Shown: one piece after another, positions 1 through 64,000 of the stretch
How the letters are laid out: the number at the start of each line of letters is the position of its first letter
Numbering within the stretch: position 1 is the stretch's first letter
DNA from: Psammoneis japonica
Taxonomy: Eukaryota
Assembly (NCBI GenBank): GCA_008632985.1
Contig: QPGO01000149.1
Span: 62,001 to 126,000, forward strand
Length of the DNA: 64,000 nt
Direction: 5' to 3'
The notes under the pieces: model-generated
What the model saw: only the letters and a program-made list of their open reading frames with translations
Database searches by the model: none
What the model was told of the DNA's origin: nothing
Made by a program: the position numbers and the translations under genes

Positions 1-353
1 ATGGTCAGTTGTGGTTGCTTTGTGGCTGGATCCAATCAGCTGTCACATCCAACTAAGGACAAGGACATGAAACTTCGGACACCTTGAGGCATCGACTTTT
101 CTGTTCCATTGTACACTCTCTTTCTTGTTATGTTCCCTTGCTTCAACATCTTCTTTCATCATCGTCTTCTCTGCCGGTAAAAAGAGGTTCAACCATGAAC
201 ATGAATGAACAGAGCCCCAGTCGTGTTCCATCCGCAATCGGTCGGTCGGTCGGTCGGTCTGATGCAATGCCTAACTACTGTCCGCCGCCATCCGACAATG
301 AACGGAATCGGCGGGAGGCGACGATACAGTAAGTTCCAAAGTTAGTTGAAACC

Positions 354-1583
354 ATGGCCACGAACGATGCGACGCAGAAGGAAGAATTACTTGAGTTCTT
401 CAGCGGAACTTTCTTCGCATCGACCAGTAGCGTTCTCAAGGTGGCCAGCAAAACGACGTCTCCAGAGCGGTGGACTGACTTGCACCGCACGTCGTCGGCG
501 GTCAGGGTGAATGTGCGTAGAAAGAACCGAAGCGCCAAGAATTTAGATCCCTACACGGTGACACGCAACGCCATCGAGCAACCCAACGACGGCGTTGCAT
601 CATCCGGGCTGACGACCACAACAGACAGTGACGACAAGTCAGTATCAGCGAAGCAGGGCATTTGGGGTAGCGACATGTTTGGGCGTAAAAAATTCAACCC
701 AAAGCTGGCGCAAATAGCTCATATCATTCCCGCCGGGAAGCTCGAACATGAAGAATGGTTTGGTGTTGCTGCTGCGATGATTGGACTGGACGAAAACACT
801 TCGACAAAGAAAAAGCTCATGGCAATACGAGGAACTAACGAGCTACCCAATACTAGCGAGGAAGGAAAGGAAAAAGGAAAACCTGAACGAGTGCGCAATT
901 CTGGTATAGTGCATTCTGTAAGCAACAAACTACGCCTTGAAGGTCAGGGGGGTATCGTGGATGGAAGCCAGCCAAGTATGCTCATTATCCCTGCGATGAC
1001 TCTGGATGATGCCAAGGCCTGGTCTGGACAGGGCTACATCGCAGCAGTGTTGATCGGCCTACCAGAATCAGATGGTCCATTGGGCTATCTTCTGGACGAG
1101 GAGATGGAGACTTTGGTGTATGGATCGGTTGGCTTGAAAGACAGGAAACTGTTTGAACAGCTCAAGAATAGAACTGGTGCTATACTAACTGTTCCAAAGG
1201 TTGAAGAGCACATACTGATACAAAAAGCCTGCCAAGCGTTGACATCTACTCTTCTTGGTCTTGCCCAATATGTGTGATCGCTCAAGGATTTGGATTTGTC
1301 TCTACTGGATATCAAGAATCAGAGACTGCTCAAGGAACGTTCGCAGAATATGAAAGAGGTGTTTCATATTCCTGAGCTCAAGGATCGGATCAGTTCGCCT
1401 ATTTTATTCGTCCGCTTTTTCAAAGCCGCCAATGGGTTTTCCTTAATGGCCGGGCAAAAGTTGCTTGCGAACGCTGCGGCACCGGTTCTGTCCGAGCATG
1501 ATGAAGAACTAGAGGAATTAGATTGCCTTGCAGAAACCCACTACCTTGCTGTGATGCCAGGTGAACCACTACATGTCTCATGA
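354..1583 (+). pseudogene. Disrupted ORF, possibly HNH-endonuclease-like (Crinkler-type C-terminal domain)
   Basis: 307-aa ORF with a QIAHIIP motif resembling HNH_2-type domains; in-frame TGA at 1275-1277, after which the same frame continues (1290-1583). Family call from motif memory only. Confidence 0.35.
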
Positions 1584-2106
1584 CGGCGATGTCCCACACA
1601 ACCAACAAACAAGACGGGATGCCAATCTCAACAACTCGGTGTCGTATGGTACAGTAGCGATACCTCAGAAGAAAAGACAATGCCAGAATATCCATTTTTG
1701 AGGGCTGTCCTTGACATCTAAGGCTGGGTTTGTCGAATCAGTGTTTCTTTCGCTTGAAGCCTTGTCAGTACTTGTTGCGTGAAAAGGGAGTCAAGAAATC
1801 GAACAAAGTGGCCCGATAAAGAGCTAGTTGTTCTTCTGCACGATGAAGGTTCCGGCCTTCCGGGACCACCCATAAATGCCGAAGAAACAAGTAGTCATCC
1901 CGAGAACTCTGAAGGATCGTTTTGTTGAATCGGCCAAAATTAGGGAGTAGAGCCTTTCCTTAGTCATTTGCCGCTTCTATTTCACGTCAGTAGCAACACT
2001 CTTTGGACTACAAGGCGCTCGTCCATCTGGTATCTTTTGTCTAGGGTATTGCAAATTGACATGGCATAGGACAGATTCAACATTTTCGTAGACATTCCTC
2101 AGGACT

Positions 2107-4054
2107 TCATTCTTGCAAACAGTTTGGGAGGTTTCGTTCACCGAGTTCCTTCGTTATCATACGAATTGAATACAAGCACTTTGTGACCACTCTTTTCCAT
2201 TTGCCAGCACTGACTTTGCGTCGGCCCTCTAGCAGTTTCTTCTTTGGTTCGCCATTGAGGAAATCGTCAGCAAGAATCCCTTGACCAAGCAAAGCAATGA
2301 TGAAGTTTTCCACAAGATTAATAGCGCATTTGCTTCCTGACTTTCCTATTGCTTTTGAAAAGGCTTTTGCGCTATCGTTCTCGAGCTTTGAGCCTCGCTT
2401 TTCGATGAGCTGTACCCACTTCATGGCCTGTTTCAGTCTGTCGAGAGATACAATGATATCTCCATGTTTTGTAGCTTCTTCGATGGACCTCTTTGTTTTT
2501 GCAAGTGAAATGTTTCCGTATCCACCAATTTCAAACCACCAAACGCTTTGAGCTGTGAATCGAAGGTTTCGATTAGGCCGGCAAGGCACTCAAGGTATGG
2601 GCAAGTAACATTATTGCTAAAACCCGAGGAAACGGCCCTGTACTAGATTCGCTCGCAAACTCAAAGACTCTGAAATGGCCATTGTCTCCCCATTTTTACT
2701 ATTCGCTCCAGGGCTTCCTAATGCAAAGTAGTGCCATCCCCGGACATTGATACTCCAAAATGGAATTGTGCTTCCCATCTCCTTGGTTCTCTCCCGTAAT
2801 GTAATTACCAACCCGTCCCCACGAAGTTCCGTCCCACTCATACACTCGAGCCTGCCCCGCCATGTCATTGAACGCTGCCGTGTATCCTACAACTCGTCTC
2901 CCATCACTTGAAATATCAACTACCCGACCAAAATATTCCCGGTCTACTTCCCCAGTAATATCACCGCCAACCTGCACCCACGCAGCGTCGTGACACTCGT
3001 AAACGCTTAGCTTTCCGGAATAAGTTTTGCCATGAGAACCGGAAAACTCTCCAATGACGACTCTATTGCCGGTGTGCGACATGGCAACCGAGTAGCCAAA
3101 CGCATAACCACCATCCTTGTTGCCAAGAACATCTCCAAGTGGCTTCCAGGATGCGCCGTCGTATTCATAGACAACAACTATACCATACTCTTCATAGCCA
3201 CTCAAGCTTGTATACGGTGCGCCAACGGCAAGTCGGTTTCCATTTCCTGCCAGGGACAAGCCACGGCCAAACCAGTGATAGTACCCCCAAAAGTCTGGAA
3301 GGATATTCTGTCCAATCTGTTGCCACGAGGTTGATTTAGATTCCCACTCGTACACCTGAACAGGGCCACGACCATACGAAGGTGCACTGACTGCCATCCT
3401 ATGGCCATCATCGCTCATCGAAACAGCAAAGCCAAAGTCGTAGTCACTACCAACTATGTCACCTCCCATTTGCAACCACGAGGAACCGTCCCAATTGTAA
3501 ACACAAACAAACCCCAAATCATTACCTTGCGTGTTTACAAATTTTCTGGCGCCTATTGCTATTGTGAGTCCATCGCCAGAGAGCGAAACGGAACTTCCCA
3601 TGCGATCCCAGTCTTCCTTGCCGCTAATATCTGTTCCCATCTGTTTCCAGGAACCATTTGCCCATTTGTAAACGCGAACATGGCCGGCATAAGGGACGCC
3701 GTTGGCAAAGTTGCCCGCCGCCCCAATTGCCAATATTCGACCATTCTTGGAAAGAGACACAGATGCACCTGACTTGTCGCCATCGCCTTCTCCTTCAATG
3801 CTACTACCCAGTTGCGTCCATTCTCCAACAACGACCTTTGCGCGACGTTCTTCATGCGAATCGAGAGAAGGTGAATGGCGAGTAGGAATTTTACCCTTTG
3901 ACACCACCGAAGACGAAACATTCTTATTAAGGATTGACTTTCCCTTGATGTCTAACATGCGTGCAACTCTGTTTTCACCAATGGCAGTTATCACCGGCAG
4001 GGATGTCGTGAGGCAAACCAGGAGGGCGCAAGGTAGGGCAGTGCTGCAATGCAT
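2107..4054 (-). CDS. Secreted FG-GAP/beta-propeller repeat protein (frameshifted 3' part)
   Basis: Signal peptide followed by ~7 repeats of W-x-Q-[LMI]-G...G-x-S-V-S-L-S-x-D-G-x-x-L-A-I-G-A (ORF 2699-4054). The last repeat is broken by indels near 2700-2780; ORF 2107-2589 may be its continuation (uncertain). Confidence 0.7.
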
Positions 4055-4740
4055 TTCTAATGTTATTTTCTCTGAATGATGGCTTTGTGGCTAAATTTTG
4101 ACCCATCAACTTCTCATTGACGCCCGGCGAGATTTGTCGGGGATTTGGGCAAAAATCACAAGTGCGTTATCGCTGCGGGATATGGCACGCTGCAAATTTC
4201 TTGCAGGAAGATTCGTTCGATTCTTCGTCGATTGACAAGATAATCGTTTTCAGAAGTGTCAACCGGGTGACTGTCTATGCTAGGTTTCTCATACATCTAT
4301 GTTTTGCAAAGGCTGTAGTCAGGTTACTACCGTAGAGAATATCTGGTTGCTGCCGAATAGAGAATACATAAGATTGATGATGATTTTCAGATTGTCGACG
4401 AGAAAAAGTGACAAGGTCGAATCGAACATACGATCATGCATATCGATTTCGATAATATAAACGTATAGAAATGAAGGTATATTATCCTTCATACACATAT
4501 ATTCAGTGTTATATACATTTCATTAGAACGGTATTGAGATGGACATATTCAAAAAGTCCGAAGACCGAACACAGTTCGTTTGGCACAAAAAGTCCCGCGA
4601 GCACACGAAAACTTTTTCTTGTGACCCGCATTTTTCTTGTTGGTGAGCGACACCGCAACAGCATCCGCCGCTGTGTCGAAACCCTTGGGGCTCCTCTCAT
4701 CTCCTGTCTCTCAAAGTGACAGAGTCAACCGAGCTTCCTT

Positions 4741-6371
4741 ATGATGAAGAAGGACAATCTTCTGTTGCTCGTGATTGGCCTGTTGCCATGGTCTCTTTGG
4801 TCAGTCTTTTATGGTGTCAAAGTACTGCCGAAATTGGAGAGCACACGAGATCTCATTCAAGGAGGAAAGGCGGTGCTTTATCCTCAGCCAAAGGAAAAGA
4901 TGCTGAGAGTGACAGCTGAAAACATCGAAACAGAAAACAGACAAAATAAAGATCAAAACAAAACCACGAGGCAAGAGCCAGCAGACACGGAGCAAATTGA
5001 TAAGACCACCGCTAAAGCAGCCATTAGTCCGAAGCAACAAAAAGGCCCCACTGGCAAGGTCAATGTGCACCTTAACAACAACGAAGATGCGCCACTATTC
5101 ATTCTGCAAGTAGGTCCATCAAAAACAGGCACTAGTACATTGCAGTGGTTTGCTTCTGAGAACGAAAAGGGGCTGCAGAAGGACAACTTCTACTTCCTTG
5201 GAAACTACAGACACAATCACGACCATCCCGAATGGAACTTACACAAATTATGTGAGTCTTGTTATTCTTGCCAACGGGATCCCAAAAATTGTCAGTGTGA
5301 GGAAAATTGGGCCGCCTTTGAAAAGAATATCAATGAACACTATGAGCAAAATCACAACGTGTTGGTCATTGAAGAAATGTTCACAAACTTTTTGAATCCA
5401 GAGAACGAGCAGCAGTACCTCTGGAATAAGCTACTACCAATCTTGTCGAAATGGCGTGTCCGCATCGTATTTACCTACAGGTTTGTGTATAAGTCGGGAA
5501 AACAAAAGCACTGTCGCACATAAATTACATCGTCCTCGCTGACATCTTGTTGTTGCATGAATTGTTCTTATGCATTTCTATTTGGTGATGTAACAGAAGG
5601 TACTACGAGTGGATCCCCAGTGCCTACTTTCAAGCGTACAATCCCGATGGAGCAGGTACCAACAAGAACAAAAACGCACAACGCAACGAGTGGCCTCATG
5701 ACAACGGAAAGGAAATCCCTACATTTGAATCCTACTTTTCGTCCTACAGCAAGAGACTCGACAGGCAACCGGCGGGGATGATTGCAAAGTGGCGAGATCA
5801 TTTCCCGGGAAATGTATGGGTTTTCAATATGAACAACCCCGGTGACTTTATGCAAACTTTCTTTTGCAAAATGATTCCCGAAGCAACGAGCTTTTGCAAG
5901 TACCTTCAGTCAAATACAGCCAGTGTCACTCGGAATCCATCGTCTTCGAAAAACTTGCACTGGGATATGCTTGCCATGGAAGCATATAAGAGAGGATGGC
6001 TTGATACAAATAACAAGAGCAAAAAGAAGTTGTCCCGAAAGGGGGCAAGAGACGCTGTGCAAGAATTCTCCAAGAAGCAGGGGATCGAGTCGGTGACTGA
6101 CTTTGCCCCCCATTGCCTGTCAAAAGAGCAAATTAAGCTGCTTTTGGATAGGTCTCTTGACTTGGAGAAGGATCTTGTGCCTAGCTTCTTTGAATCCCCC
6201 TTGGGCGAAGCAGATTTACGAGCCAAGTTTGCAGAGTACGAGAAATCTGGAAAGTTTTGCTCAGTAGACGTTCACAAGACGTTTGAAGATGATCGCTGGA
6301 AGAAGTTCTTTGTCAATTTGAAGCAGTCTCAGACCGGAGGGAACGAAAAAGGCCGAGCATTGCGAAACTAA
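4741..6371 (+). CDS. Type II membrane protein, sulfotransferase-like P-loop family; exons 4741-5480, 5597-6371
   Basis: N-terminal TM helix, stem, LQVGPSKTGTSTLQ motif. GT-AG intron 5481-5596 joins VFTYR|RYYEWIPS in frame with ORF 5778-6371. Confidence 0.7.
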
Positions 6372-7052
6372 AAACAAAATGCACAACAGAAAGAAGAACG
6401 TATGAAGTAATTCACTATTCTTCAAGTCACTGCAGAAAGCAATAAAAAAGTTGGTGTTCATCGACATGGCCGCCAATGCATTTAACAATTTAGGTACTGT
6501 GTTGAATTATTCGAAAGCAGAAATCAGCGATGATCTTGACGGTACCTCTGGTGGAATGATATTCTACTGTAGCGACTTTCTCTCATCACAATACGTGCTT
6601 CACAGCTGTGTTACAGTTTTCCTTGCTAGTTCAATGGCACTACTACGTAAAGTAGGAATGACAACTCTACAAGAAACGTGAGAAAATGCGCGATCACAAT
6701 GGAACGTTCCTTTGTTCTGGTGTTGTTGCTGTACTTCAATTCCATTTAACGTTGCCTAACCCCCGAGGACGTCCACGATTGATCCTGACGCAAAAGAACG
6801 ATACTTGGAGCTGTGAGGCTCGACTGAATTGGTTTTGGAAGCCTTTAGAAGTACCTTTGTTTCCACGTTCCCCCCGCCTTTACGAATCATGCGTGACTTG
6901 AATTCGCGATGTCTATTCAATACGCGACCTGAAATATATTCATGCATGAATATATTGGATATGTTCACATTACGTCAATAGATTGAGTCACGCTTCGGTC
7001 GTATGTCTCGACACCAAATCCGAAGCCTCATCTTTCTTCGCATAATTTTTCG

Positions 7053-7650
7053 ATGCCAACCGCGGCAACAGCAACAAAGCAAAGAAAAACCATGGCACCA
7101 AATAATCGACTCTCGTCAAGTGAATACATTGCTCTGCGCGAGGCGTTTGAGCACTGTGACACCGATAAAGACGTAAGCAACACTTATATCGTGTGTTCTT
7201 TCGCTCATAACGTCACCAACAACCACTTGGACTCACAAATATATTACATGCGTACTCTCTTGTGTAAAGGGCTACATATCTCTGCAGGATATGCAGAAAA
7301 TGATGAGTAGGCTAGGGTACGAGTCGTCTCGCTCGGACATCAAGCGAGTGTATAGAAGATTGGATAGCGAGTATGAGGATGCGATTTCCTTTCCAGAATT
7401 CGTTGACTTGTGTTCCATGAGACATCACACAACCACATCAAAACACGATCCAGACAGGGAGCTGAGAGACGCCTTCAAAGTATTCGACTGCAACAATACC
7501 GGGTATATTTGTCGAGAAAGCTTGTACGAGTGCCTCAAGAAGATAGGAGTCGAAATCCAAGAGAAGGAGGTTGACGCGATCATGTTGGCAGCCGGGATTC
7601 AACCGGGTGGCAAGATGGACTTTGAGACGTTCAAACGGATAATGAGATGA
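7053..7650 (+). CDS. Calmodulin/centrin-like EF-hand protein; exons 7053-7172, 7270-7650
   Basis: Splicing intron 7173-7269 restores EF loop DTDKD|GYISLQDM; further EF hands at DSEYEDAISFPEF and AFKVFDCNNTGYICRESL. Confidence 0.85.
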
Positions 7651-7942
7651 AGGCACTCAGGAACATGTACATTTCTGTGATCTGTAAGTAAACAGACACA
7701 AACGGAATTCAATTTAGGATCATGCATATGCGTAACTGCTATTAGAACGACAATCGCACAGAAAATTCATGTTATACCGGTAGCTTCGGTTGCCGGCAAA
7801 TTGGAAAAAGGAGTGGACAGCACAACTCTCACCATTTGTGGTGCTCGTGGCATGTTTCAAATTTGATTTCGCCGCTACTTTGCGTTCTCCTCTCTCCTCG
7901 CTTTACCTGAAAGCTTCCGTTCAACCGACTTACGGAATCTAT

Positions 7943-9186
7943 TCATCGGCCCGACAAGCATCTTATTCTGTTCTTGGCAACGTGTTCCTTGACAACCTTG
8001 TCGGCATGCTCTTGTGTAATCGTGGAATGCCTTCTGACCGCGCTCGCTCCCCGTTTCTCAAAGTCATCCAACGCCACTCTGCCATCACAATCCTGATCCA
8101 TTTCAAAAAACACTTCTCCCACCTCGGCTGTCGTAGCACCCTCGGCCTTGAGGAGTCGTTCCATTTGTCAAACGTTACTGAGCCACGTGCATGGTTGTGT
8201 CGGCCAAATCTTCTCAAATCCCGATAAGGACACAAGTCAATCTCAAACTCATCCTTGTCGCTGTCCACGTCTGAGGACATGGTTGACATGGTCTCTTGCA
8301 CCGACGGTGGTTCCTCCGTCTTTTGCTTTTCCAAGTGAAACAAATCCACTCCCTCCAACGCCAAGTCCTTGTCTGCTGCAGGATTTGATTCCTTGGCTCT
8401 GCCAATAATTCTCGCTGGCGCACCAACGGCAGTACACCCGGCAGGGAGGGGCCTCAGACAATGCTACCCGCTCCAATCTTGGCCTTGTCTCCAATCCTGA
8501 TGTTTCCGAGAATGGAACATTGGCTCCTATCAATACCTTTTCACCAACCTTGGGATGACGATCCCCAAGTCCTTTCCAGTACCACCCAGAGTGACACCAT
8601 GAAGTATCGTACACCCGTTCCCCACTACGGCGGTCTCGCCAATGACAATACCCGTTCCATGATCCAACAAGACTCCCGCACCAATCGTAGCGGCAGGATG
8701 AATATCGACTCCAAACATGGCGGACGCTTGCGATTGCAAAAAGAGCGCCACCATGGATGTTTCGTCCTGTGCAAGTCTGCGTTTGGCGACACGATGACAT
8801 ACAAGAGCCGCAAATCCCTTGAAAAACAAAACAATTTCCAGAATGGTTTTGCACGCTGGATCTCGGTTAAACACGGCGACACAATCCTCGCGCACCGCTT
8901 GCTTCATGGTGCAGCCCAATTCCAACACGGATTCTTGATCAAAGGCCCACTTGAATATATCTCTTAGACTGTCCACAGAAAATAAATCACTAGAGCAGTC
9001 ACCCATGAGACGACACGAAATGGTGCTTGCCACGGCGTCTTCAAACGTCTCGACAGTTTCGCGCAAGACTGTTTTGTTTAGCAGATTCGATAGCTCTGGT
9101 TCCTTTTCTTTTGCAGCTAGGGCCTCCTTTCGGAGTCGAACGGAAAGACTTTCCTCACGTAGCGAAGTAAGATCAATGGTTTCCAT
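7943..9186 (-). CDS. SAT: Serine O-acetyltransferase (CysE family) with C-terminal EF-hand; several frameshifts
   Basis: RDPAC, FFKGF, FGVDIHPAATIGAGVLLDHGTGIVIGETAVVGNGCTILHGVTLGGTGK, then GDRHPKVG and KIGAGS in shifted frames; VFFEMDQDCDGRVALDDF in ORF 7943-8164. 3' end approximate. Confidence 0.85.
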
Positions 9187-9770
9187 TCTTACGATAAGAT
9201 TTGCACTTCAATATTATTTAGGATGATGTTGATCAAACGTGCAGAGTTTTTGGTGATGGCTATTTTTTTCGATTTTTTGGTTTACTTGATGTCAGCTACT
9301 CTGTGCGAGTTTCGAAACTGGTTTCCGTCTGAAATGAATGAATAAATGTCAAAATCGGCGATGATGATCTAGGGCCCTATCTATGTAGGGCTACTTACTA
9401 CTAGAGTAGAGGCCTATCTGATCGATCGATCGACAGTCTTCGATGACCACGTCAGTCATTCCGTTAGTGACGCTATTGTCTCCGCCAAGAAGAACTATAT
9501 AATTGCATTTAAATATATAGATACATATGTGTTATTAGCTCTTTTTTCTTAATAGTTACGTAAGATTTTACAAAGAAGGTACGGCAATAACGAACGATTC
9601 AACTTTTGACGCCAGCTGACGCATGCGTTTCTCCCCTCACCAAAATCGCGCGGTATTCCATCGCTCGCTGTTTTCGCTTCCGACACCGAAGATCGCTCTC
9701 GCTGTCAAAGAAGACACACGTTGAGCCAACGGAAACACACAACAAGAACAAAAATCCATCAATAGCGACC

Positions 9771-12700
9771 ATGAGCAAATGGTGGTCGTTTGCGCTGGCG
9801 GCACTCTTGTTTCTTGAAGCGTCGCAACCCTTGGATGCCTTTGTGCCGGCGGGATGGGTGCAAAGGCCCCTGAATTTCATCGGAAACACCGTCTTGCTCG
9901 CCAAAAAGAAGGGCTTCAGTGGGCGGCTATTCGATGATATTGATAGTCCCAAGAAAAAGAAAAAGCGTCGTGAGGAAATTCAACTAGAGGCTAAGAAAAA
10001 AGCGATGATCCTGATGGCAAGAATTCTAAGGATCAAGGGGTTCAGAATATTCTTGGCGAGGAGAAAGAGAAAGAGCCTCTGAATGTTCTTGGGCAGATCC
10101 TTCACATCGATGATGATGAAAAGAAGGAGCCTCTTAGTGTCCTTGACGAAATCCAAGAGGTGGTAAATTCGGATCAGGCGGATATCCTTCATAAGAATGA
10201 TACTCAGCAAGTGCCGGAGTTTAAGGTGATAGATGAACCAGTTCCAGATCTTGAGGTTGACAGCAATATCTCTGAAGAACCGCCTAGCAAGCGGTCTCTA
10301 TCGCCCGAATCCATAAGGTTTAGCGCGAATAATGATGAAATTGAGAAATCAATGAAGATGCCAGCGTCGTTAATGCCGGATGACATGAAATTCAGTGAAA
10401 ACGTCAAAGAGCTGAAACCCTCGAGAAAGCTTGAAATGCCAGCTTCGCTCCCGGCGGATGCGCTAAGAATCGACATTCCCTCGTCGGCGTTTGCCGAAGC
10501 CACGAGACGGAAAGCGCCAAGGGCCGCATCACCTTCTCCGAAGCAAGAGGTTGTGCCTGCTTCGCTACCTGCGGATCCGATTCGTCTTGAGTTGCCCCAC
10601 ATGAAGTATACAGAAGCTACAAGTTTCAGCAAGACACGAGTTTTACCGCATCCACCAAAGTCTCCGCCCAAGACTCCACCCAAGATTGAGGCTGAGAATG
10701 TCGAGGAGGCATCAGAATTGCCTGGCTTGAAGAATGCAGAAGCTGTGAATACCAGAATGCCACGAGTTCTGCCAGATCCAACGACAGAAACTCCACCTAA
10801 ATCTCCACCCAAGATTCAGGCCGAGAACGTCGACAAGGCAGCAGATCAGGAGCGCCCGATTGCTATTCATCCTGATCCTTCCATTCTTCCGCCAGAGTAT
10901 CCTCGCAAGCCTCCAGTTCGAAACACCGCGGTACCACCAAAGCATCGTGTCCCTGGTTCGCTGGCCCCTGACCCAATAAGGCTTGACTTGCCTGAAATGA
11001 AATACACAGAGGCTACCTATCGCAAGACGCCGGTATCTGTACAACAGAATCCACCCGTGATTGAGTCAGAGACACCGCAGGTGCAAGCAGAAAACAACGA
11101 AAGGGACGCCGCTTTGGAGACCCCTTTAGAGCCCGATCCAGCCGCGGTTGCTCGAGAGAGTCACAGCAAGCTCCAGTCGAAAATGATGCACCAAAGAATA
11201 ATCATTTGCCATATTCCTTGTCCCCTGATCCGATACGACTTGACTTGCCGGACATGAAGTACACGGAAGCGACGCATCGCAAGCCACCGGTATCACAACC
11301 GCCGGATGAACCCGCAATCTCGAGATCGCAGAGTATTCGTGACACGGTGTTTAACAATGACAGGATGGCAGCGGAGTTTAGAATGCCAATGACTCTTGAG
11401 CCTGATGAAAGCATACTGGCCCCCGAAAAACCGCAGATAAGCAAGCGGGCGAAACCTGCCGTAGTGACTGCCTCCAAGGAGAGCCTTCCAGCATCGCTTG
11501 CGCCTGATACATCAACTCTCGCTCCAGAAAAGCCACAGAAAGTTCCAAGCGTGGGTGAAGCAAAAACAGAAATGGAAGAAGCAACGGCATCCCTAACTCC
11601 TGATCCAGAGAACTCACAGAAAGAGCCACAAGACTATAGCAAGGAAACTTTAGAGCAGAGCGTACCTGAACCAACTGCAGCAATACCAGAAAAGGGTCAA
11701 GATGAAGCCAAGAAAGAAGACGATGTCATGCTTGCGGAAGAGAACGCGGTGCTTGAATCTCTAGAGTCCGAGCCTGCGATGGATGCTCCTGAGCAGAACA
11801 GCGTTGTAGCCAGAAAAGTTCCACACTACATGATGCCTTTGTATCAGGCTCCGCATGTTGGCGCGAGGCACCAGAGAGGGACAAAGCCAAAGTACTCTAT
11901 GCCAGAATCTCTCCCACCCGATGCTACGACGCTCGCTCCAGAAGCTCCTCACAAGGACACGAGAGAGGGTGCCATGGCAGCGTCAAAGAACAGACTGTCT
12001 GCACCGGTGTCTTTAGAGCCTGATTCACACACGATTTCACAATTGGTCTATAAAAGTGATTCGCCTAGGTCTCAACAACGCACAGATAGCGTGGAAAGAA
12101 GGTATCAGATGCCAAAGTCACTTCCAGCTGATCCGCACACAATTTCACAACTGGTTTATAACAGTGATTCTGTTGTCAGGAAGCCGATGAGGGAAACTAA
12201 TAGCGACATGCCGATATCTCGATCGCTGTCTCCCGATCCAAGCACTCTTGAACCGGAGAGTCCGCGAAAAGTACAAATCGACGACGTCAAGGCACATGCA
12301 AATAGCGAGAAAGTAGTGACGTCGTCTCCCGACCCACTCTCCCTGGCTTCAGACAATACAGAAACGGCGAAGAGAAGGACAGTGCGAAAACTAAAGAGGA
12401 TGATACGTCAATAATTCTGCCACCTCATCCACTGCCGCTTGCATCAGATCCTCGGGAAAAGGACACGAGCTTATCGGCAGCGGTGAATTGGGGCGGCGAT
12501 GGGTCTTTTGTCTCTAAAGGACTACTAAGTCGTATTGCTCGTCGAAGCTTTGTTGGCAGCATCACCTTATTTCTTTCAAAAAGCACAACGACGCTGCTGG
12601 TGGTGAAGGCCATGAGGAGCCTCCTACTGCCGAAGAAGGGTTGCCGGACATGCCAACGTCTCAAGGGCCTGATTTACCAGCTTTGGATAATCCGTCAAGG

Positions 12701-15700
12701 GAAATGTCGCCATTGCCAAAGTATGAAATGCCTAAATCTCCCCCACCAGACGAGCCGTTTGGGAATAAAGTCAGCGAAGTCAAGAAGTTTACAATGCCAC
12801 AATCACCTCCGCCCGATCCGATGTTTGGCAATCCCGTAAATGCAATGCCAAAGTATCGGTACAACGGACCGATGGCTCGCCCTGTCAAGGCGTCATTGGA
12901 TGAACCTAGAGCTGCTACCGACGAGATAGTGTCCGACATGCCGGATTCGCAGAGCAGTAGCATGCCAGTCTCGCTTCCGCCGGATGCTTTATTTGACAAA
13001 CCTGTGAAAGACAATCACGTGCTACCAAAACACAAGGTACCTGCATCACCTCCGCCAGACTCGATACTCGGTGAACGCGTCGAAGAAGTGAATGAGCTAC
13101 CGAGGCGTAGTATGCCCGCCTCTTCACAGAGACCAATGCCAACCGGACAGAGACGGGACATCGCGAAATCTCTTTCACCTGATGCACTTCCGCCGGATGC
13201 TCTGTTTGACGAACGCGTGAAAGCGGTCCACGTGCACCCAAAGCATAAAATGCCAGCTTCACCTCCGCCGGACTCAATACTTGGTGATCCCACCAAAGAA
13301 GTGAAGGAGCTACAAAGGAGAGATATGCCTGGCTTTCCACAGAGATCAATGCCCTCCGGGCACGCGAAATCTCTTCCACCTGATGCACCATTGCTACCTC
13401 CCGATTCTCCGATTCGTCCGATTGTTGAGGGAGCACCAAATTATGTGCTACCAGGGTCACTTGCACCTGATTCACCTAAATGTGATATTCCTTTCAGCAA
13501 TGTTTCTCCGTTACCCAAGAAACCTGTCCCGCTAAGCCCTCCACCTGATTTGCCAAAATGCGACACACCCCTTAGCGGCTCCTATACGGCACCCCGATAC
13601 GTTATGCCAACTTCGCAGGGACAGCCACCTGACGAACTGCTCGAAGCGAATAGAAGTGCTCCAAGAGCTTCGAATAGAATGCCAATTTCAGAGGGGCAGC
13701 CTCCCGACGAACTCCTGGAAGCAAATAGAAGTGCTCCGAGCACTAACAATAGGATGCCAACATCTCCGGGGCAGCTACCTGATGAAGTGCTCGAAGCGAA
13801 CAGGAGTGCTCCGAGCGTTACGAGTAGCATGCCGTCTTCACGAGGGCAGCCACCTGATGAGCAAGGCGGAGGGATTAGAAGTTCCAAGTTGCCAATGAAT
13901 AGAATGCCAACTTCGCAAGGGCAGCCACCTGATGAGCAAATCGGAGGGATTAGAAGTTCTGAGGTGTCAATGAATAGAATGCCAGCTTCGCAAGGACAAC
14001 CACCTGATGAGCAACTCGGAGGGATTAGAAGTTCTGGGGTGTCAATGAATAGAATGCCAACGTCTCCTGGGCGACCACCTGATCAGCAACTCGGAGGGTT
14101 TAAATTGACGGGGTGTCAATGAATAGAATGCCAACGTCTCCTGGGCAGCTGCCTGATGCGCCACTGGAAGAAAATCGAGATTTCCTTGGTCCTGATGATA
14201 TTGGAATGCCGCTACCTAGAAGATTCGTGCCAGCTTCTCCGCCTCCAGACACGCCAAAATGTGATTCGCCGCCACTTAACGCCGAAGGCCTACCAAGGCG
14301 CAAGATACCAGCGTCCCCACTTCCTGATGCGCATTTTTTGCGGGAAGGCAGGTCAATACCGTTGTGGGTATCGCCTGGCACGGATGAGTATCGAGCGTAT
14401 GCGAATGCATTGGCAACAACAAGGGAGCCAACGTCGACGTCGCCGCCGCCTGACTCTTCCCCTCTCTCGCCAGATGATGACGAGGTCTCGGCAGCTCTAG
14501 AGTATTTCTTGACGACGATGGCAAATGACCCTGAGTTTCAGAGATTGAGCTTGAAGCAGCAGATTGCTACCGCGGTAGCTGCTGTGACTGGCGACGGTGA
14601 AGAACATGATGACCTGACTCTGTCATGGGAGGGAACTGCTGATGAAGTCGCACAGTCAAGTACGAGTACGGACATCGGCCAACCCGGGGTATCTGATAGG
14701 GGTGTTCTTCAAGACCAGGCTTCCTTCTTGACTCCCAACGAAGAAATAGTGAAGAGTCTATTCCAGTGGGTAACGACGAGAAGAAATCGGCGAGCATGAC
14801 AGCAACTGAGTTGAAGGAAGTAGTCAAGCCTGTAGAGAAAATGCCAGAAGCAGCCTTCCTTGAATCTGGCAAGAGCGCCGAGGTCGCTCAACAGGGGAAC
14901 GCCGCTACCGAAAAGAGCGACATTGATTCAGCAGATGAGAGCTCGGAATTTTCTTCCGAGGTCGCCACAGACACCAAGGAAACCGTGCCATTGAATACGC
15001 TCGCAGAAGAAGCCGACGAAGAAGACAGAGATGCACCAAGCATGATTCCAGAAACAGTTTTGTCTGCGCGGGATGAGGAGGAATCTGTAAAACAAGAGCT
15101 CGACCACTCATTAGAAGGGAACGAAGCGAAAGCGCGAGTAGAAGTGGAAGCTGTATCAGAGACGGCTCCAGTTGTTGACGATAGGGCCATGGAGACAACG
15201 CCAATAGAAGCCGACGAAGAACCAAGCATGATTCCAGAAACGGTTCTGTCTGCGCCGGATCAGGAGGAATCTGTAGAAGAAGAGCTCGAGCCCTCATTCG
15301 ATGGAAATGAAGCGAAAGCGCGAATAGAAGCGGAACTTGTATCAGAGACGTCTCCAGTTGTTGACGATAGGGCCATGGGGACAACGCCAATATCTGTAGA
15401 GGCAACAAAGGCGCCAGTGGAGTTACCCAGGCCAGTTATTTCAACGGAGGCCGAGTCTTCACGTGACTCGAGCATGGATTCTCTTGACGACGAATTGACA
15501 GCCTCATCGACTGCCGGTGAGAATCGGCAAGTAGATGCGGAGGGATCAAAAGCTAAGGTAGTTTTGGAGCCTCCGAAGAATGCCGAAACGCCTCCCACGC
15601 TTGACAGTGCCTCGGACAAGAGTAAAATGCCGTCACCGAAATCAAGCAAGCCGAAGATGTCTGTTACCGAGAAAGACATTGGACAAGCATTGCCCACCAA

Positions 15701-16309
15701 TAGCAAGAGCACAACAGACTCGGCACCTGCATTGGAGTCTGCAAACGAGAAGGATAATGTCGTAACGAAGAAGTCGGCTCCTGCAGCTCAACGGGATTTC
15801 AAAGGCATCAAACCTCCCCTTGTAACTGATGAAAGTTCTCAGGAAATCAACAAAGGCACCAAGATGGAGAAGAAGCAGGTCATGTCATCGGCAGAGCCGG
15901 TTCAAAACAGTAGCAAGCCCTCGGCTACAGGTGTTGGATTCGGCAAGCCGAAGAAGCTGACACCACCATCCGTCAAATCAGTAAAGAAAGACAAGAAGAA
16001 GACTATGGCTAAAAATAAGCTCGAGAAGGAGGTTGGACAAAGCGAGGAAAAGGGCGCAAAATGGAAGCATCAGTCACTGGATCTAATGTAGAAATGGAAG
16101 CTCTCGAGGCAGAGGATACTTCAGCGTTGGCCGACAGTGAAAAGGACGAAGAGCAGGAGCAGCCATTTGCTGATCCTGTAAAGGAAGTGGAAAAGCTGTT
16201 TGAATCAATTTCAACCGTCTTTGGAAGCAGCCCAGAGAAGAAAAAGAGTCCTGCTGCAGCTGCGGTTCAGGCGTCAAAAGAAGCTAGCACCGATAAATCT
16301 GATGAGTGA
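9771..16309 (+). CDS. Giant Pro-rich repeat protein with predicted plastid presequence (~2100 aa if frameshifts are corrected)
   Basis: ATG 9771: MSKWWSFALAALLFLEASQPLDA-FVP (signal peptide + ASAFAP-like site). Overlapping + strand ORFs (10160, 11206, 12641, 14113, 14766, 16061) have continuous composition, and those to 14799 share the PxS[LP]xPD motif. Confidence 0.65.
13604..14160 (+). repeat. Coding tandem repeat, 75-bp unit, ~7.5 copies
   Basis: Units encode MP[TSAI]S[QPE]GQPPDE...NR (25 aa), starting at about 13604, 13679, 13754, 13829, 13904, 13979, 14054 and 14128. Confidence 0.9.
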
Positions 16310-16948
16310 GTAGCTCTTGCAGACTTGCATCAAGTCAGTTTTTCAAAGATCGACGAACTGCTCGCATGCAAATCCGATGGGACTGGCGTGGGCGATCCCG
16401 ACGACGTGGGTATATTACATTTTTGTTGCATTGTCGCTGCTACCAAGTCATGTGGGGGATACTGTAGTGGCTATTCTTAGTTTATGAAAATAAATCTGGG
16501 GAAGTAGGGCCCTACTTCTACGGTACTTTCCACAGCTCTCCGCGAGTTGTGGCGGCAGCTAATCTTCAAAAATTAATATTATTATCATTTGTTTATATCT
16601 AGTATAGCCACGTCACTATCAATAATTCTGTACTGAAGAGCCTATGACAAATCTGTACATGCGAAAAATTGTACGTTGGAAAGCGCCAACGAGATAATAA
16701 CGGCTTTCTTAAAATGCTCGCGCTCCTTCAAATGATAAAACATAAAGTGTTTTAAATAGTTCAATGAGATAACGTTCATTTATCGCTATTTGGAATTCGT
16801 GGTTGCCGTCTGACGTAGACTGACTCAGAGTGATGCGAATTGCGAACACCGAAAATCCAAACGACTTTTTTTCTTTTTCCGCCGCTCTTGATGTTTGTGA
16901 CAACAGAAGAAAGCATCCAACAAGAGCCGAAAACACACCCTGAACAAG

Positions 16949-19900
16949 ATGGGGCGATGGTCCTATGCCCTCAAAGCCCTCTTGGTGCTTCTGGCGTCCC
17001 AGTCGTCAGACACGTTTGCGCCACAATGGTGGCAGTGGCGTCGCGCACATACCAAAGGATCCATCGGAAGAACCTATACCGATTCTCTTTCGAAAGAAGA
17101 ACAAGATGCGGCACATCGTTATGACGGAATGTACGATTACAGCACACCAGCCTTGGCCCAAAATGATGCCTTTGGTCGTCCTATCGATCGAAACAAGGAG
17201 TCGGAGGGCGACAAAATCTACGAAATGTATGCGGAAGCATGGAAGACTGCAAACAGTGAGCTGTCGTCGGACGCTCCTCGAAAGGAGGACCCTCGCGAGT
17301 CAATCGAGTCCCAGAACGCGGCATGGTCCAAAAATTCAATGGGTGCACAAAGCACCAGTGGTTCTCAGTATTCGTATACTTACGATCCGAGTCAGAACGC
17401 TGCTAAAGATGTTACGACCATCACTAGCAGCGAAACGTACAATTCTGCTGCGTATGCTGGGAACACCGATAGCGGGACCGCCGCTGCAAGTACAACCGGT
17501 GCTATTGGTGGTCGTGGAGAAGACGTATCCAGAATGACGGAAAGCGCTTGGAATGCTGCTAGTGGTAGTTTGTCTACAGACTACCAAAAGGAGGCTCAGA
17601 AATGGCCAGACACGCCGAGCGGGACGTATGGCAGCACGCCAGGAGCTACCCAAGGTTCAGAATCGGGGACCATTTGGAATGCCTACAACAGTGCAGGTGG
17701 GTGGCGAAGCACAGAGAATAAGGCAGATGATCGGATGAACACAGACATTGACCTTGGAAAGTTCAGTGGGGGGATGAATTCTACCGATCCACTCAGCTCA
17801 AGTTATTCGAGCACAACACCAACTCCTCCAAGCAGAGAGTCAGACGACTCAAAGTACAATACTCCAACATGGACTCAAGAGGCTGGTGCTGGAATTCCTG
17901 GTTCTGCTCAAGGACTATCTGGCACCGATCCACTAAGCTCGTCCCCTCAAAGTGCAGGAGGAACTTCAACAGAGCCATCAAACTCCATGTACAGCATGCC
18001 TTCTTGGAGTGCTCAAAGCACTGGGATAGGGAATAATGAAGGTCCTCAAGATATCTCTGGTCGAAGCACCGATGAACGGACGCATACGCACCACATGACC
18101 GAAGGTGGAATTCTTGGAGGCGATCCACTCAGCAGCTCGGCACCTCCTGCTCCGTCTACAATGCAGTCAAGCAACTCGATGTACGATACGCCAACGGAGG
18201 GTCAGAACGGTGGAGCGTGGAATGCTGAAACGCCTCAGGATAATTCGTACCCAGGCATTGGTGATGGAACGCAGACGCATGTGCAACCCATGGCCGAAGG
18301 AGGGATGGGCTCGACGCCTCCTAGTACTGCTCACGCTCCAATGCAGCCAGACAACTCAATGTACATCAAGCCATCTAGCCTGGGTACCCCTGATCAGTTG
18401 AAAATGCATACGCACCCTATGACCGGAATGGTCAGAGGCGATCCACGCAGCTCGGTACCACAGAATGCTACTTTTTCTCCAAATCAGCCAGGTGGCCGTT
18501 GGTATGATACACTGATCGAGGATCAACATGGTGAATCGGGAAACACTGAGCCTCCCCAACCAAGTTTGGACAGCGGCGTCAACGATCAAATGATGGGAGG
18601 CGGAACGGTTGAGAACGATGCATACAAACCTGTTTCACCGACGTACAACGCGCCAGCAGGGGATCCAAGCGCTGGAACGTACAATACGGGTGATACTTTT
18701 AGAGGTCGAATGCAAGACACGCCTAGTGCAAACAGCTATGCAAATACGCTTTTGAATCCAAACATTCAGTATCACTATGACGGAGGCAGCGGAACTTACG
18801 ATCCACCAGCGAGGACTCGTCATCCGGAGAGAAGGGCGTTGGAGAAACCGCGCAGGAGCAAAGAAGCTCAAGCCCATGACGGAAGCGACAGATTTCAAGA
18901 GTCGAGAGGGACCTCAGAGTCTCCTCGCCGCAACCGAGAACCCGAGCCCCAGGCCTACCGAGGCGACGAATCGCAAGAGACCAAGGAACCGCCTCGTCGT
19001 AGCACTGTGCCTCGTGGAGTAACGGTAGAGGAACTTGAAGCCAAGCTAATGGAACAGAAAATTCATCGGGCGAAAGCACTAGTAGTGATTCGCTGAAAGA
19101 AAGTAAGAAACCTGGTGGAGAAATGCATAAAGTACCCGTGTGGGCTCGAACACCCGATGTTACTGGAGAGAGTGATGAAGAGCCGATCTCTACACGTAGA
19201 CATGAAGTTGACAGGAAAAACCTCGTTGAGTATAGAGCAAGCCGTGGACCCGATACCAAACCTGTTTGGGCTCGAACACCTGATGTTACTGGAGAGAGTG
19301 GTAACGAGCCCAATGCCGATACCGGAGGAGATGAAGGTGACAGAAAAGACCTGGTTGAATATAGATCAAGCCGTGGACCTGCCGCCGCGAGTCAAAATCC
19401 AGATTCCGGAAACTCTTCTAAAGGTGATTCTCTTTCCGAGAGCCAACGTTTTCCTGGTATTCGAGTAATGGAAGATGACGGAATTGGTAGGATGCCTTCA
19501 TGGGTAAGGGATGGCGGTGGGGAAGAAGGCGACAAGCCTCCGGAGGGGGCAGTAGCCCAAGGTGACGATACCGCTGGTGACAGCATGGAAGGCGGTCCAT
19601 CGCAAAAGATGCCTTCGTGGGCACGCCGTACTGAAACCGATAATGCTGGGGCAGACAATCCAAATATGCCGCAATGGGCAAAAGAAACCCTCCGAGGAAA
19701 AAACTCAGGACAGGCCAGCGAAGCGTCAATGCGTGAATCGGGCGACGGCACTTACACGAAACCATCGTGGGCGCAAAGTTCCGGCCCGCCGATCGACGGA
19801 GAGGGAGATTCTCAAGGCTTGGATCATTCGCAGACGGAAGAGGGTCCAGTTCCTGACGCAGGAAGTAGCTTTGGCGAGCTAAGTGCGGCACCGTATCAGT

Positions 19901-22403
19901 CTAGCGGAAAGGGAGACATGCAGAATATGCCGCAGTGGGCCAAAGAAACCCTTCGAGGAAAGAACTCAGGACAGTCCGGAGAAGGAGCAATGCGTGAGGC
20001 GGGTGACGGCACTTACACAAAACCAGCGTGGGCTCAAAGTTCTAATGCCGGTAGTGTCGGAGACGGAGGCACCGCAGGACCGGAGGAAGCTACTTCAGGA
20101 GGGAGTCAAAATTCCGAGATCATAGATAGTAGCTTTGGCGAGTTGAGTGCGGCACCGTATCAATCAAGCGGGAAGGGAGACATGCAGAATATGCCGCAGT
20201 GGGCCAAAGAAACTTTGCGAGGAAAGAATTCGGGACAGGCTGGTGAAGGGTCAATGCGTGAGGCGGGTGACGGCACTTATTCAAAACCAGCTTGGGCACA
20301 GAGTCCAGATGCTGGTAACGCCGTAAACGGAGACTCCGGAGGGGCGCAGAAAAAGGCAGAAGGAGTCGCACTACAGCATGCCTCTTCCCAGTCTGGAAAC
20401 GTAGGCGCAAAGAGTGGTGCGAAAAAGAGGCCACCGTGGGCAAAGGAACCCGGTAGTGAAAAAGCAAGCTGGGCAGCAAGCAACGGAAAACCCAACATGC
20501 CGGCCTGGGCGCAGAAGTCTATTATGGATTATAAACCGGAACAAAGATACTCGGGTGGCGGCTACTCGATACCGGACTGGGCTCGGAGTAGTGGCGGCGT
20601 CCAAGTTGATATGAGTGACCTTGAAGCCTCGGGTGGGCAAAGTGCTGGTGGCAGCTATGGCACGATAAATGGCGACACAACCCAGGACATGTCGCCACAG
20701 GGAAGAAATAATGATGTCGCAGGAGCCGAGCGCGTGAAAAAGGGCGACAATATGCCTTCATGGGCGCGAAAAAGCGAGAACGGCAAGACTGGAGGCTCTC
20801 AAACGATGCTGGCGCCCAATATGGTGGCGGTGAAATGCAAAATATGTCGGCATGGGCTCGCAGCTCTGGCGAAAGCATCACCCCTGGAAGCTCTAGTCCA
20901 CGAAAAACAGAGAAGAAAGCAGTTTCACCTCGGAACGCTGGTGAAGTGAATGGTTCAGGGGACAACACTCAGAATGTTCCAGCTTGGGTGCAAAATGGTG
21001 GTGGCGGCGGCGCCGGCAAGAGTGGTGGGGAATCTAAACCATCCTGGGTTCGAAACCCTGTCGTTGAGGACACTCGTTCTCAAAAGGAAATTCGTAGCAA
21101 GGGTGATTATGGGAAACTCCAAGACGCCACTCAGGCTCGAAAAGAGGCAGAAAAGCGGAAGAAGGAAAGCAAGGTCCATATGATGCCAGCGTGGTTTTCA
21201 AAGGTGCAAAATCGCGAGGAAGAAGAGGATGAGGTGTCAGCGGCTTTAGAATTTTTCATGAAGAAAATGGCGAATAACGAAGAATTCAAGAAAATGAGTC
21301 AACAGGAGCGCATCTCTCTTGCAGCTGCAGCTGTGATGGAGGAGAAAGAGCGCAAAAAGGCGAATCCAAAGCAAGCGAAGAAAGTGACGGAACCCAAAGA
21401 AACAAAGACGGTCACCAAGGCCCTGAACAAAATATCGGAAACGTTGCACTTGTTTGGAGGTAAGGACAAGAAGACTTCGTCGATTCCAAAGAAGCCCAAG
21501 AAAATAGAGCCGAAGCAGGACTATGATATTGATGTGTTGGCGGGTGTGCCAGAGACTCCCTCTGTTGCGTCTGAGCCAGAGAAAACGGCGCCGAAGCCCT
21601 CAGACCCTAAAGAAAAGATTGCGGCTCTACAGACGAAGAAATCGAAAACCGCTGTGCGTGGTACTATGAAGGATAAGAAACCAAATAAATCTTTAGTCGA
21701 ACATGCCAAGGAACCAGAGCCGATGAGGAAGCTAGCGAAAATCATTGCTGAAAAGGACTCAAAGAAAGCTGTTAGAAGCAAGAAGCCACCTGTGTCAAAG
21801 GTTGAACCGAGGAAGCCTGTGAAGAAGCAACGGAAAGATGTCGAGCTGACCCTGTCGTCCTCCACTAGGACTACAGAAGAAGAGAAACGAGGAAAGCGAA
21901 AGGAAACGAGAAAACGAGTAAAGACCACATCAGAACCCCGTGCCGTTAAAAAAGTTCCAAAGACCCCGCCTAAGTCACCAAGTTCAAAAAAGAAACCGAC
22001 GACTATGGGTCCAACGTCGCAGGAGGCAAGAGAACTAGCTTCATTGATGAAGTCCATCTCAGCTGTTCTGGGCGTCAGCAACGGAAGACCCACAAGGCCG
22101 GAGAAGAGCAACGTCAACGGAGAAACTGAAGGCGTTAACAAGGACGAGAGTCAGAGGGCTGTTCCAAACAATGTCGAGAATGCGAGGAAGGAAGTGCCAG
22201 AGTTTGTTGAAATCGACATGCACTCCAATGATATTGATTGCGCACGCTTCGCTGAAGAATGGTCATCAATTAAATACGAAGTGGCCGTCGACCCCGAAAT
22301 GTTCGATGAGCTCGCCGAGGAAGGAACTTCAGCATCTGATGGGAATGATAGTGGCAGTCTAGGTTGGCGTTTCTCGCGAAATTGGGGCTCCTTCTTCTCG
22401 TAG
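16949..22403 (+). CDS. Giant low-complexity protein with PxW[AV][RKQ] repeats and predicted plastid presequence (~1800 aa if frameshifts are corrected)
   Basis: MGRWSYALKALLVLLASQSSDT-FAP presequence; ORFs 16949-19096, 19123-20949 and 20760-22403 joined by frameshifts near 19050 and 20800; near-identical ~260-bp internal repeats at 19660-20300. Confidence 0.7.
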
Positions 22404-22617
22404 TACTACCAACGAGGTCAGATTCGTGGGCCGCATCAGCTATGTACAATGTGACTTTGGCACCGACTGGGATGGAGGGCTTCAAGTCAAATTACAATGA
22501 ATTGTACACTCATACATTTATAAAGCGAATAGCGCAACTTACTTCCATACCGGTACGATTTAGTCGCTCTGCAAAGAATTCATCTACCTGGCGATCTCGT
22601 AGGCAGAACTCGAAGCA

Positions 22618-23836
22618 CTACTGATGCTTAACAACAGTTACCTTTCCTCCTGACAAACCAGACTGGATGAGTGCATCAACAAAAGCCAGATCTGCCAACG
22701 CACTCTTTGCAGAATTGCAATCATAGTCATGGGATGAATCTGCGTCGTTGGTGCCGCCTCGATTGAGAGGTTCTCCACAACAAAGACAAGCAAACTCCAA
22801 GAACTCCCGCTCTACACCACCAAACTCAAAATGTTCATCATTGCTACTCAACGTCACGCAATACCCCGGCTTTCCAGTGAAACAACGCTTCAACTGTACG
22901 TTACCCTTGGATCCGGTAACATTGAGTTCCACCAATCCATCCCGGCTTGCAAAGGTTGCTGAAATGACGCCCATGAGTCCATTGTCAAACTGAACTTGGG
23001 CAACCATGGTGTCATTGCCTACAATATGACTTGCATGACTACCAAAGGTTGCAGACACTGTCTTGGGGGGTGATGGAGCCACCAGTCGTATCCCGGCTGC
23101 ACCGTGCACAAGCACGTCAAGAAACAAACCAGCCTTTTCGCCACCCCAAGACGATGGGTTGGCTCGCCAACTTGTCTGCAAGTACTTGTTGGAGGGATTC
23201 ATTGGTAAATGCATTGCCAAGGAAAGAAGCAACGGCGACCTTGGTAGGGATGGAATATGAGACGGTTGTAAGCTACAAGAGAACAAGCAACAAAGTACCA
23301 ATTTGCTATCCTATCCGACAGTCCGACAGCTCTTACCCAAATGCATCTTTATCAAGGACCGCCTTTGCAACGCTCTGCCAAGCCGGTTCGTACCGATAAT
23401 TTTCTGCAACACACCAGACGAGTCCTTTAGGCTTGTAGTTTGTTTCATACAATTCTACTAATCGGCATGCTTCCTCTACATTCGGAGCAATTGGCTTTTC
23501 ACTGAGTACGTGCTTGTCGGCTTGCAATGCCTTGAGAACAAAGTCCGGTTGTACATGAATCGGAAGAGCCACAATTACTGCATCCACGTCAGACCTTGCC
23601 AAAAGGAGACTGAAACCCTCATCACCTCCATAGGCTATTACAGTCTCGCCCATTTGGTTAGCAAGTATCTGTGCCGACTCGTTTCGTCGCGACCAAACGG
23701 CGACACATGTAAACACCTTTGCATTTGCTTTTAGCACCGGTGCATGGGCTTGTGTAGCAAAAATTCCAGCTCCAACCATGGCAACACGGAGTGGTTTGGG
23801 ACTCTTCTGTTTTCTTCCTTGTTGTAGAGATGTCAT
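22618..23836 (-). CDS. Gfo/Idh/MocA family oxidoreductase; exons 23836-23337, 23239-22618
   Basis: LRVAMVGAGIFA Rossmann motif, KHVLSEKPIA, VAENYRYEP, LFLDVLVH; GT-AG intron 23336-23240 keeps the frame. Confidence 0.88.
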
Positions 23837-24075
23837 GGTTGCTTGTAGTAGTTTGTAGTCCACGCACTGTCCTCTGGAAGAAATCAAAAGCATGCCGCCG
23901 CCAGCATGCAGAATGCCGCCGTTTCATTTTTTCGATCTTGATGTCGGAGGGATCTTTTCTACGGTGATTTTCTACCACTGACCTGTAGAAAAGATATCCC
24001 GCACGTGACCTTTGGCTCGCGAAAAACTGCACAGAACACCGACCGACGAAGAAACAACGGCTCAACATCAGCATC

Positions 24076-24438
24076 ATGGAGGCACTCAAGAAAGCGGCAA
24101 CAGGCACAGTCAAGGCTGTCAACAGCGTGTTTGACTCGGATGAGGAGGAGAAAGAGAAGAATAACAAGAAGGATAAAAAATTAAAAAAGAAAAAGGGATC
24201 CAAGAAGAAAGATGAAGAGAGCGACGACGACTCGTCCATTGATTCCGAGGACGTGGAGCTCGCCGCGGATATTACCGCCGATGTGTTTACCGGTGGAATG
24301 TATGGTACCGTGACGGGTGCTATCGAGGCATATGAAGCTGTGGAAGAATATCAAGCTGCCCAAGAAGAGGAGAAAAAGAAAAAAAGAGGAGGAAAAAGAC
24401 GAAGAATAATGCCGGCCAACAACACAAGTGCACCTTGA
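24076..24438 (+). CDS. Small charged low-complexity hypothetical protein
   Basis: 120-aa ATG ORF with coding-like K/E/D composition; no family recognised. Confidence 0.55.
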   Translation: MEALKKAATGTVKAVNSVFDSDEEEKEKNNKKDKKLKKKKGSKKKDEESDDDSSIDSEDVELAADITADVFTGGMYGTVTGAIEAYEAVEEYQAAQEEEKKKKRGGKRRRIMPANNTSAP

Positions 24439-24832
24439 ACCTTGATGGACGACGACTCAGTGCGCCATGGTGACTTATCATGATTAATGCCGTATGTAGC
24501 AACTGAAACATAGAAGCACCGGATGAAAGAATAGAGTACTGTTGACATTTTCATGGCCCGTTTGGGTTGGACTATTCCTGCCATGCTAACCGATTCATGC
24601 TCAAATGCAACGGGTTTGTCTTTGCATACTGTTGACGCTATCCCGCAGTCAATGGTAGCATGGCTGCGGAGTGACGTGAGATGCATTCCACAGCATGTGT
24701 ACTAGGGACACTTTCTTTTCTTTGGATTGGTATCTCTAGAGTCCACGGTGATATTTCTTATCGATTGTGTTGGACAGGAGTCGATGGAGCTTGGAAACCA
24801 ACAGACATAACAGGTGATTGTTCTACAGCAGC

Positions 24833-25046
24833 TTTCTCCCTCCAACTACCCAGCCAGCAGATATGGTCACGGTTTTGAAGAGCAATCCAATATACCTGTT
24901 TCTCCTTCTCCCTCCAACTAACCAGCCAGTAGACCACGGTTTCGAAGAGCAATCCAACCCCTTTTTCTCCTTCTCCCTCCAACTACTCGGCCTGTAGATA
25001 TGGTCACGGTTTCGAAGAGCAATCCAGTATACCTGTTTCTCCTTCT
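24833..25046. repeat. Intergenic tandem repeat, ~70-bp unit x3
   Basis: Recurrent TTCTCCCTCCAACTA...CACGGTTT[TC]GAAGAGCAATCCA. Confidence 0.85.
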
Positions 25047-25292
25047 ATTACCAGTGAAAGCCCGGCTTGAGTAACAAACGTATTCATGTCAAACAGAAGT
25101 AGCAAAAATTACCTAATGCTCAAGACCAGAGGTATTGAGACGTCTCGTGACATGTCTCTTCTTCACAGATTCACCGCGTCTCCCCAACTGGTGTCTCCTT
25201 CCCTGCCATAGCCACTTAGTGATATGATACTCTCTACACGCACATCTCGTTCTACGGTCTTATTACAAAAGTTTCTCCACTTTTTATAAAGT

Positions 25293-26138
25293 CTACTTCA
25301 TATTCTTAATGGACCCTTCGATGCCGCGAAGCACAACGTCCACACGCTCCTCGGCGGTTTTTGCAATAAGGAGAGCCGGTCGTATTTCGAGGGACACACC
25401 CATTGCCGCGATTGGATTGATAAGGGCCCCAACCCAAAAGGCGCGATCCGATGGAGACTCTGGCATTGGCATTTCGCCCAAGTCCCCAAGCAACCGATCA
25501 ATTTGCCCTGGTTCTCTCTCGCGTGTTCGTGCTAGTTCGATCCACTCCTCCACTAGACTTTCGAGTTTCCGCGCTTTTGAATAAGCTCGAGCCAACTCCA
25601 TGCGATCATCTGGGTTGATATCTTTCTCGCTGTCGTTGTCTTGAAGGAATTCCACAACTGCCTCTGTCCAACCACCTTGAGAGTCATCCACCGATGATAT
25701 TTCAAAGCGCCGTCCACCTCGCAAGACAACCTTCAAGCCCCCCTCCTCAACAACGGGAGATCCTGCAATTTCTACTTCGACCCCTCTTTTCAAGTGAACC
25801 GGTGTTCCAGACGGAAGCCTCGCCATTCCCATCATTCCAAAATAGGGTGTCTCGTTTGCGATTTGGTGCTTTATCATTTTCATGAAAAGGGGGTTGTTGA
25901 CTGTGATTTTCAAGACCTGTCGTGGCAGCATGCTATCGAGAACAACGAGGGGTATTTTATTTTCATTTATCTCAGACACCCGACTCTTGAGCGACGAAAG
26001 AAAATCGTCGTCCGACATGCTACTGCACAGAAAAGTACGCGATCCTTTCGTCGATGGTGGTCCGGCCAACGAAAATGCCAACGAAACACACATTAACATG
26101 AAAGCGACCAACAGTTGAATTGCATAAGACTCTTTCAT
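25293..26138 (-). CDS. LON peptidase N-terminal (substrate-binding) domain protein, probably plastid-targeted
   Basis: Signal peptide + SLA-F; IPLVVLDSMLPRQVL, FGMMG, VLRGGRRFEI, AFWVGALINP...EIRPALL. Confidence 0.75.
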   Translation of the reverse strand: MKESYAIQLLVAFMLMCVSLAFSLAGPPSTKGSRTFLCSSMSDDDFLSSLKSRVSEINENKIPLVVLDSMLPRQVLKITVNNPLFMKMIKHQIANETPYFGMMGMARLPSGTPVHLKRGVEVEIAGSPVVEEGGLKVVLRGGRRFEISSVDDSQGGWTEAVVEFLQDNDSEKDINPDDRMELARAYSKARKLESLVEEWIELARTREREPGQIDRLLGDLGEMPMPESPSDRAFWVGALINPIAAMGVSLEIRPALLIAKTAEERVDVVLRGIEGSIKNMK

Positions 26139-26349
26139 GATGAACGATGTAGTCTGGTTTATGGTGGATGTTTGTGCTTGACGGTGTTGGCATCGCGTTG
26201 CTCATCGCGTGTTGAATGTTTTGGTTTTTCGAAATTTTTGGCTTGACGCAGAAATGACGTGTTCAACGAACTTTACGGATGGACGGACGGACGTGGTTGA
26301 GCGCAAGGAGGGCGGGAGCGACGACGGGGTGCCGTGTGGCGATGCCATT

Positions 26350-28560
26350 CACATTCTTGTGGTCTGCTTTGACAAGAGACAGGAAACAGGAGACAGTGCA
26401 GACACGACAAGAAGTTGAAACTGCAGCGAGAGACCATGGCAGCTGGCAGTGGTTGACCTCACAGGAAACAGCTTGCTGAAATCACCAACACAGGCGCACG
26501 GCATTGACTGGCCTGTCTTTGAGTCAACAGGAAGAGGAGGAGGAAAGCAGAAAGCCCATCTGTGCCTCTGAGATTTTTGAGCTGAGATGTGAGTTGAAAG
26601 TGCTTTCCCCGTGGTCACGAAAAAAATGAACTCCTGGCTTCTAGCTGTTGTTTTTCTTTCAATCTGCCGCCGCTGCCATGGCAGCCTGAGCTTGGTGGTG
26701 CTGTTGCCAACCAAAATGCAGCAAATCTGTGCATGAGACAAGAAAAAGGAGATGTGTTGCAACATCAGAGCTGCACAGTATGTTGTTGCATTGTTGAACC
26801 CAGCGGCTGTCATTTTTGGGCCAAGAAGCCCAAAAATGAAAGTGCGCCTCATGTGCGCTGCTGCTGATTGCATGCGTCAATGCTGGAAAGTTGGCTGGGC
26901 ACAAACAATTGCAGCGAGAAATGGTCTTCAAACAAGATTGACAATTGTGGGCCAATCTGCTGGCTCCTCTCTTTCTAGACAGCATCAAAGATGATGCCAT
27001 GGAAAGAGCACCCTCCAGCATGAAAAAAGCTGTCAGCACACTTGACAGAAGCCAGAATGTGGTGTCACACATCTGTGCTGTTGTCATTTTGAAAGATGTG
27101 GAGAGCTCGCCATTTTTGTTGTTGTTGACAACAACAACAGAGTTTCAGGCCTGGGCTTGTCTCCTTGTGTTTTTCCTTGAGTGAAAACTTTGCACAGCTG
27201 CTTGTTTCCACCCACGTTCCAGATTGTACAAGCCTTTGAATCATGTGCAACATGCGGCCACTGACAAGAGTTAATGTGTCACGGCGACGTGTTGCAGCCT
27301 TTAAATGTCACAAAGGGCGTGACAAAAATGACCTTTTGTCTGCATGCATGCTGCATTGTGAATTCACAGCGGAGTGGCACATCGCAACCACCAGGCAGGA
27401 GGCCAGGGGTTCGAAACCCTGAGTGGGAGTTGTCTGCAGCAACGTTGATCACTGTCGAACGCGTAAAACTCTGTGCAGTTCTGTATGTTCCTTCGTACGT
27501 ACCCACACTGTTCCGCCAAAACCGTGCAGTGTCAGTGCACGTTAGCAAAGAGCCGCACGGATGCGTGACACATGGGGAGGAGTGCAACATGCAGCCACTG
27601 ATGAGAGTTGGTGCATCACGGCGACGTGTCACAGCCTTTAAATGTCACAAAGGGCGTGACAAAAACAACCTTTTGTCTGCATGCATGCTGCACATGTTCA
27701 ATGAACATCATGCTGGCAGCAAATCACAGCAGCATTGAAAAGAGCTTCTTGAGTGGCTTGATGGTCTTGGTGTGATGCTCGTGCCACTTCTTGAAGTGCA
27801 GCAAAATGACCACATTTTTGGTCAGCTGATCTTTGTCACTCTGCAGTGCCTTTCATCTGCACAGTGCAGCAATCTTGTCCTTGGAAATGTTCTGGCAAGT
27901 CTCTCTCTCTCTGCTTTGCCAGCTCTTTTGCAGATTTGTTGCACACACCACACCAGGGCTTGCCAAAGTTCAACCCTGTGCTCCTGTCAGCAAATTTCAT
28001 GCCAGTGGAGCACTTTGCTGTTAAAAAAAGATGAAGCCGCCCCAGGCTTGACTGTGCAGCACTTTTCAATGCAAGAACAAGTTCTTGAATTGGCGCGCTT
28101 TCAGATCTGTTTTGTGCACCATTTCGCTCTCTTTGTCATTGCAACATCTTGGGCACCCAGTGTGCCTTGAGCACCCAATGCCCAAGAACATCACTGTCCC
28201 AATTTTGGTGTCATGCATGTTGTGAAAAACAGTGCAGACATTGTGAGCTGGTGCTGGTTGAAGAGCTCAGCCGCCCGCTTCAAATGATGAGTGAGAGAGC
28301 CAAACAGCGCACACCACACCTGGCTTGCCCTCTCCTGCTCAATCAGATTTAAGCCCAGCAACCTCCAGATGATTGTTTGGATGACATGGCATTTTTTGTG
28401 TGACACACACTTCCAACTCAGCTCTTTGCTGCTTGCCGCCAAAATCATGCCAGTCATCGTTGCACACTGTGCTGCTGCCACATCAGCAGCCAGCAGAAGC
28501 CTGGCTCTTTTCACCAATGCTGAGGACACTTGATTTTCTCTGCTGTTAATCCCCACTCTT
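26350..28560. other. CpG- and TpA-depleted degenerate block A
   Basis: By eye, CG and TA are nearly absent and TG/CA abundant; no intact gene; hosts the TRIM-like element. Boundaries approximate. Confidence 0.8.
27246..27692 (+). mobile_element. TRIM-like miniature LTR retroelement (447 bp)
   Basis: 110-bp direct repeats 27246-27355 and 27583-27692, each TG...CA with ~10-bp inverted ends (TGCAACATGC...GCATGCTGCA); polypurine tract GGGGAGGAG 27574-27582 abutting the 3' LTR; 4-bp flanking duplication CATG (27242-27245, 27693-27696). Confidence 0.8.
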
Positions 28561-28820
28561 TGAGCAGCTCCATAGAGCCTTTGCGGAGGCCCAACATTGC
28601 CGCCACAGCAGGGACTCTCGCCAAGAGCGCGTGGCCGCACCGCACTCGAGCGAGCCGTTTGCACAGTGTGACGTCATCCTCATTTTTTGATTGAAGTTGA
28701 GATGAGGCTCTCGGTTCGCCGCGCATGTTTCTTGGTCGGTTCTTGGCCATGCACCGTGCAAAGCGATGGAACCACATTTCATTTATGTCGTCCGTTGTTC
28801 CACGATCTACTTTTCAGACA

Positions 28821-29671
28821 ATGAATTTGCTGTCAACAGTGGCTGGGTTAATCGCCCTCTTGGGATACCTCCTTGAGAATACAGCAGTGTGTGGCTTTAG
28901 TCCCCATGGGACAAGAATCGCAACTCGGCATTCCACACGGTTACAGAATTCTCTCGGTAGTTGGGTATCCGGTGTAGCTGGTGTGCCACCCGCCCAGTTG
29001 CTGGAACCAAAGCTGCTTGAAGATTTGTGCTCTCAGACTTCTTTGGAAAACGTGGAATTATCATGCGCCTACAAGGCATCAAAAGATGGCTGGTCCGCCA
29101 TTGATTTTCATGACGCGGTCGATGGACGAGGATCTTGTTTGGTGGTTGTTCTTTCCCGATCAGGAGCTCTTTTTGGCGGGTTCAATCCATTGGGATGGAT
29201 GAGTACTGACGATTATGGAAGTAGCAATGCCGCATTCTTGTGGTTTGCAAAATCAAACAATGTGGTGAAATGCCCGGTTCTGCAAGGAGGTAAGCTTCAC
29301 CAACGCGTTTCTGTGATGCTCCGATCAGATTGTACAGTAGTTGTTCAAACTCCATATCTTTCCATTTTTTGTCAGGCAATGCCGCCATCTTTGACTACGC
29401 CACTGGCGGCCCAAATTTTGGTCCTGCCGATTTGGTCGTTGGTAAGCCCCAGGCTGCCGTCTTGGGAGGATTTGCAGGACCCGACATGATGGATACTAGT
29501 ATAAATGCCGGAAACATGCGAGAGGGATCATCTGCGCCGGGTGGTGCTTATGATGTGCCTCGGGGTTGGCCTGCCGGAGGAACATTTAAGGTAACAGAGA
29601 TTGAGGTTTACTGCAATTCAAAAGTTCAGCCTCAGATTGGCGGAGGTCTTGGTTCTTGGTGGCCGTTCTAA
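28821..29671 (+). CDS. TLDc-domain protein, probably plastid-targeted; exons 28821-29289, 29376-29671
   Basis: YKASKDGWSAIDFHDAVDGRG, FGGFNPLGW, AFLW, GGPNFGPADL, VTEIEVY; signal peptide + VCG-FSP; intron 29290-29375. Confidence 0.85.
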
Positions 29672-30220
29672 GTTTCTCCTGTTGGCAAAGATTTCCCAGA
29701 TGGCGGATGCTATGAATGATGATAGAGATATAGAGAGATGTAGATGTGGCCTGTCCAAGATGATAATTTTGCGACCGTTCCAACTGCTCGTCATAGCATG
29801 GGGCTAGAGGTTGCCTCCATTCAAGCGGCTGTGGACGGCAATGGAGAATGACTCAAGAACAGAGTGATTTAAGATAATGAATAATGCTCCTCACTAACTT
29901 CAAAAGAGATTATGCCGTGTTTAGAATGCGTTACACTGTACCTCTTCTCTCTAGAGCTAGTAGAGACAGGCGCAAGTGGGCTTCGTCTCGTCTGTGCGTG
30001 CTGAATTTTTGATCATCGACTGCTTCGACTGCTTCGACTCTTCAGAAACCGCCCGAGCAACTTTGCGATGGTGGCTAATAGAATGCCGCCGACCGCACAG
30101 CCTGTTATGATGACGACAAGATTCATCTTGCGGACCACAACAGCAAAAGAATCTCCGGCCATACTCTAGTGTACAGTGCACGGAGGATCTTAGGTAAGCA
30201 TTAGCTGGATTTGCGCAAAG

Positions 30221-30886
30221 ATGCCTTCTGTTTCGATCAACGTTTGGCTTTTCTTCTGCACCCTTGCTGTCGGGGCTGTATCGGCCCTCGAGGTTGGCGA
30301 CAACCTCTGTATCCAGGGATATGTCATGGATTATTACTGCATTGACAATGTTCGAATGATCGACAATGGCAAAAAGACCCTTGAAAAACCCTTCGACCAC
30401 TCTGTTCATTGCTTGGTGGACGTTTCTGATTGTTACAACTCGGCATTTGAAGTCCTGACTGATCCTGCAACAGACGGAGCGCTCTACACTCGTGGCTACC
30501 GACTCACTGAGGAATCTAAACAAGAAGTTATGTCTCTTGCTTTCAGTGTTGGGAGCTGCAGCAGATGCGTCAATGGATATGACAACAGCAAGCTCGCAAA
30601 TGGATTTCGAGCCGTCTTCAACGTTACGGTGGTCGACCTGAACGAAGATGACGACGACACCCCTCCCACTGTCGTGGTCCATAGTCAAGAATACCCCGAT
30701 CCGACGGATACGAATCCCTGCCTTACCGTCTTTGGCTTAGTTGAAGGTCAAGTTATGGGCAACGATCCGAACATCACGAATCCAGACGATGATGGCTCAG
30801 ACGACGACTCAGCTGCCGGTTGGATTGGGGTGAGCAGTTCGTTTGTCGCCACTTGTTTCATTGCACTAGCCGGTCTTTTGTTGTAA
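30221..30886 (+). CDS. Secreted/membrane-anchored Cys-rich protein, paralog 1 (intact)
   Basis: Signal peptide, domain ALEVGDNLCIQGYVMDYYCIDN...PFDHSVHCLVDV, hydrophobic C-terminus (GPI-like); homologous to 38273 and 41583. Confidence 0.85.
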   Translation: MPSVSINVWLFFCTLAVGAVSALEVGDNLCIQGYVMDYYCIDNVRMIDNGKKTLEKPFDHSVHCLVDVSDCYNSAFEVLTDPATDGALYTRGYRLTEESKQEVMSLAFSVGSCSRCVNGYDNSKLANGFRAVFNVTVVDLNEDDDDTPPTVVVHSQEYPDPTDTNPCLTVFGLVEGQVMGNDPNITNPDDDGSDDDSAAGWIGVSSSFVATCFIALAGLLL

Positions 30887-33800
30887 CGAAACAATAATAG
30901 AGAGTATGCACAACACCTCTAGAAAAGTAATGTGATGGGTCTGCAGTTTATCCAAGTTGACTTTGATTGGTCTTTTTCACGGTACCTGGTACCCTCTAGT
31001 TTATATCGTGTACAGCTGGGCATTGCTGTAGGGCCCTAGGTAGAATTATGGCTATGTACCGAGTGGAGTGTCAACTAAACAGCAGCTCTGAAGGGGTGAC
31101 AGGTGCCACTCAAAATCCCGGGATGGAACCCTGTGTGATTCGCAATGTCGGCCATTTCACACCAGAGCTCCACTTTTCCTCTGTTGCGACCACCACATGT
31201 TCCACTCTTCTTAACCTTGTTTCTATGAAAGCTGCTGAGCCCAAAGTGACCAACTTTTGTTTGTTGCACTTGAACTCTTCCATAGAAACCATGAAAAATT
31301 ATGAAAGACATTTGGAGTTGAAATGCTTGATGTCGCTGGTGCCATTGCCAATCACAGAAATGCAACAACATCCAAGGAATGTGCAAGCGCTTGGCCAAAG
31401 AGGACCTGCTGATGCTGCACCACTGCCACCAGTCACATGGTGGAGTGTGGGAGAAAAAGGTGCTTGAATTGTTCTTTTTGATCCTGAGCATCCCCATAAA
31501 TTCATGTGCACAATTGCTGGAAACAACCACTCGCTGTTGCACGAAAAACAGCACACAATGAGGTCTCTCTTGTGTTGTCAAGATCTGACAAGAACTGAAT
31601 GGCTCAGCATTGTCAATGCATCAAATGTCAACCATTGACTTGTTGGGGCACTTTTCCACTCTTTGTTTCTTTGCCATGAATGGCCCCAGGCTCTGCATGT
31701 TTTTTGCCTCTTTGCCTTGGTGAGGTTGCTCTTTGTTGGAATGTCTTTGTTTGTTTGCAGCTCAGATGCATGATTGGCTGCTTCATGTGGCTTACATCAC
31801 CATTGTTTTGAAGCTCTCTCTGGGAGGGCAAGCCTTTTCTTGGTTTTTAACTGATTTGGTGGCATCTTGACATTGTTGTGAGGAAACCCTGAGATCACAG
31901 CTCACCTGTGCCAGAGCATGACAGCAGATTTGCAGTTGGAAGTGCCCTGTTTCACACAACAAGAGGTGCAGCACAGCAGTCAAAATTTTCAACAGACAAA
32001 GTGGTGGACAAAAGAGGGAGGGCAGGCCTTTGAAATTGGCAAGAGACACAATGCCATTGTTGCAATCAGGTGAGATGCCGTCTGCTCTTGTCACCAAAAC
32101 ATGCTCCAACTCTTCTGTCACAAAGCAAGCAAATTTTGCTTTCTTGCCAACGAAACCTGTGGTGGTCCACCAGCAGAGTTGAGTGTTCAACATGAAAGAA
32201 CACATCTGAGCTGTTGACACATGTGCCATGTGCCTGTTCTTTGTGAAAAACCAGCCAATCTCTGTTCATGTGTGAAGTTGATTTTGTTGGGGGGGGGGTG
32301 GCTTGATTGGGTGAAAATTGCCACTGTGGAGGACAAAGTGTCCATTGAGCTCATGTGCCTCACATTTCAAAATCATTGGCAATTCAGGGCATTAGTGTGC
32401 AGCCTGGCTTGTGCTGTGGACAACTCTGTGGCAGTTGCCCAAGGAACTGGAGCCCACGCCAATTTGGAATGCCCACCGCCCCAGAGCAGGCTCTCTGTAA
32501 ATCCCCCAGATGATTGTCACATGTGCCCCTGCATTTGCGGCAGCTGTGCTGCCCTGCTTCCCAGAAGATGCCATGGTGTTGGAAACACCAGGTGAGGCCA
32601 CTAAGATGGTTGCCATGCTCAACAACATTCTGCAACAGTTCTTTGTGGTGATGATGCATGTGCCATGCTGCTGGCTGCAGTGTTGGGAGGCCCAGCACCA
32701 GCATCCTTTAAAAGCACCAGGGGTGCCAAAAAGGGTGCTGCTGAGGCTTGTGCCAATTCTTGGCCTGAAAGTGCTGTCTTGTTGTCAGTGTCAAATGACT
32801 GGCCTGCCAACAATGTGCCAGTTGCAAGTGTCATGCACTGCTCTTTGCACTGATTTTTCCAGTTGCAGCTCAGGCAGCACCTGTGAGATCTCCCTGGCTG
32901 CTGCTCCCTGGTTGTGATGACCCATTTCCCCACACACCCAATTTGCCATTGTGGCTAAAACTTTTGTGTCTGACTGGCTCTTGGGCTCACATCTTCCACA
33001 ATTTTTGTCTCAACCAAATGAGAAAAAAATGTGCACAACAAAAAAACCATTGTGATGGCCTTGTTTCTTTTGCCTTTGAAACTGCAATTTTGTCAGTGTC
33101 TTGTCATGCCAACAACTTTGCCTTTCTGGTGCAGGCAAAAATGTGTGGGCTGATCTTGCTGAAGTGAGTGAATGGGAAGAGTGGGCAATCTTGTGACTGC
33201 AATGGGTTTGATGCCATGCTGTGTGCTGCTGCAAGGAATGTTGCTTTCAAACCAAGGGGAAGTGAGCACAGGCAGCGCTGTCAAATCATTTTCTTTAACA
33301 AGAAGGCATCACAGCTGTCTCAAACAAAAGTGAGCAGCACACCCAAGAAGACCCAGCACAGACTCTCTCTCTCTCCCTCTCTCTCTCTTGGCAGCACAAA
33401 TGTGAGGGGAGTAAAAACTGTTTTCTGTTGATTGGTCTGCTCTGTGCCCATTCTTTTTCTCTTTTTTGCACATGGGAGAGCAGCTCACACACACCTCCAC
33501 CTCACTCTGCTGCTCTGCTGCTGTTGTTCATTGTGTTGTTGTGTTGCATGTTTTTTCCATTGCACTGCCAGGAATGCACTGCATGCCATGCCACCACAGT
33601 CCTTGAGAATGAACTGCACTGCACCCTTGTTGAGTTGTAGAGAATTGCCTCAATGTTGGTGTCAACTGGCACAAGCTTGAGGACATGTTGTTCCCAAAGA
33701 AATGCAGTTTGCGGACAACATGACCAAAGCAACAAACAGCACACCTGCTGCACAACTCCACTCTTGTGCTGGAGATTGCCCTGATTTGTTGGTCACCATG

Positions 33801-35599
33801 CATGGTGGGAGCTCTTTGAGGCTTGCCACAGAGAACATGATGCTCAAACTGCACCCCTCTCCCCATTGTCAAGAGCATTTCCATCTGATGGAGATTCTTT
33901 CTGAAACATGGGTCACCAGCCCAAAACCCATGCCAGGCTTTTTCCATGAAATGCTGCATGTGTGGGAGGATGGGGGTCATGTTTTCAGCAGGAACTCCTG
34001 TGTCACATTGAAGCCATGGGAAAGTTGGGTCATCTGGCCATGGCACAGCTGCTGCATTTGGTGATGGATGCAATGCCACAGCAGGTGCAGCATGTCTTCA
34101 CAAACAACTGTGCATGGTGGAAGAGCAGGGCGGCCAGAGAACCTTTGTGGCTGAACAAAGCAAAATGTGTGCAATGAAGACATCACACATGAGAAACAAT
34201 GACCAGAACAAATTTGCCAGCCAGCTTGGCCAGAGACCCTAATTTTCTGGTCAGAACATGGTTTTCCAGCTGGGATGTGCCAGTTTTCTGGCCACAATTT
34301 TGCTGGCAATTTTTTTGTGTTTTTCCACCACCACTTTCATGCAAGCAACTTCCATGGGAGAAGTGGCAACAAAGAAACCTGTGGCAAAATGCAAATGATC
34401 TTCACAGCATGTGCACGAAGTCACAAAAATGTTGTTGTCAAAGTGACCTCAGCTCTTTGTGAGGTCTCTGATGCAAGTGTTCAATTGGGTTTCTGGCCCA
34501 AAAATGCATGGCTGCTCTGCACAGTGCAGTGCAGCACAAGGATGCTGCAATGCTCACACAGCAGAAGAGCTGACTCAAACAGCTGCATCAGCATTGCATG
34601 ATCACTGACAGCTTTTCCAGTCACTGACTCAAATGCCACGGAAATTGTGTCGGACATGCCAGATTTTTCTGACATGATGCCTTTGACATCATTGCAAAAA
34701 TGTTGAAGCAAAGAGGAAAGCACAGGATGGCAGCACTTGTGCAACAAGTGTGTGCAACTGAGTTCTTTCTAATCACTTTTTGCAGCAGATCAACAACAAA
34801 TGCACATCAAAATGTTGCAAGGCAATGTGGTCAAAGCATCTTGAATGACACCCAAATGACACCCACTGGCATGATCACTTTGTGCTTCACAGGTGCATGC
34901 AAGACACCCAAACTCAGATGAATCATCAAGAAGGCAAGCTGTTTTGTGCACATGTTGAAACAGGGCTGCAACTTTGACAAATGCATGTCATTTGATGCTG
35001 AGAGAAGTTGGACAGCACACTGAGCAGAGATGGCTTGCCTTTCCCAGATGTTGACCAGGGTGTGGCTGAGCACACAAGGGGGTTTTCTGAAAGCAGTTTG
35101 GGCCCAGGGGAGAGCCTTCTGTTGTGGCACCCTGTGCTTGTAAAGAGCAAGAAGTGCAAAGGCGCACACCCATGACAATCAATTGTCTTGGCTGTGTGAA
35201 ATTGGCTGTTGAGGAATTCAACAAGAAAGTGGAAACTTGAGGTGGCTTGAGCAAGAGAGTGGCAGCACATCATGATGCAAACAAGTGTGCATGGAAAACA
35301 TGGGCAAGAAAAAGAAAAGGAAAAAATGACAAGCATCCTTGGCAACAGAAAAGTCATCCACTGGTGGTGCTGGTGCTGATCATGGCAGTTTGCATGCCTG
35401 CAATGTCACTCTTTCAAATGATGAGTTGACTGCCATTGTTTTGGCAACTTCTGGGATGACACAACCACGCAAATCAAAACCTTTTCAAAATGCAGATGAT
35501 GGAGAGGATGCAAGAAAACAATCAAATTGATGGTTGCGTTTGCTTTTCACAATGGATGGAAACAAGTGGCTGACAAAAGAGACAATTCTCTGACAACCT

Positions 35600-37900
35600 T
35601 TGCATGCCAAACAATGCCCATGTCATTTGATTGATTTGCTGGCATCTTGTGATTGTTCTTGACTGTGCATTGAAGAGGTCACCAAGAAGGAATGCTGCAT
35701 GGCTTTGCTGCTGTCAGCTTGCAATTAATGACCTCAGCTTTGCAGATTTCAACTTCACAAAAAGTTGTCATGCCGCAATGGCACGGCATCACATCTTGAG
35801 AATTTCAACTCCTTTTCACATCCCCCAACCAACCAAGAGGAAGTGGGAGATCCACCAACATTTGAGGCCCATCCAAAGATGAAGCAGAAATCATTGAGTT
35901 TGCAATGTCAAAACTTTCTTGTCCTTCAACCGAGGTTGCCACAGACCATTTGCATGAAACACTGGTGGCACTGGAGTTCTCATGGAGAAAGAAGAGTGGC
36001 TGTTGTGAGAATGAGGAGGCCAAAAACCCATGGATTGCCTCTCTTCCAGCACAGTTGCCAACTGGGTGTGCCCTTTTGGTTTCTGGCATGGACAAAACAA
36101 AAACATGCATTGTGTGTGTTGATGATCATGAACACACCAACAATGCAAGGCTGAGGAATGAGAGAAGGGGCCCCTGACAGTTGACAAAAGAAGAGCAAAC
36201 CTTGTGTTGGACAGCTTCCACAAAAGCAACTGCAATGGACAATGGACCTGGTTTAAGCTGAAGCTCTCCCAACAAAAATGGGACACAAATGCCCAGCAGC
36301 AAAGTCTTTGCTGAACATCACACAGACACTGTTGTTGACCCTGCACATCCAAGCCTTGTGCCCAAGCTGTCTGCACAATTTGAAGGAAGCAAGTGTGTGC
36401 ACAAGGGTCCCAACACAAAGCAGTTCATGACACTTGGACAGGACAATGCTGTTTTCAAGCAGTGCTTGCCAAACACAAGCAGCTGGACAGGTCCAAAAGG
36501 TGAGAGGGTGCTGCCACCCAAAGATGATGCAGAGGATGCAATGCAGTTTCTGTTCCAGTGTCTCAAGGCTGGCCTTGTTTCAGATGAAGACATTTCTGAA
36601 GAGTGGCTCAAAGAGATGAATGACTGGAGCAGGCAAATGCTGCACTGCTGCTGCTGCTGCAAGAGAAGTGTTTGGTGAGAAGCAACATGAGCCAGCCTTG
36701 AAAAAGAGTCCATTTCTGCACAAGATCATGCATGGAACAAACAATGGCAGATTCTGGAACTGTGATTTCATGTTGGTTCAATTGGAATGTTGTGTGTGAA
36801 GGACTGCTTGAAAATGCTGCGTTTCTCACAACTTGAGCACCACCACTTCCCATTTGATCATTCTTGCAGGCACAACAAGCAGAGAGAGTGGATGGACCAA
36901 CCTGTCACAAGCACATTGTGAATGCAGGTGTTGTCAGCAGTTAGAGCAAGATGCATCATGTTGAGATCTTTCAGACAGAGGGGGGCTTTCTCCAGGTCCC
37001 ACCATGCTCAGGCACAGCTGGCATGTCATCTGCAGGGCACAAGCACAAACAATGACACTCAGCAAGGATGGCTGGGGATGACCACAATGGATGATGACAA
37101 GACAACAAGATGCCAATAAATGTGATGCACCTGTCAAGGATCAATCCAAAACTCAAAAGCTCCTGTGTGATGAAATTTCTCTGATGAGCTTTTTCAAAAA
37201 ATGTCAAGACAACATCAGGGAGGCAAGAAGAAGGGTGGGCTGATTGATGTGGTAAAGAGCAACAATGCACCTTTCAAAGAAACCACTCAAAAGGTGAAGC
37301 ATGGATGGGTCAACAAACTGAGAGGATCAAAGCAAATTTGGTGTTGCAAGCAAGAAGGTGGGCGGGCTGACCCAGACAACCCTGGAAAATGCACTGCAGA
37401 TGCTGGCACAAAGAGGGCAAAGACAGAGAGATTGACAAGCCAACATCTCTCCTTTGCTTGATGTCCACTTGCAATGATTTTATCAACTGAAAGATGTTGT
37501 TGCAAATGACAGGTCACAAAATGGGGCAAGACAATTGACAGAGTGGCTGCCCACGAGCATTGCCCAGAAGCGGCAGGGGAGGGCAGCGTTGAACACCCTT
37601 GGGGACTCACAAAGCAGCACTGTGATTTGCAGCCTTCATCAAGGAAGAAAAGGGGAAACAAAACTTTAGAGAATTCAATGTGAGCAAAGAAAGTGCTTGT
37701 GGCTGAAAGGGCGTGTGCTGCAACCGGCTTTTTTGACAAGCTCCTGACAAGAACACATTTGCACTCACATGTGGCTCTTTCACAGCTCACATCTCTTGAG
37801 GTCAAGGAGAGAGCCATCTCTCCAGGGACCATTGAAAAGCTTGTCAAGAAGTTCAAAATGCACCGCAGTGCAATTGACTTTGACAAGGGTTTCATTGTGA
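35600..37900 (+). mobile_element. Degenerate DDE transposase, Tc1/mariner-IS630-like
   Basis: Ordered motifs across frameshifts: GQDNAVFKQ...SWTGPKGERVLPPKDD (36436-36530), SPFLHKIMHGTNNGRFWN, PFDHSCRHNKQRE (~36850), HGWVNKLRG, HCPEAAGEGSVEHPWG (~37560), IEKLVKKFKMHRSAIDFDKGF (37831-37893). These resemble the QDE / FDHSCGH / HCELAGEGIEYSWG transposase pattern. TIRs not found; 5' end uncertain. Confidence 0.7.
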
Positions 37901-38272
37901 GGACGCTTGCGTGCAAACAGGCAATTTTTTGTAGGGTAAAAAAGGTTTGTGCAGCTGCTGGCACACTGCATGAATGCCATCAATGATGTTGCTGACAATT
38001 TTACTTCGGCTTTTTGCATGGCTAACAAATTTTCTAACCACTGACGTGGGATTGACACTGTGTGCTGTACGACGTCGTCATTGCTCAATTTTTGATTTCA
38101 TTCATTTGCCAATCTTGAAATCGCTTGTTTCGCTGCATGTGGTTGTTCTGAGTTCTGAAGTGCAAGAGGTCCTTTCCATCCCCTTTGCATGGCATGTGCT
38201 GCACACTTGCCCCAGTCTCTTTGATGACAGAGCTCAGAAGTTTGGCGAGGGCTGCAGTGACTGACGAGGACC

Positions 38273-39133
38273 ATGTTCATCAGCAACAAGAAGAAATTGT
38301 GGTTCTCCCTCTTTGCCATTGCAGCCACTTCGACCTCTGCTCTTGAAGTTGGTGACAACCTGTGTGTTCAAGGTTGTGTTGTGGACCATTGCTACATTGA
38401 CAATGGTCCAATGATTGACAATGGAAAAATGACTCTTGAAAAGCCCTTTGACCATTCGGTGCATTGCTTGGTGGATGTGTCAGTTTGTTGCAGCAGCCCC
38501 TTTGAAGCATTGACAGATCCTGCAACAGATGGAGCTTTGTGCACTCATGGCCACTGTCTGGATGATGATTCCCAACAAGAGATGATTCAACTTGCTAAAA
38601 GTGTTGGAAGCTGTCACGAATGTGACAATGGATGCAACAGTTCCAAGCTGGATGCGCGGTTCCGAGCCATTGTGAAAGTCACGGTTCTAGATTTGAACGA
38701 GAACGATGATGATGCTCCTCCTCTTGTGCGAATGAATGAACAACAAGATGCCAGTTATCTTGGTGATGATCCATGCCAATCAGAGTTTGACATGGAGGAA
38801 GGCCCGCAAGTTTCTGATCCAACAACTTCTGCACCTGCCCCCAAACTGACTCCTCCTCCAACACAAAGTCCAACAATGGGTTCCACACCCCAGCCTGTGC
38901 CTGGCCCACCTCCTTCACCAACCACCAGCCCATCCACTAGACCTGTGACCACCATGCCCTCCTCAGCATCTCCAACACCAACTGTGATGCCCTCCTCAGC
39001 ATCTCCAACACCAACCACAATGCCAACAATGCAAAGTGCAGTTCTGACAGACCCGCCATCCATGGCCACCTCACAGCCAATCTTTTGGACATCAGTCATC
39101 CTCTCCACTGCACTCTTCACTTTGATGTTGCAA
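38273..39133 (+). pseudogene. Hypermutated paralog of the 41583/30221 surface-protein gene
   Basis: Colinear with 41583-42866 including flanks; 7 of 8 Tyr in the N-terminal domain changed to Cys/His, several CGN Arg to His/Gln/Cys, stop TAA->CAA at 39131-39133; internal deletions in the P/T/S stalk. Confidence 0.85.
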
Positions 39134-41582
39134 CAGGTTGCATCGCTTGCATTGGAACTGTTGGTTTACACCCACAGATGTTTTGTGCTTTTCCTGTGCA
39201 TCATTTTATTCATTCTGCTTCTGCCTTGGACTTCTTCACATTCAAGACATGCTGCCATGCGAATCAAATGCTCAAAGTCTTCAATCCCCCACCAAACGGT
39301 TTCTGCTGTCGCTGTTCATCTTTCCTTTCCTGACATTCAATCAATGACTTTTTTGTGGCCAAATCTAGCAGATGAAGCAACATGCACACAGAAAAAATCT
39401 GTGTGGTTGCTGACAGAGTGTGACACAGAGACAACATGAGCAAAAGGAGCTGCAAGGAGCAAATGACCTCCTCCTCCCACATGAAATTGCCTGCTGACAA
39501 TTCTGGTGCATTCCTGTGGCTCCAGCATGGGTGTGCAAACTGCCTGGCTCTGCAGGTGTGGCTGAGCCTTTCCAATGGCAGCACATTTTACAATCTTTTT
39601 CAGAGTCGGCATTCAGAAAGAGGTGGTCCTCCAGCTGGGAATCATCATGCAAGCAGGGAAAGCTGATTGCTGTCACAAGACAGCTCACTTTGAAGGACAG
39701 TTGTGTTGCTCACAGCACAGTGCAATGATGAGAAATGCCAAATCACTTGAGAGAGTGTGTGATGTGTGGCCCAACTCAAGTGTCAGCATGAGAGACTTGG
39801 CCAGTCTCCATGCTCCAGAGGACCTCACATTGACCATTGGGTGATGGCATCCACATTGCTGGCTGCACAACATGGTGGTGGGTCCATCAACAGTGGGTGC
39901 CACAAGATTTGGAGATTTCCAAGCAAACAAGACAAGAAAAAGATTGCAAGAGAGGAGAGCACTTCTTGGGCATTGACAAGAAATCTAAGAACTCCAAAAT
40001 GTGCTGTGCTGTGTGCAGCCTCATTTCAGTTGAAGAAAAAAAAGCAGCCCAGAGCGCTCACTCTAGAACCATGCAGAGTGGCTGCATGTGAATCTCTTCC
40101 AGCAAAGATGCTGGAAATGGCAATTCAGGAAAAATGAATGCACCACACATGTTGGTTTTGCATGTGCAAAAGTTGTCATTGTCTGGGTTTTGTGACAGCC
40201 AAAAGAACAACCAGAGATGTGCTGTGATGGCATGCCAACAAGAAGAGAAGATCCTGGATCCCCAGGAGCTTTTGATGGCTTGCAAGAGAAAGCTCTCCAT
40301 GTGAAAAGGAGAGAGAACACAGGACACCAGTTGTCAGCTGAAAGATGATCCATCGAAACCAATGTGCATTGTGCAACACTTTCTGCAGCTGCAATTTGTG
40401 CATGCAATCTGCCTGCTGTCTGCACAAAACAAATGTGCACACAAAGTTCTGACAGCAAACACATGCTTTTTTAGCCAGACTGGAGGCTTGCCAAAGGGCT
40501 TTTGTGCGCCCCATTTCCTTTGCACTGGCTGCACTTGCAAAACACAACACAGCAACTGCAAAACAACAAGTTTGACCATGTCAACCAACCAAAAGACAAC
40601 CCCACCTTCTTGTGCAGCACCTGGAAAGAGGCCACCTTTTTAAATGATGTGACAATCTGGCTGCCACAGCACACAAGTTCATCGTGGTTCGCAGTGTCAC
40701 ACCCAGCTGCCCCAGCACCGTTGTTCATTGTTGTGCTTTCATTTTGTTTGTGTTGTGCAATGTGTCATTGTCATTGTTGTTGTTGTCATTGTTTTTGGCT
40801 TGTGCAGGGAAGACACAGGTCATGAGTGTTGAGAAATGATCCTCACCAGTCTGGCAAAGAGGGCCAGAGAAGCAAAGCAGAAAACAGACTGTGCGGCTGA
40901 GGGACAGCAAGCCATGTGGCTCCCCAGAGTGGTGCATTGTGCCAAGGGATGCTGTGGGAGAGCAACCAAGTGGACATGTGCATGACAAGGTGTGGCTTTT
41001 TCAGTGTGAGGTCACTCTCCATTCTTTGCCATGAGCTTGGCGCCATGGCAGTGTCGTTGACGGTTGGTGTGTTGTCTCACTTGGCTCCAAGGCATCTGTT
41101 GGTGTGTTGTCACTTGGCTCCAAGGCATCTTTTGTTGTGAGAGCTGAGCAGTGTTGGATGGCAAAAGGACTGCTAAGTGTATCGTAGGTCACATCACTGA
41201 CAACGAAAGAGATGGTGTCTGCATTGCCTCCAACATGTCTTAGCGGATGTGTCATGGTGCCATTCCACCGGCACAGCAGACACAGGATCTCCGTCAACAC
41301 GCGGTTCGAATGTGTCCTATTACTGATGTCCGTAAGTACGGAAATTAGGCCAATTTATATGTTGGTGGATATTATTGTATAAAAAAGCCTTTCAGGGTGG
41401 GAATGTGCTCACGCATTTTCGCATTTTCCGCTCAAGCAATCTTTCGTCTTTTCGCAGGCCATGGGATCGTTCTCAAGCCCGAAAGGAGGCTGTTCTCCTG
41501 TTTATCGCATAGCGTGTGCTGCACACGTAGTCTCTTTGACGACGGAGCACAGAAGTTTGGCGAGAGATATCTAACGAGGACC

Positions 41583-42866
41583 ATGTTCACCAGCAGCATG
41601 TTGTGGCTCTCCCTCTTTGCCATTGCAGCCGCTTCGATCTCTGCTCTTGAAGTCGGTGACAACCTCTGCATTCAAGGCTATGTTATGGATTACTACTGTA
41701 TTAACAATGTTCAAATGATTGATAATGGGAAAACGACTCTTGAAAAGCCCTTTGACCATTCGGTACATTGCTTGGTCGACGTTTCCCTTTGCTACAACAC
41801 ACCATTTGAAATACTGACGGATCCTGCATCAGACGGAGCTTTGTACACTCGTGGCTACCGTCTGGATGATGATTCCCAGCAAGACATGATTCGACTTGCC
41901 AAAAGTGTCGGAAGCTGCCGCGAATGCGACAATGGATACGATAGTTCCAAGCTGGAAGCTGGTTTCCGCGCCGTTATGAAAGTCACGGTTCTAGATTTGA
42001 ACGAGAACGATGATGATGCCCCTCCTCTTGTACGAGTGAATGAACAAAGAGATGCTAGTTATCTTGGTGATGATCCATGCCGATCAGAATTTGACATGGA
42101 GGAAGGCCCGCAAGTTTCTGACCCAACAACTTCTGCGCCCACTAGGAATCCTACACCAGCTCCGACTACCTCCGAACCGACTCCTCAGCCATCTACCAAG
42201 ACACCAACTGTAAGTCCAGTCACTAGTCTTCCCACCACAAGCTCAACACTAGGTCCTACACTCCAAGCAACAGAAGATCCGGCACCGGTTCCAACGCCTC
42301 AACCCTCGCATTCTCCCACAGTCCAACCATCACAAAGTCCAACGATGGGTTCTACACCCCAGCCTGTGCCATTCCCAACTCGTTCACCAACCACCAGCCC
42401 ATCCACCAGTCCGGTGACCACCATGCCGTCCACAGCACCTCCACCACCAACTATAATACCAACGGTACAAAATCCCGTTCTGACAGACCCGCCGTCCATG
42501 GCCACCTTGCCACCAACTAACAGCCCATCCACTACGAGTCCAGGGACGGACAGGCCATCCACGGCAACTCTAATGCCAACTATGGCCAATACGCCACAGA
42601 GTCCCGTCACGGTGAGCCCCACCGTAGTTCCAACCATGTTGACAATGACGGCGACTCCAACGTCCACGCCAACATCAAACTCGCCAACTTCTCCGACGCA
42701 AGTCGTTTCCGAACCGCCAAGTATGGTGACTGCGTCACCTACTAGCTTTCGTCTACCAACATCAAGCTTAACGGCGGAGAATACATCTGGTGGTGCGCGG
42801 GTGGCGGGAGGTTTCTTGTGGGCATCAGTCGTCCTCTCCACTCTACTTTTTACTTTGATGTTGTAA
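41583..42866 (+). CDS. Secreted/membrane-anchored Cys-rich protein with mucin-like P/T/S stalk, paralog 2 (intact)
   Basis: ATG 41583 with signal peptide, same N-terminal domain as 30221, PTxxPT repeats, hydrophobic C-terminus. Confidence 0.88.
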   Translation: MFTSSMLWLSLFAIAAASISALEVGDNLCIQGYVMDYYCINNVQMIDNGKTTLEKPFDHSVHCLVDVSLCYNTPFEILTDPASDGALYTRGYRLDDDSQQDMIRLAKSVGSCRECDNGYDSSKLEAGFRAVMKVTVLDLNENDDDAPPLVRVNEQRDASYLGDDPCRSEFDMEEGPQVSDPTTSAPTRNPTPAPTTSEPTPQPSTKTPTVSPVTSLPTTSSTLGPTLQATEDPAPVPTPQPSHSPTVQPSQSPTMGSTPQPVPFPTRSPTTSPSTSPVTTMPSTAPPPPTIIPTVQNPVLTDPPSMATLPPTNSPSTTSPGTDRPSTATLMPTMANTPQSPVTVSPTVVPTMLTMTATPTSTPTSNSPTSPTQVVSEPPSMVTASPTSFRLPTSSLTAENTSGGARVAGGFLWASVVLSTLLFTLML

Positions 42867-43593
42867 CAGAGCAAGATGAGTTTAGGTCCGTCCTATTGTA
42901 AAGGAAAGTTGTATTGCTTGTAATATGGATTCTTGGTTTACGTTTATACTTTCGCTTCAAATGTATCATTTGATTCCTTCCGCCTTGGTCTTGACACTTT
43001 TTTCGATGTTTTTTCAGTCTTGTTCATTTTCAAGGTGCTCGATCTAGAGAGGAGCTATACATCCACCCACTTACCACGGACGGTACCGATTCTCTCTATC
43101 ACTCAAAGGCTCTACGACTAGAGAAGAGCTATACCGTACTGTTACCGGTGAAGAAAGAGGTCACGCATTGTGGATAGAAGCTGCATTTGCCGGTTGCGTG
43201 TCATCAACAATAAGCAAGACTAAACATGAACGATCGATGTGAGCAATCGGTCAATCAATCGTGTGAAATGCCACGCGATATCTCTTAGCTTTGTCTCTAT
43301 TGCCATATTATATAAAGGTTTTAGAAAGGGCGATTGGGAAAGACACATTTCAGACATCCAAAGGACATGAAATGACTGGAAAGGAACACAACATCTTACA
43401 TAAACAAATAATAATAAACTAATATCTTATATGTATGCAGGACAGCAAAGTGTCAATGTTCGTCGAGTTCGCATTCATTCGTGATCTTGGTCGTGCTTTT
43501 TCATATTTTGTTTTTGTCAACACCCTCAAAAAAGCAAAAGCACAGCCCAAACTCAAGAAAGACGACAAAACCTAGATATCAATAGACACAACG

Positions 43594-44231
43594 ATGAGTC
43601 CCTTACGAAACTCTTCCGATAAAGACCTCGATGCGGATGGAAACGAAGAAACGCAATATCTCTTATCCGAAGAAGCGAGACGAAAACGAAAGAGGGTTTC
43701 CAATAGAAACTCGGCGAGGAAGAGTCGCTATCGGCAAGTTGTCTATATTGATGAATTGAAGAAAAGTATTGAGAGACTCACTAAAGAGAATTGTACATTG
43801 AGAAGGTTGAACGAAAATCTGAAAGAACAAGTTAATCTCCTCCAAAGACTCTTGGACGAAACTAACCGTGCTGTAAGTCGTCGTGCTTCTTCTATATGCG
43901 AGCACTTGTAAATAGCATGAAAAACAAACAAAAGGTCGCTGCAAAAACTTATGAAGTGAAATCGTTGTCTCGTTTTCTTCCTCAGAATATCGCGAGTCTA
44001 GTTGCGCCAAGTCGGCTAGATCTCAATCCGGTTTTGATTCACAGTGTTGAAGGACATTCAACAGCCCTTGTGCCTCACGCGGCGCCACAAGAGCCGCCAC
44101 TGGGATTCCCGCCATTACAGAGAAGCAGTAATTTCCTTCTTCCCACCCCATATAATGCAGCATCAAATGCGTCGAATCAAGGCACTCCGGGCTGGCAAGA
44201 CCCGTTCTCCGGCCCCCCTTCCCTTGGCTGA
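43594..44231 (+). CDS. bZIP transcription factor; exons 43594-43872, 43986-44231
   Basis: RKRKRVSNRNSARKSRYRQ basic region + leucine heptads; GTAAGT...CTCAG intron 43873-43985 in phase 0. Confidence 0.85.
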
Positions 44232-45339
44232 AAATAGAAATAAGCATCTCTTTATTTGGAGACCTGCAAAGTGATCAGAAATAAACACAGGAACGTCTAT
44301 CTGTTGCAGATATTCAATTTAGCCGGAAGTGATGAAAAAGAGTGGTCTTTTCACACGATCCCAATGGCCCGATTCTCTATCCCCCCCTCTACGAGTATAC
44401 AACATATTTCCCAGAGACACTCAATGGGATTTTCTTATGACCGTTGGTTGTTCTTGAAAAGAAGTGGTTTTCGTGAAGATCGACAAGGAATATTCTCGGG
44501 AATCAAGTCGAAAAAGCCAGATGGGAGGAGTGATGCACGAAAACCAGTAAGCAGAAGCACGCAACCTCTAGTAGAGGTAACAGTGCCATGTGCGAGCTCC
44601 TCAAGAACTCTCCACGAAGATTGAAAGCCTTATAGAAAAGTCACAAAGTCCTCTTCTTGTACAAAAACGCTCTCTCCACAAGGTAGAACAATCTCAAGTT
44701 TGCTGGTGAGCACATCATTGAGTTCTCCGTAGGGCATGACCTTGTGAACACTGTTGTCCACGTAGGCCAGTTGACAACGCCAAGCTGATACTTTGTATAT
44801 TCCGCAGATTTCTGGACTTCAAAACGTCGTGGAGCTTTCGTTAGCCACGCCCCGCTCGCTTGGTTGCAGCACCCGCAACTGTTTTTCTGGTCAGCCTTGA
44901 ACCACGGGGTGCTGTGGCGTGATTGAGCATAGCTCTGTTCTACAGGGACTTTTACAAATTTGGACTGCAGGGAAGAAAACGAAGGCGCAATGTACTACTG
45001 TACGTAGGACGACGACAAAGGTCACTCGGATCCGACCTCCGATAAACAGCTATCTTGATGACATCAGACACCAGATAATTGTAGAAGGTGCATAAAACAA
45101 GATCGCTGTGCTCCCTTCAACTTTCCAGAATATCTGTGATATCTGAGAGACTAGACTCAGGTAAAAAGTTGGTGCTTTGCCATTATAAGTGCGCCATTCA
45201 GCATGTAGACAAGAACAGCTGAATGATGAAAAACAGAAAGCAGAAAGGAAGTCGCAACATAAAAAACGCTTAACTCTTTGTTTACCACAGCGACACGCGC
45301 GCGTTTTTTTTTTCGTGCTGCGCAACGCAGAGCACCAAC

Positions 45340-46395
45340 AAAAAAGACAACCAACATGGCACGTCGCCGTTCCGAGTCATTACAACAGATAGCACCCCCA
45401 TGCCATACGGGGTGATCGTTGACACGGTAAAGTGTATTATCATAGCTTGGTTTGGTTTGTTGTTGCGTTGGCGTTGTTTTTTCACGTCTTCACTTACCGG
45501 CTGTCGTATCGGCATTTCTTGCATTGTGTCATGCGCGACCGACCGAAACCAACAGAATCGGTGTTGTCGTTTCGTCGTCTGTAGGACGGAATCTGGTGGA
45601 ATATCAAACAAATAGGTAAGCATACATCACAATACTATTGTTCTGTAGTGTCAGATTGTCCTTTTTAGCATTTCATATTCCCTCAGCTAACCCTTGCTTT
45701 TCGTGCTACTGTTTTTTGCTTTTCAGTACGAAATCACGGTCGTTGATGGCATGGGCATGATGGGCGTGGATGTTGGCAAGCATGTCTCCATACTTACCTT
45801 CAGTTCCCTCGACACTGCCATGAAGGATGCTGATTTGGAGTCCTGGGCGGCTCCTGCAGCCGCTAGTTTACCTCCAGCGCCGTCAGAAATTTGTGACTGT
45901 TTCACCCGTCGCTTCTTGCGCTGATCGGATCAAAGAAAACAAGGCAGGACGGAATCTGGTGGAATTTCAAACAAACAGGTAAGCACACATCACAATGCAA
46001 TTGTTCTAATTTGTCAGATTGTCCTTTTTCGCATTTCACATTCCCTCAGCTAACCCTTGCTTTTTGTGCCACTGGTTCTTGCTTTTCACAAAGACAACAG
46101 AAAGGCACGTCGACGTTCGGAGTCATTAAAATCAACTGCACCCCGACACCACACTGGGTGATTGTTAACATGGTAAGGTGTATTATGATAGCTTGGATTG
46201 GGTTGTTGTTGTGTTTTTGATGCGTTTTCAATTCGTGGTTTCTCACCGGCTCTTATCGGCATTTCTTGCATCGCGACAGGTACGACCGACCGAGGCTGAC
46301 AGAATCGGCATTGTTGTTTTCGGCATCCTACTGACAAAATCTGGTGGAATGTCAACAAATGGGTAAGCCTGCAACACAACACTGTTGTTCTGTTG
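45340..46395. repeat. Local segmental repeats (three partial copies)
   Basis: ~45583-45725 matches ~45947-46088; ~45340-45645 matches ~46090-46395; shared core AATCTGGTGGAAT...GGTAAGC. Confidence 0.8.
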
Positions 46396-47583
46396 ATTAT
46401 GAAACCCAACAAGGAAACACTAGCTTGTTGCAGTTGAGGATTCAAAAGCAATCCGTCGCCCAGAGTGCCCTGTCTTTGACTTTGGAGACTCGAGTCCTGG
46501 AGCCAGCTTGAAAGAAGAAAGCTCGTACATGACTGTGAAATGATAACTCCATGTAGCTAAAAATTAAAGACCTATTACTATATGCCATTTGTTGTTGTTG
46601 ACAAACATGCGTTGGTGCGCAGTGCCGAGAAATAAAGAACATGCTTTAGCGCGTGATGCCGAGGTGTAACATGAAATGCATTGAGCAATAAATAACAACG
46701 GAAGAGACGACAACATAAACTTACTTTTAAAAAAAGCAAACAAAAGCTTGCCTGCATCTATCGCTTTCGCCCCCCCATCCATGTTTCAAATCCAACAGCA
46801 TCAACACGACAACCGTTTCCAAAAATGTTCTTTCCAAAGGAAGAGCGACTTCTTAAAAAGTGCCAGGTGTCCTTGCCATTCCTGTAGTATCAGCACTGAC
46901 ACCTGTATCCGGGCGACAGGTATTGCTGTGATAGTCTACTGCCACGCCATCAACGGTACTGTACTCTCTATTTTAATTCTGACGCAACAAATGAGCGCAG
47001 CCAGAAACACGCGTTAGTGTGTAATGCCAAGACATTGCATGAAATGTGTCGAGTGACAAATAACAACAACGCAAGAGACAGCAATGTAACTTACTTTGGT
47101 GTTGAAACAAAAGATTACCTGCATCTCTTTCGCCCCCCTTCTATAATTCAAAGCACAATTCATAGTTGTAATGTCTCAAACAGCGGAACAACAGTAACGC
47201 TTTGAATGTAGTCAAATTGCTGCAGCAGAAGAAGCGGCAACAACAGGAAGCACATTATTAAACATCAAAAATGCAATTGGACGATAGAAGACATCACCCA
47301 CTATGGTGATTCTGTCACAACGGCGAAGACAATCACATCATGAAGGCTGTTTGCGTCGATGTGGTGTGTGGTGTGGTGTGAAAAAAATGTGCGTCAGCAC
47401 GACCGCGCGAAAAAATCCGTAGTAATCCGTAGTGGTAAACAAAGAGTTAAGTCGCAAAACTTCCCTCCAACGCGGACGACGGACAGATAAAACTGACGTC
47501 ACGAGATGATATGGTTCAACATCCGGGTTACCTTACGGCACAGGGCGACAAAAGGCCCATTTTTCTTGCATGCAGCTTGCACC

Positions 47584-47955
47584 ATGAGATCGATCGTAGC
47601 ACATAGCGTCTTTGCAATTGTTGCCATGGCTTTCACAATTGATGCCTTTATGGTTCCTATGAACCAGCTATCGGCTACTCGTCATGCTATTGGCCCGGCA
47701 AAACAAGCTTCAGGTTTGACCATACTTTTTGAAGGTCAACGTGACGAAGACCGAGTGTCGCAGCTTGGATTCGATGAGGCAAGGCCGGATGAACCTGACC
47801 AAAAGGTTCGGGTAGATTTGGTCGAAGATATCGATTCAGTGACTCTAACTGCGATTGGATTTGGTCTGATTGCCTTTAACTTTTTCATCCTGGCGAATGC
47901 CGGAGACGGAGGAATATCGGGGCTTGTGGCACGAATCATCAACGCTACTAGCTAA
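47584..47955 (+). CDS. Small plastid-targeted membrane protein, unknown function
   Basis: Signal peptide + IDA-FMVP; C-terminal TM segment TLTAIGFGLIAFNFFILANAGDGGI. Confidence 0.75.
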   Translation: MRSIVAHSVFAIVAMAFTIDAFMVPMNQLSATRHAIGPAKQASGLTILFEGQRDEDRVSQLGFDEARPDEPDQKVRVDLVEDIDSVTLTAIGFGLIAFNFFILANAGDGGISGLVARIINATS

Positions 47956-48661
47956 AACAAGCAATGATTGAGGGTGATGATCGCGACATGTGCCAGTAAA
48001 CTAAGGAGGTTTAACCATGATGATTGCTCACCTGGATCAAGAAGTTTCTTGAAAATATGGTACGCAAAAGTACTGCGAAAAGTTCGAAATCATCCCAGAT
48101 ACCGTTGAACGAGTGCTTCACATTAGCTGCAAATTTATATCCCATGTCCTTCATGCTAGAATGAGCTCTTGCTAATGAAGCGTTGAAAGCAGTAATGGAT
48201 ACTCGTTGCTGAAATGAGAACCTCGTGCTGGCACAAGGAAATTGTGTAGTCTCACGTGGCCAATATTCCTTTTGCAATATCTACCCAAGGCACTACTCAG
48301 GCTCTGTTCCATGAGCTGGAAAGGTCTAATCGACCCCTCCGCTCTGTTGAACACTTTATATTCAACTCAAAGATGTACCGGTAAGAGAGAGACATACCAG
48401 ACGACAGGCACCGGTACAGTCTGTCCAGTACCAATTTGAATTTTTCGTGTACGGTGGGCGCCAGTACGGTTTTGAAATTTTTGTTGCCCAAAATTGCCAG
48501 GTTGAAGATATCTTCTTCCATCTCATTTGACAATCTCGAGACTACCATAGCCAGGTTGAACATATCTTGTTCCATCTCGCTTGAAGATCTCGAGAGTACC
48601 ATAGTCTGAAACAAGAGACCTCCGTTTCTTGTTGCGGTAAGCAAACTACAAAGTGAAGAAG

Positions 48662-51600
48662 ATGACAGGTGTTGCAGAGATTTACCTCTTTCTACGCCGA
48701 CCTCATTCTCGCGATGCTCGCACGAGGCTCAAGGCTCTCCTTCGAAGAAAAGGACAAGGAAAGACTCGTTTCGTTGTCTTGTCGTGGAAGCGAACTGGTT
48801 CAAATCTTCTTTGTGGGATCTTGCACCATCATCCAGAAATTGCAATGCACAACGAGCTGTTCAACCCGATTGACATCTTTACGTATTATCCATCAGTCAC
48901 GAGGCGTGTCAGTGAAGATCCGAATGACAAGGACTTGCGATGGACTCACCTTGCTCGTGATCTCTACCCAGACGGATTTCTCGAGCACATTTGGACGGGC
49001 AAGTATGCCAGTGGTGAAGAGATCAAGGAAGGAAGCAAGGCTGTAGGGTTCAAGTCGTTTCCCGATCACTGGCCTGGTAAGAATGAAGAAATCTGGAGAA
49101 GGGCAATCTTGGAGGACCATCGTATCAAAAAGATCGTGTTGTGCCGAGAAGATGAGCTCGCAGTCTTCATTTCGATGCTACGCGCAGAAAAGACTGGGCA
49201 TTACATGACTCTTAAGTATCCTAAAGGTCTCAAGGTTCACATAGACCCAGCACGCTTTCAGGCATTTGTCAATAACTACAGAGACACCTTTCAACGCAAG
49301 TACAAGTCTCCAACAGAAAAACGTGATACCTTCCGAATCAATTACGAGCAGATTGTGGAAGAAGAGTCCTTCGACGAAAATATCTGCCCTCTTCTCTGGC
49401 GCTTCTTAGAAGTTGATGACAGCGTGACACCAAAGCGGCTCAAGGAGACTGTAAAACAAGCTGACGACGACGAGAATCCATCAGAAATCATTTCAAGCTA
49501 TGAAGAACTTGAATTCTGCTTCCGACATACCGACGTGAAGCCTTTTTCCACATGGACATCAAGCAACATGTCTCCAGCAGTCAACGAATCTGCCGGTAAG
49601 GCGAAGGCTGCTGGATCATCCGCTCAAGAAGACAAGCTTCGTAGCCGTTGGTCAATTCTCCTCCCCATTTGCTCGAGAAGGACCCGAAGCAACACCGACA
49701 ATGCTTTGCACCGGGATGAGATCATCGCTAACTTTAATGCCAACCGGCTGTCCGAACTTGTGAGTTCCTCTCAATACTCGGTAGCGGACACTTTTGCAGA
49801 AGGTGAATGTTGGACGCGCCTCGAAAACTTTGCGTCTTCCCTAAAGGATACCTGTACTTCCCAGAAGCTCAAAGATACAGTGTGCGTCGTTGGAATTGAC
49901 GTGGACGATAAGATCTTCATGTCGAATCACGCAAAACATCGAATCAGTGACATGCTTCGTCCGTGCAAGGTCGTTTTCGTTTCCATCTCTCCCATCATGT
50001 ACGGTCATGTCTGCAGGATTTGGAGCCACCTGGCGAACAAAACTGGCCAACATGGTGACTTTGTTGTGCTTTTTGGCGATGACATTGTTTTGGAAACAAA
50101 AGGATGGCAAGACAGAATTGAGGCACGTTTCCACGAGATTGCAGTTCGAACAGGATTACCTTTTGGCGCTGCGTGTGTCGCTCTAAACGATGAGTCGTTT
50201 CCCGGCTTTCCTACCTTTCCCGTTGTCCATCGATGGCACATCGATCACTTCGACCGCCTATTACCGAAGCAGTTCGTGAATCAGGGAGGTGACCCGTACT
50301 TGTTTGAGCTGTATAGTCGATGGAATGCATCTTCCTTCGAAATGTCTTGTAAACTCAGGAACACACTCGGTGGGGATAGCGACGCGCGGTACGAAAAATA
50401 TACCATCAATTGGCCAGGTCAGATCCTCACTTTAAGTCTGATGAAGCTCGAAAGTTTTCTAGGGGCTGGAAAGCCTACCGGCCTCTGTATTGATGTTGTT
50501 GTCCCATCCTACCGATGCAACAACAGAAGCATTCTCGAAAAGATTGTAAGTCTTCGTTCTACCAAGCATTTGAACGTGAGATTTTGGGTTGTCGTTGATC
50601 GCCCGACGGAGTCCCATCTCGCAGACGTCAGAAGACTAGCAACTGACATGCGAGAAAAGCAAGAGGATGGCAATTACTTTGTCAATGTGATTCACTACAG
50701 CGAAAACCGAGGCGCAAGCTATGCAAGAAACACTGGGTACAACTATTCAACGGCTGATTGGGTTCTTTTTCTTGACGATGATGTTGTTCCTGATGATCAC
50801 ATTCTGGATGCATATGCAGGGGCCATCTACCGGTACCCTGATGCCCGCGTTTTTGTCGGGCAAACATCTCTCCCACCACCTTGCAATGTATGGACTGACG
50901 TTCTACACGCCAGCAATGTAATGTACTTTTACGGAATAGCGACACATCGAGTTCACCCTCCATGGGGCGTTACTGCAAACCTTCTTGTACGCGGCTCTCG
51001 TCTTAACCGCACAATTCAGTTCAAGGATTTGTATCCAAAGACCGGAGGTGGAGAAGATATTGATTTCGTCTTTCAGATGAAAGAGTGGTATGGAAAGGAA
51101 GGGAACGCGATGCGCACCGTCGTTGGTGTTCCAGGTGCGTCCGCATCCCATCCGTGGTGGAGAGGAGGAAGAGTCTGCTACAAACAAATTCGAGGTTGGG
51201 CCTGGGGTGACTCCTTGTGCATCACCGAGTGGCCAGCGAAATCGTATTTTTGCCTACCAAACTGGGTCGAATTCATTGTATGCATTCTTCCTGTCATTGG
51301 CTACTTTTCTGGCAATTACAACGGCGCTCTCCGTTCTGCTCTCTTCGTTACTATCCTGGATCACTCGGCGAAAGCGTCCACGTTTTATACTACTGCACTT
51401 ACCAATCCGCGGAATAACGGGTCATTATTGCGAGCATCGCTCGTCGCTCTCGGTGCAAGTACGGTGATCTCGTCGCAAGAAATTACCCGCTTGCTTGCAC
51501 TCATTTGGCGACTAAGTCTATTTTCGTTTTGTCGTCGAATGGATTGGTTTGATGGACAGGCGAAGACGCAAGTGCTTGACATCCAGCTACGTGCAGGTGT

Positions 51601-51691
51601 TTTCTTCCTTACCTATTTTTTGGTCACTTGCTACCTTTGTGAGGTGTCTCTTGATCCTATTGCAGTGCTTCTTCGCTGTGACTGTTTTTGA
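48662..51691 (+). CDS. Sulfotransferase-like + two GT-A/GT2 glycosyltransferase domains + C-terminal TM helices
   Basis: Intronless ~1010-aa ORF: WKRTGSNLLCGILHHHPEIAMHNELF (PAPS-binding-like), ILLPICS...VLFGDDIV, IDVVVPSYR...NRGASYARNTG...FLDDDVVP...GGGEDIDF. Confidence 0.8.
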   Translation: MTGVAEIYLFLRRPHSRDARTRLKALLRRKGQGKTRFVVLSWKRTGSNLLCGILHHHPEIAMHNELFNPIDIFTYYPSVTRRVSEDPNDKDLRWTHLARDLYPDGFLEHIWTGKYASGEEIKEGSKAVGFKSFPDHWPGKNEEIWRRAILEDHRIKKIVLCREDELAVFISMLRAEKTGHYMTLKYPKGLKVHIDPARFQAFVNNYRDTFQRKYKSPTEKRDTFRINYEQIVEEESFDENICPLLWRFLEVDDSVTPKRLKETVKQADDDENPSEIISSYEELEFCFRHTDVKPFSTWTSSNMSPAVNESAGKAKAAGSSAQEDKLRSRWSILLPICSRRTRSNTDNALHRDEIIANFNANRLSELVSSSQYSVADTFAEGECWTRLENFASSLKDTCTSQKLKDTVCVVGIDVDDKIFMSNHAKHRISDMLRPCKVVFVSISPIMYGHVCRIWSHLANKTGQHGDFVVLFGDDIVLETKGWQDRIEARFHEIAVRTGLPFGAACVALNDESFPGFPTFPVVHRWHIDHFDRLLPKQFVNQGGDPYLFELYSRWNASSFEMSCKLRNTLGGDSDARYEKYTINWPGQILTLSLMKLESFLGAGKPTGLCIDVVVPSYRCNNRSILEKIVSLRSTKHLNVRFWVVVDRPTESHLADVRRLATDMREKQEDGNYFVNVIHYSENRGASYARNTGYNYSTADWVLFLDDDVVPDDHILDAYAGAIYRYPDARVFVGQTSLPPPCNVWTDVLHASNVMYFYGIATHRVHPPWGVTANLLVRGSRLNRTIQFKDLYPKTGGGEDIDFVFQMKEWYGKEGNAMRTVVGVPGASASHPWWRGGRVCYKQIRGWAWGDSLCITEWPAKSYFCLPNWVEFIVCILPVIGYFSGNYNGALRSALFVTILDHSAKASTFYTTALTNPRNNGSLLRASLVALGASTVISSQEITRLLALIWRLSLFSFCRRMDWFDGQAKTQVLDIQLRAGVFFLTYFLVTCYLCEVSLDPIAVLLRCDCF

Positions 51692-51818
51692 AGCAAGGAA
51701 TTCGATCATTCACCTTTGTCGATAAGTTGGCATTAGTATATATAACTATCATAGTGCATTCATATTTTGAGGTACATTTCAAACGCAGTAGGACTACTGA
51801 GCAGAGCTACTTCGTCAA

Positions 51819-54800
51819 TCACGCAGCCTGTGCTACACTTTTTCCGGCATCCACAAGGCTTACCCACAGAGAGAAGACAGTGTTGAGCCGTATCTTGTCT
51901 TCCACTCCCTTGAAAAGAGCAAATCCTTCTGTTCTGTATTCTGTCAATGGATCCAGATTCTGGTATTGCCGCAAAACTACGCTCTCCTTCAACCCTTCCA
52001 TTGACTGCAAGTGATCACTCCATGCATTGTCCATTGACACGAGAGCAATGTAGTTTGCTGATCGAGCAAGAGATTCCGGTGAAAGAGATTTAATCTTTGA
52101 GTTGAAAACCTCCTCAATGGCCACATTGATGAGAGATTTCACCCCCTCCTCGTCCCGTCCAGACAAATCGCTTGTCTTCAACAAGGGTCCAACCGGCGGG
52201 AAAAACTGACCAATCTTCTCTGCTACCTTCTCGACATTAACCGAGCCATCTTCGCCAACCTGAGCCTTCACGATGTCTTCCACTGTTTCCTTGTTGTACG
52301 TTTTCAACATTTCCAGAGTTTCTTCAGGCGTCGAAAATAAAATGCTACGGCGACGGTTGTAGATCGACCTGCGTTGGTCGTTGAGCACCTCGTCAAATTT
52401 AAAGACTTCACCGCGTATTTCGCGGTATTTTTCTTCCACGGCTCGTTGAACCTTGTCGAGTGCTTCAGTGATTTGATCTGCTTCCACTGGCATGTCGTCC
52501 GATACTCGAAACATTTTCAGCATTTTCTGGAGACTGTCACCGCCAAAAATAACAAACATGTCGTCCTCAAAAGACAAAAAGAAACGCGAGCTTCCTGGAT
52601 CACCCTGGCGACCAGAACGACCGCGTAGCTGCATGTCGATGCGAGAGCTTTCATGGCGATTAGTTCCCATGACATACAAACCACCGCTTTTCAGAACCCG
52701 CTCTTTTTCTTCTTCCAAGACGGGTTTGTACACACTTTTTACAGCCTCGGCAGCGTCACGAAGTTTAATAATGTGATCGGGATCTTCTTCGCTTTCGGTA
52801 GTGTCAGTTGCAACCGTCAAGATTTCGTCTAAATCGATAGCCGTAAGGTCTTTTCCCATCTCTTTCTTGATGGCGGAAGCCGCTTCCTTCAACGAAAGAA
52901 CGACATCATCATCGATAGGACAAGGGAAATAGTCTTCAGAAGGCGAAGGAGGGAGCGTCGAAGCCTCCTCCTCAGACAAAACTCCTTGCTCTACAAGAAC
53001 AGACCTTGTTTTGATTCGAGCCATTGTTGTGGGACAACCGCCCAGTAGAATATCCGTACCACGCCCAGCCATGTTTGTCGCAACCGTCACTACACCAGCT
53101 CGTCCAGCTTGTGCGACGATTTCGGATTCGCGCGGCGCATTCTTTGGCGATGCATTGAGTAGTTCAGCCTCAATCCCCTCTTCTGCAAGGGCAGCTACAA
53201 TCATTTCACTCTGTGCTACAGACGTGGTTCCGATTAGGCAGGGTCGACCATCCTCTTCGCCACCACCTACGCCGAGTACTTCTTTGATCAGGGCATCATT
53301 TGCGGCCTTTCGCGTCTTGAATGCTACATCAGGATAGTCGCGTCGCGCAACTGGAAGCGCCGTAGGCACAGGCGTCACCTTTAGGTTGTACGTCAACTCC
53401 AATTCGTCGGCATCGGCCATTGCAGTTCCTGTCATGCCAGACAAGCGAGTAAACTGTCGAAAGAGGTTCTGTTGAAGATAGCAAGAGAAGTGTGTCAGCG
53501 TTTTTACCATCAACTGTGAAGCTGGGCGCAAGATTTGCCCTATGATCAAAGCAGTAGCGTACCTGATAAGTCACCTTTGCAATCACTTGACTTTGTTGCG
53601 AGACTTCGATACCCTCTTTGGCTTCGATGCTTTGGTGGAGGCCATCCGACCACCTGCGCCCATCCAAAACTCTCCCAGTAAATGCATCGATAATTCCAAC
53701 ACCGTTCTCCTTACCATTCTCATCAGTCAGAATGGTGTACTCGATGTCTTTGTTGAAGAGCTCCTTCGCTTTCACTGCGTTTGCAACATAGGGCGCCCAC
53801 GCCGCTCCGTCTGCCAGGATAGCGAACAGACTGTCAATACCCAATGCATTTTCTGCGTCGCGGTATCCCGTTTCAGTAAGTACACAATTCTTATTCTTCT
53901 CATCCACTGTGTAATGGACGTCCTTTTTCAGGGCTTGTGCCAAGGTGTTGGCCGTAGCATACTTGTTGGCTGGCGCAGCAACCTGTTTCGAGATAATCAA
54001 TGGGGTCCTCGCCTCATCAATCAATACCGAATCCGCCTCATCCACAACACAAAAACCATTGAACTCTCCGGCACCCCCGGGCAAGACAGTTTGCTCAGGT
54101 GACAATGCCAAGTGGTCACGAAGGTAGTCAAATCCGAGTTCCGAATTCGTCACGTAGACAACATCGCATGCATACGCCTTTTTCCGTTGCTCTTCTGTCA
54201 TGCCACTCTGAATGAGACCAACAGTCAACCCCAAGAATCGATGGACTTGACCCATTTTCTCCATATCTCTTCTCGCCAAATAGTCGTTTACGGTAATAAC
54301 AAAGGAGGTATTGCCTGTCAAGGCATTGACATAGCAAGGCAACGTTGACACGAGTGTCTTTCCCTCTCCAGTGGCCATTTCGGCCAATCTTCCGTCGTGC
54401 AGAATCAAACCACCTAGAATCTGTACATCGTAATGCCGTAATTCCAAAACGCGCCTTTGAAAAATGAAAAAGTTGGAGTGAGATGCGGCTGCAATGGAAA
54501 CGGGTATACAGACAGAATTATTTTGCTTTCTTGTATCTCACCATGCAGCTTCCCTGACAACCGCAAAGGCTTCTTCCAACAAAGGACCATTCACGTCTTC
54601 TCCTTTCTTGAGTCTCTCACGAAATTCATTGGTTTTGGCCAGCAATTCATCATCGTCCAATTCCTCAATCGTTTCTTCCAGGCCATTAATCCGGTCGACG
54701 CGAGTCTTGAGGCCGGCCAGGTACTTGTCGTTTTGAGCCTTTCGTGTCTTTTCATCCGTTCTCTCCATGAAATCATCAAAAAAGGACATTTTCAATGCAC

Positions 54801-54960
54801 TACTAGGACATGATAACTCGGTGTTTCTGGTAGTAGCAATCGAGTTTGATCGGGCAAAGGAAACCGCAGCTTTCTTTTGAGGAACAACAAACGCGGATGC
54901 CTCAAAGACAGAAAGCCACAATAGAGCCGCTGCTGCGACAGAATAACGACCACGTCCCAT
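51819..54960 (-). CDS. secA: Plastid preprotein translocase ATPase SecA; exons 54960-54542, 54454-53563, 53468-51819
   Basis: ASAFVVP presequence; [74 protein letters not shown]; two GT-AG introns keep the frame. Confidence 0.96.
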
Positions 54961-55263
54961 GGTGTAGATCTTCGTAAGTGTGTTCTCCGAAATATGATGT
55001 CAGAGCGCAAAAGTAAGTCACGACATCTATCAATGAGTCAATCCACAAGCGATACGTGTTGTTGTTGTTGTGTCCGTCTTTTGATGAGAAAGATGTGTGA
55101 TGTGTCCATGAAAAGGATTTCCCGCCACGTACGTGCTTTGACTCAATGGACTAAATCGTGAGTATCCGCGACTGAAGATTTTAATCGTGACTCAACACTG
55201 CTTGTGCAACACTTGTGAGTTGTGAGCGAGAGAAACCAACACTTTCGCTCACAAAAACAAAAC

Positions 55264-55872
55264 ATGGGTTGCATTACATCGAAAGAAAACGATATCATTG
55301 ATAAACAACAAGGAGAAACATCTCCAGAAGGCAGTGGCGGGAAAAAATACCCCATTTACGGACCTTCCTCCATAATGAGCAAGAAAAAGTGCGGTTCGTC
55401 GGCGACGCCGGTTCAAAAGAATCTACGATGGAACTGCGACTACAAGACTGCGAATCGTATATGCAATCATAATCGTCATTTCGCCGAGCATTCAGGATAT
55501 TTTCAGAAACGACAGAAGTTTCTCGAGGAAGTGAATCTATGCAAACGAGCAAAGAAGCGCATGACGTTTTATGATAGCAACACGACCGGTGAAACACTGT
55601 TTTATGCGCCGAAAAATCGAACATGGCACGAGTTTATACAAGAGTCCAAGGCGCATGGCTGACCAAGCTTTAGAGATAGTGAAGTGAACTGGGATCAAGT
55701 TCGTTGTCTCAAAGGCGGCGAAGTTGTGAGTTTGGCGGGAACGCATTTGGGACACAATTTACCCGACAAAAAGGGGAATCGATATTGCATCAATCTCGTC
55801 TCTGTTGCCGGACAAGTTCCGATAGAAGAGAAGAAAAAATGTGATGAATCAAACGTTAGAGAAGGAGATTAA
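55264..55872 (+). pseudogene. MsrB-like (SelR fold) gene with an in-frame TGA
   Basis: MGC N-terminus; ICNHNRHFAEHSGYF, HG*PSFRD (TGA 55660-55662 where Trp is expected), GTHLGHNLPD, RYCINLVSVAG. Confidence 0.7.
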
Positions 55873-56449
55873 ATGAAGACCGGGGTGTCAGAGCAGAACG
55901 TGCCCGGAGTTGCAAAGCGACAAAGACTGTAACACTGAATGCCTTCTGGACAACAATAGACCTGTTGTATTCACTTGATTTATAATACTTCGTATTCATA
56001 AAAGACAGTCACTCGAATGTTAGACAGAAAATTCGAAGATGCACGACCAAAGTCGATCTTTGGCAAAGGCTGAGACAGCAGGCACCAGAGGGAAAATGCG
56101 CAATGTCAGTTCGGAAGCGGCGGCGGGAGATAGACGAGCAAGTTGAATACAAATAAAAGAAGCATCACTCACGCTGCCAAAGGTGCATCTGATTGTTCGC
56201 TGTCGATGAGGATGGGGATCAAAAAATGATGAGATGATTTTGAATGACGAGAAAGAAGTCGGGATTGGTGGCGTTTTTGAAGTGGCACATCTCTACGTGC
56301 GACAAAGGAGAGAAGTCTGTCCCGGATGATTCAACCCGCCACCCGACCTGCCATGCGGCCCGCGACCCACTGTCTGTGCAGTGTCCCAATTTCAAATGTT
56401 CGTGTTTCATGTTCGTCGTTGCCTTTGTCTGCCTGGAAACGCGTCATCG

Positions 56450-59200
56450 CTGGCACTTGCATGCATGATGAACACGCACTGCAAGGGAAGGAACTGATCA
56501 AGATTCGATTTCCCACTGCTGCTTGTGTGCGTTCACTCCTCTTGTTGCTTTGCACAATGGATGGCAGCTGAAATGCCTGACAACATGCGTGTGATCCAAA
56601 GGGCTTGTGGCATTGCACAGCAAGTCCAGTGCAAATGTGGTGTTGCTTTGAATGAAGGGGGGCTCCTGATGCTTGCTGATGTGTCGGAGAGATGGAATCT
56701 GATGCTGATGTGACAGAGATGGCAAAGTGTCATTTCTCACACTAATGTTGAAGGACATGTGAACTTGGGAATGGCTCAGATGAATGCACTCAAGCTTTGG
56801 TGGAGTGGATTTGTGACAAGATGCAGAGGTGCAGGGGGCAAAAATTGATTGCAGCTGCTGAGGTGATGCCCCGCAGAAGCTCACAAGCAAAGATTGTTGA
56901 AAAGGAGACAGAGTGGGCATCGAGACAAAGGTCAGCTCTCTGGCCAAGTTTGACCCCATTTGCTGTGGCACGCATGAGAGGAGTGCTTTCTTGAACTTGC
57001 TGTCACAGAAGATTGGAGCAATGAAAGCCTCCATTGTGTTGCCCATGCCAAACAAGCACCTGAGGAGTTTGAAGATGACAAAGAGCATCGCGTGCATCAG
57101 CCACCACTTCAGGGCACTGTGTTTTGCAAAAACAACTGTTGTGCACCACACCACATGCTGAAAGACTTCTTTTTCAACACCCTTCCTTGGATGGGCTTGG
57201 ATTTCCTGTTTTGATGCATTGGAAAATGGCTGCAAAGCTTTTTGAACTTTGGCCAACAACCATTGCAATGGTCAAGGAGAACTGAACAAGAGGACAGCTG
57301 TGGCTGCAAGTGTCGTCAACTCAAAACCATTCATTGTCAGAACAAAATGGTTTGTCTGCTCAAAGCCATGTTAGCTGAGTTGACAAAACCACTCATTGCT
57401 CTCAACAAGGGCCTGGACTTGTGCTCCTTGGAACATCAAAAGTTGATGCTTTGTTGAATTGCATTGAAACAACCAGTGCAGAGCTTGTGGCCTCAAAGAC
57501 TGTCCTCAGCCAAACCTTCCTGACCAATTTCTCTAGAGCAGCAGGTGCACATTTCTCAGAAGCTCAAGTTTCTCATTGTTTGCACTGCTCAGTTTGAAGC
57601 ACAGCATTTTGCCAAGCACAACAAAATGTCAAACCTGTTGAGAGGTGGACCATCAGGTGGACAAGGCCATGGTTGTGACAGATGGGGACCTGGTGGACAA
57701 GGACATGGTGGTGGTGGCGGCAGAGGTTGTGCTCATGGCACATTTTGTTTGCGCCAAACTGTCATCAACAAAGTGGGTGCATCCAACCCAACCCATTTGT
57801 TTTTGTTTGAGAAGTGTGGTCATTTGCATGTGCCCTGCCTTCTTCAAGCATGCAAGTGCATGAGTGGCAGAGGTGCTGGAGGAGGTCATGGTCACAGAGG
57901 AGGACATGATGCAGGATGTGGTTGCAATGTTTCCAAAGTTGAGCCACTTGAGTTAAAGCCACCAGAGCAATGTGGAGCTTGTGCTTGCTTGTTCTTGATG
58001 GTTTGGGGTGCCAGCATCTGTTCTTGTGATGCGTGTGCATTGAGTGCCTCCTGTGCCATGCATTCCAGCATTGCAGCTGCTGTCAGTGCAGCCCCACCCA
58101 GCCACTTCCATTTCAAGAAATGTCAGTGTTGTGACAAAGCTCAGCATTTGTGCTGCATTTGTTGTTTCAACTGCAAATCAAGCTTTGACTGAGCCTGAAC
58201 ACTGTGCAACAAACAAGAGTGTGGTGTGCCCATGTGGGTGCATGTTGTGCAGGCAGGTTGGTGCACTCACATTGTGACAATCCATCAAGGTGGCAGTCAA
58301 ACACACTCCCAGCAAGATGAGTGTGCCACCGGGAGTGACCATGGGCATTTGAGCTCAAGCACTTGCTTGAAGAAGGCGCACATCATTGAAGTCCAAAGCA
58401 TGATTCTGTGTCCACAGAGCATCACAGAAAGAGGGAGAGGTTTGTTTTTAAGACCTGCATGCCATCGGCCCAATGGCCCAGCATCAGACTCCTTCCCACT
58501 GATGTGCTCAAGGAAGGATGGATCACACACCAAGCAGGCTGCACTGCAGCTTTTTGTGATGTTGAAACTTCTGAAGGGACTCTGTGGACTTCTCAAGCAG
58601 TTGATGAATGCTTTCATGAGAAACCACAAGCCAGTTTGCTCAAGCATGGATGAATGCCATTGGCCACAGACCCTTGTCTGCACTTCAAGGAAGGTGTGGT
58701 GTGCACTGTGCAAGTTGACGACACAGTGTTCACTCACAGGAGCGTGTGCGTTTGCATCTGAGGAGAAGACTCGCAAGCCAGGAGTCACACTGACAATGAA
58801 CACATGAACATGCACCTCAACCCAGGGATGAAGGAGAAGTTGGGAACTCCATTTCTACCCTCCAGCCTGGTCTGATCAACAAGGGAAGGTCCTGCGCACT
58901 GCCCATGTGGATGATGCAATGGCATCTCTGCCCCAGTCAGCTCTGCCTGAGCCTGTTTGTGCCAACACGGACAGCCTGCCCTTCTGCAAACCCTGCAATT
59001 ATCATTCCGTAGTTGGAACATTGATGCACTTGACATTTGCCATAATTTCTAGAGAATGACTTTGAGCAAACGTCTGTCTACCTTTGTGTTGTTGCATGCC
59101 AACCTCCAAGAGCTTTGTTGCTTGCATTGCAAGCTCTGCATTGTCATTCGACTGTGCTGTCAAAAGAAGAATCAATCAAGAGAGCTCTGGACTCCAACGC
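56450..59200 (+). mobile_element. Degenerate Copia-like LTR retrotransposon fragment (gag/protease), CpG/TpA-depleted block C
   Basis: GWAWISCFDALENGCKAF*TLANNHCNGQGELNKRTAVA (57189-57305) resembles diatom Copia gag (..GR.A...HYNG.GELNKR); GGQGHG repeats are consistent with mutated GGRGRG; AHVGACCAGR (~58230) resembles the protease motif DSHADTCCAG. No LTR, RT or integrase recognised. Confidence 0.6.
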
Positions 59201-59456
59201 CACCACGCTCCTGACAAACTGTTATGGGGACACAACTAAAATAATTTTGTCTCTGTATCGCGAGCAAGTTCCGAAGCCTGTGAGTAGAAAAAGGCAAGCA
59301 ACAACATTATATTTCAATCATCTACGAAACGGCCTCCTATTTGATGCTCGTGTATCACAACAAAGTAGTGCAACGCTTTGATACCTTTCTGTGTTCATTC
59401 CATTTCTACAATTTAAAAATAAATCTAGAGTTTCTTTCAGTTCTCTTCTTACTAGT

Positions 59457-59912
59457 TTAAGCAACCATAGTACTGGCCGTGGCAGACTCGTACTTCCAGT
59501 TGGCAGGAAGCTTCCTGGTGGTGCGGTAGTACCTTGCCAAACGATGGATACGGCTTTCAATCAAAATAAGACGAAACTTGGAGTCCTTGTCTTTGCGGTT
59601 ACGTTCCAAATGCTTGCGCACTTGGACCGCCTTTTTGATGAGCATGTACAAGTCTTCGGGAATTTCCGGAGCCAACCCATTGGCCTTGAGAATGCGGACA
59701 ATCTTTTGTCCCGTGACCGACTTGACTTGAGCAATGCCATTGGCATCACGCAAAATGACACCAATCTGTGACGGAGTCAGGCCCTTCTTGGCAAACTTGC
59801 ACACCATGTCTTCGACATCGGCGGCAGAGGTCTTGAGCCAGCTCGGGGGAGTGCGCTTGTACGGGCGGGCACTCTTGGAGATACCCTTTCCGGGAGCATG
59901 TAAACGACCCAT
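59457..59912 (-). CDS. RPS13: 40S ribosomal protein S13 (uS15)
   Basis: [20 protein letters not shown]...[13 protein letters not shown]...[21 protein letters not shown]; probable 5'-UTR intron 60184-59917. Confidence 0.98.
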
Positions 59913-60452
59913 GTTGCTGTAGATAAATAGAGAGAAGGAAAATTGTCAGGATACAACTTCTTAGTATTGTATTGTACCGCTTCACAGTCTAAGAGCCGTA
60001 GCTCACAGTACACCATCTACACAGTCAGAACCATCTCCATCCAATGTTGTGTTTCGTAAAGAGCGACGCTTCGCTTGCCTTGAAACTCAAACCGTTCTGG
60101 CTATGGATTCTTTTAGACTTTAGTGTAGAAGGCAGCCACTCTCACGTCCCCATGGTGGGGAGCGAGAGCACCGACGCAACTCACATTTAACTTCTTCTTG
60201 TTGATCAACAACAGATAACGAGATGTGTGAGCCGAGAGAGCTTCTCCGTAGAAAGCACGTAGTTTCTGGTACTGAAATCTCTCGCCTTGTTCAGCACCGC
60301 ATAAAATTTCGTACCGCTTCTCACTTACTAGCCACGTAGAATTGTACTACAAAATACGTAGGTACAGCTTCTACGTAATAAGTACCGCTCACAAACTCCA
60401 TCACTTTCACACCTCTTCTGCGACAACAACAAAGAGGGTTGACGATTGCATC

Positions 60453-61554
60453 ATGTACGTTTCCTGCATTGACGAGTTGCTATTGATGCTATGTTTTCTT
60501 GGAATATGGAAGATTTTGTATTGATCACTGCGTTGAAAATGGATGGAGAAAGCATGGCGCATCAATGAAAAAGTGTCGTCGTCGGTCGTCATGGTGTTGG
60601 ATGAAATTTCTCGGCAGCTGTGCTCATTACCAGTCTGAATGCGGCTATGGAAATTCAACGCTTTTTCTTATTCAAAATTCTATTCCGACGAAAATCAATT
60701 TTCGTATTCAAGATTTCGGAATCATTTTCCGCTCTTTTTTGCTCACAATTTCACTTGCCCACTTTTTTAGGCCGCGTGGTCCCAAGAAGCACTTGAAGCG
60801 TCTCAATGCGCCCCATCATTGGAATTTGGGCAAGATGGGCGGTGTCTGGGCCCCCAAGCCCTCGGCCGGTCCGCACAAGATGCGTGAATGCATCCCCGTG
60901 TGCGTTGTCTTGCGTGATCGTCTCAAGTACGCACTAACCAACAAGGAGTGCATGCAGATTTGCATGGAACGGTGCGTCAAGGTGGACGGCAAGGTCCGAA
61001 CCGACCACAACTACCCCGCCGGTTTCATGGATATCATTGAGTTGGAAAAGAGCGGCGATCGTTTCCGTCTCTTGTTTGATACCAAGGGACGTTTTGTCTT
61101 GCACCGCATCAACCGCGAGGAGGGACAATACAAGCTGTGCCGTGTCAACAAGGTGTACATTAGCGCCAACAAGATTCCGGTGGCTGTCACGCACGATGGA
61201 CGCACCATTCGGTACCCCGATCCCGACGTCAAGGTCAATGACACGGTCAAGGTGGACATTGAGAGTGGCAAAATGTCGGACATTTTGAAATTCCAGCTTG
61301 GTGCCATGGTGATGCTCACGAGGGGCCGTAACGCTGGGCGAGTTGGACAGCTCATGCACATTGAGAGGCATGAGGGATCCTTTGACATTGTCACTATCAA
61401 GGATACCAAGGGAAACACGTTTGCCACACGATTGGGCAATGTGTTTGTCATTGGAAGTGGAAACCACCCCCAAGTTACTCTTCCCAAGGGACGTGGTATC
61501 AAAAAGACAATTCTTCAGGAGCGTGATGAAGCCGTTGCTCGTGGTGATCTTTAA
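60453..61554 (+). CDS. RPS4: 40S ribosomal protein S4 (eS4); exons 60453-60454, 60771-61554
   Basis: [17 protein letters not shown]...[12 protein letters not shown]...[12 protein letters not shown]; initiator inferred to be split AT|G by intron 60455-60770 (GTACGT...TTTTAG). Confidence 0.95.
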
Positions 61555-62025
61555 AAGTGAGCTGTAGTGGACAGGTTGATAATGTGGAGAAGATTATCAT
61601 TTGTCTGCTGGTCTAGAAAAAAAAGAAATAAGTATCTATTGAAACGTACGTATTGACAATGAAGCAGCTCTAGTGTAGCTAGTTGTATACTTTTTGCTTT
61701 GCTATTAATAGGTTGTCTTGGCATCCACTATGTATGCCGCGATTTCCACGCTTGGAGAGGGATTGGATTTCCACCCCTTCTAGCTAGATGTACGACTATT
61801 GCTTGAACTATTTAGAAACAAAGAAATAGTGCTTTCGGTAGCGACGACAAGCTGTGGCTTCGAAGAATAGCTATTTTATCATAAAGTAGGTATGTACAGT
61901 CAGTAAGCTGGGGGCTTGATTCATTTCCGCAGTCCTTGCTTTTGTATTTGGTCTTGTTTGTACAGTAGTAGCTGTGTTGCTCTATTCCTTGATGATGGCG
62001 CTGGATTGGCTCTTGTCCTCATCCT

Positions 62026-63873
62026 CTACCTTCCCGTGTAGCCATATTCGCGTCCCTTTGTTTTCTTGAGCTCTTCTTCATCAATACCCTGATAGGCTTC
62101 GCCGGCATTGTACCCATGAAACACCTTGGCGGTGATTTCCACCTGAGCGTCATCCGGAACAAGCTCCTTGGGGATTTCCACACGATTGACAATTTTGATT
62201 CCGGTATTGACAATGGCATTGTACTTCATGTCCGACATGCTGATAAAGTTGTGAATTTTGGTAACTCCCAAAAAGTGAAGCGGATCCGGCATGAGTGCCT
62301 GAAAGCGAGTGTCTTGGACACCGGCAACTTGTTCGGTGCACGAAAAGTACTTTTCCGCCGAGTCACCACCTTCTTGGCGTTTGCGAGTATTGTACACCAG
62401 ATACTTGGTCACTTCGCCAAGACTCCGTCCCTCCTTGCGAAAGTAAATGACAATGCCACATCCACCACGCTGGGCCGTCTTGATGCACTCCTCAATGGCA
62501 TGAGTCAGGTAGGGACGACAGGTGCAAATGTCGGATCCAAACACGTCACTGCCATTGCACTCGTCGTGAACGCGGCACGTGAGTTCAATGTCCTCGTCGG
62601 GAATGGTGTCGGGATCACCCCTGACACACACACACACACAAAAGGTAGCACAGGCAGAGTGAGTGACAATAAATTGAATACACAACATAACTGACAAACG
62701 TGAGTTCCGTTGCATTTACCATATATAAATCGTCAATCCTCCGATTGGCGGAAGAAAGATTTTGATATCCGGCCTAGTAATGAGTTCTGGATACATGCCG
62801 TTCGTTTGGCTAGCAGCGGAAGCAACAATCACACAGCGTGAAAAACAAAAACGGAGAATCGCACAAAAAGATTATCCCAAAACTAGCCGGAAACTTACCG
62901 AAAGATGCTTTGACGAAGAAACGGTTCGGTCGTTCCAAAACGACGGGCCACCTCGGGCAAGTACCACACTGGTTCAATCGCCGCCTTGGCAACAATCGAC
63001 TGACCACTCGCCAACAAAATCTTTCCATCCGGCACGAGCCGCCCCGCAGCAACAGCCTCACGGCATTCCGGCAAATCGATATGAGCCTTGGTCACGGCAA
63101 TGGTGGGACGAATGTCCCAACCCTTCTTGAGATAGGCGCCGTACTTTTCCGTAATCAAATGCCCAAACGGATCAATCGTTGCCACCTTTTTCGGATCGGC
63201 CCATGCGGGATGAGGACCAATGTTAAAGACAGGCGACGTCAGCGACAAGTCGGGCAGATAATCGGGATTGAGTTTGCCCGCCGCCACGGCCAAGCCCGTG
63301 TAAATGCAATACGACCCCGAGTGTGCCCCAATGGCGTTGCGCTGATTGGCATGACGCACCGTGCAAATCACGGGACCACGGACATTGGGGTCTGGGTGGC
63401 CCCAACTAATTGGAACCGGGTCGACACCAAATGTGTCAGCGTGGGACGTGAGATTGACACAGTCCATTTCTGTTGTAATTTCGGGAGCTGGAACGTCCTT
63501 ATCGACTGAGAAAGAAACAAAACGAGCAAGACAGAATCAGATGAGGAACAAAAAGTCATTATGAACAACATCGTAAGCACCGAATCAGACGAGAGAAACA
63601 GAGAGAGAGAGAGCCATTGTGATCAAGGAGCTGCAGAGGCTTGTCGCATGGTTTATTCCTTTGGCTCATTCCATGGCATGTGACTTTCTGAAAGTGAGTG
63701 CACACGCACCCGCAACATGCGTGTGCGTGGTCGCTGAAAAATTTGAACAAAGCAGAACTGAACGGTCTCTTGGCTCCACTGCATCGCTCACACTCACCAT
63801 CTTCTGAGTTTGATGTCAGACGAATCTTCTTTCGAGCGCTTCCGGAATGCGGTGACGGTTTTAGGGCTTCCAT
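62026..63873 (-). CDS. GTP cyclohydrolase II family protein, URC1-like; exons 63873-63798, 63505-62899, 62809-62720, 62620-62026
   Basis: RGPVICT...RNAIGAHSGSYCIY, YPELITRPDIKIFLPPIGG, CRVHDECNGSDVFGSDICTCRPYL, YFRKEGRSLGEVTKYLVYN; three GT-AG introns with consistent phases. Confidence 0.92.
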
Positions 63874-64000
63874 GTTGGTCGTTGGGGGACAAGCAACAAT
63901 GTTTTGTGTTTGTTGATTGTTGACGTCGTTGCGATCGGCATCGGAATCGAAATTCGAATTCTGCCGAATCTTCCAATCAGATCGCAAGCTTCAACCTTTA

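Follow-up and report, generated by a model that had tools for sequence, protein, structure and literature searches.

A drive from A:T to G:C in silent eukaryotic DNA opposes the usual AT bias, and it has so far been measured in one alga, in a 2026 preprint. In two viral regions integrated in the genome of Bigelowiella natans, 230 of 231 new mutations were A>G or T>C, all of them at TpA, and this TpA hypermutation was measured at about 1000 times background (Mettrop et al., bioRxiv 10.64898/2026.01.13.699255). Mettrop et al. also find TpA-poor sequences with transposon domains, suggest transposons as targets and propose an ADAT2-like deaminase (bioRxiv 10.64898/2026.01.13.699255). Dinucleotide-specific transition hypermutation of transposons, which scrambles LTR dating, is also found in fungi as the RID/DNMT4-dependent process RIP. 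The polarity of RIP is C>T, which creates TA. In diatoms, transposable elements (TEs) are CG-methylated by DNMT5 (PMC9998398), and the deamination of methyl-CpG yields TG and CA in the same domains as those discussed below, but it starts from CG.

The diatom Psammoneis japonica carries a signature of the first kind. That the DNA comes from a diatom is borne out by the ribosomal protein S4 of the window, whose named matches belong almost without exception to diatoms (79-88% identity). By analogy, the process at work here appears to act like the TpA hypermutation of B. natans, whose spectrum it matches: TpA turns into TpG or CpA by A>G or T>C with almost no transversions, apparently in silent, foreign-type DNA and at what may be a comparably high rate. 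In B. natans it is integrated NCLDV/virophage DNA that is hit; in the diatom, single-copy host DNA and a non-coding TRIM are the targets, the sites have come close to saturation over evolutionary time, and the rate is inferred rather than measured. The diatom signature further adds a 3'-pyrimidine rule, tandem TAA>TGG changes and a slower CpG decay; in a word search of the main text of the preprint, whose supplements may bear on context, 'diatom', 'CpG', 'trinucleotide' and 'tandem' were absent. No earlier report of TpA hypermutation in diatoms was found among open PMC papers and bioRxiv, and the copy series, the rate estimate, the tandem events and the empty allele are new here.

The window, a stretch of 64,000 nucleotides, contains at 27246-27692 a small, TRIM-like retroelement of 447 bp, composed of terminal repeats and a 227-bp interior. 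All its features lie on the forward strand. The 5' LTR (27246-27355) and the 3' LTR (27583-27692), each of 110 bp and with TG...CA ends, enclose a non-coding internal region (27356-27582), which includes an A-box-like motif that is Pol III promoter-like by resemblance only (27367-27377), a B-box-like motif, GGTTCGAAACCC (27408-27419), whose CG is intact in 57 of 57 copies, and a polypurine tract, GGGGAGGAG (27574-27582), adjoining the 3' LTR. Short direct terminal repeats, TG...CA ends and a total below 1 kb are among the features by which TRIMs are recognized. The target-site duplication (TSD) CATG stands at 27242-27245 and again at 27693-27696, and identical 4-bp flanks were seen on both sides in 52 of the 58 copies listed. 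Searching the genome with the element gave 321 candidate copies (best 40 of 321 scored), and the best 40 matches of each genome search consisted of short copies or of parts of the short element. The empty site is represented by a contig of sequencing run X1, which joins 27241 to 27693 and skips 451 bases, the length of the element plus one TSD. Because of its size, its TG...CA ends, the CATG flanks, the polypurine tract, the copies and the empty site, the element is a mobile TRIM-like, non-autonomous LTR retroelement, and most of the same evidence upholds the assumption of the first-pass annotation that the repeats are LTRs of one insertion.

The element resembles the TRIMp3 families Cassandra, Helenus and Ajax in its short LTRs, non-coding interior, polypurine tract and A- and B-box-like motifs, for which we use the wording TRGCY/YGG and GGTTC, and its 4-bp TSD is as in animal Helenus (PMC10886601, in the main text of which the word 'diatom' is absent). 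In Helenus, however, the box motifs lie inside the LTRs (PMC10886601), whereas in the diatom they lie in the internal region and no tRNA homology is detected, which sets the element apart from TRIMp3. Rfam returned 0 matches for the least-mutated copy, L005, at E<=5, and ARAGORN 0 tRNA genes in 6 of 6 loci of the element, and a tRNA origin of the internal box-like motifs was rejected on these results. For the comparisons below, 80 loci were fetched, of which 76 are distinct, L031, L036, L058 and L122 having been dropped as duplicates; these 76 have the highest scores among at least 305-321 candidates and are no random sample, so that very old copies are under-sampled. Alignment columns 133-134, 146, 206 and 440-441, where L005 itself is unrepresentative, were left out.

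The two LTRs of the window's copy differ by 11 mismatches in 110 bp, all of them transitions, at LTR positions 11, 20-21, 28-29, 32-33, 48-49 and 84-85, exactly as the first-pass annotation had observed. It had traced the four CA/TG doublets (20-21, 32-33, 48-49 and 84-85) to an ancestral 'CG or TA' and proposed that other genomic copies be used to decide. In the LTRs of the 76 copies, the four sites read TA/TG/CA/CG 14/51/83/0, 40/32/75/0, 39/87/22/0 and 36/52/57/0 times, and since CG is never among these states, the ancestor is TA, not CG, at all four. L005, which keeps 35 TA steps and whose LTRs differ at 1 base, has TA at each of them. The reverse polarity, with TA derived, is ruled out, as sites with TG in L005 turned into TA just 3 times in about 2000 and those with CA just 2 times in about 2000, as TA-rich copies are present in both sub-lineages, and as the dead paralog described below points the same way. 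The CG/CA difference at position 11 is of another kind and does not reflect CpG decay: this position reads CA 146 times and CG once in the 76 copies, and the window's 5' LTR carries a derived CA>CG change. The TAA/TGG difference at positions 28-29 (TGG in the 3' LTR, at 27610-27611) is one case of a recurrent tandem class with 55 TAA>TGG changes.

The LTR pair had been regarded as an internal recorder of mutation. It does record the doublets, but it under-records the process, since at five further TA sites both LTRs underwent one and the same change, which escapes the comparison. In total, 19 of the 22 LTR TA sites of the window's copy are changed, 9 of 11 in the 5' LTR (TA is left at LTR positions 27-28 and 57-58) and 10 of 11 in the 3' LTR, and over the whole copy 26 of 34. 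Transitions number 693 and transversions 16 among the LTR pairs of the family (77 rows, of which one is a duplicate). In the 67 pairs for which both LTRs are covered, the median is 10 differences and the range 1-20, so that the window's copy is a typical member and its LTR differences are no chance result.

Compared with L005 as reference, the 34 TA sites of 75 copies read TA 568, TG 799, CA 1120, CG 7 and other 8 times (n=2502), so that 1926 of 2502 have turned into TG, CA or CG and both strands have been changed. The 24 CG sites of the same copies read CG 1642, TG 64, CA 69 and other 6 times (n=1781), 133 having decayed to TG or CA, and 92% of true CG sites are intact. The mutation is fast and targeted, as had been suspected; the near-saturation that had been supposed at both dinucleotides holds for TA but not for CG, of which 1642 of 1781 sites survive. 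From these counts we calculate that a TA site has been hit 1.48 times on average and a CG site 0.08 times. The quotient, about 18, is a lower bound owing to saturation (a hazard ratio of 155 was set aside as inflated by saturation), and CG loss is thus at least about 18-fold slower here. Among the 8 least-changed of 57 copies, 83 of 267 TA sites were changed and 1 of 190 CG sites. Non-CpG G underwent 16 transitions in 11235, and A in TA changes about 500 times faster, in relative terms and not per generation. Some methyltransferase-like gene copies in the genome are TA-erased yet CG-rich, and because of these, and because the older dead paralog is far along in CG decay, TA erasure and CG decay are separable processes, CG decay being much slower in the element. 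The slower CG loss itself is explained by the CG methylation of diatom TEs by DNMT5 (PMC9998398).

The change is confined by its sequence context. At A after T, 1936 A>G changes stand against 8 transversions (n=5009). By context, A>G was found in 641 of 1320 at T[A]T, 740 of 1555 at T[A]C, 182 of 591 at T[A]G and 373 of 1543 at T[A]A, values that saturate near 0.5, or, pooled, in 1381 of 2875 at T[A]Y and 555 of 2134 at T[A]R. Off TA, the counts were 78/2349 for A[A]Y, 61/2808 for C[A]Y, 2/2346 for A[A]R, 3/2274 for C[A]R and 9/2746 for G[A]N. The rule was seen again in 19 copies fetched after it had been found. The surviving NTAN 4-mers in 127 kb of depleted DNA follow an additive 3'-base rule (T 2.85, C 2.0, G 1.0, A 0.2; R2 0.98); these survival counts alone cannot separate the +1 from the -2 position, and the favoured strand is the one that the +1 reading predicts at 17 of the 24 sites with an asymmetric outcome, the 3' rule being imperfect. 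A wider context also matters: TTTAAA is nearly immune (56 and 51 of the 57 copies retain it), whereas GTTAAT is mostly changed.

Tandem changes of adjacent adenines recur. In the 76-copy set, TAA sites became TGG 55 times, CAG 12 times and TAG 0 times. A route to TGG through TGA is ruled out by pre-existing TG[A]C, changed in 1 of 284, and a route through TAG is unlikely because, in the same copies, 26 of 129 comparable CTAA/TTAG sites are still intact. Of the 148 A>G events off TA, 119 lie no more than 2 nt from a TA, with 97 on the TA-hit strand and 15 on the opposite one, and a site-stratified permutation in 57 copies gave 71 same-strand couplings observed vs 51 +/- 3. A concerted event is favoured as the source of this coupling, although it is not proven and part of the coupling could be sequential.

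The timing of the changes can be read from the LTR pairs. Sites changed in both LTRs show one common outcome 281 times and two different outcomes 164 times, with 260 agreements expected under independence (z 2.1); therefore most changes fell after insertion, the two LTRs having changed almost independently. Heavily mutated copies are seldom parents of new copies. Strand coordination along copies was not detected (same-strand neighbours 761 of 1420 vs a null of 748 +/- 15, p 0.21), nor was clustering of changes within copies significant (p 0.10), and given this, long processive runs on single-stranded DNA are unseen. An earlier change of the 5' LTR than of the 3' LTR, marked in four young copies, was not significant over all copies taken together (64 vs 44 sites, p 0.07; 21 vs 26 copies).

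The element is not the only DNA affected. It sits in an unstranded TA-erased island of 2.4 kb (26250-28700), whose flanks contain 5 TA in 996 bases and 4 TA in 1008 bases and are single-copy save for one 76% paralog piece. Two more such blocks were delimited in the window, a larger one nearly without TA and CG (31250-41000; O/E 0.03-0.10 at 32-38 kb) and a third TA-erased one (56400-58900). The TA O/E is 0.05 in depleted DNA, with sharp borders, vs 0.56 in genic DNA, and TA-free flanks of 500-1000 bases were seen at several copies near genes. TA erasure is thus found in sharply bounded non-genic blocks and TEs, yet it includes single-copy host DNA. A dead paralog (38261-39100, forward strand) of the gene at 41349-42866 bears the same marks: 10 of its 19 TA sites became TG, 7 became CA and 2 were kept, turning Tyr codons into Cys or His, and of its 27 CG sites 9 became CA, 7 became TG and 9 were kept, so that CG decay is far along there (16/27).

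The empty-site run indicates in which order island and element came. Over both flanks, the X1 contigs differ from the assembly at 12 of 1408 and 9 of 748 bases, and because almost the same erased flanks surround the empty site, the island was mostly TA-erased before the insertion. Both alleles stayed under attack, with CA/TG doublets between them at 28117-28118 and 28154-28155 among the variants listed for X1 contigs and window, and the element was overwritten after landing; these conclusions carry the caveats that the check covered the window's copy only, that X1 contigs may be collapsed alleles and that X1 may be the assembly's source sample. A halo spreading from the insertion is likewise rejected for this copy. 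As far as testable with a run that may be the source sample, the mismatches are not an assembly artefact.

There is hardly any doubt that the pattern is real and that, as a pattern, it has been explained. A TRIM with identical, TA-rich LTRs inserted into a stretch already largely TA-erased, after which TA turned, site by site, into TG by A>G on the top strand or into CA by A>G on the bottom strand, opposite outcomes at one TA site in the two LTRs giving the TG/CA doublets. The cause is very probably a host process acting on chromosomal DNA in silent domains, beyond repeats and at hundreds of times background. For the chemistry, the balance tips toward the deamination of adenine to hypoxanthine in 5'-T-A-pyrimidine by a zinc deaminase, which fits because of the near-pure A>G, the strict 5' T, the 3' pyrimidine preference and the same-strand bystanders. 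Hypoxanthine would be read as G and the change fixed at replication. The deaminase might be of the TadA/ADAT2 type or a protist ADAR-like protein, and would sometimes edit the next adenine on the same strand (TAA>TGG). TG and CA would no longer be targets, and for this reason CG would almost never arise and the record would saturate.

Known deaminases offer partial precedents. The natural site of TadA is UACG (PMC10586758), and human ADAR edits dA in DNA/RNA hybrids, best with a 5' T, to the extent of 94% in TAG, 81% in AAG, 53% in CAC, 43% in AAT, 27% in GAA and 19% in GAC (PMC5389660). The 5' order is like that of the diatom signature, but ADAR favours a 3' G and the diatom a 3' pyrimidine (PMC5389660, PMC11334849). 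ADAT2-like and TadA-like open frames are present in the genome, labelled by motif reading, together with two editase-domain genes of separate clades (100/100). The first of these has matches named ADAT1 and is ADAT1-like; the second is ADAR-like and diatom-wide, its three exons appear to be intact, and no RNA-binding domain is listed for it. For this second gene, a metagenome scan gave one weak locus, and an atlas search gave the editase family as the only name. Protist ADAR-likes without dsRBD exist, and Table S8 of the same source places them in three diatoms and also, though solely within the provisional dataset, in B. natans (PMC11946409). An ADAR-like gene is present in Phaeodactylum as well. 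All candidate deaminases are single, ordinary-looking genes in which no chromatin-binding domain was seen, and no expanded or chromatin-linked deaminase was found among 9 PF00383, 5 PF14437 and 4 PF02137 matches. Endonuclease V is present in the genome, which counts against the deamination reading; the PF02245 glycosylase, which acts in the removal of hypoxanthine, was not found there, which counts in favour of that reading although the absence is not proven.

The most serious competitor, although we consider it unlikely, is a Y-family polymerase, iota- or eta-like, that would fill repair patches in silent, methylated domains. By placing G across from a template T in 5'-R-T-A, it would produce T>C (A>G) and, now and then, tandem TT>CC. 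The genome holds two eta-like polymerase genes and an iota-like one (best matches Pol iota E 2e-26, kappa 2e-14, eta 1e-12), human Pol iota prefers G opposite template T, as the title of a cited paper states, and copies with a higher TA load tend to have a higher CG load (rho 0.56). In somatic hypermutation, WA hotspots and Pol iota-dependent tandem mutations have been described (PMC6423074), and its A:T phase, with Pol eta/iota and the WA motif, resembles the diatom signature in the favoured A>G after T and in the tandem mutations. The diatom signature, however, is almost without transversions (8 vs 1936 transitions at A after T), lacks a linked C>T deamination phase and leaves A[A]R nearly untouched (2/2346), though a WA rule would strike AA. 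Nor are strand-coordinated patches seen along copies, and the least-changed copies, with TA changed at 83 of 267 sites but CG at 1 of 190, offer hardly any CG change to trigger repair. Gene presence ties neither the deaminases nor the Y-family polymerases to the process.

An undescribed base modification at TpA in silent chromatin, on A or T and mutagenic in the way that 5-methylcytosine is at CpG, appears improbable. The symmetric dinucleotide target, the involvement of both strands with random strand choice and the domain-wide action would all mirror methyl-CpG decay, but we know of no mutagenic base mark at TpA, and neither the same-strand tandem TAA>TGG nor off-target A>G beside TA is expected from spontaneous decay. 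The genome has many genes of the C5-methyltransferase fold (27 matches), and DNMT4/RID-like enzymes of diatoms are described as being of unknown function (PMC9998398).

Editing of the element's RNA or cDNA before integration, of ADAR or APOBEC type, is very hard to reconcile with the data, although a retroelement, A>G changes and an ADAR-like gene are all present: both strands are changed within one copy, the LTRs differ nearly independently, and the changes extend to single-copy host DNA, to the paralog of a host gene and to two target duplications, which refutes it as the main source. General TpA avoidance, GC-biased gene conversion or a sequencing artefact has just as little to commend it; TA is under-represented in genic DNA too (O/E 0.56), but the depleted DNA has an O/E of 0.05 with sharp borders, the run contigs match the assembly, and the context specificity, with A[A]R and C[A]R changed at about 0.1%, refutes it. 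Ordinary methyl-CpG deamination, with the doublets arising from CG, is almost certainly wrong, for although CG does decay to TG/CA (133/1781 sites in the element, 16/27 in the dead paralog) in TEs that are CG-methylated in diatoms (PMC9998398), CG is found 0 times at the four doublet sites, where TA stands 14-40 times each, and 92% of true CG sites are intact.

The diatom process is not RIP, as it fails two defining features of the latter. The polarity is opposite, TG/CA>TA having occurred 5 times in about 4000 and A>G being dominant, and the duplication trigger is not in evidence, as single-copy flanks and the empty-site allele are TA-erased, with no strand coordination.

Together with the B. 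natans data, these results allow a bolder, tentative proposal: diatoms and chlorarachniophytes could share an endogenous DNA adenine editor, guided to silent chromatin, that converts T-A-pyrimidine and edits the next adenine as a bystander, perhaps a dsRBD-less protist ADAR-like protein or ADAT2/3. If true, it would be a natural adenine base editor for genomic DNA in two SAR branches and a reverse-polarity counterpart of RIP, and a natural deaminase for genomic adenine would be of interest to base-editing work. The context rule and the tandem events are what any candidate enzyme must reproduce in vitro, which makes the enzyme question testable, and the element offers, for a second lineage, copies of graded age that run from untouched to saturated.

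In such genomes, the dating of LTRs, the building of TE consensus sequences and annotation are biased, and saturation hides further changes. LTR pairs of this family diverge at 697 of 7862 columns (8.9%) when counted naively and at 48 of 4282 (1.1%) outside TA and CG, so that naive LTR dating comes out about 8-fold too old, in agreement with the expectation of the first-pass annotation that LTR divergence would overestimate age here.

In four young copies of the element, TA sites that have been hit are numerous in the 5' LTR, while the 3' LTR is nearly intact, with 6 and 0 such sites, respectively, in copy L043, 8 and 0 in L123, 9 and 1 in L054, and 6 and 1 in L044. Across all copies, this excess of the 5' over the 3' LTR is not significant. 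In five other copies (L046, L007, L029, L025 and L041), TA-free zones of 500-1000 bases adjoin the element and TA levels are normal farther out, which may reflect either spreading of the erasure or insertion into pre-existing islands.

The LTR core at positions 55-82 (window 27300-27327), consisting of TTTAAA followed by the inverted repeat TGTCAC...GTGACA, is nearly invariant among the copies and may act as a promoter or form a protected structure. Immediately 3' of the 5' LTR, the internal region contains A-box-like and B-box-like motifs in sense orientation (window 27367-27419), possibly representing a Pol III promoter, the position of which would be unusual for a TRIM. CG is retained at element positions 167 and 174 in 57/57 copies.

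Several C5 DNA methyltransferase-like gene copies are themselves TA-erased (L089, L090, L091 and L095, on G000:C301 and C297, and L098), having only 16-23 TA per ~3.5 kb, yet retaining 139-167 CG; stops are present in some of them, and these copies could be element-borne methyltransferases. At another locus, L092 (G000:C34), a chromodomain-like frame precedes the methyltransferase open frame, a layout resembling the chromodomain DNMT4 forms described in PMC9998398, the chromodomain match (E 2e-5) falling narrowly below the cut-off. Among deaminase-type genes, an intact-looking ADAR-like editase gene (L125:2747-4376, G000:C79) immediately adjoins a TA-erased block, and L066 (G000:C79:88500) encodes a fusion of a zinc deaminase domain with a 2OG-Fe(II) oxygenase, which probably serves nucleobase catabolism.

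The left edge of the TA-erased island around the element (window 26050-26620) displays 72-76% similarity to the part of L072 that lies upstream of a putative HIRAN/SNF2 helicase-like gene, labeled from the reading of its open frames, and this locus likewise adjoins a TA-erased block. A family of proteins that look secreted is represented by three paralogs, at window 30194-30886, 38261-39439 and 41349-42866, of which the middle one lies within the block depleted of TA and CG and is undergoing erasure. Imperfect tandem repeats with a spacing of 65-72 bases occupy window 24823-25070. Finally, near-identical loci found on two contigs (G000:C41 and C317; L121 and L122) suggest that the assembly contains some duplicated haplotypes.

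Follow-up and report, generated by a model that had tools for sequence, protein, structure and literature searches.

What removes CG and TA together from a few kilobase-sized stretches of a diatom chromosome and leaves the adjoining DNA alone? The question is raised by a 64,000 nt segment of Psammoneis japonica (hereafter the window), which is diatom nuclear DNA by protein similarity. An initial annotation had described approximately 10 kb with near-total loss of both dinucleotides, as well as similar smaller blocks at 26.35-28.56 and 56.45-59.2 kb. The coordinates and pattern of the large block hold, and the smaller blocks show the same loss on observed/expected (o/e) counts. Specifically, block 2 (31300-41150, 9,851 bp) contains 67 CG (o/e 0.12) and 41 TA (o/e 0.06), or 108 of the two steps together compared with 1,233 ± 27 in 200 mononucleotide shuffles, and is rich in TG (o/e 1.93) and CA (o/e 1.79) at a G+C content of 0.473. 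The ratios for CG and TA are 0.37 and 0.11 in block 1 (26350-28580) and 0.17 and 0.06 in block 3 (56450-59200). In the remaining 49,167 bp outside the blocks they are 0.94 and 0.56, with TG at 1.19, CA at 1.13 and a G+C content of 0.480. One-kilobase windows hold 72-120 CG+TA steps in all 89 cases outside the blocks and 3-29 in the 18 within block 2. Across the whole 64 kb, 300 bp windows with at most one TA are confined to the three blocks and their edges. The depletion is real and far beyond chance.

The missing steps reappear almost wholly as TG and CA (Table 1). Pyrimidine-purine steps total 237 per kb outside the blocks and 243 per kb in block 2, where CG+TA is down by 81 per kb and TG+CA up by 87 per kb, and G+C content (0.473-0.489 across the blocks) is not shifted. 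In the block core the two depletions are near-equal, with an o/e of 0.058 for CG and 0.045 for TA. The TA steps that survive in the blocks lie in the context Y-TA-R in 33 of 59 cases, as against 231 of the 1,525 TA steps found elsewhere in the window (chi-square p=1.5e-16).

Table 1. Features of the window (o/e, observed/expected ratio).
Feature	Position	Strand	Properties
Unmutated coding tandem repeat	13604..14170	+	CG 0.69, TA 0.53 (o/e)
Unmutated coding tandem repeat	19650-20352		CG 0.98, TA 0.60 (o/e)
Edge zones of block 1	26161-26341, 28584-28784	.	TA-poor, comparable to 56155..56531
Block 1	26341..28584	.	partly mutated; 2.2 kb, flanked by two divergently oriented genes
Short, very high-copy repeat in block 1	27245..27692	+	111-bp direct repeats (27245-27355, 27582-27692) flanking a 226-bp part
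Second intact paralog, outgroup	30194..30886	+	member of a conserved diatom family
Block 2	31188..41183	.	about 10 kb; CG/TA almost wholly changed to TG/CA; fills the gap between two expressed-looking paralogous genes
Less fully mutated zone of block 2	37500..38900	.	CG o/e 0.36, TA o/e 0.11; overlaps start of in-block paralog
Hypermutated in-block copy of host gene family	38136..39137	+	open frame of 392 codons (38261-39436)
Intact paralog	41349..42866	+	signal peptide, Cys-containing domain, Pro/Thr/Ser-rich stalk, hydrophobic C-terminus; normal CG/TA
Unmutated local duplication	45343-46393		normal CG/TA
TA-less, CG-intact edge zone of block 3	56155..56531	.	1 TA, TG o/e 1.71; 23 CG, o/e 0.96
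Block 3	56531..59198	.	2.7 kb; CG o/e 0.17, TA o/e 0.06

Block edges were set as change points, separately for CG and for TA. For block 2 these fall at 31188 and 41183 (CG) and at 31077 and 41174 (TA), only 9 bp apart on the right. At four of the six block edges the loss of TA outreaches that of CG by 110-375 bp, and the TA-poor, CG-rich zones found there could in part reflect natural promoter composition. The spacers that abut block 2 are normal (18 TA in 30887-31076; 9 TA and 10 CG in 41174-41348), as is the CG/TA content of noncoding DNA outside the blocks.

For comparison with the window we used contigs from public sequencing runs, designated X1 and X2. X1 contigs tile block 2 with nine differing letters in 10,590 bp and bridge three of the four block edges examined; contigs found by exact words reproduce the blocks, with the same summed depth as in the flanks. 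Because contigs of a public run carry the same sequence, the blocks are not an artefact of assembly. X2 looks RNA-derived by its content, with an 86-nt GT..AG joint and cover of gene-sized pieces only; none of the runs listed is recorded as RNA. One X2 contig spans 41437-43121, over the intact downstream paralog, and the block edges lie 140-450 bp from such RNA-like contigs of the adjacent genes. X2 contigs are absent from 31004-41008, an absence that counts neither for nor against silence of the block.

The nature of the change is most directly seen in a gene family with one member inside block 2. The in-block copy (38187-39136) and the intact copy located about 3.3 kb away (41507-42869) share 83% of their nucleotides and 61.5% of their amino acids; when bases are coded as purine or pyrimidine, identity to 41460-42143 rises from 83% to 93%. 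The 27 TA steps of the intact copy correspond in the block copy to 15 TG, 9 CA and 2 retained TA (24 of 27 converted), and its 42 CG steps to 14 CA, 9 TG and 12 retained CG (23 of 42 converted), so that conversion is more complete for TA than for CG in this alignment (p=0.0035). Conversely, of the 14 CG in the block copy, 12 are CG in the outside copy too. The alignment contains 23 A>G, 17 T>C, 23 C>T and 22 G>A changes. When polarized with the outgroup paralog, the block copy carries 41 derived changes, of which 31 are transitions, with TA>TG and CG>TG/CA predominating. A 392-codon frame (38261-39436) of the in-block copy remains open, and many of its changes are Tyr to Cys or His and Arg to His or Cys.

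The earlier observation that only the paralog within the block is mutated is borne out by a shared 457-bp domain, which contains 10 CG and 3 TA in the in-block copy, 24 and 18 in the downstream copy and 25 and 14 in the upstream copy. The intact paralogs do not show the same CG/TA loss, and the derived changes of the downstream paralog carry no CG- or TA-directed bias. As the upstream protein has 14 homologues (the best named from Cylindrotheca closterium, 56% identity) and the mutated paralog belongs to this conserved diatom family, the gene that was hit is a host gene.

Young coding tandem repeats at 13604-14170 and 19650-20352 keep both CG and TA at normal values, as the initial annotation had noted, and its proposal that mutation follows the domain and not the repeat copy is supported. 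One of three paralogs is hit, the tandem repeats and the 45.3-46.4 kb duplication are spared, and the edges are sharp. Within this window the mutation shows no dependence on homology, and its targeting appears to be by domain. Purifying selection on the intact copies had been offered as an alternative and fails: CG and TA are at normal levels in the noncoding DNA beyond the blocks, abutting spacers included, no 300-bp window elsewhere in the 64 kb is free of TA, and the intact paralog lacks a CG- or TA-directed bias among its derived changes.

In our effort to establish what the blocks contain, we considered the earlier claim that each carries a transposon remnant (TRIM-like, Tc1-like or Copia-like). 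A recognizable repeat is present in block 1 only. The Tc1-like, Copia-like and transposase labels found no support, since no credible Pfam family was obtained either with 118 stop-to-stop ORFs of at least 70 aa (all E>0.003 and under the curated cut-offs) or with 18 six-frame read-through translations in which stops were written as X (6 from block 2, 12 from blocks 3 and 1). A Keratin_assoc hit of 18.6 bits in the read-through search fell under its own cut-off and was rejected. In a control, mutation by itself would not conceal a protein family or homologue. The suggestion that a host gene was destroyed beside a transposase is supported as to the gene and unsupported as to the transposase. Block 3 has unusually long frames, one of 257 codons on the minus strand and one of 427 codons with two stops on the plus strand; the former (56501-57271) has no match among 82 candidates from a collection of 5.8 billion proteins, and the latter (57524-58804) none among 1.84 billion representatives. 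A language-model look-up of the ORF at 37290-37979 (minus strand) returned nothing above 0.85, with low recognition. Purine/pyrimidine-coded self-comparison revealed no terminal repeat pair bounding block 2 or 3, and a purine/pyrimidine codon-phase model was too weak to be used for recovery of ancestral coding frames.

The contents identified within the blocks are one host gene copy and one SINE-like repeat. The latter has a summed word depth of 56,308, compared with about 60 in the flanks. Its 226-bp internal part retains 15 CG and 5 TA and carries tRNA-promoter-like boxes (27368-27377 and 27408-27418). From its sequence the element is probably a tRNA-derived SINE located behind a truncated copy; Rfam and ARAGORN gave no match in block 1 or in the window. 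Without this repeat the o/e values of block 1 drop to 0.24 for CG and 0.06 for TA. Between the two 111-bp repeats there are 12 transitions, four TG/CA doublets among them. A reading of these as change after insertion of an LTR pair is set aside; because the repeats may be separate SINE insertions, the 12 transitions are not relied on.

Block 1 also differs between the window and X1, and these differences reveal a mutation process that acted in place and repeatedly. The spectra rest on 40 of the 99 differences. Among those listed, 15 of 17 events in block 1 are transitions, compared with 8 of the 19 flank events (Fisher p=0.006), and 12 of the 17 fall at steps exchanging CG or TA with TG or CA. 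Both versions have private conversions (seven CG-type, three TA-type and two doublets among the differences listed), and at two sites one version has CA where the other has TG. Block 1 is no more divergent (about 0.8%) than its left flank (some 3% across 400 bp), so it is the spectrum and not the rate that differs.

We favour, with a probability of roughly 0.6, an origin of the blocks in silent DNA of host composition that was hit by region-limited, transition-only hypermutation at TpA and CpG, through two co-located processes targeted to a domain. The blocks would have begun as ordinary diatom DNA of host composition and been mutated once in place. One process would be TpA-specific A:T-to-G:C hypermutation of the kind observed in real time in Bigelowiella natans, carried near to saturation, preferring R-TA-Y and sparing Y-TA-R. 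The other would remove CpG, in the simplest case through 5-methylcytosine deamination in silent, methylated chromatin. Both would share roughly the same silent domain, ending a few hundred bases short of active genes and engulfing one member of the tandem host gene family, now a pseudogene. Two processes are favoured because TA loss runs past CG loss at the four edges noted above, and they appear separable given the TA-only edges, the more complete conversion of TA in the paralog and the Y-TA-R bias of the survivors.

Chromatin-guided editing of both self-complementary pyrimidine-purine steps by one machinery, either a deaminase acting on C and A or an oxidation of the 5-methylpyrimidines T and 5mC, is an unlikely alternative, in which CG conversion would be slower or blocked at unmethylated CpG. 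The two losses coincide in the three blocks and are absent elsewhere, both conversion types separate the block 1 versions (among the differences listed), and the near-equality in the core and the 9-bp coincidence where block 2 ends on the right fit one machinery equally well. ADAT2-type enzymes, moreover, deaminate both A and C in DNA, according to the discussion of a 2026 preprint (Mettrop et al., bioRxiv 10.64898/2026.01.13.699255). Against this stand the TA-only edge zones of 180-375 bp with normal CG, and a B. natans process that, in the same preprint, acts on TpA without CpG changes. Strand leanings in the paralog are also opposite (TA, 15 TG/9 CA; CG, 9 TG/14 CA), which a single deaminase working strand by strand would not be expected to produce, although the difference is not significant.

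Fungal RIP (repeat-induced point mutation), the frame adopted by the initial annotation, changes C to T only, creates TpA, lowers G+C, needs duplication, a RID/DNMT4-type enzyme and a sexual cycle, and hits both copies; its signature is a high TpA/ApT index and a low (CpA+TpG)/(ApC+GpT) index. Both indices are reversed in block 2 (0.03-0.10 and 1.97-2.29). The blocks resemble ascomycete RIP as a transition-only, dinucleotide-specific, regional inactivation of non-genic DNA. In contrast to RIP, they lose TpA, show A>G as commonly as C>T and unchanged G+C, and have one of three paralogs mutated within the window. A RIP-like homology trigger, with the blocks as old repeats that have partner copies elsewhere in the genome, is improbable for these reasons and since tandem and local duplications are spared and the high-copy repeat is the least mutated part of block 1. 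With a likeness of at least 90%, most of block 2 is tiled by single X1 contigs whose summed depth is like that of the flanks, although depth is not copy number. In favour of such a trigger are that repeat itself, a summed contig depth of 1.5-1.8x (again not a copy number) at 36.3-38.3 kb, the confinement of our homology search to the 64-kb window, and the presence in many diatoms of DNMT4, which is related to the fungal RIP protein RID, according to PMC9998398. Hyper-editing of a retroelement or foreign DNA as RNA or cDNA by ADAR- or APOBEC-like enzymes, followed by insertion of the mutated product, is more improbable still. The sharp edges fit it, as does the U-A preference of ADAR, which resembles the TA motif (discussion of Mettrop et al., 10.64898/2026.01.13.699255). 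The mutated tract, however, takes in a tandem host gene copy with its upstream sequence, block 1 versions carry different private conversions at one locus, and neither a reverse transcriptase nor any other protein of an element can be detected. TG and CA are also balanced (1,182 versus 1,101) and unclustered by strand (runs-test z=0.29; z is about 0 in all blocks, where saturation gives the test low power). Miscalling of modified bases in sequencing or assembly is hardly credible. The run platform is not on record and the window may itself derive from the X1 sample; yet the exact-word X1 contigs reproduce the blocks at flank depth and bridge their edges, conversions are clean on both strands, and codons of the gene copy inside the block are changed as expected.

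Among the closest known systems is the TpA hypermutation of integrated viral DNA in B. natans, which the TA half of the signature matches. As described by Mettrop et al. (bioRxiv 10.64898/2026.01.13.699255), an integrated giant-virus region acquired 211 new mutations, of which 210 were A>G or T>C, as were all 20 of a virophage region; these fall on TpA, at a de novo rate approximately 1000-fold over background in living lines. Discrete kilobase-scale regions within normal DNA, TpA-poor clusters rich in TpG and CpA, conversion of TpA to TpG or CpA on both strands (24 of 27 TA and a TG/CA o/e of 1.8-1.95 in the diatom) and many affected sequences that resist annotation are common to both. The diatom, a stramenopile, belongs to a different branch from the rhizarian B. 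natans, and its blocks are nearer to saturation (TA o/e 0.045, compared with 0.45 in the giant-virus region). They also show the flanking-base preference for R-TA-Y over Y-TA-R. CpG is lost from them too, whereas a text count of the term 'CpG' in the preprint, where the viral-region mutations fall on TpA, gives zero. The B. natans process targets viral or foreign DNA, whereas the diatom blocks contain a host gene copy and no recognizable viral or transposon protein. Decay of methylated CpG likewise yields TpG/CpA (23 of 42 CG here; CG o/e 0.06-0.37) in silent DNA only and spares promoter-proximal CpG. In the blocks TpA is also affected, and for passive decay a sharply bounded fall of CG to an o/e of 0.06 is extreme; since the loss of TA equals or exceeds that of CG, CpG decay is not the whole explanation. 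Diatom transposon methylation depends on DNMT5a, according to PMC9998398. ADAR/APOBEC hyper-editing, as outlined in the discussion of the preprint, shares deamination-type transitions with a neighbour-base preference; it is directed at selfish elements and acts strand-asymmetrically on RNA or single-stranded intermediates, unlike the strand-balanced changes accumulated in this chromosome.

Composition, direction of change, action in place and independence of homology are observed here, all within one 64-kb window; what we infer concerns the enzymes, a part played by methylation or chromatin, a trigger in chromatin state or lack of transcription as the initial annotation proposed, and, as nothing viral or transposon-coding is recognizable in the blocks, a function in defence. 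We found no report of such hypermutation in a diatom in the literature. The signature (TA o/e below 0.2 together with TG/CA above 1.5 over 600 bp) was absent from 36 metagenome loci near SecA relatives (221 kb; 33 diatom-like), a weak negative as these loci are mostly short and gene-dense. A broader proposal, which we regard as doubtful, is that a single chromatin-guided diatom defence, differing in mechanism from both RIP and passive 5mC decay, erases CpG and TpA of silenced DNA through joint C>T and A>G changes. Such a defence would be a homologue of the Bigelowiella TpA hypermutation, hence an old stramenopile-alveolate-rhizarian system, and able to spread from its first target into adjacent host genes.

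The sole earlier report of localized A:T-to-G:C hypermutation at TpA is the 2026 chlorarachniophyte preprint (10.64898/2026.01.13.699255); saturation, coupling to CpG loss and a flanking-base preference mark the diatom case. The same signature in a diatom suggests that the process is widespread among marine algae, and diatoms, which are genetically tractable, offer a system for finding the enzyme. Loss of CG and TA at constant G+C would map silenced or foreign DNA in algal genomes, and the destruction of a neighbouring host gene suggests that genome defence carries a cost and that genes can rapidly become pseudogenes by this route.

The initial annotation had claimed that CG and TA are lost block by block, and sliding-window CpG, TpA and TpG/CpA observed/expected (o/e) ratios, taken across the one 64-kb window that makes up the whole analysis, recover this loss in three blocks (see table). 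Measured in one-kb windows, CpG o/e falls to 0.02-0.2 and TpA o/e to 0.03-0.1 in the blocks, mean TpG/CpA o/e reaches 1.8-2.1, and G+C remains steady at 0.45-0.51. CG and TA together number 0-7 per 200-bp bin in the blocks compared with 10-30 around them, and 3-29 in the 18 one-kb windows inside block 2 compared with 72-120 in the 89 windows outside the blocks. Block 2 retains 108 CG and TA, where mononucleotide shuffles hold 1,233 ± 27, and carries 1,182 TG and 1,101 CA. Its loss of CG and TA (81/kb) is matched by its gain of TG and CA (87/kb), so that the four pyrimidine-purine steps keep much the same combined density (237/kb outside, 243/kb in block 2). The blocks thus resemble DNA of host composition in which CG and TA have been rewritten, and look unlike foreign DNA of odd composition.

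Features of the window, with fitted change points at the block edges
Feature	Position	Strand	Description
Block 1	26350-28580		2,231 bp; CG 49 (o/e 0.37), TA 16 (o/e 0.11)
Block 2	31300-41150		9,851 bp; CG 67 (o/e 0.12), TA 41 (o/e 0.06)
Block 3	56450-59200		2,751 bp; CG 27 (o/e 0.17), TA 11 (o/e 0.06)
Rest of window			49,167 bp; CG 2,670 (o/e 0.94), TA 1,855 (o/e 0.56)
Block 1 left edge	CG 26341, TA 26161
Block 1 right edge	CG 28584, TA 28784
Block 2 left edge	CG 31188, TA 31077
Block 2 right edge	CG 41183, TA 41174
Block 3 left edge	CG 56531, TA 56155
Block 3 right edge	CG 59198, TA 59000
Edge zone	26161-26341		20 CG, 1 TA
Edge zone	28584-28784		18 CG, 0 TA
Edge zone	56155-56531		23 CG, 1 TA, TG o/e 1.71
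Third copy of paralog	30245-30666	+	outgroup
Block copy of paralog	38187-39136	+	in block 2; ~3.3 kb from intact copy
Intact copy of paralog	41507-42869	+
Block 1 repeat	27245-27355 + 27356-27692		two 111-bp direct repeats flanking 226 bp with presumed tRNA-promoter-like A and B boxes
SecA gene	51819-54999	-	two or three frames (583 + 402 + 153 aa pieces), overlap 53329-53570

The best named relatives of the SecA gene are from diatoms (Eucampia, Chaetoceros, Attheya, Seminavis, Cylindrotheca, Mayamaea and Cyclotella; 68-76% identity), and its division over two or three frames makes introns probable. The SecA proteins closest to it come from diatom nuclear contigs. Together with a gene for cytosolic ribosomal protein S4e and the relatives of a paralog family, SecA identifies the window as nuclear DNA of a diatom, with a host gene as the mutated paralog. 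Of the 14 relatives of that family, those with a name come from Cylindrotheca, and some carry a fusion to cytochrome b561 (PF03188). The proteins combine a signal peptide with a Cys-containing domain, a stalk rich in Pro, Thr and Ser, and a hydrophobic end; the frames at 30194-30886, 38261-39436 and 41349-42866 would encode a diatom-restricted, predicted secreted domain, and the b561 fusion hints that the family may take part in redox reactions on the cell surface.

Comparison of the window with itself yields three paralogs, which reveal the direction of change. The block copy and the intact copy are 83% identical in nucleotides and 93% identical in purine/pyrimidine coding, so that the excess differences are transitions. 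In the alignment, the 27 TA of the intact copy correspond in the block copy to 15 TG, 9 CA, 2 TA and 1 other dinucleotide, and its 42 CG to 14 CA, 9 TG, 12 CG and 7 others; in the reverse direction, 12 of the 14 CG in the block copy are also CG in the outside copy. When 679 three-way sites were polarized with the third paralog, the block copy showed 41 derived changes (31 transitions), chiefly TA>TG and CG>TG/CA, compared with 25 derived changes in the intact copy that had no CG/TA-directed bias. Over a shared 457-bp domain the block copy has 10 CG and 3 TA, and the outside copies 24 and 18, and 25 and 14. Its 392-codon frame is still open, as expected of a process that removes TAA and TAG, and its protein is 61.5% identical to the intact one, with many Tyr-to-Cys/His and Arg-to-His/Cys changes.

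As initially proposed, the hypermutation follows the domain and not the repeat copy. The sole mutated paralog is the one inside a block, and CG and TA are normal in the coding tandem repeats at 13604-14170 and 19650-20352 and in a local duplication at 45343-46393. Selection that purified the intact copies had been offered as the alternative, but the noncoding DNA that adjoins the blocks is also normal (18 TA in 30887-31076; 9 TA and 10 CG in 41174-41348), and the intact copy lacks the bias. Throughout the window, 300-bp stretches with one TA or none occur exclusively in or at the three blocks. Within this window, targeting is by domain, and the pattern is due neither to homology nor to selection. 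Contigs of the public run X2 cover neighbouring genes (25191-26200, 28800-29887, 30087-30854 and 41437-43121), and the block edges lie ~140-450 bp from them. X2 is labelled 'DNA?', and an 86-nt GT..AG joint in one contig suggests that the run is RNA-derived; the joint, at 29288-29373, places an intron within the plus-strand gene at 28701-29887. The tandem repeats, with units of ~75 bp (13.6-14.2 kb) and ~261 bp (19.7-20.3 kb), belong to a series of long open frames, each of 420-731 aa and overlapping one another, at 9995-22403 (+). The series matches no Pfam family and has the look of a single giant, repetitive gene interrupted by short introns or frame changes.

The Tc1-like and Copia-like labels first given to the block contents could not be reproduced, as Pfam gave no credible families among 118 ORFs or 18 read-through frames. 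A host gene had been described as destroyed beside a transposase; the host gene stands, being of a diatom family, and the transposase does not. Hypermutation by itself would not be enough to conceal a transposase or a reverse transcriptase, because an exon of SecA subjected to simulated full conversion (16-18% of residues altered, 4-6 stops added) was still recognizable as diatom SecA (60-64% identity, ~700 bits). In block 3, the two longest frames (257 and 427 codons) exceed the length expected by chance for 0.03 stops per codon and have no relatives in the protein collections searched. Block 1 carries a repeat whose A and B boxes we take to be tRNA-promoter-like. Its summed contig depth is 56,308, compared with ~60 nearby, and a 226-bp contig of it occurs in X2. 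No other part of block 1 is so little mutated (the inner part of the repeat keeps 15 CG and 5 TA), and the repeat is therefore probably a later insertion. Rfam and ARAGORN did not recognize the repeat, which is probably a tRNA-derived SINE, very abundant in this diatom and transcribed.

The window sequence is contained in one public sample (coded runs X1-X3), of which X1 is possibly the source sample of the window itself. Contigs of X1 tile block 2 with 6, 0, 2 and 1 differing letters in 5,497, 1,022, 852 and 3,219 bp, and span block 1 at both edges and block 2 at its right edge. Summed word depth, which is not copy number, is 65-111 in block 2, similar to 57-79 in its flanks. The X1 version of block 1 differs from that of the window. 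Among the 40 of 99 differences listed, block 1 has 17 events, of which 15 are transitions (8 of 19 in the flanks, p=0.006) and 12 are exchanges between CG/TA and TG/CA. Also among the differences listed, both versions carry private conversions, and at 28117-8 and 28154-5 one has CA and the other TG, as expected if an ancestral TA or CG had been hit independently in each. This spectrum, the private conversions and the CA/TG sites indicate that the process acted on chromosomal DNA after the versions separated. Overall divergence of block 1, among the differences listed, is ~0.8% and not above that of the left flank; it is the spectrum alone, and not the rate, that argues for action after separation. 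Elsewhere, 12 mixed differences in 400 bp (~3%, among the differences listed) within a LON-domain gene at 25296-25712, and half-depth indels of X1 contigs at 30933-31359, immediately left of block 2, suggest two divergent haplotypes or strains in that part of the chromosome; 31.4-45 kb is nearly identical between X1 and the window.

At each block edge, one change point was fitted to CG and another to TA. At four of the six edges TA loss extends 110-375 bp farther outward than CG loss, and three of these zones are essentially TA-free with normal CG. Conversion in the paralog was likewise more complete for TA than for CG (24/27 versus 23/42, Fisher p=0.0035). Among TAs surviving in the blocks, Y-TA-R makes up 33/59 (231/1,525 outside) and R-TA-Y is nearly absent (2/59 versus 466/1,525 outside, p=1.5e-16); surviving CGs are enriched in GCGC context, and TG and CA are in balance without strand clustering. 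The main rival explanation is that a single machinery causes both losses; at the right edge of block 2 the two change points lie at most 9 bp apart. Fungal RIP was rejected: its classical indices are reversed in the blocks, G+C does not change, A>G changes are as frequent as C>T changes, and a single paralog was hit.

In the literature covered by a full-text search, no diatom report of the combined CG and TA loss was found. The TA half of the signature matches the TpA hypermutation of Bigelowiella natans, for which a preprint describes 124 TpA-poor clusters genome-wide, new mutations on TpA that were A>G or T>C in 210/211 cases in an integrated giant-virus region and 20/20 in a virophage region, and an ADAT2-type deaminase as the proposed enzyme; the preprint does not mention CpG (10.64898/2026.01.13.699255). 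According to another study, diatoms methylate TEs via DNMT5a, and RID-related DNMT4 is present in many of them (PMC9998398). For the enzymes and the trigger of the process we offer inferences, and we read the paired loss of CG and TA in this diatom as the outcome of two co-located processes, TpA hypermutation and CpG decay.

Follow-up and report, generated by a model that had tools for sequence, protein, structure and literature searches.

Three blocks with sharp boundaries, 2-10 kb in size, within the window (the whole 64,000-nt stretch of Psammoneis japonica contig QPGO01000149.1 that was analyzed) have lost nearly all of their TpA and CpG dinucleotides, and these blocks are the affected unit. 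The initial annotation had assigned the effect to a single hypermutated paralog (copy A), which merely lies inside one of the blocks; its relatives B and C are equally duplicated and are untouched. The observation itself is confirmed and proves larger in extent than first reported, whereas its interpretation is partly supported. On balance, we consider it probable that the three blocks are ordinary diatom DNA whose sequence was altered in place by a pair of context-specific transition processes confined to them, TpA editing and methyl-CpG decay.

Table 1. Coordinates of the blocks, repeats and paralogs within the window.
Feature	Position	Strand	Description
Block 1	26350..28550		TpA- and CpG-depleted DNA
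High-copy repeat, class unknown	27240..27700		Inserted in block 1, between 112-nt direct repeats
112-nt direct repeats	27245-27356 and 27582-27693		Border the repeat in block 1
Paralog C	30221..30886	+	Intact, 221-aa ORF; serves as outgroup
Block 2	31300..41175		9.9 kb almost without TpA and CpG; contains copy A
Paralog A	38187..39140	+	Hypermutated copy of B
Patch inside copy A	38660..38810	+	Retains TpA/CpG; compared for site survival and identity to B
Paralog B	41460..42870	+	Intact, CDS 41583-42866
Block 3	56500..58960		TpA- and CpG-depleted DNA

TpA and CpG are depleted in three discrete blocks

The observed/expected (o/e) ratios in the blocks are 0.04-0.10 for TpA and 0.06-0.39 for CpG, the corresponding values elsewhere in the window being 0.56 and 0.94. 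Gaps of at least 80 nt that are free of both TA and CG number 59, the longest being 566 nt, and all of them fall within the three blocks (9 in block 1, 40 in block 2, and 10 in block 3), whereas the remaining ~48 kb has none and a median TA/CG gap of 8 nt. Block 1 (26400-28500) retains 6.7 TA per kb (o/e 0.10) and 23.3 CG per kb (o/e 0.39), with 224 TG+CA per kb. Block 2 (31300-41150, 9,851 nt) retains 41 TA and 67 CG (o/e 0.06 and 0.12), with 232 TG+CA per kb, and its core (31500-37500) reaches o/e values of 0.045 for TA and 0.064 for CG; its left edge is graded (31.09-31.4 kb) and its right edge is sharp. Block 3 (56500-58950, 2,451 nt) retains 6 TA and 21 CG (o/e 0.04 and 0.14), with 236 TG+CA per kb. 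In every block, the TA o/e is no higher than the CG o/e. The gain of TG+CA in the blocks equals the loss of TA+CG: the background contains per kb 38 TA, 54 CG, and 144 TG+CA, which add up to 236, and an in silico conversion of background TA and CG yields a CA+TG frequency of 0.236 vs. 0.231 observed in the blocks.

A search of block 2 for Pfam domains in all frames found none, and a 257-aa ORF in block 3 has zero relatives among 1.84 billion representative proteins. Viral or transposon domains were likewise sought in the blocks and not found, and the genome-defense role proposed in the initial annotation is not supported. Most of the block DNA has no second copy within the window. Block 1 has an expressed gene on either side, a LON-domain gene (-) and a TLDc gene (+), both with the 5' end towards it; this is an odd location for silent chromatin and counts against the explanation favored below. 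The best named relatives of SecA are all from diatoms, which agrees with a diatom source of the DNA. Among 36 metagenome loci around diatom-type SecA genes (~220 kb), we found zero such blocks, and depletion of this kind may be uncommon or restricted to certain lineages.

Copy A reveals the direction and context of the changes

Copy A, which includes 86 nt 5' of the ATG at 38273, aligns to intact B over 649 nt (38187-38835 vs. 41507-42139) with 84% identity, rising to 93% when the same alignment is recoded as purine/pyrimidine, while C (30281-30666) is alignable to both and polarizes the changes. B begins 285 nt to the right of the block 2 edge and has an X2 contig spanning 41437-43121, C is covered by a contig from this same RNA-like run, and the N-terminal domain of B has homologues in diatoms, some of which are fused to DOMON or cytochrome b561. 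The 24-nt sequence pair quoted in the initial annotation is found in both copies, and the coding changes it listed are real: B has 8 Tyr codons, of which 7 encode Cys or His in A and Tyr in C, and the stop codon TAA has become CAA, extending the ORF of A to 39439. Its lone counter-example, a TAC in A that is TGY in both B and C, is also genuine.

From B to A, 28 of 30 TpA sites changed, 16 to TG and 12 to CA with no other outcome. At CpG, 32 of 44 sites changed (16 to CA, 9 to TG, and 7 to other dinucleotides) and 12 were kept, which places 25/44 in the TG/CA class. TA to CG and CG to TA exchanges were both absent, with one hit per site. In the reverse direction, 3 of the 5 TpA of A and 2 of its 14 CpG differ in B. 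These changes are directional, limited to TpA and CpG, and strand-symmetric, as had been claimed. With C as the outgroup, the A branch carries 36 changes (9 at TpA and 9 at CpG, all transitions, plus 18 elsewhere) and the B branch carries 17, of which 1 is at TpA and 0 at CpG; the 9 TpA and 9 CpG transitions are the entire A-branch excess. The per-site rates on the A branch are 6/11 for the A of TpA and 3/12 for its T, vs. 4/73 for other A and 5/76 for other T, with just 2 A>G among the 73 non-TpA sites. By rough arithmetic from these counts, the rate of A>G/T>C changes is ~50-fold higher at TpA than elsewhere and the CpG excess over other C>T is ~13-fold. As the initial annotation held, the changes call for a TpA-specific A:T>G:C process beside CpG decay.

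One patch inside copy A kept 8/14 of its TA/CG sites, as compared with 6/60 in the rest of A (Fisher p = 3.5e-4), and is 92.7% identical to B, vs. 84-85% elsewhere. Gene conversion from B over a short tract, or local protection, may account for it.

Surviving sites, the block 1 repeat, and recent hits

The surviving TpA sites are mainly Y-TA-R: 31 are Y-TA-R, 18 are mixed, and 3 are R-TA-Y, whereas the background counts are 285, 986, and 561 (chi-square p = 2e-16). For all YpR steps taken together, the purine/pyrimidine context is unchanged. The Y-TA-R excess could also reflect the way in which new TpA are formed instead of a preference of the enzyme. Within copy A, a pyrimidine is the 3' neighbor of 19/28 changed A and of 15/28 unchanged A; this trend is not significant, and its direction matches the Y-TA-R excess. 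Among surviving CpG, GCGC accounts for 14% vs. 4.5% of background CpG, and survival is best in G+C-rich flanks.

The high-copy repeat in block 1 has summed X1 word depths of 9,479 and 59,858 (two bins, 26702-27903), as compared with ~55-65 for single-copy DNA. Searches for tRNA or other RNA families in it (ARAGORN, Rfam) found none. With o/e values of 0.30 for TA and 0.79 for CG, the repeat is younger and only partly converted. TpA loss runs ahead of CpG loss, since the o/e ratios of this young repeat and the survivors in copy A (2/30 TpA vs. 12/44 CpG) both follow that order. Transitions are the sole differences between the two 112-nt direct repeats, which are 100% identical in purine/pyrimidine code.

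The changes reside in the DNA and are not a base-calling artefact, because the TG and CA outcomes (25 and 28, in 32 runs vs. 27.4 +/- 3.6 expected) are interspersed and strand-symmetric and because X1 contigs reproduce the blocks at single-copy depth; run X1 (~60x) may be the assembly data of the window itself and is thus not an independent sample. The X1 k-mer contigs cover block 2 at a depth of 62-70 and its flanks at 54-61, and they differ from the window at 6 positions in 5,497 nt, 0 in 1,022, 2 in 852, and 1 in 3,219. Of the 6 X1 differences within block 2, 4 coincide with remaining TA/CG sites, which make up 1.3% of its positions (p = 4e-7). The 112-nt direct repeats differ by 4 adjacent TG<->CA doubles among 11-12 differences, vs. 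0/97, 0/18, 0/15, and 0/6 for other repeat pairs of the window and 3/71 for the 45.3/46.1-kb pair. The same TG<->CA double separates the window from X1 at 28117/8 and 28154/5, and at 27536/7 the window has TG while about half of the summed repeat depth has CA. These doubles between repeat copies and between haplotypes show that the hits are repeated and recent.

Proposed explanation and its alternatives

Under the explanation that we favor, the blocks would consist of non-coding DNA of anonymous character together with a single dead gene duplicate and a single high-copy repeat. The faster process would convert TpA to TpG or CpA through a single A:T>G:C change per site on a random strand, after which the site would cease to be a target; most likely this would be enzymatic DNA editing at 5'-TA-3', such as adenine deamination, whose product hypoxanthine is read as G. 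The slower process would convert CpG to TpG/CpA, most likely because 5-methylcytosine is deaminated in DNA that is methylated. The involvement of an enzyme, the chromatin and methylation state of the blocks, and a possible role in defense are features that we infer. In tRNA, the adenosine deaminases TadA and ADAT2/3 target A34, whose 5' neighbor U33 is near-invariant, so that 5'-UA-3' is a native target of this enzyme family.

A single DNA deaminase of dual specificity, acting on A in TpA and on C in CpG, would strip the amino group from the sole amino-bearing base per strand of a self-complementary YpR step, so that both steps end as TpG/CpA. It would match the loss of both dinucleotides from the same blocks at the same edges, as well as the shared product, one hit per site, and the lack of TA<->CG exchange. 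We nevertheless regard it as unlikely, as the kinetics are unequal, with TpA always further gone (most clearly in the young repeat), and the ~13-fold CpG excess on the A branch falls inside the known range for plain 5mC decay. ADAT2 enzymes are said to act on DNA as deaminases of A as well as of C, as cited in the available text of a preprint on Bigelowiella natans, yet the TpA process described there comes without a C>T excess (10.64898/2026.01.13.699255).

Slightly less likely still is oxidation of the thymine of 5'-TA-3' by a TET/JBP-type dioxygenase to 5-hydroxymethyl- or 5-formyluracil, which would mispair with G and yield T>C; enzymes of this class could attack the 5-methylcytosine of CpG as well. 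Kinetoplastids hydroxylate thymine at TpA-containing repeats, the 5hmU of dinoflagellates prefers TpA, and 5-formyluracil is mutagenic towards T>C. Furthermore, A>G on one strand is indistinguishable from T>C on the other in sequence data, and the survival pattern can equally be read as an R-T-A preference. However, the T of TpG would be expected to be a target too, yet TG accumulates, and a literature search for 5-hydroxymethyluracil with TpA and transposable elements returned nothing relevant.

We give a somewhat smaller chance to passive decay, in which no editing enzyme acts and symmetric heritable marks (5mC at CpG and N6-methyladenine at TpA) simply mutate faster. Hits confined to self-complementary dinucleotides are a hallmark of maintenance-type marks, and the loss is graded with apparent age. 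Against this, symmetric 6mA in eukaryotes occurs, to our knowledge, at ApT and not TpA, the blocks show no depletion of ApT (0.056 vs. 0.062 in the background), and the ~50-fold TpA rate is high for a passive effect. The B. natans process, moreover, is active in some lines only, according to the text available (10.64898/2026.01.13.699255).

The Pol eta-like error-prone repair at WA motifs suggested in the initial annotation is very improbable. Pol eta A>G errors do occur preferentially at TA within WA, but ApA shows no excess and the motif is therefore a misfit (AA to AG/GA at 6/56 vs. 28/30 for TA, and 2/73 A>G outside TpA on the A branch), while near-complete conversion at one hit per site over 10 kb is unlike patchy repair synthesis. 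Modified bases can give systematic transitions in some sequencing chemistries. Such consensus errors, or retro-copies of RNA hyper-edited by an ADAR-type enzyme with its preference for a 5' U (discussed in the available text of 10.64898/2026.01.13.699255), are the least credible source of the blocks, given full single-copy depth in X1, TG and CA that alternate within a few nucleotides unlike a strand-majority consensus or one-strand RNA editing, the indels and 18 ordinary substitutions of copy A, and the inclusion of promoter-side DNA in blocks of up to 10 kb.

Comparison with known systems

ADAR, AID/APOBEC, and TadA/ADAT2-3 share with the blocks a transition-only, context-dependent mode of editing, and for ADAR and TadA/ADAT the edited A is preceded by U, as is generally known and as the available text of 10.64898/2026.01.13.699255 also has it. 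ADAR, whose substrate is dsRNA, differs in that it also edits ApA and works on RNA, and AID/APOBEC, which acts on ssDNA, differs in that APOBEC contexts are TC or WRC rather than CG.

Fungal RIP likewise inactivates gene copies through transition hypermutation that is regional and near-saturating, and diatoms have DNMT4 enzymes related to fungal RID whose function is given as unknown in the part of the source available (PMC9998398). As the initial annotation rightly stated, the effect at TpA is the opposite: RIP creates TpA from CpA and lowers G+C, whereas the diatom blocks destroy TpA and their G+C stays at 0.47-0.49. RIP also strikes all duplicate copies, whereas in the present case neither B nor C is damaged and most of the block DNA is without a copy in the window. 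Methyl-CpG decay shares the strand-symmetric, regional change from CpG into TpG/CpA, and CG methylation of diatom transposons depends on DNMT5a, according to the available part of PMC9998398. It gives no account of the TpA loss, which is itself faster and more complete, and methylation of the blocks would have to be presumed.

The closest likeness is to B. natans, whose mutation-accumulation lines exhibit TpA-only A:T>G:C hypermutation of integrated viral DNA (10.64898/2026.01.13.699255, 2026 preprint). As far as the available text of the preprint goes, 230/231 mutations in two integrated viral regions were A>G or T>C, with TpA as the context throughout; a term search of it returned neither CpG nor diatoms. 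Our own literature searches for TpA hypermutation in diatoms found nothing, and the earlier description of the process as undescribed no longer holds for the TpA process as such. B. natans belongs to the Rhizaria, whereas the present case is a stramenopile diatom. Its targets, again per the available text, are viral or transposon-like, namely the inserts of a giant virus (186 kb) and of a virophage (25 kb), where depletion is only mild (Rho TpA 0.45) or TpA is even enriched, whereas the diatom blocks yielded no viral or transposon domain, contain a duplicate of a host gene, span 2-10 kb, and are saturated (o/e 0.04-0.10). C>T is not raised in B. natans, while CpG is also erased in the diatom blocks, and given these differences in target and in C>T, it is the signature that suggests kinship. 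The rate was measured directly in B. natans, whereas the diatom case is built on sequence comparison. Both nonetheless involve TpA-only A:T>G:C changes that yield TpG or CpA depending on the strand in discrete regions, and the long-term trace described for B. natans consists of reduced TpA, raised CpA+TpG, clustered windows, and genes mostly without annotation (10.64898/2026.01.13.699255, in the text available). By this signature, the diatom blocks appear to be the long-term trace of a TA-targeted hypermutation that has been reported once before, in an unrelated alga.

Loss of TpA and CpG from one of three paralogs

The initial annotation had paired a mutated gene copy at 38273 with an intact one at 41583 and a third at 30221 (copies A, B, and C), and self-BLAST confirmed this arrangement: A (38187-38835) matches B (41507-42139) with 84% identity over 649 nt, while C (30281-30666) matches B with 75% and A with 71% identity. 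When the alignment was recoded as purines and pyrimidines, the identity of A and B rose from 84% to 93% over 704 nt, so the differences between them are mostly transitions. In ungapped columns of the alignment, copy A retains 2 of the 30 TpA of copy B; of the 28 that changed, 16 became TG and the other 12 CA. Of the 44 CpG of B, copy A retains 12, and the 32 changed sites read CA (16), TG (9), or another dinucleotide (7). No exchange of TA for CG or of CG for TA separates the two copies. In the reverse direction, copy A has just 5 TpA, 3 of which differ in B, and 14 CpG, 2 of which differ. The consequences previously noted for the reading frame were all found, as was the 24-nt example pair, which occurs as quoted in both copies: all but 1 of the 8 Tyr codons in B correspond to Cys or His codons in A, and C has Tyr at each of these 7 positions; the TAA stop of B reads CAA in A; and the lone counter-example, a TGY codon in B and C that is TAC in A, is real.

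With C as the outgroup, changes were polarised over the region aligned in all three copies. The A branch carries 36 changes: 9 at TpA, 9 at CpG, and 18 elsewhere. Every change at the two dinucleotides is a transition, with C>T accounting for 4 and G>A for 5 of those at CpG. The B branch carries 17 changes, with 1 at TpA and 0 at CpG; the excess on the A branch is thus confined to these two dinucleotides. In contexts other than TpA, A>G and T>C changes affect 4 of 149 sites on this branch, and C and G sites that are not in CpG show no rise in C>T and G>A changes (6 of 120 sites). By rough arithmetic from these counts, A>G and T>C changes are ~50-fold more frequent at TpA than in other contexts, while the corresponding excess at CpG is ~13-fold, which is in the ordinary range for methylated CpG. 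A strand-symmetric A>G change at TpA beside CpG loss, as first proposed, is accordingly what we observed, with TG and CA outcomes interspersed. Copy A also contains a 150-nt patch in which 8 of 14 TA/CG sites survive, versus 6 of 60 elsewhere in the copy; with an identity to B of 92.7%, this patch probably arose by gene conversion over a short tract from the intact neighbor.

TpA and CpG are depleted together in three discrete blocks

The paralog hypermutation described at the outset is a real change, but a 500-nt composition table and the spacing of TA/CG sites show that copy A is a passenger in the second of three affected blocks. All 59 gaps of at least 80 nt free of TA and CG (maximum 566 nt) lie within the blocks, distributed 9, 40, and 10 among blocks 1, 2, and 3, whereas the remaining ~48 kb has none and a median TA/CG gap of 8 nt. 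The TG+CA density of the blocks alone is close to the background sum of TA, CG, and TG+CA, which is 236/kb. Likewise, in silico conversion of TA and CG in the background sequence yielded a CA+TG frequency of 0.236, compared to 0.231 observed in the blocks, and the other dinucleotides agreed with the simulation within ~0.01, GpC excepted. GpC is raised in the blocks (0.075 versus 0.058 expected after conversion) and TpC/GpA are somewhat low, deviations that lie outside what the TA/CG conversion model explains. No homology between blocks was detected within the window in either ACGT or purine/pyrimidine code.

Composition of the blocks and of the rest of the window (o/e, observed/expected)
Region	TA/kb	CG/kb	TG+CA/kb	TA o/e	CG o/e
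Background	38.0	54.1	144.1	0.56	0.94
Block 1	6.7	23.3	224.2	0.10	0.39
Block 2	4.2	6.8	231.8	0.06	0.12
Block 2 core				0.045	0.064
Block 3	2.4	8.6	235.8	0.04	0.14

Block edges resolve within ~100-300 nt. The right edge of block 2 is sharp and its left edge graded; copy B starts 285 nt beyond the former and copy C ends ~200-400 nt before the latter, while block 1 is flanked by the 5' ends of two genes, both covered by an RNA-like sequencing run. At three block edges beside gene 5' ends, there are TpA-less stretches that still hold 17-19 CpG. These are only suggestive of a TpA process extending beyond the CpG loss, as the background itself has TA-free gaps of 150-213 nt.

Positions of features in the window
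Feature	Position	Strand	Remark
Block 1	~26.35-28.55 kb		TpA and CpG near-absent
Block 2	~31.3-41.175 kb		TpA and CpG near-absent
Block 2 core	31500-37500		
Block 3	~56.5-58.96 kb		TpA and CpG near-absent
Copy A	38187-39140	+	ATG at 38273
Copy A patch	38660-38810	+	TA/CG partly kept
Copy B	41583-42866	+	coding sequence
Copy C	30221-30886	+	
High-copy repeat	~27240-27700		in block 1
RNA-like contig	27362-27587		226 nt, on the high-copy repeat
Edge stretches	26274-26642, 28573-28784, 56294-56743		TpA-less
Lower-identity DNA contigs	34.8-38.1 kb		
Dispersed repeats	45343-45646, 46090-46393		outside the blocks
257-aa ORF	56501-57271	-	
230-aa ORF	37290-37979	-	
Plastid-type SecA	51819-54447	-	ORFs 51819-53549 and 53329-54447
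Intron of TLDc-domain gene	29287-29374		spliced, GT..AG
In-frame tandem repeats	12.9-15.4 kb, 19.6-20.4 kb		in long ORFs

The depleted sequence is present in accurate reads

If the changes were base-calling artefacts, they should fail to appear in accurate reads, which was not the case. In the sole DNA sequencing run found, 97% of sampled words were present, and word depth was 62-70 over block 2, compared to 54-61 over flanking genes. The k-mer contigs of this run that cover block 2 differed from the window at 6 of 5,497 nt, 0 of 1,022, 2 of 852, and 1 of 3,219. Thus, the block sequence is supported by accurate reads at the full depth of single-copy DNA, although it should be noted that this run may be the assembly source and is therefore a non-independent sample. 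Misread modified bases would set the two strands in conflict over TG versus CA, such that a consensus would carry runs of a single outcome. Copy A does not show this: its 53 TA/CG>TG/CA events (25 TG and 28 CA) form 32 runs, compared to 27.4 +/- 3.6 expected, and the two outcomes are balanced across whole blocks (246/225, 1182/1101, and 311/267). Copy A also carries in-frame indels besides its 18 ordinary substitutions. An artefact is consequently close to excluded.

TpA is lost ahead of CpG and survives mainly as Y-TA-R

Depletion of TpA exceeds that of CpG throughout. The survivors in copy A are 2 of 30 TpA and 12 of 44 CpG; the young high-copy repeat in block 1 has a TA o/e of 0.30 and a CG o/e of 0.79; and the same order holds in every block, with convergence only in the block 2 core. 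Surviving CpG favor GCGC (14% versus 4.5% of background CpG; p = 8e-5), and surviving TpA comprise 31 Y-TA-R, 18 mixed, and 3 R-TA-Y sites, versus background counts of 285, 986, and 561 (p = 2e-16), whereas pyrimidine-purine (YpR) steps as a whole have similar purine/pyrimidine surroundings inside the blocks and in the background. On the purine strand, conversion appears to have been faster at TAT and TAC than at TAG and TAA. A flank preference of the same direction in copy A alone was not significant.

Signs of repeated and recent conversion

The repeat in block 1 reaches summed depths of 9,479 and 59,858 in the two bins covering 26702-27903, compared to ~60 for single-copy sequence. Two 112-nt direct repeats flank this element, 337 nt apart. 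They are 100% identical in purine/pyrimidine code, and their 11-12 differences are all transitions, 8 of which form four adjacent TG<->CA doubles, the outcome expected where a single ancestral TA or CG has been converted separately in each copy. Such doubles were found at 0 of 97, 0 of 18, 0 of 15, and 0 of 6 differences in other repeat pairs of the window, 3 times among the 71 differences of the dispersed repeats at 45.3 and 46.1 kb, and once among 96 between copies B and C. A DNA contig also differs from the window by a double at 28117/8 and at 28154/5. Within the repeat, about half of the summed depth has CA at 27536/7 where the window has TG, and TA persists in 31% and 9% of the depth at 27546 and 27556, where the window has CA. 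Differences between DNA contigs and the window likewise concentrate at unconverted sites: 4 of 6 in block 2 lie at remaining TA/CG, which make up 1.3% of its positions (p = 4e-7), and 4 of 8 in the left part of block 1 lie at such sites, which make up 5.3% of positions there. Moreover, ordinary transitions at the abundant TG and CA should regenerate TA and CG, so from their near absence in the block 2 core we infer that conversion is ongoing.

The two dispersed repeats outside the blocks are 76% identical, or 88% in purine/pyrimidine code, and 17 of their 71 differences are TA/CG in one copy versus TG/CA in the other. TG+CA is also mildly elevated over 45.5-47.5 kb, at 79-87 per 500 nt versus ~72. 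The process seen in the blocks may be acting weakly on these repeats, or may have only begun there.

Contents of the blocks and their surroundings

The window carries a eukaryotic RPS4e and other nuclear genes along with a plastid-type SecA, whose named best relatives are all diatoms (68-76% identity). The SecA gene is divided between two overlapping ORFs, for which a frame change or an intron is the probable reason; several of its database relatives are likewise split. The family of copies A, B, and C has a diatom extracellular-type domain followed by a Pro/Thr-rich tract; as this is a diatom family, copy A is host DNA. In other diatoms, the N-terminal Cys-containing domain shared by copy B and its relatives is sometimes fused to DOMON (PF03351) or cytochrome b561 (PF03188), which hints at a cell-surface role in redox or iron handling. 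Elsewhere, long ORFs lacking a Pfam match hold tandem repeats that keep the reading frame (periods of 75, 186, 213, and ~261-264 nt) and are predicted to encode repetitive proteins.

Pfam searches found nothing above cut-off among the 119 stop-to-stop ORFs of at least 70 aa and nothing in the six frames of block 2 with stops as X, and no Rfam family was found in the blocks. Neither of the two long block ORFs had a relative (the 257-aa ORF was compared to 1.84 billion representative proteins), and we estimate that both are about as long as expected by chance from the loss of TAA and TAG. At 34.8-38.1 kb, there are extra lower-identity DNA contigs with many joints. We also considered the high-copy repeat as a tRNA-derived SINE, given a motif that we take to resemble a B-box; ARAGORN and Rfam found no tRNA even at E <= 10.

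The second run was judged to be RNA-like from its GT..AG joint at 29287-29374, where a contig skips 86 nt as a spliced intron of the TLDc-domain gene, and from its coverage of genes only. One contig from this run lies on the high-copy repeat at a depth of 162. None was found on block 2 or copy A, although an uncovered region is not necessarily silent.

Interpretation and significance

These sequence data are best read as the product of DNA editing specific to TpA, like that reported for integrated viral DNA in Bigelowiella natans (10.64898/2026.01.13.699255), acting on top of methyl-CpG decay and confined to particular non-coding, repeat-bearing blocks. Together, both processes would yield DNA virtually free of self-complementary YpR dinucleotides. 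As for the chemistry, which like the targeting signal and any defence function we infer, adenine deamination or thymine oxidation by one enzyme or two could be responsible. A much broader scenario, which we consider improbable, is that chromatin-targeted editing that erases self-complementary YpR is old and widespread in SAR algae (a diatom and a chlorarachniophyte), being saturated and active here on both host DNA and repeats, with one TadA/ADAT2-like deaminase perhaps editing the A of TpA and the C of CpG, as a RIP-like silencing system of opposite TpA chemistry.

To our knowledge, the B. natans preprint, from 2026 and on one chlorarachniophyte, is the sole report of TpA-specific nuclear hypermutation (10.64898/2026.01.13.699255). 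A saturated trace in a diatom would mean that this is not one species' peculiarity and may be common to distant algal lineages. A comparison of genomes that have such blocks with others that lack them could shorten the list of candidate enzymes, and diatoms offer a testing ground, since some have knock-out tools, methylomes, and chromatin maps. Annotation of algal repeats, transposons, and viral inserts will miss such DNA because Tyr, CGN-Arg, and TAA/TAG codons are lost and similarity falls below thresholds, whereas purine/pyrimidine recoding restores homology, as it did for copies A and B. The coupled CpG loss, the sharp edges beside expressed genes, and the survival of Y-TA-R place new constraints on any mechanism.

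Comparison with known processes

The CpG arm resembles methyl-CpG decay, being a strand-symmetric change of CpG to TpG or CpA. In Phaeodactylum, CG methylation of transposons is known to be carried out by DNMT5a; diatom DNMT4, kin to the fungal RIP enzyme RID, is without known function (PMC9998398). For the TpA arm, the initial annotation had suggested error-prone repair by a Pol eta-like polymerase with a WA hotspot. Both TA and AA should then be hot, yet AA changed to AG or GA at 6 of 56 sites versus 28 of 30 for TA, and we have dropped this suggestion. ADAR-type RNA hyper-editing concentrates A>G changes on a single strand of each molecule and has a non-absolute 5' neighbor preference (U>A>C>G); the interspersed TG and CA outcomes and the lack of an ApA excess differ from this pattern. 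Fungal RIP fits poorly in both chemistry and copy logic. It changes C to T mainly at CpA, thereby creating TpA and lowering G+C, and the blocks do the opposite at TpA, as had been stated: they hold 2.4-6.7 TpA per kb compared to 38 in the background, CA is increased, and G+C is kept (0.47-0.49 versus 0.48 in the background). RIP also mutates all duplicate copies, whereas here B and C are intact and the blocks share no homology within the window. AID/APOBEC enzymes mismatch in context.

The original suggestion of an undescribed process held in part. Our searches of the literature on RIP, hypermutation, TpA/CpG, and 5-hydroxymethyluracil found no description of the pattern in diatoms, and 36 metagenome loci with a diatom-type SecA (~220 kb, many of ~3 kb) contained no 400-nt window with TA+CG <= 8, although these loci make a weak test. 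However, the TpA arm matches the signature in the B. natans preprint. There, two integrated viral regions in mutation-accumulation lines mutated at ~6e-7 per site per generation, ~1000-fold over background; of 231 mutations, 230 were A>G or T>C, which fell exclusively on TpA and in some lines only; and an ADAT2-like DNA adenosine deaminase was proposed as a defence (10.64898/2026.01.13.699255). As in B. natans, TpA here goes to TG or CA only, all 9 polarised TpA changes are transitions, and the process is confined to discrete regions. The B. natans targets are of viral or transposon origin. Here, the blocks are without recognisable foreign genes and a host gene copy is hit, yet block 1 holds a very high-copy repeat and 34.8-38.1 kb attracts extra DNA contigs. 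The preprint mentions neither CpG nor diatoms and indicates that G:C>A:T changes were not raised (10.64898/2026.01.13.699255), whereas CpG is lost here, with an o/e of 0.06-0.39 and 25 of 44 sites turned to TG or CA in copy A. Compared to B. natans, the process in Psammoneis japonica occurs in another lineage, is saturated, and is coupled to CpG loss.
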